Positions 1-16,124 of a DNA stretch of 16,124 bases are shown one piece after another. Source of the DNA: Methanobacteriaceae archaeon (GTDB taxonomy: Archaea; Methanobacteriota; Methanobacteria; Methanobacteriales; Methanobacteriaceae); contig PWMT01000048.1 in NCBI GenBank assembly GCA_003558085.1, forward strand, positions 1 to 16,124, in the 5' to 3' direction. The notes beneath the pieces are model-generated. The model saw only the letters and a program-made list of their open reading frames with translations, ran no database searches and was not told the DNA's origin. Numbering within the stretch: the first letter of the stretch is position 1; every line of letters starts with the position of its first letter. The position numbers were made by a program, and so were the translations under genes.

Positions 1-1
1 C

Positions 2-1300
2 TTAAGCCAGACCCCAGACCCAACAGATTTAACATGGGAAGACCAAAGTTTTATAGCAAATAATAAAATTTTAATCAATATTTTAGAGGATTCAAGAGTT
101 AATAGATACCTTTCTTTAAAATATAAAAGTTTAATTCGTTACTTCGCTTCTGAAATAGAAGATACAGATAATTTTTTATTATCTGCCTCTTTAGGTGACT
201 TACTAAATATTCCAGTTAATCCAGTAATAAATCCAGAAATACAGTTTTTAGAAGATTATGTGGAAGATATCAGGAAAATGATAACTTTTAAAGATGTTTT
301 AAGTTTGGCTCGAAAGATTATAGAAGACCAGGAATTACAGGATTCTGAACCTTCACAGGGTAGCGACGATGCGGGCGACAATTCTCCTGATGATGATTCA
401 GGTGTTAATGGAGCATCAGATACTAGCGGTGATTCGCAAAATGATTCTGCTTTTGAAAAAAGAATTGAAGATAAGATAGGTAAACAGTTAGAGGATTATA
501 TTGATAATATCAGTGATAGCAAGTTAAAACAAGTTTTTAAACCAGATGATATGAGCGGCAATGGTTTTCTGGGTTTTGATGGAGAAAAAACTTTACCTAT
601 TCATAAAGAAGATGTATTTTTAGGAGATTCCCCATTAGAATCTGGCTATATAGAAAAAATTAAACCACAGATTATGAATAAATTAAGGAAACTTATTGAC
701 CACAGAAATACGAGAGAGGGGAAATTAGGAAAGTTAAACATTTCTAGATTAATGAATGATGGCAAAGTATTCCATAGGAGAACTTCAAATAGGCAGGGAA
801 GAAAGGCTTACATAGTTTTAGACGGTTCCGGTTCTATGAATAGTCATAGTAGAAAATGGCAAAAAACTTTATCTAAGTCTTTAGTTAAGTCCTTAATGGA
901 TTTATCGGTTGATTGCAGATTGTTTATACATTCTGGCGACTCTATTAAATTCATTTACGATGAAATATCTTATGAAGACATTGATAGAACTCATTCACAT
1001 ATCTATACATTGGACGGTTCAATGTTAGAAGCTTTATTTACAAGAGAAATAAATTTTACTGAAAAACCCATCATCTTTTACTTCTCTGATGGTCATATAC
1101 CAGCACAATACCCTCATGAACAAGAGAGGCTTTTAAATAAATATTTGTCTATAGGTGCAAATATGGGTGTGCCAGTTTTTGGTATTGGTTTAAATGCCAC
1201 AGGAGTTAAACTGTTTGAACATTATTATATTGTTAAAGATGTTAAAGACTTCCAGGGAGTATTAGATTCTATTGGTGATGAACTGAGGTTTTATTTATAA
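2..1300 (+). CDS. CobT-like/VWA (MIDAS) domain protein, probable partner of the MoxR ATPase; 5' truncated by the window edge
   Basis: The frame stays open from base 2 (LSQTPDP...NILEDSRVN...), upstream of the ORF-track start at 260. NILEDSRVN resembles the N-terminal motif of CobT-like VWA proteins. An acidic D/S/G linker precedes the VWA MIDAS motif IVLDGSGSM and YFSDG. A MoxR gene lies 1.2 kb downstream. Confidence 0.85.
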   Translation, partial: LSQTPDPTDLTWEDQSFIANNKILINILEDSRVNRYLSLKYKSLIRYFASEIEDTDNFLLSASLGDLLNIPVNPVINPEIQFLEDYVEDIRKMITFKDVLSLARKIIEDQELQDSEPSQGSDDAGDNSPDDDSGVNGASDTSGDSQNDSAFEKRIEDKIGKQLEDYIDNISDSKLKQVFKPDDMSGNGFLGFDGEKTLPIHKEDVFLGDSPLESGYIEKIKPQIMNKLRKLIDHRNTREGKLGKLNISRLMNDGKVFHRRTSNRQGRKAYIVLDGSGSMNSHSRKWQKTLSKSLVKSLMDLSVDCRLFIHSGDSIKFIYDEISYEDIDRTHSHIYTLDGSMLEALFTREINFTEKPIIFYFSDGHIPAQYPHEQERLLNKYLSIGANMGVPVFGIGLNATGVKLFEHYYIVKDVKDFQGVLDSIGDELRFYL

Positions 1301-1310
1301 AGGTGATAAG

Positions 1311-2132
1311 ATGAATGAAAAAGTTAAGAATAATGCTAAAAACATTGTTCAATTAATGGAAGAAAATATGGTTCGAGAAAACAGGCAATTATTGTCTGCC
1401 TATATTGGCGGAACTGAATTATATGGTTTAAAAGATAATAATAAACCTATTATAAGAGGTATTTTTTTAGAGGATGCAGAAGAGATTCTTGCATTCCCTA
1501 ATAATTATTTTGCATCATCAATAGTACTAAAAGATGAGTTTACAGATATAAAGATATATGAAATGAGTACGGTAATGAAAAATATTATAAGAGGTAAGAT
1601 AGAGGGTTGGGAAGCCTTATATGCTAATCAATGTAAGGAAACTCATCTTTCCTTTAAATTACGTGAATTTGTATCAGATTTAAAACCAGACTTAGCTACA
1701 ATTGCGGGAACTGCAATTATGGATTCCTATACTATTTTAGAAAAAGATGTAGTTAAGACCCCAGTATTTTTTGATATGCTGAAGAATTTAATCATTGCTA
1801 TGCATTTCCTAAAAACCGGGTCCCTGGATTTGAGTTTAGCACATTATATTGAAGATTATAAGCTTTTAACTCTATGTGACTTTGATAAGCTATTAAATAA
1901 GATGGAAAGTAATGATAATATAATACCTTTTAAATATCATGAATTAATTGATGAAATTACAGGCGAAATCAAAAAAGATATGCAGGATTTAAAAATTTCA
2001 GAAGGGTTAAATAGTGGTATTACAGAGTTTGAATATTTAAAAATTAGGCAGTTTATTATTGAAACTAGAATAGATAAATTATTATCTGAAAATTTAATTT
2101 CTCAAAACCCAAAATTTGATGTGATAGAATGA
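1311..2132 (+). CDS. RlaP/YcgL-like (Pol beta superfamily) nucleotidyltransferase-fold protein, catalytic DxD apparently lost
   Basis: AYIGGTELYGL...IRGIF matches the GSxxYGLxxxxSDxDxRGvF pattern, and DIKIYEM...GWEALY matches the downstream D..yel.....E.L motif. The SDxD position reads NNKPI. RBS AGGTGA lies just upstream. Confidence 0.6.
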   Translation: MNEKVKNNAKNIVQLMEENMVRENRQLLSAYIGGTELYGLKDNNKPIIRGIFLEDAEEILAFPNNYFASSIVLKDEFTDIKIYEMSTVMKNIIRGKIEGWEALYANQCKETHLSFKLREFVSDLKPDLATIAGTAIMDSYTILEKDVVKTPVFFDMLKNLIIAMHFLKTGSLDLSLAHYIEDYKLLTLCDFDKLLNKMESNDNIIPFKYHELIDEITGEIKKDMQDLKISEGLNSGITEFEYLKIRQFIIETRIDKLLSENLISQNPKFDVIE

Positions 2133-2314
2133 AAGGTGTTAAAAGAAGTTTTTATCGAGAATTAGAGCAGAAAATAGATAATGCAAACTATGACGAGGCC
2201 GTAGCTCCTGAAAGATGCCCAAACTGTTTATCTTGTTCTTTGGAGTATAACCCCCCAATGAAATGTTGTAAAAAATGTGGTTGGACAAGATTTTTAGGAG
2301 TTGAGGAGGAATGA
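2129..2314 (+). CDS. Small zinc-ribbon protein
   Basis: 61 aa with CPNC...CKKCGW; ATGA overlap with the upstream gene. Confidence 0.7.
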   Translation: MKGVKRSFYRELEQKIDNANYDEAVAPERCPNCLSCSLEYNPPMKCCKKCGWTRFLGVEEE

Positions 2315-2421
2315 AATGTTTTAAATGTCAATATTTAGATTTGAAAGATAATAAATGTTGTTTGGTTGAAAAGAGGGAAATGTGCCCCTTACCTAATAAT
2401 TTTTTAGAGAATAAAAAATAG
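2311..2421 (+). CDS. 36-aa Cys-rich microprotein MKCFKCQYLDLKDNKCCLVEKREMCPLPNNFLENKK (not in ORF track)
   Basis: ATGA overlap with the upstream stop, GAGGAGG immediately upstream, CxxC...CC...C pattern; ends just before the next promoter. Confidence 0.6.
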   Translation: MKCFKCQYLDLKDNKCCLVEKREMCPLPNNFLENKK

Positions 2422-2471
2422 AAAAGTTTATATATGAGATTGAATATAAATATAATTGTAAGTTTGAGGTG
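2421..2471 (+). promoter_or_regulatory. Archaeal promoter (BRE GAAAAG + TATA TTTATATA at 2427-2434) and RBS GAGGTG (2466-2471) for the MoxR gene
   Basis: Purine-rich BRE directly before a consensus archaeal TATA box, about 45 nt upstream of ATG 2477. Confidence 0.65.
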
Positions 2472-2476
2472 TAAAA

Positions 2477-3259
2477 ATGAACATATATCCGGAAAAAACA
2501 GATTTAATAAAGCATATTGCGATAGATGAAAACATGCCGACTTTATTAGTTGGTGAAGCTGGTTTAGGTAAATCATACACTGCTGTATTAGCAGCTCAGA
2601 GTGCTGAAAGAGATTGTAGAACTGTTAATTTATCTAAGCAATCTGATTTAGTTGATTTATTAGGTCAGTTTATTTTAGAAAAAGATGGTGAAAATTCAGT
2701 ATTTAAATGGGTTGATGGTGTAATTACTCAAGCAGCCCAAGAAGGAAAAGTTCTGATTTTAGAAGAATTAACTATGGCTGATGGGACAATCCTGGCAGCT
2801 TTACATGGTTTATTCGAGAAAAAACCTAAATTATATACTACTAACGGTGATGTAAAAATCCACCCAGATTTCAGAGTTATAGGAACTTCTAATCCAAGCT
2901 GGACAAACTATAACGGAGTTTCTGAATTAAACTATGCATTTGAAGACCGTTTTGTCCACATTTTATTTGACTTCCCCCAAAGGCAAACTATTGAGAAGTT
3001 TTTAGAACCCTTTGAAAGGAATATAGAAAAAAGAGATATCGATATTGATGATATATATGATGTTGCTAAAAGATTATTCGAGTTATATCCGCGAAATGTT
3101 CCTAATTTCTTATCTCTTAGAGGGTTAGAATTTTTCAGTAAACTTCTAGGAACTTACAATGTTAAACAATCCTTCGAATTAGCAATTTTAAATAAAATGG
3201 AGAAAGAGGAGCGTAGTAAGGTAGTAGATATTATAGATAACTATATAGCTATCTACTAA
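2477..3259 (+). CDS. MoxR-family (CbbQ/NirQ/NorQ/CobS-like, AAA_5) ATPase
   Basis: Walker A GEAGLGKS, DLLGQF...FKWVDGVIT motif, Walker B LILEE, HPDFRVIGTSNP sensor 1, AFEDRF arginine finger. Confidence 0.9.
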   Translation: MNIYPEKTDLIKHIAIDENMPTLLVGEAGLGKSYTAVLAAQSAERDCRTVNLSKQSDLVDLLGQFILEKDGENSVFKWVDGVITQAAQEGKVLILEELTMADGTILAALHGLFEKKPKLYTTNGDVKIHPDFRVIGTSNPSWTNYNGVSELNYAFEDRFVHILFDFPQRQTIEKFLEPFERNIEKRDIDIDDIYDVAKRLFELYPRNVPNFLSLRGLEFFSKLLGTYNVKQSFELAILNKMEKEERSKVVDIIDNYIAIY

Positions 3260-3912
3260 TCCTTTTTATCTCCAGAAACCCACTTGTCATCTTCCTTTCT
3301 CTGTGAAGCCATCACAAGACCAGCAAAGCTGTCATCTATTCCATGAATCATCTTTTGACCATGCTCCATTTCTTCAAGCTTTGTTATCATTGTTGCTAAG
3401 TTTGCTATTGCTTCCTCTGTTGCTTTAGAGAGGCCAGCTACCGATGTTCTTTCGAATTTGCCCCCTCTACCAACTCTGGAAGTTTGTATACTTATTAGTT
3501 GTCTCATTAAATCAATAGCGTCAGGTCGTTCTTCATAGAAATTAATGAGTTCTCGACGCTCTGTTTCTGAAACAGAGTTTAAAAAATTTGCTAAGAGATG
3601 GCTTTTACTACCATTTTTAACAGCGTCAGGAGATGTTCCGGTTTTAATTTGTATTACAGATTTTTCAAATGCAGCGTCTTTATATAACTCGACTCCTTCA
3701 AGTTTTAAATCAGCTCGTAATTTAGCTAGACCTTTTTCATCAATTCCAAATTTTCTACATAACTCAGAGTTAGGAGTAAAAGGATATAATCTAATCAACA
3801 AACTTTTCTCCTTATCAGTCAACTCTTCTACCGTTCTTTCGGGTTCGTACGGGTCATCCTCTACCTTTAGAGGGAACCCCGATGGTTCTTCTAATTCTTT
3901 CATCTTCATCAC
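3256..3912 (-). CDS. Hypothetical protein with probable N-terminal HTH (exact start uncertain)
   Basis: 218-aa ORF. LTDKEKSLLIRLYPFTPNSELCRKFGI looks HTH-like and the C-terminus is helical. Convergent with MoxR with overlapping stops. Confidence 0.6.
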   Translation of the reverse strand: MMKMKELEEPSGFPLKVEDDPYEPERTVEELTDKEKSLLIRLYPFTPNSELCRKFGIDEKGLAKLRADLKLEGVELYKDAAFEKSVIQIKTGTSPDAVKNGSKSHLLANFLNSVSETERRELINFYEERPDAIDLMRQLISIQTSRVGRGGKFERTSVAGLSKATEEAIANLATMITKLEEMEHGQKMIHGIDDSFAGLVMASQRKEDDKWVSGDKKD

Positions 3913-4393
3913 TTAACTCAAATATTTTCATATCATCCAATGTTTCACATTTATGCATACCTATACCTTTAAAAATTATGAAATAGGACAGGGGTAATTC
4001 AGTATTCTTATGTACCTCTCTCCCATTATCCCACTTAGCTCTTCGGTCTACATATTGGTAAGCTGCTGCGAATATTTCTGTTATATCGTTACCATATAAT
4101 TCTTCAATTCGTTTTTTAATAACCGGAGCCATTGGCTCTTTGGGTTCTTCTGTGAGTTTTAAAGTAAAATTACGTCTTCCTATCATTTCATTAAATCTAA
4201 ATCCTTCCACTAATAATTTACCAACATCTTTTGGTTGCAAAATAATATCTAGGCGGTCTAAAGCAGCTTTAGTTTTCATACCAAGATTTTCTACATAATC
4301 AGTTAAAATATCAATATCTTCATCACTTAACTTTGCATTGGCACGTGATTGAACATATTTTTCATAGTTTTCTAAAAATTCATCGTCCTCCAT
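3854..4393 (-). CDS. Hypothetical protein
   Basis: 179-aa ORF with minus-strand RBS GAGGCGA just upstream of the ATG and a TATA box upstream; no recognised motif. Confidence 0.7.
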   Translation of the reverse strand: MEDDEFLENYEKYVQSRANAKLSDEDIDILTDYVENLGMKTKAALDRLDIILQPKDVGKLLVEGFRFNEMIGRRNFTLKLTEEPKEPMAPVIKKRIEELYGNDITEIFAAAYQYVDRRAKWDNGREVHKNTELPLSYFIIFKGIGMHKCETLDDMKIFELSDEDERIRRTIGVPSKGRG

Positions 4394-4597
4394 TCTTATC
4401 GCCTCTTTTTATTATTAGTAATCTTAAATTGGTATATATTATTATATAAAAATAAAAGGATATGAGTTAAAAACAAAATGTTTAAATAACAATAGTGACA
4501 AGACATAATATAATTACTAAAAAAAGGTGAATAAGAATATTAAATTAGTTTTAAATAGTCAAATTCATTAAAATGTATAAAATACTGAGGTGAAAAT
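4394..4597. promoter_or_regulatory. Divergent archaeal promoter region
   Basis: Minus-strand TTTATATA (4450-4443); plus-strand TTTAAATA at 4481-4488 and again at about 4550-4557; RBS GAGGTGA before ATG 4598; very AT-rich. Confidence 0.6.
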
Positions 4598-5632
4598 ATG
4601 GGTTTTGAAAGAAAAAAAACCAGTGTAGAAGAATTAGAGAAAAAAGCAGAAAAATTAGCAGAAGAATATAAAGTAACAGATTTGGAAGACAAGATTGAGC
4701 GGTTTATAGACGAATATAAAACTATAAATCCTGAAGGCAGCGATGAGGATATCAGGGTTCGAGCATATAACAGATTTATTTTATCTATGAAAGGTAAAAA
4801 AGCTCGAAATCTACAAGATGTTAAGGCTGTATTATTCAGTAAACGACCGGCATATGATTTTGCTCAGAAGCCTAGACAGGACGCTCAAGATTACGTTGAA
4901 AAATATGGTAAAGAAAAAGCTATAGAGGATGGATATGTGAATCAAAAAGGTGATTTTTTATATACTACACCAAAATGGAAAAAAGGGAATGTTATTCCCG
5001 AGCACGAATATAGCAGTACAGCTTACGGTGTCTTTAAGTTAGAAAATGATGATGCACCGAAGTATGGAGAATTACACCTTTCAGGTTCACAGGCTATAGA
5101 TTTCCTTCCTTTATATGAAGAGGTGGAATTTGAAGGTAGAATTAACAAAAATAAAAGTACAGCGAAATTTTATGACATCTATTTATCTTCTGAAGTTCGC
5201 TCTAATGGTAAGAAAGTAGAGTTTTGGGATTTCTCAGAGATTCTTGATTCTGCTATACCTGAGAGATTTATCTCATCGTTTGATGATTTAGTAGTTTATT
5301 TAGACCAGGGGGTGAATGGTAAAGATAATTGGTGTTTAGTGCAATGCGAAATTATAGATATAGGTATGGTAGATAATACAGATGAAAGTAAAAATGTACC
5401 AGTGACACTGTCTGACCCAGAATCTATCACCTCAGATAGCTACACTTTCTGGGCTGAGCCAGAGTTAGCCAAAAGTATAAAGGGAGAATTATTCCCAGAT
5501 GCGATTGTAAGTCTTCGACCATACAAGAAAAAGGATGGTACGATTTCTGGACAGATTTGGAGCGTATTTGCGCCTGAATTAATGGAAGCAGAAGAGGCAG
5601 AAGATTTAGATGAATTAGAGGAGGCATGGTAA
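4598..5632 (+). CDS. Putative single-stranded DNA-binding protein (multi-OB-fold, acidic tail)
   Basis: 344 aa with beta-rich, aromatic-containing segments (EEVEFEGRI, WCLVQCEIIDI, YTFWA) and a very acidic C-terminal tail (EAEEAEDLDELEEAW). First gene of the replication operon, near a Sak4-like ATPase. The ORF is clear; the function is inferred. Confidence 0.45.
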   Translation: MGFERKKTSVEELEKKAEKLAEEYKVTDLEDKIERFIDEYKTINPEGSDEDIRVRAYNRFILSMKGKKARNLQDVKAVLFSKRPAYDFAQKPRQDAQDYVEKYGKEKAIEDGYVNQKGDFLYTTPKWKKGNVIPEHEYSSTAYGVFKLENDDAPKYGELHLSGSQAIDFLPLYEEVEFEGRINKNKSTAKFYDIYLSSEVRSNGKKVEFWDFSEILDSAIPERFISSFDDLVVYLDQGVNGKDNWCLVQCEIIDIGMVDNTDESKNVPVTLSDPESITSDSYTFWAEPELAKSIKGELFPDAIVSLRPYKKKDGTISGQIWSVFAPELMEAEEAEDLDELEEAW

Positions 5633-5635
5633 GGT

Positions 5636-5887
5636 ATGAAAATGAATATACCAAACGAAAATGAAGAGCAACAGGATGACATGAATGAAAATCCAATGGA
5701 TAGGTTGATAAGGTCTTTAATGTATGACTTAAGGTTATTAGAAGTTGATGCCAGTATGGTTCAGTCATTAGAGGCTAAAGTAGAAATTAAAAGACTGATT
5801 AAAGAAAAGCGCTACGAACTCCTAGGATTTATCGAGGCACTTAATAATCAAGCTAGAATGGAAGAGGAAAGGCAAAAACAGGTGTAA
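5636..5887 (+). CDS. Hypothetical small coiled-coil protein
   Basis: 83-aa charged helical ORF tightly packed between its neighbours. Confidence 0.65.
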   Translation: MKMNIPNENEEQQDDMNENPMDRLIRSLMYDLRLLEVDASMVQSLEAKVEIKRLIKEKRYELLGFIEALNNQARMEEERQKQV

Positions 5888-5891
5888 GAAG

Positions 5892-6767
5892 ATGTGGGGA
5901 GATGAAAAACAAGAAAAAACGAGAAAATCAAAAAAGAATTTTATCGAAACAAATCGACAAATGCTTTTTGAAAAACCTCTAACCCTTCCCGAAGAAGTGC
6001 CTAGCTGTGTCATGATTTATGGCAAGGACGGAACGGGTAAAACGGGGTTATCCCTCTCCGTTTTAACTGACAAGGATATAAAGAAAGGTCAGAAAATCGT
6101 TATTGTAGATTTAGATTCAGGAAATCTACCTTTACTATTGGAATATCACAAAGATAAAGTAAATAAACATATACTATATAGAGACCCAGTAGTATGGGAG
6201 ACAGATGACGATGGCATGCCTATAATAAATTATAAAGAAACTATAGGTCATATTAACTCTATAGCTATTGCTGCAAAGAACAGATGGAAAGAAAAAGGTG
6301 ATATAAAAGCAATAATCCTTGACGGAGGCAGTAAGCTTTTAAAGCAAGCAGAATATCAAATGAGGCTCGACCGATACATAGAACCCGCAGGAGAAGTTTC
6401 TTATCGCTTCTGGGCCGAAAGAAACAAAATGTTCCAAGAGACATTAGAATTATATAAAAATTTACCCTTTGACAAGTATTTTATAATGCACGAGGATTTC
6501 GTACCACACTTAACACCACCTAGTAAAGAGATGGCAGCAGTAAGGCAGTTTGCTAACCAAATGATGTATCAAAAAATCTATTGCGAGCGCATAGACAAAG
6601 CAGTAGCTGTAGAATTTGCCGCGACTATCGATAAATCCAAGTTTAGCATAGGTAAAGAAGGAAAACAAGAGGTTTTTGCCAGCGCCAATAAAAGCGACGA
6701 ATCATTTAAATGGGAACCTGAAAAGATTTTAAGGCACTTGAAACCTTCATACGCCGGAGATGATTAG
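5892..6767 (+). CDS. RecA-fold ATPase, AAA_24/Sak4-like (putative single-strand annealing protein)
   Basis: Walker A MIYGKDGTGKT, IVDLDSG strand, Walker B AIILDGG, and FIMHE strand typical of phage AAA_24/Sak4 proteins. Confidence 0.7.
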   Translation: MWGDEKQEKTRKSKKNFIETNRQMLFEKPLTLPEEVPSCVMIYGKDGTGKTGLSLSVLTDKDIKKGQKIVIVDLDSGNLPLLLEYHKDKVNKHILYRDPVVWETDDDGMPIINYKETIGHINSIAIAAKNRWKEKGDIKAIILDGGSKLLKQAEYQMRLDRYIEPAGEVSYRFWAERNKMFQETLELYKNLPFDKYFIMHEDFVPHLTPPSKEMAAVRQFANQMMYQKIYCERIDKAVAVEFAATIDKSKFSIGKEGKQEVFASANKSDESFKWEPEKILRHLKPSYAGDD

Positions 6768-7430
6768 TTGGCTACTTTTCTACAAGCAAATACAATATTG
6801 AATGCTTGGCATAAAGCAGTTAAAGAAGTCTACCTCAACGGTGCGACAATTATAGACGAAAATGACACAGAAACACGAGAAATTCTTGATTTAATCATTG
6901 AAATACGAAACCCTAATATCCAAATTGGAGAACATGAGTTTTGGAAAACCGATGCCATTGAGAGGTATTGCGAGCAATTACTCGACTCCTCGAAGGGCTC
7001 TTTTTCTTACACGTATGGTAATCGTTTACGTAGCCATTTTATCAGTAATCCATTACTCGACCCAAAAAAGATTGACCAGATTGAAAAAGTTATTAGAAGG
7101 TTGGAGAAAGGAAATAATACTCGTAAAGCTGTTGCTGTACTCTTCGATCCAACGGTCGACCACGATGCAGATGATATACCTTGTATTGACCTCATAGATT
7201 TCAAGATTCGAAATAAAAAGCTTTACCTTTCTGCATACTGGCGAAGCAACGATATTTATGGTGCTTATTATGCGAATGTCAAAGGTTTAAAGTATGTTGC
7301 TGATTTCGTAGCTGAAAAAACTAATTCAGAATTGAAACGCATCACTACGCATGGTGGGTCAGCCCATATCCTCAAGTACGATTTTGTAGCTGCTGAGGAG
7401 CTTGCGATGATGGATAAAATGAAAAAATAA
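6768..7430 (+). CDS. thyA: Thymidylate synthase, archaeal/methanogen ThyA type
   Basis: YTYGNRLR, NTRKA, catalytic IPC, WRSNDIYGAYYAN (Asn indicates dUMP specificity), SAHI; TTG start directly after the upstream stop. Confidence 0.9.
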   Translation: MATFLQANTILNAWHKAVKEVYLNGATIIDENDTETREILDLIIEIRNPNIQIGEHEFWKTDAIERYCEQLLDSSKGSFSYTYGNRLRSHFISNPLLDPKKIDQIEKVIRRLEKGNNTRKAVAVLFDPTVDHDADDIPCIDLIDFKIRNKKLYLSAYWRSNDIYGAYYANVKGLKYVADFVAEKTNSELKRITTHGGSAHILKYDFVAAEELAMMDKMKK

Positions 7431-7441
7431 GAGGTGATAAA

Positions 7442-7564
7442 ATGATAACTGGGATACCGGCATTAGAATTAATTAGAATAGGTTTCTTCCTTTCAATAGG
7501 TTTTTCACTAATCTGGATAATAGTGCTTATATTATCTGTTATTGGAAGAATTTTTTCTAAATAA
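7442..7564 (+). CDS. 40-aa single-pass membrane microprotein MITGIPALELIRIGFFLSIGFSLIWIIVLILSVIGRIFSK (not in ORF track)
   Basis: Strong RBS GAGGTGA at 7431-7437, a hydrophobic stretch of about 22 residues, and a T-tract after the stop. Confidence 0.7.
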   Translation: MITGIPALELIRIGFFLSIGFSLIWIIVLILSVIGRIFSK

Positions 7565-7571
7565 TTTTTTT
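7565..7571 (+). terminator. Possible archaeal oligo-T terminator
   Basis: T7 run directly after the stop of the last gene of the 4598-7564 cluster. Confidence 0.4.
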
Positions 7572-7572
7572 G

Positions 7573-7600
7573 ACCATTAATGGTAAAATATATATATTAG
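7573..7600 (+). promoter_or_regulatory. Promoter of the polymerase operon with a 12-bp palindrome ACCATTAATGGT abutting BRE/TATA
   Basis: Perfect palindrome at 7573-7584 followed by AAAATATATATATT; GAGGAG RBS before ATG 7635. Confidence 0.55.
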
Positions 7601-7634
7601 AAGAGATATAAATTATAGAACTCGAGGAGAAAAA

Positions 7635-9071
7635 ATGAGGGAAAGAAAAATATTTGAAGCCATAAAAAACTGCAAGAGCTGCGAATTACATAAAACAGCC
7701 AAAAACAAAGTCATCGGCCGGGGGAGTCTTTCCCCGGATGTCTTATTTGTTGGCGAAGCGCCTGGAGCAGAGGAAGACATACAGGGTAAACCATTTGCAG
7801 GACCGAGCGGAGAACTCCTAAACCACTGGATAAAAAAATTGAAGACTAAAAAAGTAGCAATAATAAATATAATAAAATGCCGCCCACCAAAAAACCGAAC
7901 CCCTACTAAGGAAGAGGTAGAAGAGTGTTCGAAATTTCTCGAAGCTCAAATAGAATTATTAGACCCTAAAATTATTGTCGCATTAGGTACTGTTGCAATG
8001 AAAGAATTATTAGGGTTTGACACAGGGATACTAAAAAAAAGTGGAAAAATAGAAACCAGTTACAAATATTTTAATAAACCAGTTTTTATAATGCCACACC
8101 CCGCTTACTTCTTACGCCAGGGCGGAAAAGGTTGGGAAGATGATATAAAAAGTTTAAAGGAAGAAATAAATAAAAAACATCACTTTCAACCTTTCGTACC
8201 ACTTCATGTACATTCTCATTTTTCAATAAAAGATGGGTCTAGTAAATGTTCCGAATTATTTAAAGAAGCAAAAAAACAAGGTTACACAGCTCTAGGCATC
8301 AGCGACCACGGCACAGTGGCTGGATGGGTGGATTTTGCTATGGCAGCAAAACAATATGAAATAAAACCGATATTTGGGATAGAATTTTATGTAGGTAACT
8401 CACATAAACCAAAAGATAAAAATAGAGAACATATATGTGCTTTCGCTAAAAACCAGAAAGGAATAGAAAATATTATAAAATTAGTAAATATTAGTAACGA
8501 TAACGAACATTTTTATTATAAACCAAGAATTTTTTTAGAGGATTTAATGCAATATAAAGAAGGGTTAGTTATAACATCAGCATGCGTATTAGGAGTTATT
8601 TCCCAAAAAATAATCGAAGGAGATTATCCAGAAGCAAAGAAAATAGCTGAAATGTTAAAAAAAGAATTTAAAAACGATTTTTATTTAGAATACCAAATTC
8701 ATAATTTCGATAAGCAGGAAAAAGTAAATTTAGCAATTAAATCTTTATCTGAAGAATTAAATATACCCACAATAGTAACCACCGATGTACACTACACGAA
8801 TAAAAGTTTTAAAGAATTACATAATAGTTTGAAAGCTATCGCATATCATAAGAAATATGGGGAAGCGAATTTTACAGGAGACTCCCATTGCATACTAAGT
8901 ATTAAAGAAATGGCTGAATATGCAGAAAACGTAGGTTTAAATTACCAAGAAGTAATGAAAGCAGCAAAAAATACACTAGAAATAGCAGAAAAATGTAATG
9001 GAAAATATGAATCATTTGGCTTAATTATTCCAAAATTTGATGCTACAAAATATTCACAACAAATAAAATGA
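7635..9071 (+). CDS. udg: Family-4 uracil-DNA glycosylase fused to the PHP domain of DNA polymerase III alpha (N-terminal part of split DnaE)
   Basis: UDG4 part: CKSCELH, GEAPG, KCRPPKNRTP...C, HPAY. PHP part: LHVHSHFSIKDG, ISDHG, IFGIEFY, FYYKPRI, TSAC, TTDVHY, ending at IPKF where the DnaE PHP domain ends. Confidence 0.92.
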   Translation: MRERKIFEAIKNCKSCELHKTAKNKVIGRGSLSPDVLFVGEAPGAEEDIQGKPFAGPSGELLNHWIKKLKTKKVAIINIIKCRPPKNRTPTKEEVEECSKFLEAQIELLDPKIIVALGTVAMKELLGFDTGILKKSGKIETSYKYFNKPVFIMPHPAYFLRQGGKGWEDDIKSLKEEINKKHHFQPFVPLHVHSHFSIKDGSSKCSELFKEAKKQGYTALGISDHGTVAGWVDFAMAAKQYEIKPIFGIEFYVGNSHKPKDKNREHICAFAKNQKGIENIIKLVNISNDNEHFYYKPRIFLEDLMQYKEGLVITSACVLGVISQKIIEGDYPEAKKIAEMLKKEFKNDFYLEYQIHNFDKQEKVNLAIKSLSEELNIPTIVTTDVHYTNKSFKELHNSLKAIAYHKKYGEANFTGDSHCILSIKEMAEYAENVGLNYQEVMKAAKNTLEIAEKCNGKYESFGLIIPKFDATKYSQQIK

Positions 9072-9082
9072 GGTAAAAAATA

Positions 9083-11536
9083 ATGGAAGATAATTACACA
9101 ATTATGGAAAAGCTTTGTCAAAAAGCCTTAAAAGAAAAGAAGCTCCATAAAAAACAAGATTACAAAGATAGACTGGAATATGAGCTTCAAATCATAAAAG
9201 ATAAAGACTTCGTTGATTATTTCTTTATCGTAAAAGATGTTGTAGATGCGGCAAGAGAGAAAGGGATTATGTTAGGACCGGGTCGAGGAAGCTCAGGAGG
9301 TTCTTTAATTGCATATTTGCTTGATATAACACAAATTGACCCTTTAAAGTTTGGTCTATACTTTGAAAGATTTATAAATCCTGCTAGACATGATAATCCT
9401 GATGCCGACCTAGATTTTCAATCAAGTAGACGAGATGAAATGTTTGAATATTTAGAGGAGAAATATGGCAAAGAGTGTGTAGCAAGAATACCAAGCATTG
9501 TTAAATTCAAACCTAAATCTGCATTGCGCGATTTAGCTAGAATAGAGGGTATACCTATTCAAGAAGTAAATCTTTTAACAAAAAATATTCCAGATAATCT
9601 TCCACTTGAACATGTGCTTAAATTAAAGGAAGCTTCAATATTTTTGAATAAGTATCCAAGAGTTGCAAAAATTCTTCCTCAACTTTTGGATAAAATTAGA
9701 CATACAGGGGTTCATGCTGCGGCATGTGTAATTACACCTATATCTGTGGACAATTTTTTCCCATTAGAAAAAAAAGGAAGATTTTTCTGTGCATCTTTTG
9801 ACAAAGACGCATTAGAAGATTTAGGTTTTTTAAAATTAGATTTACTATCTTTAAAAACTTTGGATGTAATAGATGAGGCAATAAAGAATATTAATAAAAA
9901 TGGATATAAGACCAAATTACCTTTAGAGCCTGATGACCCAGAAATTTATAATCATATTTTTATTCCAGCTTATACAAATGGTGTTTTTCAATTTGAAACA
10001 ACGAATTTAACCGATTATGCTAGAAAGGTTAAAATCGATAGTTTTAAATTATTAACTGATACGACTTCCATAGCTCGTCCTGGAACAGCAGCTAGTGGTG
10101 ATGCGGCTAAATATATTGATAGAAGGCACGGTAAAGAAAGTGTTCAATATATACATCCGTCTTTAGAGCCAATTCTGCATGATACATATGGAATTATTGT
10201 ATATCAAGAGCAAATCATGCGGATTGTTAATGAAGTAGGGGGTTTACCTTTAAGTGATGCGGAGATTATAAGAAAGTTAATTTCCAAATCAAAAGGAATA
10301 TCTGCTCTAGAAAATTACAGAAATAAATTTGTTGAGGGCGCCCAAAATAATGGGGTTTCTAAGGATTTGGCTAATAAGATTTGGGATTCTATAAAGGAGG
10401 CTGGTAATTATTCATTTAATTTGTCTCATGCTGTGGCTTATAGTCTAATAAGTTATTGGTGTGCTTGGTTAAAACGTTATTATCCTCGTGAGTTTTTAGC
10501 GGCTTTGATGAGGTTTGAGGAGGGTGGAATGTTTGCTGCGGCTACGGAAGAGTTGAAGTTAATGGGGTATAAAGTTTTAGACCCAGATGTTAATACTTCT
10601 GATAATCGTACAAGCATTAATGAATCTGGTGATGTGTTGATTGGTTTAGAGGACGTCGATCAGGTTGGCTCTGCGGCTGTAGAGGAGATTAAAAGGTTAA
10701 GGCCATTTAAAAGTTTCGATGATTTCTTGGATAGGGTAGAGGCTCGTAAAGTTAATAGTCGCTCCATAAAGCATTTAATATTTGCTGGAGCGTTTGAAGC
10801 TTTCGGAGAGAAGGAAAAGCTTTATTATAGAATAGCAACGGATGAAAAACCTCGTAAATGGACGGATAAGGAAGAGATTATGAAAAAATATGCTGTTATA
10901 AAAACTAGCCCTCGGCAGCCTATTATTAACTTCTTCGACCATACAGCCATCCAAGCAACCAAAAACAACGGCGGCCTGACGGACATTGGGGCGGTCGATT
11001 GGGAGTCTGCCTCGGAGGAAGTTTATATTAAAGGAATAATTACCGAAATCGACATCAAAATAGGATATGCAATAATGGATATAAACGATGGAACAGGCAC
11101 AGCAAATGTTTTAATACCTAAAGAAAGCTTAGACAAATACCGTGAAATATTCGAAGAAGGAACAGGAACACCAATACTAATAAAAGCCCACAAAAGAGCT
11201 GAAAATAGTAGATTCTACCTTGATATGTTAATCGACTTAAGAAACGAATTAGAATCTGATAGTAAAGAATATAGATATTTAACTGGCGAAACATATAAAT
11301 ATATAACAGAGCAGGGTAGAAGTGGCGAAGCATTAGTTGTATCCTCCTCATATTTCTTATCAAAACAAAACCAGAATAGAGGTACAAGATTAACATTAAT
11401 AAATCAAGATGGCATGTTTAATAGAATGTGTTTCGATTCTCTACAACAAGATATAGAGGCAGGAGATATCATCAAATTCCAAGAATCGGGCTACGAACAA
11501 GTTTTTATAAAATTCATAGATTTTATTTATTCATAA
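9083..11536 (+). CDS. dnaE: DNA polymerase III alpha (family C) catalytic core lacking PHP: palm, thumb, fingers, HhH, OB
   Basis: GPGRGSSGGSL, FERFINPAR, PDADLDF (catalytic Asp pair), HAAA, KLDLL (third Asp), GVFQFE, RPG, YQEQIM, YSFNLSHAVAYS, PDVNTS, OB fold VYIKGII...INDGTG; own RBS GAGGT at 9070-9074. Confidence 0.95.
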   Translation: MEDNYTIMEKLCQKALKEKKLHKKQDYKDRLEYELQIIKDKDFVDYFFIVKDVVDAAREKGIMLGPGRGSSGGSLIAYLLDITQIDPLKFGLYFERFINPARHDNPDADLDFQSSRRDEMFEYLEEKYGKECVARIPSIVKFKPKSALRDLARIEGIPIQEVNLLTKNIPDNLPLEHVLKLKEASIFLNKYPRVAKILPQLLDKIRHTGVHAAACVITPISVDNFFPLEKKGRFFCASFDKDALEDLGFLKLDLLSLKTLDVIDEAIKNINKNGYKTKLPLEPDDPEIYNHIFIPAYTNGVFQFETTNLTDYARKVKIDSFKLLTDTTSIARPGTAASGDAAKYIDRRHGKESVQYIHPSLEPILHDTYGIIVYQEQIMRIVNEVGGLPLSDAEIIRKLISKSKGISALENYRNKFVEGAQNNGVSKDLANKIWDSIKEAGNYSFNLSHAVAYSLISYWCAWLKRYYPREFLAALMRFEEGGMFAAATEELKLMGYKVLDPDVNTSDNRTSINESGDVLIGLEDVDQVGSAAVEEIKRLRPFKSFDDFLDRVEARKVNSRSIKHLIFAGAFEAFGEKEKLYYRIATDEKPRKWTDKEEIMKKYAVIKTSPRQPIINFFDHTAIQATKNNGGLTDIGAVDWESASEEVYIKGIITEIDIKIGYAIMDINDGTGTANVLIPKESLDKYREIFEEGTGTPILIKAHKRAENSRFYLDMLIDLRNELESDSKEYRYLTGETYKYITEQGRSGEALVVSSSYFLSKQNQNRGTRLTLINQDGMFNRMCFDSLQQDIEAGDIIKFQESGYEQVFIKFIDFIYS

Positions 11537-11547
11537 GGAGGGGAATA

Positions 11548-11805
11548 ATGCGAAAAAGGAGTAAAAAAGATGTAGTTAATAGTGTATATGCAATATTAAA
11601 GGAGGGTGAACCTCTCATGTCTCATCAACTAGTAAATAGGCTTTTGAATCGTGATTTAATAGGTTCACATATGGGCATGTCGAGTTCACGGTTAGCTAAA
11701 CTCATGAGTGCGGACGGAAGATTTGTAGAAGTTAGCCGAAGCGTAAAAGGTAAAATTATATGGGGAATTAAAGGAGTTGATTATGGTGAGACTATCGAAA
11801 AGTAA
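11548..11805 (+). CDS. Winged-helix (HARE-HTH-like) DNA-binding protein, 85 aa
   Basis: True start is likely ATG 11548 after AGGAGGGG, not 11428. VYAILKEGEPLMSHQLVNRL...RFVEV...IWGI is a wHTH pattern. Confidence 0.6.
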   Translation: MRKRSKKDVVNSVYAILKEGEPLMSHQLVNRLLNRDLIGSHMGMSSSRLAKLMSADGRFVEVSRSVKGKIIWGIKGVDYGETIEK

Positions 11806-12544
11806 AATTCTAACTTATCTAGATTGTCCTAGAAAATTTAAATATAGATATATTGATAAAACTAAAACATCTGAACCAGAAGAAGGTTCTCCTTTAAAAA
11901 TTGGAATAGATGTACATGAGTTATATGAATGGTACTATAAACACCCTGATGCTCCTCATATAGATTCTGAAGAGAGTATTAAGAGAATATTGGCAGAAAA
12001 CCCTTTATCTTCAAAATATCCTCTTTACGCAAAAAACTTTATAGAATTTAATATGGAACTTTTTAATGAATTAGGAGCTCCAGCATATCTTCCAGAAAAT
12101 GTAGAATTATATTTACATGACCCATATTTTGATATACATGGATATATTGATGCAGTTTTTGATAGTCCGGCTGGTAAGATTATTGTAGATTATAAAACCG
12201 GCAGAGAACACCCAATAGGAAAATACTCTCTTGAGCTTCTAATGTATAAAATTCTATATGAAAGAGTAGCCGGGGATAAGGTAGGTTATGTTGGCGCTTT
12301 TTTCCCTAAAGGGGGAAACAAGTGGAGAATGGCTAAAATAGTTCATGCAGGAGAAAACAACCCTAAAAAAGGAGCTTTTTTTACCATAGAAGATGAATTC
12401 ATTGTATTAGAAACAATCGACCAAGTAAGAGAAAGAATTAAAGATAACGAATTTGACCCGCCCGACGATATATATAAAAAGAAATTTATGTGTAATTACT
12501 GTGAATATAAAGACTTATGTAAAAAAGAAGGTGTGAATTTATGA
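11783..12544 (+). CDS. PD-(D/E)XK RecB/Cas4-like exonuclease with Fe-S cluster
   Basis: LSKSKILTYLDCPRKF, GIDVH, GYIDAV, IVDYKTG, C-terminal CNYCEYKDLC (four-Cys staple). AGGAG RBS favours ATG 11783. Confidence 0.88.
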   Translation: MVRLSKSKILTYLDCPRKFKYRYIDKTKTSEPEEGSPLKIGIDVHELYEWYYKHPDAPHIDSEESIKRILAENPLSSKYPLYAKNFIEFNMELFNELGAPAYLPENVELYLHDPYFDIHGYIDAVFDSPAGKIIVDYKTGREHPIGKYSLELLMYKILYERVAGDKVGYVGAFFPKGGNKWRMAKIVHAGENNPKKGAFFTIEDEFIVLETIDQVRERIKDNEFDPPDDIYKKKFMCNYCEYKDLCKKEGVNL

Positions 12545-12906
12545 AAGAGTATCAAAAAACTCTTGATGTTTTAGCCGAAGAGTTAAACCATAAATTCCCA
12601 AAATTAAAAAAAAGTGAAATACAATCAATAATATTTGAAAACATTATAGAGGATTTTACAATACCTACCGAATATATTTTAAACAATAGTTACTGCAATA
12701 ATTGTAAATTTTGTTGTGAGCATTGTCCAGACTTAACAGAGGATAATATATGCTCTAACATTTCCCCTCCAAAAGAGTGTAAATTCTTTCCATACTGGGA
12801 AAACGAACAAAATAGAGGTATTTTTTTGTTTCCAGAATGCGAGTCTGCTTATACAATAGTTTTTAAATATTTGTGTTTACAAATTCAAAAAAAAATGAGG
12901 TGTTAA
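12541..12906 (+). CDS. YkgJ-like CxxCxxCC cysteine-cluster (Zn/Fe-chelating) protein
   Basis: CNNCKFCC..CPDL....ICS.....PKECKFFPY pattern; ATGA overlap with the upstream gene. Confidence 0.7.
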   Translation: MKEYQKTLDVLAEELNHKFPKLKKSEIQSIIFENIIEDFTIPTEYILNNSYCNNCKFCCEHCPDLTEDNICSNISPPKECKFFPYWENEQNRGIFLFPECESAYTIVFKYLCLQIQKKMRC

Positions 12907-12907
12907 A

Positions 12908-13879
12908 ATGAAAAAGTTTTTCCAAATCTTTATAAAACCTAAATTTAGAAAAACATTTGATTTATCAAATAAAAAAAGTGCAATGAAATTAATAAACGAT
13001 AATAATGTACGAAAAGACCTTTATAGAACTATATATAACTATGAAGGCAATGTAGAAGGAAATCAGGCTATCATAGATAAAGTTTTTTTAGATTTCGACC
13101 CTGAAGAAAGCGAAGAAAAATTATTAGAAGATGTAAGAAAAGTATCAAATTTATTGAATAATAAAAATATTAAACATTCTCTTTTCTTTAGTGGCAGAGG
13201 TTTTCACATATTTGTATATACCAATATAATTAAAGCTAAAGATTTAATAAATCCTAGAACCGCTATTAGAAACTTTGTAAATGACATAATTGAAATAACA
13301 AAAGCATCTGTGGATTATCAGGTTGTAGGAGATTTAATGAGAGTAGCTAGAATACCTAATACTATGAATATGAAAACAAGACTTTATTGTATTCCTCTTG
13401 ACCAAAAAGAATTAGAATATTCCATTGAATATATTAAGGATTTAGCAACCTCACAAAGATTTTTTAAAAAAGATTCAGAGGGTAAACCTTTAGATTTAAA
13501 AGTATATGATACCGGAACTAAAACTCAATTATCTGATTTAGAGGTTACATTAGAAAGCGATGAGGATTTAGATATAGGCGAGTTAGGTAAACTTGATTTA
13601 CCATCATGTGTATTACACTCTTTAAAAAAAGGTAGACCTAATTTTCAAGAGCGCTTTATGATTATAACCTGTTTAAGAGATTTAGCTTTTTCAAAATCAG
13701 AAGTATCAAAAATATTAATGAAGTTTTTAACTGAAGACCGATACACTCATTGTATAGAGGAAGAAAGACAATTGGATTATTTATTTAATAGACAAGACCT
13801 ATTATTCCCTTCATGTAGTAGAATAAAGGAAATGGGGTTTCATGTAAAGGGTTGTACAGGAAATCAAATATATGAGTAG
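12908..13879 (+). CDS. priS: Archaeo-eukaryotic primase: PriS catalytic domain fused to a PriL C-terminal-like domain
   Basis: Motif I FLDFD, motif II FSGRGFH, motif III GDLMRVARIPNT. The C-terminal LPSCV...ERF...PSCSRIKEMGFHVKGC resembles the PriL Fe-S domain. Confidence 0.85.
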   Translation: MKKFFQIFIKPKFRKTFDLSNKKSAMKLINDNNVRKDLYRTIYNYEGNVEGNQAIIDKVFLDFDPEESEEKLLEDVRKVSNLLNNKNIKHSLFFSGRGFHIFVYTNIIKAKDLINPRTAIRNFVNDIIEITKASVDYQVVGDLMRVARIPNTMNMKTRLYCIPLDQKELEYSIEYIKDLATSQRFFKKDSEGKPLDLKVYDTGTKTQLSDLEVTLESDEDLDIGELGKLDLPSCVLHSLKKGRPNFQERFMIITCLRDLAFSKSEVSKILMKFLTEDRYTHCIEEERQLDYLFNRQDLLFPSCSRIKEMGFHVKGCTGNQIYE

Positions 13880-14543
13880 AGGTGTTATAATGGAAGTTTT
13901 TGTTGATACTAGAGAGCCATCAAGTATTGTTAAAAGTGGTAGAGTTCTTTATCCTCATTTAATCGAGAAGAAATTGGATTATGGTGATGTGATGTTTGTG
14001 AAGGATAAGAAATGTATTTGTATCGAGAGGAAGAAGCCGGCAGATTTTGCAAGCTCCTGTGTTAGTGGTAGAATGTATAATCAGGCTATTAATTTAAGAA
14101 ATGCTTGCACTCAGTCAGTTATTGTTATAACTGGTTCATATGACGATATTAAAAATAATAAATATATTAAAAATTTTTCTAAGAAAAAATGGAATTCTCA
14201 TATACTTTCACTAATATTGCGCTACGGTGTTCCTATTGTCTTTGCTGATAATGATAATAAATTTTGGGATAAGTGTGCCGAAATTGAACGTATAGGATAT
14301 AAAGAGACACCATTGGCTCGTAGAGAAGTTAAAAAATCAAGTGATAATGTATATGTTGATATGTTATGTGCAATACCTTCTATTGGTGAAAAAAGAGCTA
14401 TATCACTTTTGAATGCTTTTGATTTTACTGATATTTTCTTTTTAGATGTAAAGGATTTAATGAAAATTCAGGGGATAGGTAAAAAAAGAGCTAAAGAAAT
14501 TAAGCGATGGATGAAAATGAATGGGAGGCTGTGCGATTGCTAG
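13872..14543 (+). CDS. ERCC4/XPF (Hef-like nuclease module) structure-specific endonuclease with tandem HhH
   Basis: VDTRE, GDV, IERKK..DF nuclease motifs; IPSIGEKRA and IQGIGKKRA HhH repeats. Start may be the second Met (13889-13892 region). Confidence 0.9.
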   Translation: MSRGVIMEVFVDTREPSSIVKSGRVLYPHLIEKKLDYGDVMFVKDKKCICIERKKPADFASSCVSGRMYNQAINLRNACTQSVIVITGSYDDIKNNKYIKNFSKKKWNSHILSLILRYGVPIVFADNDNKFWDKCAEIERIGYKETPLARREVKKSSDNVYVDMLCAIPSIGEKRAISLLNAFDFTDIFFLDVKDLMKIQGIGKKRAKEIKRWMKMNGRLCDC

Positions 14544-14755
14544 CAATAAAAAAAGAAGAATTAAAACGTAGAGTTGAGGATGGAGATTCATTAAAAGAAA
14601 TAGCTCATGACATAGGTGTTTCTATAGGTTATTTAAGTCGTCTCTGTAATAAATATAAAATTAAAGCTCCAAAACCTGGTAGAAAAAAGGGTGTCGCCTT
14701 ACCTGAGGAGCATAAACAAAAGATTGGCGAGAGTATAAGAAATAGGGGGCATTAA
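14507..14755 (+). CDS. Small HTH protein with C-terminal NUMOD3-like motif (start possibly GTG 14531 or TTG 14537)
   Basis: SLKEIAHDIGVSIGYLSRLCNKYKI HTH; GVALPEEHKQKIGES NUMOD3-like; GGAGG at 14524-14528. Confidence 0.7.
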   Translation: MDENEWEAVRLLAIKKEELKRRVEDGDSLKEIAHDIGVSIGYLSRLCNKYKIKAPKPGRKKGVALPEEHKQKIGESIRNRGH

Positions 14756-15490
14756 ATGGATCAATTACTAAAGAAAGGTGCTGTTTTGATCGAAACATAT
14801 AAAAGAGTAAGGAAAGAACAAGATAGTTCACTTTCAAGACTTAGAAGCGCTAGAAGAGGTTTACCCATCAATGTTATTCGAGACTTGGAAGATTTAATAT
14901 ATTTTCCTTTCGATAAAATTATTAATAATTTAGAAGATGAAATTGCTAATACAATGCAATTAATTCCTGTATATAATAGTTTTTTATATAAAATTAAGGG
15001 GCTCAATATATATGATGCATTAGAAATTTTAGTCTTAATTCGCGATGTTAAACGATTTAAGAATATTAGTAAATTATGGGCATATGCTGGACTTGCACCT
15101 ATTGAATACTGTAAGGTTTGTGGCAAGAGAATGAAAGCAAAAGTGAATTATTGTAAATGTGTTTCACCTGAAATTGTTATGATGACTGAGAGAAAACGCA
15201 ATGGAGGGCAGGTTTCTTATAATGAGAGGCTTAAAAAGAAATTAAATCAAGTCTTTAATATTGTAATAGATACTGATGAGTATTATAAAGATAAATATTC
15301 AGAGTATAAAATTCATGAATTTGCAAAGGAAGATAGAATTACTGCATTACACGCAAAAAACAGAGCAAAAAGAAAAGTAATAAAACTCTTTTTAAATCAT
15401 TTATTTATTGAATGGGCAAAGTGTGATGACATTAAGAAACCCCGACCATATCAACCGTTATCGGATTTTAAGGAGGCTGAAGATGAGTAA
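14756..15490 (+). CDS. IS110 Transposase_20 / Nop-domain-like protein lacking the RuvC (DEDD) domain, with Zn-ribbon insertion (TasA-like candidate)
   Basis: IKGLNIYDALEILVLIRDVKRFKNISKLWAYAGLAP matches the IS110 C-terminal domain, followed by CKVC...CKC, YNERLK and HAKNRAKRKVIKLFL. The N-terminus is only a short coiled coil. Confidence 0.75.
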   Translation: MDQLLKKGAVLIETYKRVRKEQDSSLSRLRSARRGLPINVIRDLEDLIYFPFDKIINNLEDEIANTMQLIPVYNSFLYKIKGLNIYDALEILVLIRDVKRFKNISKLWAYAGLAPIEYCKVCGKRMKAKVNYCKCVSPEIVMMTERKRNGGQVSYNERLKKKLNQVFNIVIDTDEYYKDKYSEYKIHEFAKEDRITALHAKNRAKRKVIKLFLNHLFIEWAKCDDIKKPRPYQPLSDFKEAEDE

Positions 15491-16124
15491 TATTTTAGTT
15501 GTAAAAAGTAATGGTGAATGTGAAACATTCAAACCAAGGAAGATTGTTGAAAAATTAATTAATGAAGCAGATGTAGAGCCAGATTTGGCTAAAAACATTG
15601 CTAGACGTGTTTCTCGAAAGATTAGTGATTTAGATATTGACGAAATTGATAGTATTAAAATTAGAAATATTGTTAACAACCATCTAATCAAAGAAGGTGA
15701 ATTTGATAGAGAAACTCAGCATGAACGTCTGGGCGTTAGTGTGGCTGACATTAAGGACCAAATAGAGAATGGGAGTCGGGACAACGCAAATATGTCTCAT
15801 AATCCAGAAACAATTCATAAAATGGTAGCAGATATGGCGCTTAAACAGTTCGCTTTAATCGACTTACCCTCTGATATTGTCCGTTCTCATGTTACGGGTG
15901 ATTTTCACTGTCTTGCTCCAGAAATGTTAATTGTATATAAAATTAAAGAAGAAATTTATTTATCTACAATTAAGGATTTTGTAGAAGATTATTTTAATAT
16001 AGAAGAGGATATTTTTGTCCCTAGCTTCAATGTAGAGAATAAGGAGGTTGAATGGAAAAAAGTAGTTAATGTAATGAAAAATGACCCATCACAGTTATAT
16101 AAAATTACTTTTACAAGAGGAAGA
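15483..16124 (+). CDS. nrdD: Anaerobic (class III) ribonucleotide reductase with ATP cone, intein-containing; 3' truncated (not in ORF track)
   Basis: MSNILVVKSNGECETFKPRKI ATP cone; RLGVSV...ENGSRDNANMSHNPETIHKMVADMALKQFAL...SHVTGDFH resembles methanogen NrdD; AGGAGG RBS; frame open to the window end. Confidence 0.88.
   Translation, partial: MSNILVVKSNGECETFKPRKIVEKLINEADVEPDLAKNIARRVSRKISDLDIDEIDSIKIRNIVNNHLIKEGEFDRETQHERLGVSVADIKDQIENGSRDNANMSHNPETIHKMVADMALKQFALIDLPSDIVRSHVTGDFHCLAPEMLIVYKIKEEIYLSTIKDFVEDYFNIEEDIFVPSFNVENKEVEWKKVVNVMKNDPSQLYKITFTRGR
15909..16124 (+). mobile_element. Intein N-terminal splicing region within nrdD (continues beyond window)
   Basis: NrdD similarity stops after GDFH. 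The sequence continues CLAPEMLIVYK (block A, Cys1), TIKDFVE, VPSFN...VEWKKV, LYKITFTRGR, typical of a Hint-domain N-terminus up to just before block B. Confidence 0.85.

Follow-up and report, generated by a model that had tools for sequence, protein, structure and literature searches.

A two-gene DnaE-type polymerase with archaeal-type partners in the replication module of a probable Methanobacteriales virus

Introduction

A bacterial-type DNA polymerase encoded among archaeal-type helper proteins raises the questions of which kind of element carries such a mixture, where the polymerase came from and what it does there. The locus studied here, referred to as the window, is a whole contig of 16,124 bases from a methanogen genome bin (G000, with mcrA). 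The initial annotation read it as part of an archaeal virus using a horizontally acquired bacterial polymerase supplied with primers by an archaeo-eukaryotic primase (AEP). Our analysis indicates that the window very probably represents genes for DNA replication, recombination and nucleotide supply, arranged as one module in a tailed virus (or provirus) that infects a Methanobacteriales methanogen and is distantly related to Methanobacterium virus PhiF1. The mixture is real and odd, but it is on record for PhiF1; since it was already annotated in that virus's GenBank record, the layout is not new in kind.

The polymerase genes

The initial annotation spoke of a family C polymerase, named both DnaE and PolC. 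Such a polymerase is indeed present; it is of the DnaE type (DnaE models 591 bits, PolC models at most 61 bits) and is divided over two forward-strand genes. The first (7635..9071, 478 aa) fuses a family-4 uracil-DNA glycosylase (UDG; PF03167, 3.6e-34, residues 28-165; TIGR00758 UDG_fam4, 156 bits, exceeding the cut-off of 125.3) to a DnaE PHP domain (PF02811, 5.1e-42, residues 190-355), and aligns to DnaE models over the first ~290 positions only. The second (9083..11536, 817 aa) encodes the core, consisting of palm/thumb, fingers, HhH, a weak OB and a C-terminal domain (PF07733, DNA_pol3_alpha, 1.2e-73; PF17657, finger, 9.9e-42; PF14579, HHH_6, 1.5e-19; PF01336, 5.4e-4, below its cut-off), and matches NF004226 with 591 bits over model positions 300-890. 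The full DnaE domain set is spread over both genes and, as halves would, each stays short of the NCBIfam cut-offs for full-length proteins. Their frames differ, and the TGA stop of the first gene overlaps a GAGGT site 8 bases upstream of the ATG of the second. The acidic site PDxDxDF is kept without change in 10-11 relatives, and relatives in which UDG, PHP and core are fused exist (1271 and 1298 aa). PHP exonuclease and UDG activities are predicted from motifs in the translation, read against the ligand patterns of such enzymes.

Bacterial DnaE and phage DnaE-like proteins (e.g. those of Streptomyces phages, PHROG 405) have PHP, palm/thumb, fingers and HhH in the same order, and cellular DnaEs are 35-40% identical to the window core over ~70% of its length. 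Unlike bacterial DnaE, the window enzyme consists of two polypeptides with a UDG fusion, is not accompanied by a beta clamp, tau/clamp loader, DnaB or DnaG, and has a host that uses PCNA as its clamp.

Partner proteins

All genes that had been named alongside the polymerase are present on the forward strand and closely packed. The AEP primase is supported by conserved motifs, by a profile search of solved structures and by a fold search. It is a protein of 323 aa (12908..13879) in which a PriS-like catalytic domain is joined to a Cys-rich PriL-CTD-like domain. Residues D62, D64, S95, G96, G98, H100, D136 and H281 are invariant among 26 relatives, and C234, C303 and C316 are kept in at least 90% of them. 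It matches the PriS model NF001641 (2.7e-7), its profile identifies S. solfataricus PriL (2.3e-4, residues 223-315) and PriS (3.3e-4, residues 71-159) in the PDB, and Foldseek with its AF2 model (pLDDT 88) retrieves CAPP Prim-Pol (2e-5) and PriS (3.4e-5). Catalytic motifs and fold are common to this primase, archaeal PriS/PriL and the fused or compact AEPs of mobile elements, and its helical Cys-rich C-terminal domain matches PriL-CTD, with PF04104 recognised in 2 of 27 relatives. In contrast to PriS/PriL it is one chain instead of two subunits and most of PriL is absent. A fused helicase is absent too, although one relative of 565 aa carries DnaB_C.

The multi-OB-fold protein (4598..5632, forward strand, 344 aa), a homologue of PhiF1 ORF61, is most likely the module's RPA-like ssDNA-binding protein. 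Foldseek matches of its AF2 model (pLDDT 93, pTM 0.86) comprise P. abyssi RPA (E 8.4e-7), CST, Teb1, RPA70 and Taq/Deinococcus SSB at low TM (0.18-0.34), and VIA comparison points to MCM N-terminal OB folds, with Z ~10 across ~100 residues, and to Oxytricha TEBP-alpha, with Z 9.5 across 182. The protein and its 59 aligned relatives gave no Pfam family beyond four single-member weak matches.

Two genes concern nucleotide supply. ThyA (6768..7430, forward strand) is archaeal, as had been proposed, with 198 bits to the methanogen-type model TIGR03283 thy_syn_methano (cut-off 174.55) and 1.7e-14 to PF00303; it is 37% identical to the host's own ThyA (contig C142). The anaerobic ribonucleotide reductase NrdD (15483..16124, forward strand; 42% identity to host NrdD, contig C20) merely starts in the window, which holds the ATP-cone (PF03477, 1.1e-8) and some 45 N-terminal residues of the NrdD domain (PF13597, positions 1-45 only). 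An intein begins at base 15909 (intein_Nterm, 22.9 bits, residues 168-239), its Cys directly after the GDFH site, and the gene runs off the contig end.

Three further forward-strand genes may serve recombination. The P-loop ATPase (5892..6767, 291 aa) is of the RecA-like AAA_24/Sak4-like kind (PF13479, 3.7e-6; phrog_124, Sak4-like ssDNA annealing protein, 6.8e-6) and shows the highest conservation within the module, with 51% identity to PhiF1 ORF60. The PD-(D/E)XK nuclease (11783..12544) is Cas4/RecB-like (PF12705, 4.6e-24; TIGR00372 cas4, 1.1e-8, below cut-off) and 44% identical to PhiF1 ORF56. The XPF/ERCC4 nuclease is likewise as first described, being a Hef-type ERCC4 domain (13872..14543; PF02732, 9.9e-16) with tandem HhH (PF14520, 4.9e-10), which matches Hef NF010337 with 87.9 bits over the C-terminal 206 positions. 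This gene set resembles phage modules for recombination-dependent replication, made up of a Sak4/RecA-like ATPase, SSB and exonuclease, in that the window ATPase is accompanied by an ssDNA-binding protein and a PD-(D/E)XK nuclease. It differs in that the ssDNA-binding protein is built of tandem OB folds like those of RPA and TEBP rather than being a bacterial SSB, and in that XPF/Hef takes the place where phages usually have RuvC or endonuclease VII-type resolvases.

Relatives, host and type of element

Among 1402 phage records matching the DnaE core, PhiF1 (MK994522) ranks first, with 38% identity between the core and ORF57 over 89% of the core. It is a cultured tailed virus of Methanothermobacter thermautotrophicus, with a complete genome of 74 kb that includes sheath, tape-measure and baseplate genes. 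By tblastn, 11 of 20 window proteins match PhiF1 ORF62 to ORF51 in conserved order at 27-51% identity. Both share the order of an unknown gene, ORF61 (multi-OB), ORF60 (ATPase), methanogen-type ThyA, UDG-PHP, DnaE core, PD-(D/E)XK nuclease, ORF55 (primase), ERCC4, Transposase_20-like protein and NrdD, and in both PHP and core are split at the identical place, in different frames. GenBank lists ORF57 and ORF58 as 'putative DNA polymerase III DnaE superfamily protein', and notes a family-4 UDG at the N-terminus of ORF58; ORF55 and ORF61 are 'hypothetical' there, and their identification as primase and multi-OB protein is from the present analysis. The two are far from identical: protein identity is only 27-51%, window G+C is 32%, the PhiF1 core has 1176 aa versus 817 owing to a ~340-residue insertion found in PhiF1 only, whereas the window has an intein in NrdD, and nothing in PhiF1 matched the genes on the window's left side (nucleotidyltransferase, AAA_5 ATPase).

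A metagenome survey gave 80 loci, and among the 54 of at least 6 kb that were listed, 21 contain both primase and DnaE core; in 15 of these 21, between 6 and 11 window proteins have matches in conserved order. Several module loci come from contigs 85-152 kb long, at 28-32% G+C. A chimeric contig, raised initially as an alternative, is excluded because the module recurs in these loci and its order is conserved in PhiF1.

The only direct tie between contig and methanogen is binning (bin completeness 95.9%, contamination 0.73%). An archaeal host is nevertheless well supported, as is the archaeal-virus reading, since methanogen bin, PhiF1 as best match, methanogen-type ThyA and the presence of same-clade DnaEs in the Methanobacteriales genomes G222 and G221 agree. 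It is highly improbable that the contig is a bacteriophage fragment misbinned into a methanogen genome, with phage genes that resemble archaeal ones. Phages often carry DnaE, UDG and PD-(D/E)XK nucleases, the core matches 1402 phage records, the bin does contain small, foreign-looking contigs of high G+C, and some DnaEs from Methanobacteriales bins are probably contamination (G185). The contig's G+C of 32.4%, however, resembles that of the bin's large contigs (32-35%), the nearest cultured relative infects Methanothermobacter and has 11 genes in common with the window, in order, ThyA scores above the methanogen-type cut-off beside a PriS/PriL-like primase and a Hef/XPF-like nuclease, and G222, with a DnaE of the same clade, is a 99% complete genome in 10 contigs. 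No spacer ties the contig to a host: a simple finder gave no CRISPR array in G000, and 10 short DNA matches in related genomes lie outside arrays.

The window has no gene for capsid, terminase, tail or lysis; outside it, PhiF1 structural ORFs matched G000 only twice, briefly and weakly (C120, C128), and Peptidase_C71 scored no higher than below its cut-off. The choice of a virus over a plasmid or other element rests on the kinship with PhiF1, because the window has no virion gene. A plasmid or integrated non-viral element that merely has its replication module in common with PhiF1-like viruses is an improbable reading; the near lack of PhiF1 structural matches in G000 and the DnaEs of G222 and G221, for which other module genes were not found at the thresholds used, would fit it. 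Missing virion genes nevertheless mean little in a draft bin broken into 175 contigs; moreover, module relatives occupy contigs of 85-152 kb and PhiF1 itself is tailed.

Phylogeny of the polymerase

A phylogeny of 100 rows was built with FastTree only; it is unrooted and carries warnings on composition and long branches. In it one clade (SH-like support 96-98) unites 19 of the 23 module rows with the 8 nearest proteins from the database and a further protein; it is nested in a mostly viral clade (99) and separate from that of cellular DnaEs. The claim of a horizontally acquired bacterial polymerase is modified accordingly, the window DnaE being placed with viral DnaEs and not with a bacterial chromosomal lineage. 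A pool of viral DnaEs would thus be its source, rather than a recent transfer from a bacterial chromosome. Bacterial contamination probably explains some of the DnaE matches from other Methanobacteriales bins, e.g. that of G185, which falls among Bacillota.

Role in replication

The absence of clamp and helicase genes noted initially holds for every window ORF examined, and neither these nor another polymerase were found in the window or the complete PhiF1 genome. Beta-clamp N-domain searches gave no match in G000, PhiF1, G222, G221 or G038, and PCNA searches none in PhiF1. Since PolB and PolA have no match in PhiF1's 74 kb, DnaE is its only recognisable replicative polymerase. Judged from their sequences, module DnaEs lack the internal beta-clamp-binding stretch of cellular DnaE: the region from the AGAFD to the HP anchor spans 40-53 residues in 21 clade members versus 56-81 in 33 cellular DnaEs, 21 of which contain a Qxx[LMIF][FLWY] motif there. 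The motif-bearing part is missing in the clade, where the regex matches of three rows fall at another position, within the helix that precedes the HP anchor.

With the genes identified as above, we infer the following steps. The fused PriS/PriL-CTD-like primase would prime ssDNA covered with the multi-OB protein that the virus itself encodes, and the two-subunit DnaE would act as replicase, extending these primers with its core subunit (palm, fingers, HhH), while the UDG-PHP subunit most likely provides 3'-5' proofreading and uracil removal. The enzyme would work without a beta clamp, and it lacks the clamp-binding stretch. The Sak4-like ATPase and the PD-(D/E)XK and XPF/Hef nucleases may initiate recombination-dependent replication and resolve its intermediates, and ThyA and NrdD would supply dNTPs. 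As no helicase or clamp was found, the replisome thus described is incomplete.

The DnaE pair might instead serve repair, gap filling or translesion synthesis in connection with the removal of uracil, with replication left to host PolB/PolD, PCNA and MCM. We consider this unlikely, even though the UDG fusion and adjoining nucleases fit repair, the polymerase has no clamp, clamp-binding stretch or helicase, and G000 encodes PCNA, MCM and a two-piece PolB. Replicative alpha models outscore the error-prone DnaE2 model (591 versus 372 bits), primase, ssDNA-binding protein and dNTP-supply genes accompany DnaE in the metagenome relatives, no other polymerase matches in PhiF1, and the module has been retained across deep divergence (27-51% identity).

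Other genes and expression signals

No family was found for several small proteins: a divergent reverse-strand protein (3256..3912, 218 aa; no Pfam or PHROG family and no PCNA likeness), which is homologous to PhiF1 ORF62 (tblastn, 34% identity over 190 aa), and the forward-strand proteins at 5636..5887 (83 aa, GAGG/GGAG site upstream), 11548..11805 (85 aa, basic; no NCBIfam family) and 12541..12906 (121 aa, AGGTG site upstream; one weak relative in locus L215, 26%). The start of the 85-aa protein was moved from its position in the ORF list to the ATG downstream of a AGGAGGGG site. A forward-strand helix-turn-helix protein (14507..14755, 82 aa; weak HTH_58 and HTH_3 matches, 1e-3) has relatives in loci L212 and L218. 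The Transposase_20-like protein (14756..15490, forward strand, 244 aa; PF02371, 8.6e-6), PhiF1 ORF53, is conserved inside the module; it matches phrog_4285 (2.1e-14) and, below the cut-off of 100, the TIGR-Tas endonuclease model NF052498 (80.7 bits), and its nearest Atlas clusters are viral.

The expression signals described initially are less well supported than the genes. Of the GAGGTGA ribosome-binding sites claimed for these genes, the exact string occurs only twice on the forward strand; a GGTG, GAGG, AGGT or GGAG tetramer lies at most 25 bases upstream of 12 of 20 candidate starts. Such sites do not tell archaea from bacteria. TATA-like strings (TTTA[AT]ATA) number 11 on the forward and 9 on the reverse strand; strings of this kind are to be expected at 32% G+C.

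Organization of the replication module

From position 4598 to the contig end the long ORFs are all on the plus strand, overlapping or separated by short gaps. They encode, in order, a 344-aa protein that belongs to no sequence family (4598-5632), an AAA_24 or Sak4-like ATPase (5892-6767), ThyA (6768-7430), a family-4 UDG joined to a PHP domain (7635-9071, hereafter UDG-PHP), a protein with Pol III alpha palm/thumb, fingers, HhH and a weak OB match (9083-11536, hereafter the core), a PD-(D/E)XK nuclease (11783-12544), a 323-aa protein that weakly matches PriS and 'primase' (12908-13879), an ERCC4 and HhH protein (13872-14543), a small HTH protein (14507-14755), a Transposase_20-like protein (14756-15490) and an ATP-cone followed by the start of NrdD (15483-16124). 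This agrees with the gene list of the initial annotation, to which we add that the polymerase consists of two genes. The archaeal TATA boxes and GAGGTGA ribosome-binding sites cited with it are weaker evidence: a Shine-Dalgarno-like tetramer precedes 12 of the 20 candidate starts, exact GAGGTGA occurs only twice on the plus strand, and TATA-like strings are about equally frequent on either strand of the AT-rich sequence. Neither type of signal tells archaea from bacteria.

The gap between ThyA and UDG-PHP holds a 40-codon ORF (7442-7564) with a perfect GAGGTGA 5 bases upstream, which was too short for the length limit of the ORF list. The encoded peptide is strongly hydrophobic and may be a small membrane protein. 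The region 2-3259 lacks a counterpart in the cultured Methanobacterium virus PhiF1 (MK994522; host Methanothermobacter). It encodes a 432-aa protein, open at its 5' end, with weak CobT/peptidase PHROG matches, a 273-aa RlaP-like nucleotidyltransferase (1311-2132; Atlas score 0.96, structure TM 0.70-0.75) and a GvpN/CobS/MoxR-like AAA_5 ATPase (2477-3259).

A DnaE polymerase encoded by two genes

Across UDG-PHP and the core the DnaE domain order is complete: PHP, palm/thumb (NTPase), finger and HhH (beta-binding). The first gene matches PF02811 (5.1e-42) and the second PF07733 (1.2e-73), PF17657 (9.9e-42) and PF14579 (1.5e-19), and on the DnaE model NF004226 they cover positions 1-290 and 300-890, respectively. 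The PDxDxDF site of the core (D107, D109 and D111) as well as D240 and D253 are invariant in 10-11 relatives; by comparison with E. coli DnaE the catalytic aspartates are presumably among them.

The polymerase is not a single chain of about 1100-1200 residues. The two genes occupy different frames with 11 bases between them, a ribosome-binding site precedes each, and the best NCBIfam score of the core is 591 bits against a full-length cut-off of 1002. A frameshift error in a single gene is contradicted by the junction itself, since the TGA stop of UDG-PHP overlaps a GAGGT site 8 bases 5' of the core ATG, which lies in another frame; this identifies a coupled gene pair. Fused UDG-PHP-core relatives of 1271 and 1298 aa are known. 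In two low-G+C relatives on metagenome contigs of about 145 kb (L223, 4649-8855; L235, 6214-8771) a further split of the core, into about 590 and 247 aa, gives a three-gene DnaE, and the two core pieces of L223 are separated by a C5 cytosine methylase gene.

An acquired PolC, as initially proposed, can be dismissed: on the core NF001688 and TIGR01405 score 61 and 55 bits over only about 60 residues, versus 591 for DnaE, and domain search of the polymerase genes found no exonuclease domain, whereas PolC has a DnaQ-like one inserted in PHP and also an N-terminal OB. The error-prone DnaE2 model scores 372 bits on the core, versus the same 591. The UDG domain is assigned to family 4 (TIGR00758, 156.3 bits, cut-off 125.3), and its translation has GEAPG, CxxC and two further cysteines, presumably the family motif and the Cys ligands. 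The PHP translation carries a His/Asp/Glu/Cys pattern that putatively corresponds to that of exonuclease-active PHP domains.

The primase and a tandem OB-fold protein

We identify the 323-aa protein as a PriS-like AEP primase. In an alignment of 26 sequences D62, D64, S95, G96, G98, H100 and D136 are invariant, which represent DxD, SGxGxH and a third acidic motif. An identical protein is on record from a contig of 22,248 bases. The profile of this alignment detects S. solfataricus PriS (residues 71-159, E-value 3.3e-4), and the AF2 model (pLDDT 88) matches CAPP Prim-Pol, PriS of S. solfataricus and Pyrococcus, and LigD-Pol at a Foldseek probability of 1.0; 26 matches have an E-value of at most 1e-3. 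Ubiquitin entries that ranked above PriS and PriL in the profile search were spurious and had no passing stretch.

The same profile aligns query residues 223-315 with residues 209-296 of S. solfataricus PriL (E-value 2.3e-4). C234, C303 and C316 are present in at least 90% of the sequences, and H281 is kept as part of an HC pair (281-282). The C-terminal domain of PriL is helical and has four cluster-binding cysteines; these similarities tentatively suggest a domain of this kind, in which any Fe-S cluster is putative. Among the relatives the PriL family PF04104 is found in two of 27 and DnaB_C in one, of 565 aa.

The 344-aa protein has 75 relatives at an E-value of at most 1e-3 in the representative library. 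A Pfam scan of 60 aligned family members yielded only four weak matches, each in a single member. Its AF2 model (pLDDT 93) has a tandem OB fold, with P. abyssi RPA, CST, Teb1, RPA70 and two-OB bacterial SSBs as top Foldseek matches (probability about 1, TM only 0.18-0.34). In a second look with VIA the OB of the MCM N-terminal domain matched equally well (Z about 10), and TEBP was also among the matches. From the predicted structure we read it as a putative tandem-OB ssDNA-binding protein. A sliding clamp, considered for its length near that of DnaN, is rejected by the tandem OB fold.

Kinship with PhiF1 and recurrence of the module

Among 1402 phage records PhiF1 is the best match to the core (38% identity over 89% of the query), and only three of these records cover at least 80% of it. 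ORF62 to ORF51 of PhiF1 pair gene for gene, in the same order and at 27-51% identity, with 11 of the 20 window proteins, and the PhiF1 polymerase is split at the same place. The GenBank record of PhiF1 already gives both polymerase ORFs the name 'putative DNA polymerase III DnaE superfamily protein', adding 'with N-terminal family 4 UDG domain' for one of them. The PhiF1 core differs from ours by an extra insertion of about 340 residues.

Metagenome contigs were scanned with the primase alignment and 80 loci were kept, of which 54 are at least 6 kb long. Primase and DnaE core occur together in 21 of these 54, and 15 of the 21 match 6-11 window proteins in order, several of them on contigs of 85-152 kb with 28-32% G+C. 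This recurrence of the gene order excludes a chimeric contig, which would have undermined the initial reading. An archaeal virus, as that reading proposed, is supported: the finding is real, and the window is a diverged representative of this kind of module, at 50% identity or less to anything found. L214, a 45,790-base metagenome contig, has a DnaE row identical to that of PhiF1 in the tree columns kept and identities to window proteins closely matching those of PhiF1, so by sequence PhiF1 or a near-identical virus occurs in a metagenome.

The contig, its bin and its host

The window spans an entire contig, C145 (16,124 bases, 32.4% G+C), which belongs to a bin of 1.86 Mb in 175 contigs that encodes methyl-coenzyme M reductase alpha (completeness 95.9%, contamination 0.73%). 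PCNA, MCM and a two-piece PolB are all found in the bin, as expected for a Methanobacteriales methanogen. Its large contigs agree with ours in G+C (32-35%); some small ones, at 47-65%, look foreign. Copies of ThyA (37% identity), NrdD (42%) and XPF (26%) are present on other contigs of the bin. Since the host has its own, the viral ones are diverged paralogues.

The PhiF1 module is shared as 11 genes in order, and no virion genes were found in the window. When PhiF1 ORFs were searched against the rest of the bin, only host paralogues and two weak, short tail-gene matches were obtained. The search for the rest of the virus gave Peptidase_C71 matches only below the cut-off, and the window ends do not overlap other contig ends of the bin. 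A simple finder detected no CRISPR array in the bin; a five-copy direct repeat with spacing of about 57 bases (C118, 47040-47290) was rejected as a tandem repeat because its 'spacers' alternate and are repeated. DNA search of 314 family genomes returned only short or low-identity matches to the window, the best 72-79% over at most 122 bases and mostly in conserved parts of nrdD and thyA. Ten short high-identity matches were fetched from related genomes, none of them within a repeat array.

Origin of the polymerase

The proteins closest to the core in databases, including the fused forms, are 47-48% identical to it (P0002-P0005). Beyond about ten such proteins the matches are ordinary bacterial DnaEs, 33-41% identical across roughly 70% of the core. 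In a FastTree phylogeny of 100 rows, 19 of the 23 module rows group in a single clade (SH-like 96-98) together with the eight close proteins and an unnamed one. This clade is nested in a mostly viral clade (99), separate from a clade of Bacillota and other cellular DnaEs, and the remaining four module rows (L244, L254, L277 and L280) form a second branch of the same viral clade. On this tree, which is unrooted, built by FastTree only and subject to composition and long-branch warnings, the polymerase was most likely acquired from a viral DnaE pool.

DnaE matches are present in eight of 327 other Methanobacteriales genomes. Two of these (G222 and G221) fall in the same clade as the window; at least one other DnaE, that of G185, groups with Bacillota and is probably a contaminant. 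A scan of genome contigs recovered, in the 80 loci kept, bacterial DnaEs only (32-39% identity), and IMG/VR loci have at most three window proteins in common.

Clamp and helicase

By a six-frame family search whose control matched 10 bacterial genomes, no beta-clamp N-domain was found in the host bin, in complete PhiF1 or in the related genomes G222, G221 and G038. Family searches of the PhiF1 genome detected no PCNA, MCM, DnaB_C, PolB or PolA. In four metagenome loci (L232, L218, L223 and L235), 20 unmatched ORFs next to the module were scanned. No helicase and no clamp was among their matches, which comprised NrdD, a radical-SAM activase, Mom, TnpB, two C5 methylases, a GIY-YIG endonuclease, an MjaI-like enzyme and DUF7788/DUF2828.

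The polymerase itself differs in the region between the HhH and OB domains, where DnaE has its internal beta-clamp-binding motif. The HhH-to-OB stretch is 42 residues long in our core and 40-53 in 21 clade members, versus 56-81 in 33 cellular DnaEs. A QxxLF-type (Qxx[LM]F) motif, scored by regular expression, lies in this stretch in 21 of the 33 cellular DnaEs, and the motif-bearing part is missing from the clade. Many IMG/VR viral DnaEs likewise have no clamp-binding motif. QPIINFF (core residues 612-618; PLIDFY-like throughout the clade) was considered as a clamp or PIP-like motif and rejected, as it aligns with bacterial HPLxxY at the start of the OB and not with QxxLF. Complex prediction for host PCNA and core residues 575-655, run without controls, scored 0.00 and carries no weight either way.

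Profile comparison with host PCNA found no PCNA likeness in the 273-aa protein or in a 218-aa protein (3256-3912, minus strand), with a probability below 1%; the former resembles an RlaP-type nucleotidyltransferase. The PHP subunit of the window has no PIP-like tail. In L232 the PHP subunit (5227-6165) ends in the PIP-box-like QKKLSDF, and the PHP genes of ten other loci (L220, L223, L225, L226, L229, L231, L235, L237, L165 and L215) encode [HY]xx[LF]xx[IL]F close to the C terminus. These tails are short and have no counterpart in the window protein. A second, diverged PCNA-like gene with 28-35% identity to host PCNA is present in three related methanogen genomes (G167:C3:24813-25538, G133:C1:66763-67476 and G010:C1:564771-565487) and may be of mobile-element origin. 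The host bin also contains a 569-aa ORF with a DnaB_C match of 34.5 bits (C16, 1375-1896), a family also carried by the 565-aa primase relative; it could be the primase-helicase of another element in this genome.

A working model of replication

Replicative polymerases mark one of the sharpest divides between the domains, with family C in bacteria and families B and D in archaea and eukaryotes. In the lineage described here methanogen viruses keep a family C enzyme beside archaeal-type primase, ssDNA-binding and nuclease genes, with neither clamp nor helicase seen. From gene identities, conservation and order, which are the observed basis, we infer the following steps. The AEP primase would prime DNA coated by the OB protein, and the two-subunit DnaE would extend the primers, its UDG-PHP subunit proofreading and removing uracil. 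The Sak4-like ATPase and the PD-(D/E)XK and XPF nucleases may serve recombination-dependent initiation and branch processing, and ThyA and NrdD would supply dNTPs. Either host MCM and PCNA would be recruited via contacts as yet invisible, or synthesis would be clamp-independent.

Put together, a bacterial-type DnaE that lost its beta-clamp-binding stretch would have been rewired into an archaeal setting, its two subunits taking PriS/PriL-type primers on RPA-like-coated DNA, with processivity owed to host PCNA and MCM through contacts yet unrecognised or reached clamp-free, by recombination-driven or strand-displacement synthesis. We consider this whole scheme rather unlikely; if true, it would constitute a natural hybrid replisome spanning the bacterial/archaeal divide. 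Such viruses show that the polymerase divide can be crossed and offer a natural system in which to ask which partners a replicase needs.

The central layout is already in the public record of PhiF1, which makes the advance incremental. Added here are a fold-level identification of two PhiF1 genes annotated as 'hypothetical' and the loss of the clamp-binding stretch. Our literature search turned up no discussion of DnaE in archaeal viruses; a 2023 methanogen-virus compendium with its supplements lay outside that search and may bear on novelty. Passages of PMC9796341 mention PhiF1 solely as an unclassified virus, and PMC13465236 makes no mention of DnaE.

Remaining proteins of the module

ThyA is of the methanogen type (TIGR03283, 198 bits, cut-off 174.55), and the ERCC4 protein resembles Hef at its nuclease end. 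The Transposase_20-like protein (14756-15490, 244 aa) is kept in the module of PhiF1 (ORF53) and of most metagenome relatives. It matches the NCBIfam model of TIGR-Tas RNA-guided endonucleases over positions 45-214 of 215 with 80.7 bits (cut-off 100). No TIGR array was found near this gene, where a tandem-repeat scan shows short AT-rich repeats only. The viral NrdD runs into an intein (15909-16124), and only the ATP-cone and NrdD positions 1-45 precede it and the contig end. Similarity to NrdD ends with residue 167 (...GDFH), the next residue is Cys, and the match to the intein N-terminal splicing region (22.9 bits, cut-off 24.5) extends to the contig end. PhiF1 differs in having its large insertion in the DnaE core, as opposed to an intein in NrdD.

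Follow-up and report, generated by a model that had tools for sequence, protein, structure and literature searches.

The analysed stretch of DNA, referred to as the window, is a whole contig of 16,124 nt that was binned with the genome of a methanogen, as indicated by the presence of McrA in the bin. Its genes code, in order, for a thymidylate synthase, a UDG-PHP protein, DnaE, a PD-(D/E)XK nuclease, a hypothetical protein, an ERCC4 nuclease, a transposase_20-like protein and NrdD. The UDG-PHP gene (ORF1, protein P0001; 7635..9071, + strand, stop codon TGA at 9069-9071) encodes a subunit of 478 residues combining a family 4 uracil-DNA glycosylase (UDG4) with a PHP domain. It is followed in the same orientation, after a gap of 11 nt and in a different reading frame, by the gene for a PHP-less DnaE polymerase subunit of 817 residues (ORF2, P0002; 9083..11536, + strand). 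A Shine-Dalgarno-like GAGGAG (7624..7629, + strand) is read 5 nt ahead of the ORF1 ATG. The 204-nt gap upstream of ORF1 contains an A+T-rich TATA-like stretch, AAAATATATATATTA (7585..7599, + strand), a possible candidate for the archaeal promoter of the two-gene unit. A sigma-70 scan returned 19 sites for 19.1 expected and is uninformative, the host being archaeal.

The junction between the two genes (9070..9082, + strand) can be read directly. A Shine-Dalgarno-like GAGGT (9070-9074) overlaps the TGA of ORF1 and is separated by an 8-nt spacer from the ORF2 ATG at 9083, with which a TAA (9074-9076) shares its frame. A ribosome translating the ORF2 frame before 9074 would meet this TAA, and the TGA of ORF1 precedes 9077, so that a simple frameshift cannot join the two products. 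Positions 33-334 of the full-length DnaE profile PHROG 405 are matched by ORF1 and positions 338-1077 by ORF2, which places a clean cut at the PHP/Pol3 boundary. The PHP and Pol3 domains, expected on one polypeptide in a DnaE, are thus encoded here in two frames, and the split is kept in relatives.

The glycosylase domain spans residues 1-178 of ORF1 (7635..8168, + strand) and was identified by Pfam (UDG, PF03167, residues 28-165, E 3.6e-34), by sequence matches to the PDB entries 1L9G/1VK2 (E 2e-33), 4ZBX and 1UI0, and by structure prediction. The ORF1 model has a mean pLDDT of 84.3, reaching about 90 over residues 1-180. Foldseek aligned it with 1L9G (E 1.3e-16, target-normalised TM 0.85), in agreement with the UDG alpha/beta fold, as well as with the UDG4 structures 4ZBX and 1UI0 and the Pol III alpha PHP domains of 4GX9, 2HNH and 5LEW. 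UDG4 enzymes are defined by motif A, GE[AG]PG, and motif B, HP[SA]; ORF1 carries GEAPG at residues 40-44 and HPAY at residues 155-158, together with F54 and N78. Its cysteines C13, C16, C82 and C98 align with the [4Fe-4S] cysteines of TM0511 and of the T. thermophilus and S. tokodaii UDG4. Conservation was assessed on 11 aligned split homologues of 41-46% identity. None of the 11 departs from F54, N78, H155 or the four cysteines, nor from the other motif residues with the exception of E41/A42: a sister clade (6 of the 11 homologues) and the virus PhiF1 have GLNPG as motif A. This variant is similar to the MUG/SMUG-type motif, and members of the group may differ in the chemistry or specificity of their glycosylase, or may be able to do without it.

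The remainder of ORF1 is a DnaE-type PHP domain (residues 185-478; 8187..9068, + strand), identified by Pfam (PF02811, residues 190-355, E 5.1e-42) and by alignment to Taq Pol III alpha (2HPI) and Mycobacterium tuberculosis DnaE1 (5LEW). It includes the C-terminal helices of the DnaE type and reaches the palm boundary, albeit on a separate chain. The nine metal ligands H191, H193, D200, H225, E250, H266, C317, D384 and H386 align with those of both polymerases and are invariant in the 11 split homologues. The preliminary description had read the PHP ligands, the Fe-S cysteines, GEAPG and HPAY as intact, and all were indeed found in ORF1. The ligand pattern HHDHEHCDH equals the 'active' PHP signature, given as HHDHEH[C/H]DH in the relevant section of PMC12926913. 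M. tuberculosis DnaE1 (5LEW, 7PU7) and Thermus aquaticus Pol III alpha (2HPI) have the same complete nine-residue site, matching the predicted fold, but they are single chains without UDG. A proofreading role of PHP in these single-chain polymerases is described in the parts of PMC11348249 and PMC10634781 that deal with it. Because its ligand set is complete, the PHP domain of ORF1 is predicted to act as a 3'-5' proofreader, as it does in these two enzymes. A DnaQ-type exonuclease domain was seen on neither of the two chains.

ORF2 carries the Pol3 core (9104..10354, + strand), made of the palm and thumb (DNA_pol3_alpha, PF07733, residues 8-255, E 1.2e-73) and of the fingers (PF17657, residues 259-424, E 9.9e-42). 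The catalytic aspartates of the palm, three in family C enzymes, are located in PDADLDF (about residues 105-111) and in KLDLL (about residues 251-255), and all 12 aligned clade members keep both motifs (PDxDxDF and K.D.L). They are followed by a (HhH)2 domain (residues 495-577; 10565..10813, + strand; Pfam HHH_6, E 1.5e-19) and by a probable OB fold (residues 647-694; 11021..11164, + strand; Pfam tRNA_anti-codon, E 5.4e-4), whose score of 20.3 bits is under the 27-bit Pfam cut-off. From about residue 700 to 817 (11180..11533, + strand), a clade-specific region without Pfam match replaces the tau-binding domain of bacterial DnaE1; it is conserved inside the clade, e.g. in the motif S.YF.SK.G.NRG.

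The segment between (HhH)2 and OB that holds the beta-clamp motif is a gap in 9 of 9 clade rows of the DnaE alignment, whereas a clamp-type motif (Q..LF and variants, read by eye) is found in 12 of the 13 other DnaE rows. DnaN (PF00712) was found in none of three sequence sets, namely the complete PhiF1 record, the 92-kb L007 contig and the host bin. The poxvirus D4 UDG is part of the polymerase holoenzyme, where it has a processivity role. By analogy, the UDG fold of ORF1 could mainly be a DNA-binding or processivity module that replaces the missing sliding-clamp link, rather than a repair enzyme. The missing clamp segment, the missing DnaN and the GLNPG form of motif A all speak for such a role. 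Nevertheless, the UDG of the window lacks none of the residues that catalysis and uracil recognition are expected to need, the invariance of F54, N78, H155 and all four cysteines points to selection acting on the active site, and GLNPG may reflect changed chemistry and not loss. A mainly DNA-binding or processivity function is considered unlikely.

The short distance between the two ORFs and their different frames could also result from a single dnaE that an error in sequencing or assembly has frameshifted or that a recent mutation has inactivated, all the more since P0122 and P0275, which are the closest relatives, each consist of one chain (1271 and 1298 aa, respectively). Several observations contradict this reading. 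For the region 8600-9600, contigs are available from three public runs on two samples, one of which may be the window's own source, and none of the contigs shows an indel; one X1 contig extends over the whole region and one X3 contig over 8742-9250. ORF2 has its own Shine-Dalgarno sequence and ATG with an in-frame TAA just upstream, 24 UDG-PHP proteins among those classified share one C-terminal end position, and all catalytic residues are retained at 41-46% identity. Finally, 9 distinct loci have a readable junction, of which five are split and four fused (L100, L101, L102 and L103), and the five splits all differ at the DNA level. Besides the 11-nt gap and frame change of the window, these are an in-frame stop with an ATG directly after (L096), a spacer of about 220 nt (L097), four genes between halves lying 1.5 kb apart (L007), and overlapping frames with no ATG nearby (PhiF1). 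An artefact or a pseudogene is therefore largely refuted and highly improbable, and the split layout is confirmed as real. The view that it is genuine and not an assembly frameshift was already taken in the preliminary description, which had asked for reads across 9060-9090; the contigs covering these positions restore no continuous ORF.

A split intein had likewise been judged absent from the break, and the comparison with P0122 bears this out. The fused P0122 chain passes directly from the part matching the 11 residues at the end of ORF1 to the part matching the first 10 residues of ORF2, which leaves no room for intein halves. Neither ORF has a Hint or intein Pfam match. A split-intein DnaE was rejected on these two grounds.

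The two-subunit nature of the polymerase, proposed from the start, is the natural reading since relatives keep the halves as separate genes, once 1.5 kb apart. The separation in L007 implies that strict co-translation is not required, and the UDG-PHP protein could act on its own. It could even be a self-contained base-excision-repair enzyme in which the glycosylase takes out uracil and the PHP domain then cleaves at the abasic site or trims the 3' end, leaving DnaE without built-in proofreading. The PHP domains of bacterial PolX are described as having both 3'-5' exonuclease and AP-endonuclease activity in the corresponding part of PMC12926913. In L007 the halves are parted by four genes, and the at least six split/fused changes counted on a quick tree indicate that the modules part easily. 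However, the PHP domain has DnaE-type character up to its last helices, the nearest relatives, which include fused forms, have it covalently linked to the polymerase, and the genes of the window are close together and in one orientation. A dedicated repair enzyme is likewise considered unlikely.

The closest described counterpart is found in Methanobacterium virus PhiF1 (MK994522), whose host is Methanothermobacter thermautotrophicus. Its ORF58 and ORF57 have the same two-gene layout, domain order, split point and flanking genes as the window, with 38% identity for both proteins, and the GenBank note of ORF58 reads 'DnaE superfamily protein with N-terminal family 4 UDG domain'. The gene order is the same except for an extra putative ATP-dependent protease, ORF52, before NrdD. 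PhiF1 differs from the window by its motif A, GLNPG instead of GEAPG, and by about 340 aa of intein-like sequence inserted downstream of GPGRG in ORF57, with weak Hint matches. Among the papers searched, none on the PhiF1 genome was found. UDG-DnaE fusions turned out to be already numerous in metagenomes: among the best 150 representative clusters, 107 carry both UDG and PHP, and PHP-Pol-UDG is the commonest order (66 of the 150). The novelty first attributed to the architecture stands only in part, given the PhiF1 annotation, these fusions and the C-terminal form published in 2014. [quoted passage not shown] 2014, PMC3919608). According to the account given there, it links covalently, like the window, a family C polymerase to a PF03167 'archaeal-type' UDG, but it is one chain, on which the UDG takes the place of the OB and CTD. 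The window differs by its N-terminal UDG, by intact sites in both the UDG and the PHP domain, and by its split gene.

Other known systems share single aspects of the locus. SPO1-type family A polymerases such as PDB 9QHS, a 'putative DNA polymerase I', have, like ORF1, a UDG-fold domain at the N-terminal end of a replicative viral polymerase: residues 14-163 of 9QHS match ORF1 residues 35-174 (E 9e-11) and PHROG 17 matches too. However, they belong to family A and not C, have no PHP and are not split. Replicative polymerases encoded by two genes also include the cyanobacterial split-intein DnaE and the Methanobacteriales split PolB, mentioned in PMC3919608 and PMC4104785. The cyanobacterial halves are split at another site and re-joined by the intein, in contrast with the window product that stays as two chains, and PolB is of another polymerase family.

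The best explanation is that the window belongs to a PhiF1-like virus or provirus with a Methanobacteriales-type methanogen as host, and represents its replication module, the host assignment being based on binning and on synteny with PhiF1. The window's own gene is the only PF03167 match in the host bin. Among 60 other host-family genomes, 13 have a PF03167 match, and the two genomes of the genus have none. M. thermautotrophicus is described as having no UDG-superfamily gene in the passages of PMC1636421 and PMC2673441 that address this point. The host bin without other UDG-superfamily gene and the polymerase clade without beta-clamp motif segment are the new observations of this analysis. 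The former was counted as support for the role proposed below for the UDG. The neighbouring thymidylate synthase and NrdD, accompanied by a dCTP deaminase in relatives, handle dU-nucleotide intermediates and support it as well.

The gene structure, the domain content, the conservation of residues and of the split and the PhiF1 synteny are observed features, and they probably correspond to a two-gene family C replicase of a PhiF1-like methanogen virus with a docked PHP proofreader and a tethered UDG. A bacterial or phage-type DnaE replicase would be produced from two adjacent, separately translated genes. The first chain would comprise the family 4 Fe-S UDG, a short linker and the DnaE PHP domain, and the second the palm, thumb, fingers, (HhH)2, probable OB fold and clade-specific tail. 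The PHP domain is expected to dock non-covalently on the palm and thumb, as it does inside single-chain DnaE, forming a heterodimer. The tethered UDG would remove uracil from viral DNA near the replisome. Complex formation, both enzyme activities, the site of UDG action on the fork, where mismatch and uracil editing had first been placed, and any help of the UDG with processivity are inferred. A UDG acting on a single-stranded template would make abasic sites, which is hard to square with a simple 'editing at fork'. In a bolder extension, put forward tentatively as a rather doubtful scenario, the UDG-PHP chain would be an exchangeable editing subunit letting a family C replicase work in UDG-less archaea. 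The UDG would excise uracil and the PHP domain would both proofread and process AP sites or 3' ends like PolX, in a clamp-less, self-contained and uracil-proof replisome. Selection for a detachable editing module comparable to E. coli epsilon would then explain why fission at the PHP/palm boundary has recurred.

Family C polymerases are the replicases of bacteria and are not known from archaea. The probable two-gene replicase described here indicates that, in a virus lineage, a family C enzyme can function in an archaeal cell with its parts on two chains. The PHP proofreading site and the uracil glycosylase are both intact on its smaller chain, and its polymerase has no recognisable beta-clamp link. 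The architecture being already on record for PhiF1, and UDG-DnaE fusions being published and numerous, the value of the locus is that of a well-supported example. Overall, it offers a natural system for asking whether PHP is needed in cis, how a clamp-less DnaE reaches processivity, and why UDG folds are so often found on viral polymerases.

The DnaE polymerase of this contig is divided between two genes on the forward strand. ORF1 (7635-9071, 478 aa, TGA stop at 9069-9071) codes for the UDG4-PHP subunit, and ORF2 (9083-11536, 817 aa), which lies in another frame, codes for the PHP-less polymerase subunit. The ribosome binding site and the in-frame stop attributed to ORF2 in the preliminary description are read directly in the sequence: GAGGT (9070-9074, forward strand) is found 8 nt upstream of the ATG, and a TAA in the ORF2 frame (9074-9076) precedes it. 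The ORF1 stop is located ahead of the last TAA-free entry point into the ORF2 frame, so that a simple frameshift cannot yield a fused protein. An assembly frameshift, which would make the split an artefact, is further contradicted by public contigs. Logan contigs from three public runs and two samples, one of which may be the window's own source, show substitutions over 8600-9600 and zero inserted or missing letters, and a single contig spans this entire interval. The split is also kept in relatives whose junction DNA differs from locus to locus. The absence of a split intein was likewise borne out, as the last residues of ORF1 and the first of ORF2 fall straight onto the continuous junction of the fused relative P0122 and intein halves are absent. 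On PHROG 405, a full-length DnaE profile, ORF1 covers positions 33-334 and ORF2 positions 338-1077. The cut corresponds to the PHP/Pol3 boundary and involves neither loss nor duplication of sequence.

Both ORF1 domains are recognized by Pfam: UDG (PF03167) at residues 28-165 (E 3.6e-34) and PHP (PF02811) at residues 190-355 (E 5.1e-42). In PDB sequence searches, the N-terminal domain matches the family-4 UDGs TM0511 (1L9G/1VK2, E 2e-33), S. tokodaii 4ZBX and T. thermophilus 1UI0, and the second domain matches the Pol III alpha PHP domains of 2HPI, 5LEW/7PU7 and E. coli 4JOM/2HNH. An AlphaFold model of ORF1 computed with 11 homologues as input (mean pLDDT 84.3, pTM 0.70) retrieves the same UDG4 and PHP structure sets. 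The catalytic equipment described earlier is intact. The UDG domain has the Fe-S cysteines C13, C16, C82 and C98, GEAPG at 40-44, F54, N78 and HPAY at 155-158. The PHP residues H191, H193, D200, H225, E250, H266, C317, D384 and H386 align to the metal ligands of the Taq and M. tuberculosis DnaE1 enzymes and fit the pattern HHDHEH[C/H]DH, which defines an 'active' PHP domain in a 2026 survey (PMC12926913). All active-site residues of both domains except E41 and A42 are invariant between ORF1 and ten split homologues of 41-46% identity. ORF2 carries DNA_pol3_alpha (residues 8-255), finger (259-424) and HHH_6 (495-577) matches in Pfam as well as an OB match below cut-off, and the polymerase aspartate motifs are kept in ORF2 and in 12/12 aligned members of its clade. 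No DnaQ-type exonuclease domain was seen on either chain.

The window is the whole of contig C145, part of a 1.86-Mb bin with a completeness of 95.9%, and the presence of McrA identifies this host bin as a methanogen. The host assignment is based on binning and on synteny with Methanobacterium virus PhiF1, which, like PhiF3, is available in culture. Among 50,697 phage records, PhiF1 provides the best ORF1 match (97% coverage, 38.5% identity), and at least 80% of ORF1 is covered in three records, PhiF1 and two Tonenili records. The match to mycobacteriophage Tonenili extends over 96% of the length of ORF1 at 23.6% identity and crosses genes annotated as SSB or hypothetical that lie upstream of the Tonenili DnaE. 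The gene order of PhiF1, taken from its record, is that of the window, taken from Pfam results: methanogen-type thymidylate synthase, UDG-PHP (ORF58 in PhiF1), DnaE (ORF57), PD-(D/E)XK nuclease, hypothetical protein, ERCC4 nuclease, transposase_20-like protein and anaerobic ribonucleotide reductase, the last preceded in PhiF1 by a putative ATP-dependent protease (ORF52). Window DNA is present in soda-lake and salt-lake metagenome runs. When the whole window was searched against the host bin, two short matches were obtained, both to the nrdD region (window 15777-15956): G000:C82:21690-21724 (35 nt, 91%) and G000:C20:4371-4415 (45 nt, 82%). They probably reflect homology to a host gene rather than CRISPR spacers.

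Several neighbouring genes deserve mention. Positions 14756-15490 encode a 244-aa protein with a partial match to Transposase_20 (IS110 family); its PhiF1 counterpart, conserved in place, is ORF53 ('transposase 20 superfamily-like'). Rather than an insertion sequence, this gene resembles a DNA-binding module domesticated within the replication/recombination cluster. Shortly before ORF1 lies the gene for a short methanogen-type thymidylate synthase of 220 aa (6768-7430). The gene for an ATP-cone anaerobic ribonucleotide reductase, at 15408-16124, reaches the contig end. A dCTP deaminase is present in relatives (PhiF1 ORF65; L007:4164-4757, on a related 92-kb contig). Together, these three enzymes suggest that the module handles dU-nucleotide intermediates.

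The architecture itself had already been recorded. The GenBank note on PhiF1 ORF58 reads 'DnaE superfamily protein with N-terminal family 4 UDG domain', and UDG-DnaE fusions are numerous and published, so that the supposition of an architecture neither described nor widespread fails in part. Timinskas et al. (2014, PMC3919608) report a DnaE in which the OB and CTD are replaced by an archaeal-type UDG domain (PF03167); in that form, the UDG is C-terminal. Rhizobium phages cover 94-99% of one representative with a C-terminal UDG. Within the literature searched, no paper united uracil-DNA glycosylase, PHP domain and DnaE fusion and none described the PhiF1 genome; the architecture may have been discussed elsewhere. 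A term search of two PhiF1 papers (PMC9796341, PMC8540584) for DnaE, polymerase III and uracil found none.

Architectures were classified by phmmer among the 150 best representatives, with the UDG, PHP and Pol segments of the window as queries. PHP-Pol-UDG was found in 66/150, single-chain UDG-PHP-Pol in 29, PHP-Pol in 25, PHP only in 15, UDG-PHP only in 12 and UDG only in three, a ranking that favours proteins with both query domains and whose class counts are not frequencies. No fewer than 95 clusters (50% identity) thus join a UDG to a complete DnaE. Among the PHROGs, 7513 and 13169 are stand-alone PHP fragments, and 11165 and 12219 are PHP-less DnaE families; judged by coordinates, their cut falls some 100 residues downstream of the one seen here. 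The window carries a further case of the PhiF1-recorded architecture inside the published UDG-DnaE fusion theme and not a new class. The observation of a split UDG-PHP/DnaE is confirmed and its interpretation is partly supported.

The split is conserved beyond the window and PhiF1. A word-index search, in which 623 proteins had E <= 0.001 among 8000 scored candidates, gave ten further UDG-PHP-only proteins of 465-524 aa among the best 120 of the 623. Aligned with ORF1, all of them terminate a few residues past a conserved IPKF motif. Twelve more came from an exhaustive search of 50%-identity representatives (best 150), at least one of which (P0128) represents PhiF1's own cluster. In most of these, no more than about 15 residues follow the PHP match, and five have tails of 38-69 residues. 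The junction is readable at nine distinct loci (the window, L001 of PhiF1, L007, identical to L098, L096, L097 and L100 to L103), five split and four fused; L099, L104 and L145, cut by contig ends, were excluded from this count. The split junctions take several forms: an 11-nt gap with a frame change in the window, an in-frame stop followed directly by ATG in L096 (L096:1823-1848), a spacer of about 220 nt in L097, overlapping frames in PhiF1 (L001:10280-10420), and in L007 four genes (101 aa, DUF4406, 133 aa and AAA_28) between UDG-PHP and an 815-aa PHP-less DnaE.

In L096, both ORFs share one frame and are separated solely by the stop and the ATG, an arrangement that could permit termination-reinitiation or occasional read-through. 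Around the point where PhiF1 ORF57 begins to resemble ORF2 there is no ATG, and the annotated start of ORF57, a TTG, overlaps ORF58 by 80 nt. In a methanogen of the same family, locus L086 (G007:C10:19257-23120) contains a 301-aa PHP-only ORF followed on the same strand by an open-ended 485-aa ORF; it may be a split without UDG domain, possibly in another provirus.

A quick maximum-likelihood tree of the UDG-PHP segments was built from 53 rows with SH-aLRT support, two fragments of 55 having been dropped. ORF1 belongs to a 21-row clade (support 98), of which 18 rows are split and three fused; the closest neighbours of ORF1 include the fused P0122 and P0275. The split or fused state requires eight changes on the whole tree, at least six of which are forced by well-supported branches, a provisional count as some 'split' rows come from short contigs. 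These repeated changes identify the PHP/palm boundary as a site at which the chain has been broken or joined more than once. UDG motif A is GEAPG in five of 11 split homologues, window included, and GLNPG in the other six as well as in PhiF1 (L001:9022-10365). The GLNPG forms constitute one clade of 11 rows, PhiF1 included (support 96). This variant resembles the MUG/SMUG-type motif and may reflect shifted specificity, not lost activity.

A second interruption affects the polymerase chain. PhiF1 ORF57 (L001:10286-13816) has an insert of about 340 aa directly after GPGRG with weak Hint-domain matches, a probable intein, and at the same position the insert in L097 measures about 1.1 kb (L097:2940-4099). 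PHROGs 7513 and 13169 end roughly there, so that another site at which phage DnaE is repeatedly broken coincides with a probable intein site.

A beta-clamp link is not recognisable in this clade. The segment bearing the beta-clamp-type motif (Q..LF and variants, by eye) is a gap in 9/9 ORF2-clade rows, at window 10835-11020 (ORF2 residues about 585-646), and the motif is present in 12/13 other DnaE rows. Searches of the complete PhiF1 record, the 92-kb L007 contig and the host bin gave no DnaN match. The suggestion that UDG may aid processivity is compatible with both results. A candidate PIP-box, QPIINFF at ORF2 611-617 (xPLID[FY][FY] in the clade), between (HhH)2 and OB, was considered as a PCNA-binding motif and dropped, because it aligned to a conserved 'HPL..' element before the OB in 13 other DnaE sequences and because the true beta-clamp motif sits in the segment that the clade is without. 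A predicted complex of the host PCNA (L095:1501-2232) with ORF2 585-645 scored 0.00 against a mark of 0.32, which, run without controls, is not evidence either way.

In the proposed mechanism, the PHP domain of ORF1 would bind the palm and thumb of ORF2, as in single-chain DnaE, and would proofread, and the UDG would remove uracil from viral DNA. The window's gene is the only PF03167 match in the host bin; across the host family the domain occurs in 13/60 other genomes, and within the genus in 0/2. Two studies report that M. thermautotrophicus, which the PhiF1 record names as host, is without a UDG-superfamily gene and that its uracil repair is started by the ExoIII homologue Mth212 (PMC1636421, PMC2673441). 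With no other UDG-superfamily gene in the host bin, the virus would bring an activity that the host may lack. PolX PHP domains cut abasic sites (PMC12926913), and by analogy the ORF1 PHP domain might do the same. A natural two-chain DnaE is worth a biochemist's attention and, if its PHP domain does cut abasic sites, UDG-PHP would be a two-step repair module.

Follow-up and report, generated by a model that had tools for sequence, protein, structure and literature searches.

A nuclease-free relative of TIGR-Tas proteins in the replication operon of PhiF1-like methanogen viruses, with no canonical TIGR array in the clade genomes searched

The DNA analysed here (hereafter the window) comprises 16,124 nucleotides and is an entire contig (C145) of a 1.86-Mb, 175-contig MAG, which is assigned to a methanogenic archaeon given that it encodes both Nop5 and McrA. 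Positions 4598..16124 (+) hold a module for replication and nucleotide metabolism, which is collinear with its counterpart in Methanobacterium virus PhiF1. Within this module, an open reading frame at 14756..15490 (+) encodes a Tas-like protein of 244 aa (P0001) composed of a coiled coil and a Nop-type C-terminal domain, without a nuclease domain. Upstream are a gene for an ERCC4-type nuclease that ends in an HhH2 tail and has its GD..ERK..D motif intact (13872..14543, +), which precedes the Tas-like gene in every related locus reaching that far, and a helix-turn-helix (HTH) gene of 82 aa (14507..14755, +), which abuts the Tas-like gene and is kept in this place in four of approximately seven related viruses. 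Downstream lies the 5' part of nrdD, encoding anaerobic ribonucleotide reductase (15483..16124, +). A TAA at 14753-14755 stands directly 5' of the P0001 ATG at 14756, and the nrdD ATG at 15483 creates an 8-nt overlap that takes in the Tas-like stop codon (15488-15490), as an initial annotation of this DNA had proposed. Since every gene from 11777 to the end of the window abuts or overlaps its neighbour, these genes are taken to form one operon, and the junctions of the Tas-like gene leave no room for IS ends or a bridge RNA.

The same annotation had described a coiled coil followed by an IS110/Nop-type C-terminal domain with no nuclease, and this composition is confirmed by Pfam and by an AlphaFold2 model built with 24 homologues as input (pLDDT 91.5). 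PF02371 (Transposase_20) covers residues 77-118 only (E 8.6e-6; 26.5 bits, cut-off 21.3), PHROG 4285, labelled 'transposase', spans residues 65-232 (E 2e-14), and DEDD/RuvC and HNH domains are absent from both the Pfam matches and the model, which begins with the coiled coil at residue 2. The predicted order is two helices (2-32 and 38-68), three short helices, a strand pair at the Cys residues, three long helices (157-223), and a loose tail; the pI is 9.4. The first two helices form an antiparallel coiled-coil hairpin (residues 2-68; 14759..14959, +; pLDDT 96-98) that aligns to the coiled coil of TasR and TasH, and such a hairpin is the dimerisation element of solved Tas and Nop5 structures. 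The PF02371-matched segment (14984..15109, +) ends in RF..ISKLWAYAGLAP, with F101 and G112 invariant in all 24 sequences. It runs into a four-Cys ribbon, CKVCGKRMKAKVNYCKC (residues 119-135; 15110..15160, +), in which Cys 119, 122, 133, and 135 form a CxxC-x10-CxC pattern with strands at 116-119 and 140-143 (pLDDT 77-85). The three C-terminal helices (residues 157-223; 15224..15424, +) carry the conserved motif H199-x2-N-R-A-x-R-K-x2-K-x-F, which is aligned in TasR 9mty too. In the tail, Tyr232 (15449..15451, +) aligns with Tyr289 of the SpTasH tigRNA-processing dyad, and a nine-residue segment with the partner His (SpTasH His296) is absent.

The ribbon stands at the site of the IS110 Ser-Ser-Gly loop, where an IS110 copy in the host MAG reads GLNLIENSSGKHKGK (GL....SSGK) and P0001 reads GLAPIEYCKVCGKRMKAK (GLAP...CKVCGK); this placement depends on the common GL motif, since the pairwise BLAST alignment of the two proteins is not significant overall (E 0.13). 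Judged by chain order against the segment scheme in the accessible part of a preprint (10.64898/2026.09.09.750476), the ribbon would occupy the 'wedge insertion' position of Tas proteins. Of the Zn ribbon first noted at the Ser-loop site, the four Cys residues stand, and any distinction they might lend to P0001 does not. CxxC...CxC patterns with an insert of 10 to approximately 45 residues are common in relatives, including ones adjoining TIGR arrays, and because the ribbon is found in 7/15 clade representatives as well as in many array-bearing relatives, it is regarded as a family trait. Contigs carrying the same stretch differ in the Tas-like gene by one substitution (15207 G>A, Gly151 to Glu), which provides nothing usable for dN/dS. 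The stretch, whole or in part, is present in four DNA sequencing runs, and none of the RNA sequencing runs searched contained it.

By sequence and by fold, P0001 is closest to TIGR-Tas proteins and is not a domesticated IS110. A phmmer search against all PDB sequences returned TasR (9mty_A, E 8.5e-11) as the sole significant match, with no IS110 chains among the matches at E <= 10; 9MTY is the entry for TasR as solved by cryo-EM in Faure et al. 2025 (PMC12045711, accessible text). Alignment of the P0001 model with VIA-align gave Z 21.1 for TasR 9mty_B (199 residues, rmsd 3.0, 23% identity), 17.4-18.7 for TasH, 14.1-14.3 for ISCro4/IS621, and, for Nop5, 8.6 (1nt2_B, 150 residues) and 7.6 (3nvi_A). 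Foldseek likewise placed TasR first (E 4e-8), followed by TasH, IS621, and ISCro4. The structural comparison suggested with the initial annotation thus yields a Nop-type fold with TasR ranked above TasH and IS621/ISCro4 and with Nop5 lowest by VIA-align Z, and the proposed resemblance to TasA is borne out in that the closest solved structures are TasR and TasH. The NCBIfam model NF052498 (TIGR_Tas_endo) scores P0001 at 80.7 bits (E 1.4e-22), which falls under the curated cut-off of 100 bits and thus marks a divergent relative rather than an NCBI equivalog; SpTasH, used as a control, passes at 118.9 bits. The IS110 model NF033542 reaches only 21.4 bits against a cut-off of 140. Pfam PF01798 matches the host Nop5 at E 3.9e-62 and does not match P0001, from which the fibrillarin-binding N-terminal domain is also absent. 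The 'transposase' label carried by these genes in Pfam, PHROGs, and GenBank (PhiF1 annotation) is thereby corrected.

Homologues are numerous at low similarity: exhaustive phmmer recovered 509 cluster representatives at E <= 1e-3, of which 68 also pass E <= 1e-10, and most have 180-430 aa. A word-index search with P0001 matched only P0001 itself, and nothing was found by searching IMG/VR with P0001 or P0004 alone, by searching genome contigs with the A2 query, by tblastn of P0001 against 50,697 phage records (at 1e-3), or by PADLOC for Tas-like proteins. Given that direct searches with P0001 gave no match to it, PhiF1 ORF53 was found via the synteny of PolIII-alpha. At the order level, weak matches to part of the query (positions 42-166, E 2.6e-7 to 2e-5) came from 3/300 other genomes, and the gene was found in 0/328 other genomes of the phylum at E <= 1e-8, from which it follows that it is not a host gene.

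With its 16 kb, the window is a fragment of a PhiF1-like tailed virus that was binned with a methanogen MAG. Its PolIII-alpha has its best match in Methanobacterium virus PhiF1 (38% identity, 89% coverage, E 2e-131), whose genes run in the order thymidylate synthase, UDG-PHP, PolIII-alpha, PD-(D/E)XK nuclease, primase-like, ERCC4 nuclease, ORF53, protease, and NrdD. Twelve PhiF1 six-frame ORFs match the contig collinearly, and the bin contains no further PhiF1-like contig. In 12 loci representing approximately seven viruses, all clade members with context lie in the order PolIII-alpha, PD-(D/E)XK, primase-like, ERCC4, (HTH), Tas-like, and NrdD. This order is seen in metagenome locus L011, where a pseudomurein endoisopeptidase follows further along, and in six IMG/VR loci (L047-L052) found with the P0014 sub-branch, with PolIII-alpha and ERCC4 in 5/6 and NrdD in 6/6; L008 and L025 encode the tail of the PhiF1 protein. 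The synteny is kept across viruses with PolIII-alpha only 33-38% identical, and the ERCC4 GD..ERK..D motif is invariant in 6/6 sequences.

The HTH gene is more variable. It lies directly upstream of the Tas-like gene in L011 (match to the window HTH at E 4e-24), in PhiF1, where a 77-aa ORF missing from the annotation matches the L011 HTH at E 8e-12, and in L051, where the match is weak (E 3e-4), and it abuts or overlaps the Tas-like gene in these three loci and in the window. The window and PhiF1 HTH proteins give no direct BLASTP alignment, and their homology therefore depends on the L011 intermediate. In L047-L050 no HTH gene is present, and the Tas-like start follows immediately on the ERCC4 stop. 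The clade is a fixed component of the replication operon in tailed, PhiF1-like viruses of pseudomurein-walled methanogens. The earlier view of the gene as non-mobile agrees with its single copy in the MAG, its fixed syntenic position, and the lack of room for IS ends.

In SpTasH, the tigRNA-processing catalytic residues are Y289 and H296, and R278 is needed as well, its mutation impairing processing (accessible text of PMC13421893). An alignment of 25 sequences including SpTasH has Tyr in the first of these columns in 25/25 rows (Tyr232 in P0001) and the dyad His in 15/25. The His and a nine-residue segment are absent from the other 10 rows, all of P0001's clade; proteins lacking this loop include P0001, P0002-P0006, P0008, P0012 (identical to the L011 protein), and PhiF1 ORF53. 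The R278 column holds Arg in 19/25 rows, and P0001 has Ala221 there. A quick, single-model IQ-TREE search was performed on 91 rows (P0001, those of P0002-P0070 with 170-450 aa, the locus proteins, PhiF1 ORF53, and SpTasH as outgroup), omitting L008, L025, and L024 as duplicates and L021, L026, L029, and L031 for doubtful ORF calls; some branches are long (1.96 for PhiF1 ORF53). The sequences without the His loop, together with P0009, P0014, P0022, P0025, P0055, and P0059, form one clade of 16/91 rows (SH-aLRT 96), which is nested among Tyr/His- and array-bearing lineages and not among IS110 transposases. The 'domesticated IS110' of the initial annotation is accordingly abandoned, the protein nesting among array-bearing Tas lineages and having long resided in a conserved replication module of viruses. 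Within the clade, the P0014 sub-branch is without the entire tail, Tyr included. P0014 itself is labelled as a protein of a Candidatus Pacebacteria MAG, a label that is probably a binning artefact.

Arrays do occur next to more distant relatives. Pattern-seeded searches yielded 34 loci (4 from IMG/VR and 30 from metagenomes), one of them an identical 1.1-kb copy and the others 23-50% identical over the best-matching segment, mostly 23-29%. A periodicity scan detected arrays adjoining the gene in 17/34 loci, with a period of 35-37 nt in 15 and of 73-74 nt (two units) in L018 and L022. The five arrays that were printed are dual-repeat arrays of the form TG....CCA-N9, as in L010 (TGTTAACCA-N9-TGAAACCCA-N9), in agreement with the UG...CCA box rule of TIGR arrays given in the accessible part of PMC12045711. 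These array-bearing loci belong to relatives with the Tyr/His dyad, and the nearest of them also have a Zn ribbon. A Y-x6-H regular expression was positive in 16/27 extracted locus proteins; it is important to note that this expression is falsely positive for P0004 and P0005, in both of which the alignment shows the loop to be absent.

Canonical TIGR arrays are absent from the genomes of P0001's clade that were searched. Tandem Repeats Finder (TRF) and a repeat search found nothing array-like in the window, the strict unit CCA-N9-TG-N3..8-CCA-N9-TG had 0 matches there, and relaxed forms were at or below shuffle expectation, in line with the initial observation that no array is visible. A periodicity scan of all 175 MAG contigs gave 8 regions at k = 7, 7 of which were inspected with 0 TIGR-like, and 5 at k = 6, where inspection covered all but the weak regions C137:12647-12751 and C166:29608-29718; no TIGR-like periodic region was present among those inspected. 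Strict single units in the MAG numbered 20 over 1.86 Mb, scattered and without clustering. The complete 74-kb PhiF1 genome contains no TIGR array. Its sole periodic region (3621-3748) looks iteron-like, with a 37-nt unit in which a 14-mer occurs twice and no variable part is present. PhiF1 has 33-37-nt repeat units built on GTATTAC..GAGG, in a repeat region at 3.6-6.8 kb, which are a point against the array-less reading; the PhiF1 motif GTATTACTGAGG occurs twice in the window against an expectation of 1.13, which is no enrichment. Arrays were found in 0/5 related viral records, with no strict units. These include G331 (138.5 kb, rated 95% complete), where a whole-record scan found only two repeats (63- and 74-nt period), which look like coding repeats, and six scattered relaxed units. 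The flanks of the gene in L008, L011, L025, and L047-L052, up to 8 kb each and less at contig ends, contain no array.

Searches for other guide types were likewise negative within their scope. Stem-flanked units occurred at chance level (1 against 0.73 expected, 1 against 1.07, and 9 against 7.0), a strict archaeal box C/D sRNA pattern had 0 matches in the window, L011, and PhiF1 and 1 in the host MAG (shuffle expectation 1.0), an Rfam search gave one match at chance level, and a tRNA search gave none. These array detectors assume periodicity or CCA/TG boxes, and divergent stem-loop guides could escape them. An array elsewhere in the window's own virus genome is also conceivable, given that only 0.6 kb is sampled 3' of the gene and no other contig in the bin is PhiF1-like.

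Selection was assessed on relatives of P0001, in the sister (P0014) sub-branch, where Nei-Gojobori dN/dS is 0.09 for L048 vs L050 and 0.20-0.22 for L047 vs L048 and L050, with dS near saturation (0.9-1.0). Purifying selection thus operates in this sub-branch. The initial annotation had named relaxed selection on a recently truncated IS110 as the alternative to look for by dN/dS and synteny; values of 0.09-0.22 in relatives and a gene order kept at 33-38% PolIII-alpha identity do not fit that picture.

We consider P0001 to be a nuclease-free TIGR-Tas homologue, TasA-like in type, that belongs to a distinct virus-fixed clade and draws any guide it may use from something other than a canonical array, a reading to which we assign a probability of approximately 60%. 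Its narrower part, an array-less clade of the Tas family fixed in viruses, is very likely. P0001 would dimerise through its coiled coil, would bind nucleic acid via the conserved basic Nop surface (H199, N202, R203, R206, and K207), and may serve viral replication, recombination, or gene control by binding DNA or RNA without cutting it, with any guide presumably supplied by a source other than a self-processed dual-repeat array. That it is still RNA-guided in some form is possible, and we hold this only tentatively; that it is guide-independent or works with a protein partner is rather doubtful. A nucleic-acid-binding or architectural protein of the replication module that needs no guide and is possibly recruited by the small HTH protein would fit the failure of the searches run to find a guide, the loss of the RNA-processing loop (and, in the P0014 sub-branch, of the whole tail with its Tyr), and the conserved HTH gene, which in the window, L011, PhiF1, and L051 directly adjoins or overlaps the gene for the Tas-like protein. 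However, the basic Nop motif common to RNA-binding Tas proteins is retained and L047-L050 have no HTH gene, and we judge this reading unlikely. Quite unlikely, and offered as speculation, is an array-less Tas lineage that is RNA-directed within the viral replisome module by guides from viral transcripts, replication intermediates, or host small RNAs, and that may pair in trans with ERCC4 to make a guided nuclease of two components. The pairing by itself, in which the upstream ERCC4 nuclease acts in trans with a Tas-like dimer, is suggested by a nuclease-then-Nop gene order that mirrors the domain order of TasR and TasH, by an ERCC4 gene that comes first of the two in the window, PhiF1, L011, and 5/6 IMG/VR loci, by the stop-to-start junction in L047-L050, and by the invariant GD..ERK..D motif; yet the HTH gene separates the two in four lineages, nucleases of the ERCC4/XPF type ordinarily serve in recombination-dependent replication, and the adjacency may only reflect conserved gene order, as the whole module is collinear. 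We therefore regard a two-part effector as improbable.

An ordinary TIGR-TasA system, with its array on an unsampled part of this virus genome, would be compatible with a contig of 16 kb against the 74 kb of PhiF1, with the Zn ribbon of the nearest array-bearing relatives, and with published arrays lying upstream, downstream, or inside tas (10.64898/2026.09.09.750476, accessible part). It is nevertheless decidedly improbable in view of the missing arrays in complete PhiF1, in G331, and in the flanks of L008, L011, L025, and L047-L052, and of the clade's lack of the dyad His that dual-repeat systems keep. Solved archaeal Nop5 complexes bind RNA together with L7Ae, which tells against P0001 as a viral mimic of Nop5 that takes up box C/D sRNAs of the host, whether to borrow them as guides or to interfere with rRNA methylation there. 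Although the host is a methanogenic archaeon with its own Nop5, and the Nop fold is common to Tas, IS110, and Nop5 (VIA-align; PMC12045711, accessible text), the fold likeness to Nop5 (Z 8.6) is far below that to Tas (Z 21), the fibrillarin-binding domain is missing, and box C/D patterns in the host MAG do not exceed expectation, making such mimicry very improbable. Hardly credible is an IS110 transposase that was truncated recently and is now in decay under relaxed selection, a reading for which the 'transposase' label in Pfam, PHROGs, and the PhiF1 annotation might speak; it is contradicted by the greater nearness to Tas than to IS110 in both sequence and fold, the fixed position in approximately seven divergent viruses, the dN/dS of relatives, and junctions with neither IS ends nor room for a bridge RNA.

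The favoured reading, a TasA-like protein of a virus-fixed clade, can be set against known systems. IS110 recombinases (IS621, ISCro4) have a homologous coiled coil and C-terminal RNA-binding domain (Z 14, PF02371 match), but P0001 is without their DEDD/RuvC domain, catalytic Ser, element ends, and bridge RNA, and has a CxxC knuckle at the Ser-Ser-Gly site. Archaeal Nop5 of box C/D sRNPs shares the architecture of coiled coil plus Nop and is present in the host in its own right, whereas the similarity to P0001 is weak (Z 8.6 over 150 residues) and the fibrillarin-binding N-terminal domain has no counterpart. PhiF1 ORF53 (MK994522, QGH71209.1, 'transposase 20 superfamily-like protein') is the positional orthologue, lying between ERCC4 and NrdD with an HTH upstream; it matches P0001 by BLASTP at E 2e-15 with 29% identity and both end in a short ...PY..LP tail, although ORF53 has 206 aa, is without the Zn ribbon, and diverges in its N-terminal helical region.

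TIGR-Tas systems were described in 2025 (Faure et al., PMC12045711), and TasA, as portrayed there and by Xu et al. 2026 (10.64898/2026.09.09.750476), both in their accessible parts, is like P0001 a compact, nuclease-less, viral protein of coiled-coil hairpin plus Nop; TasA and dead TasR are RNA-guided repressors according to the accessible text of the latter. P0001 also has the H..NRA.RK motif of TIGR-Tas proteins and, from their processing dyad, the Tyr. It differs from TasA in that its clade's genomes are without a dual-repeat or recognisable stem-loop array, its His loop is deleted, its gene is embedded in a replication operon instead of adjoining an array, and its score is under the NCBIfam cut-off. 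A literature search that covered the published tas locus tables in part found no paper linking PhiF1 or methanogen viruses to Tas, and the clade may already be among the 20,096 published tas loci. The preprint of Xu et al. (10.64898/2026.09.09.750476) describes, in its accessible part, an array-less compact TasR branch whose guide source its authors call an open question. Compared by that description only, the branch has RuvC and no coiled coil, and P0001 is the reverse. The clade described here thus defines a second array-less Tas clade, of TasA type, at one genomic position across approximately seven methanogen viruses. Given that the cultured virus PhiF1, with its complete genome and cultivable host, carries an orthologue, the guide source of array-less Tas becomes directly testable, and PhiF1 offers an entry point to guide use and to the role of a Nop domain in a viral replication operon.

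In the record of Methanobacterium virus PhiF1 (L043), positions 3600-6800 are mostly non-coding and carry the motif GTATTAC(T/C).GAGG in many copies, for which no enrichment was detected within the 16,124-nt window. Tandem units of this type form three blocks, with unit lengths of 37 nt (3621-3748), 33 nt (4842-4926), and 37 nt (5470-5543), and all three precede small genes whose promoters are TATA-like. Given that the units contain no variable parts, they resemble iterons or operators, although it is also possible to break the 37-nt unit down into repeats of 7 and 12 nt separated by 9-nt 'spacers'.

Repeats were also observed in the host MAG, where a conserved element of approximately 26 nt (TTTTTTACAGTTGCAATTGACCTCTCT) occurs in five copies at a spacing of 56 nt (contig C118, 47041-47326). 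The segments between copies are of two kinds that follow each other in turn, so that the super-repeat measures 112 nt; it is intergenic and resembles neither CRISPR nor TIGR. A perfect archaeal box C/D sRNA candidate, ATGATGA-N12-CTGA-N4-TGATGA-N12-CTGA, is located on contig C140 (5727-5775), and was the only match in this MAG when scanned with the strict box C/D pattern (shuffle expectation, 1.0).

Between PhiF1 ORF54 (ERCC4) and ORF53, the Tas-like protein, lies an unannotated HTH ORF of 77 aa on the minus strand (L042 16489-16722, corresponding to approximately 53094-53327 of the PhiF1 record), which overlaps ORF53 by 14 nt and is homologous to the HTH protein of metagenome locus L011 (E 8e-12). 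Another member of the Tas-like clade, P0014, bears the name of a transposase from a MAG of Candidatus Pacebacteria. It is found on IMG/VR viral contigs (L047-L050) whose replication module is the same as that of the methanogen viruses, which makes it probable that its assignment to this MAG arose as an artefact of binning.

At the 3' end of the window, the Pfam NRDD match covers the nrdD frame (15483-16124) up to residue 143, past which (~15900) the frame reads ...GDFH/CLAPEMLIVYKIKEE..., a continuation that resembles the beginning of an intein; Pfam returned no intein domain for the approximately 70 residues that are present. Two proteins encoded near the 5' end (2-1300 and 2477-3259), one vWA-like (..VLDGSGSM..) and the other a MoxR-type AAA_5 ATPase, make up a combination that typifies modules for chaperoning or activation; only the ATPase has a Pfam match. 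The DnaE-type polymerase (7635-11536) is divided between two genes, encoding UDG-PHP (478 aa) and the polymerase core (817 aa), and the same split is seen in PhiF1 (ORF58 and ORF57).
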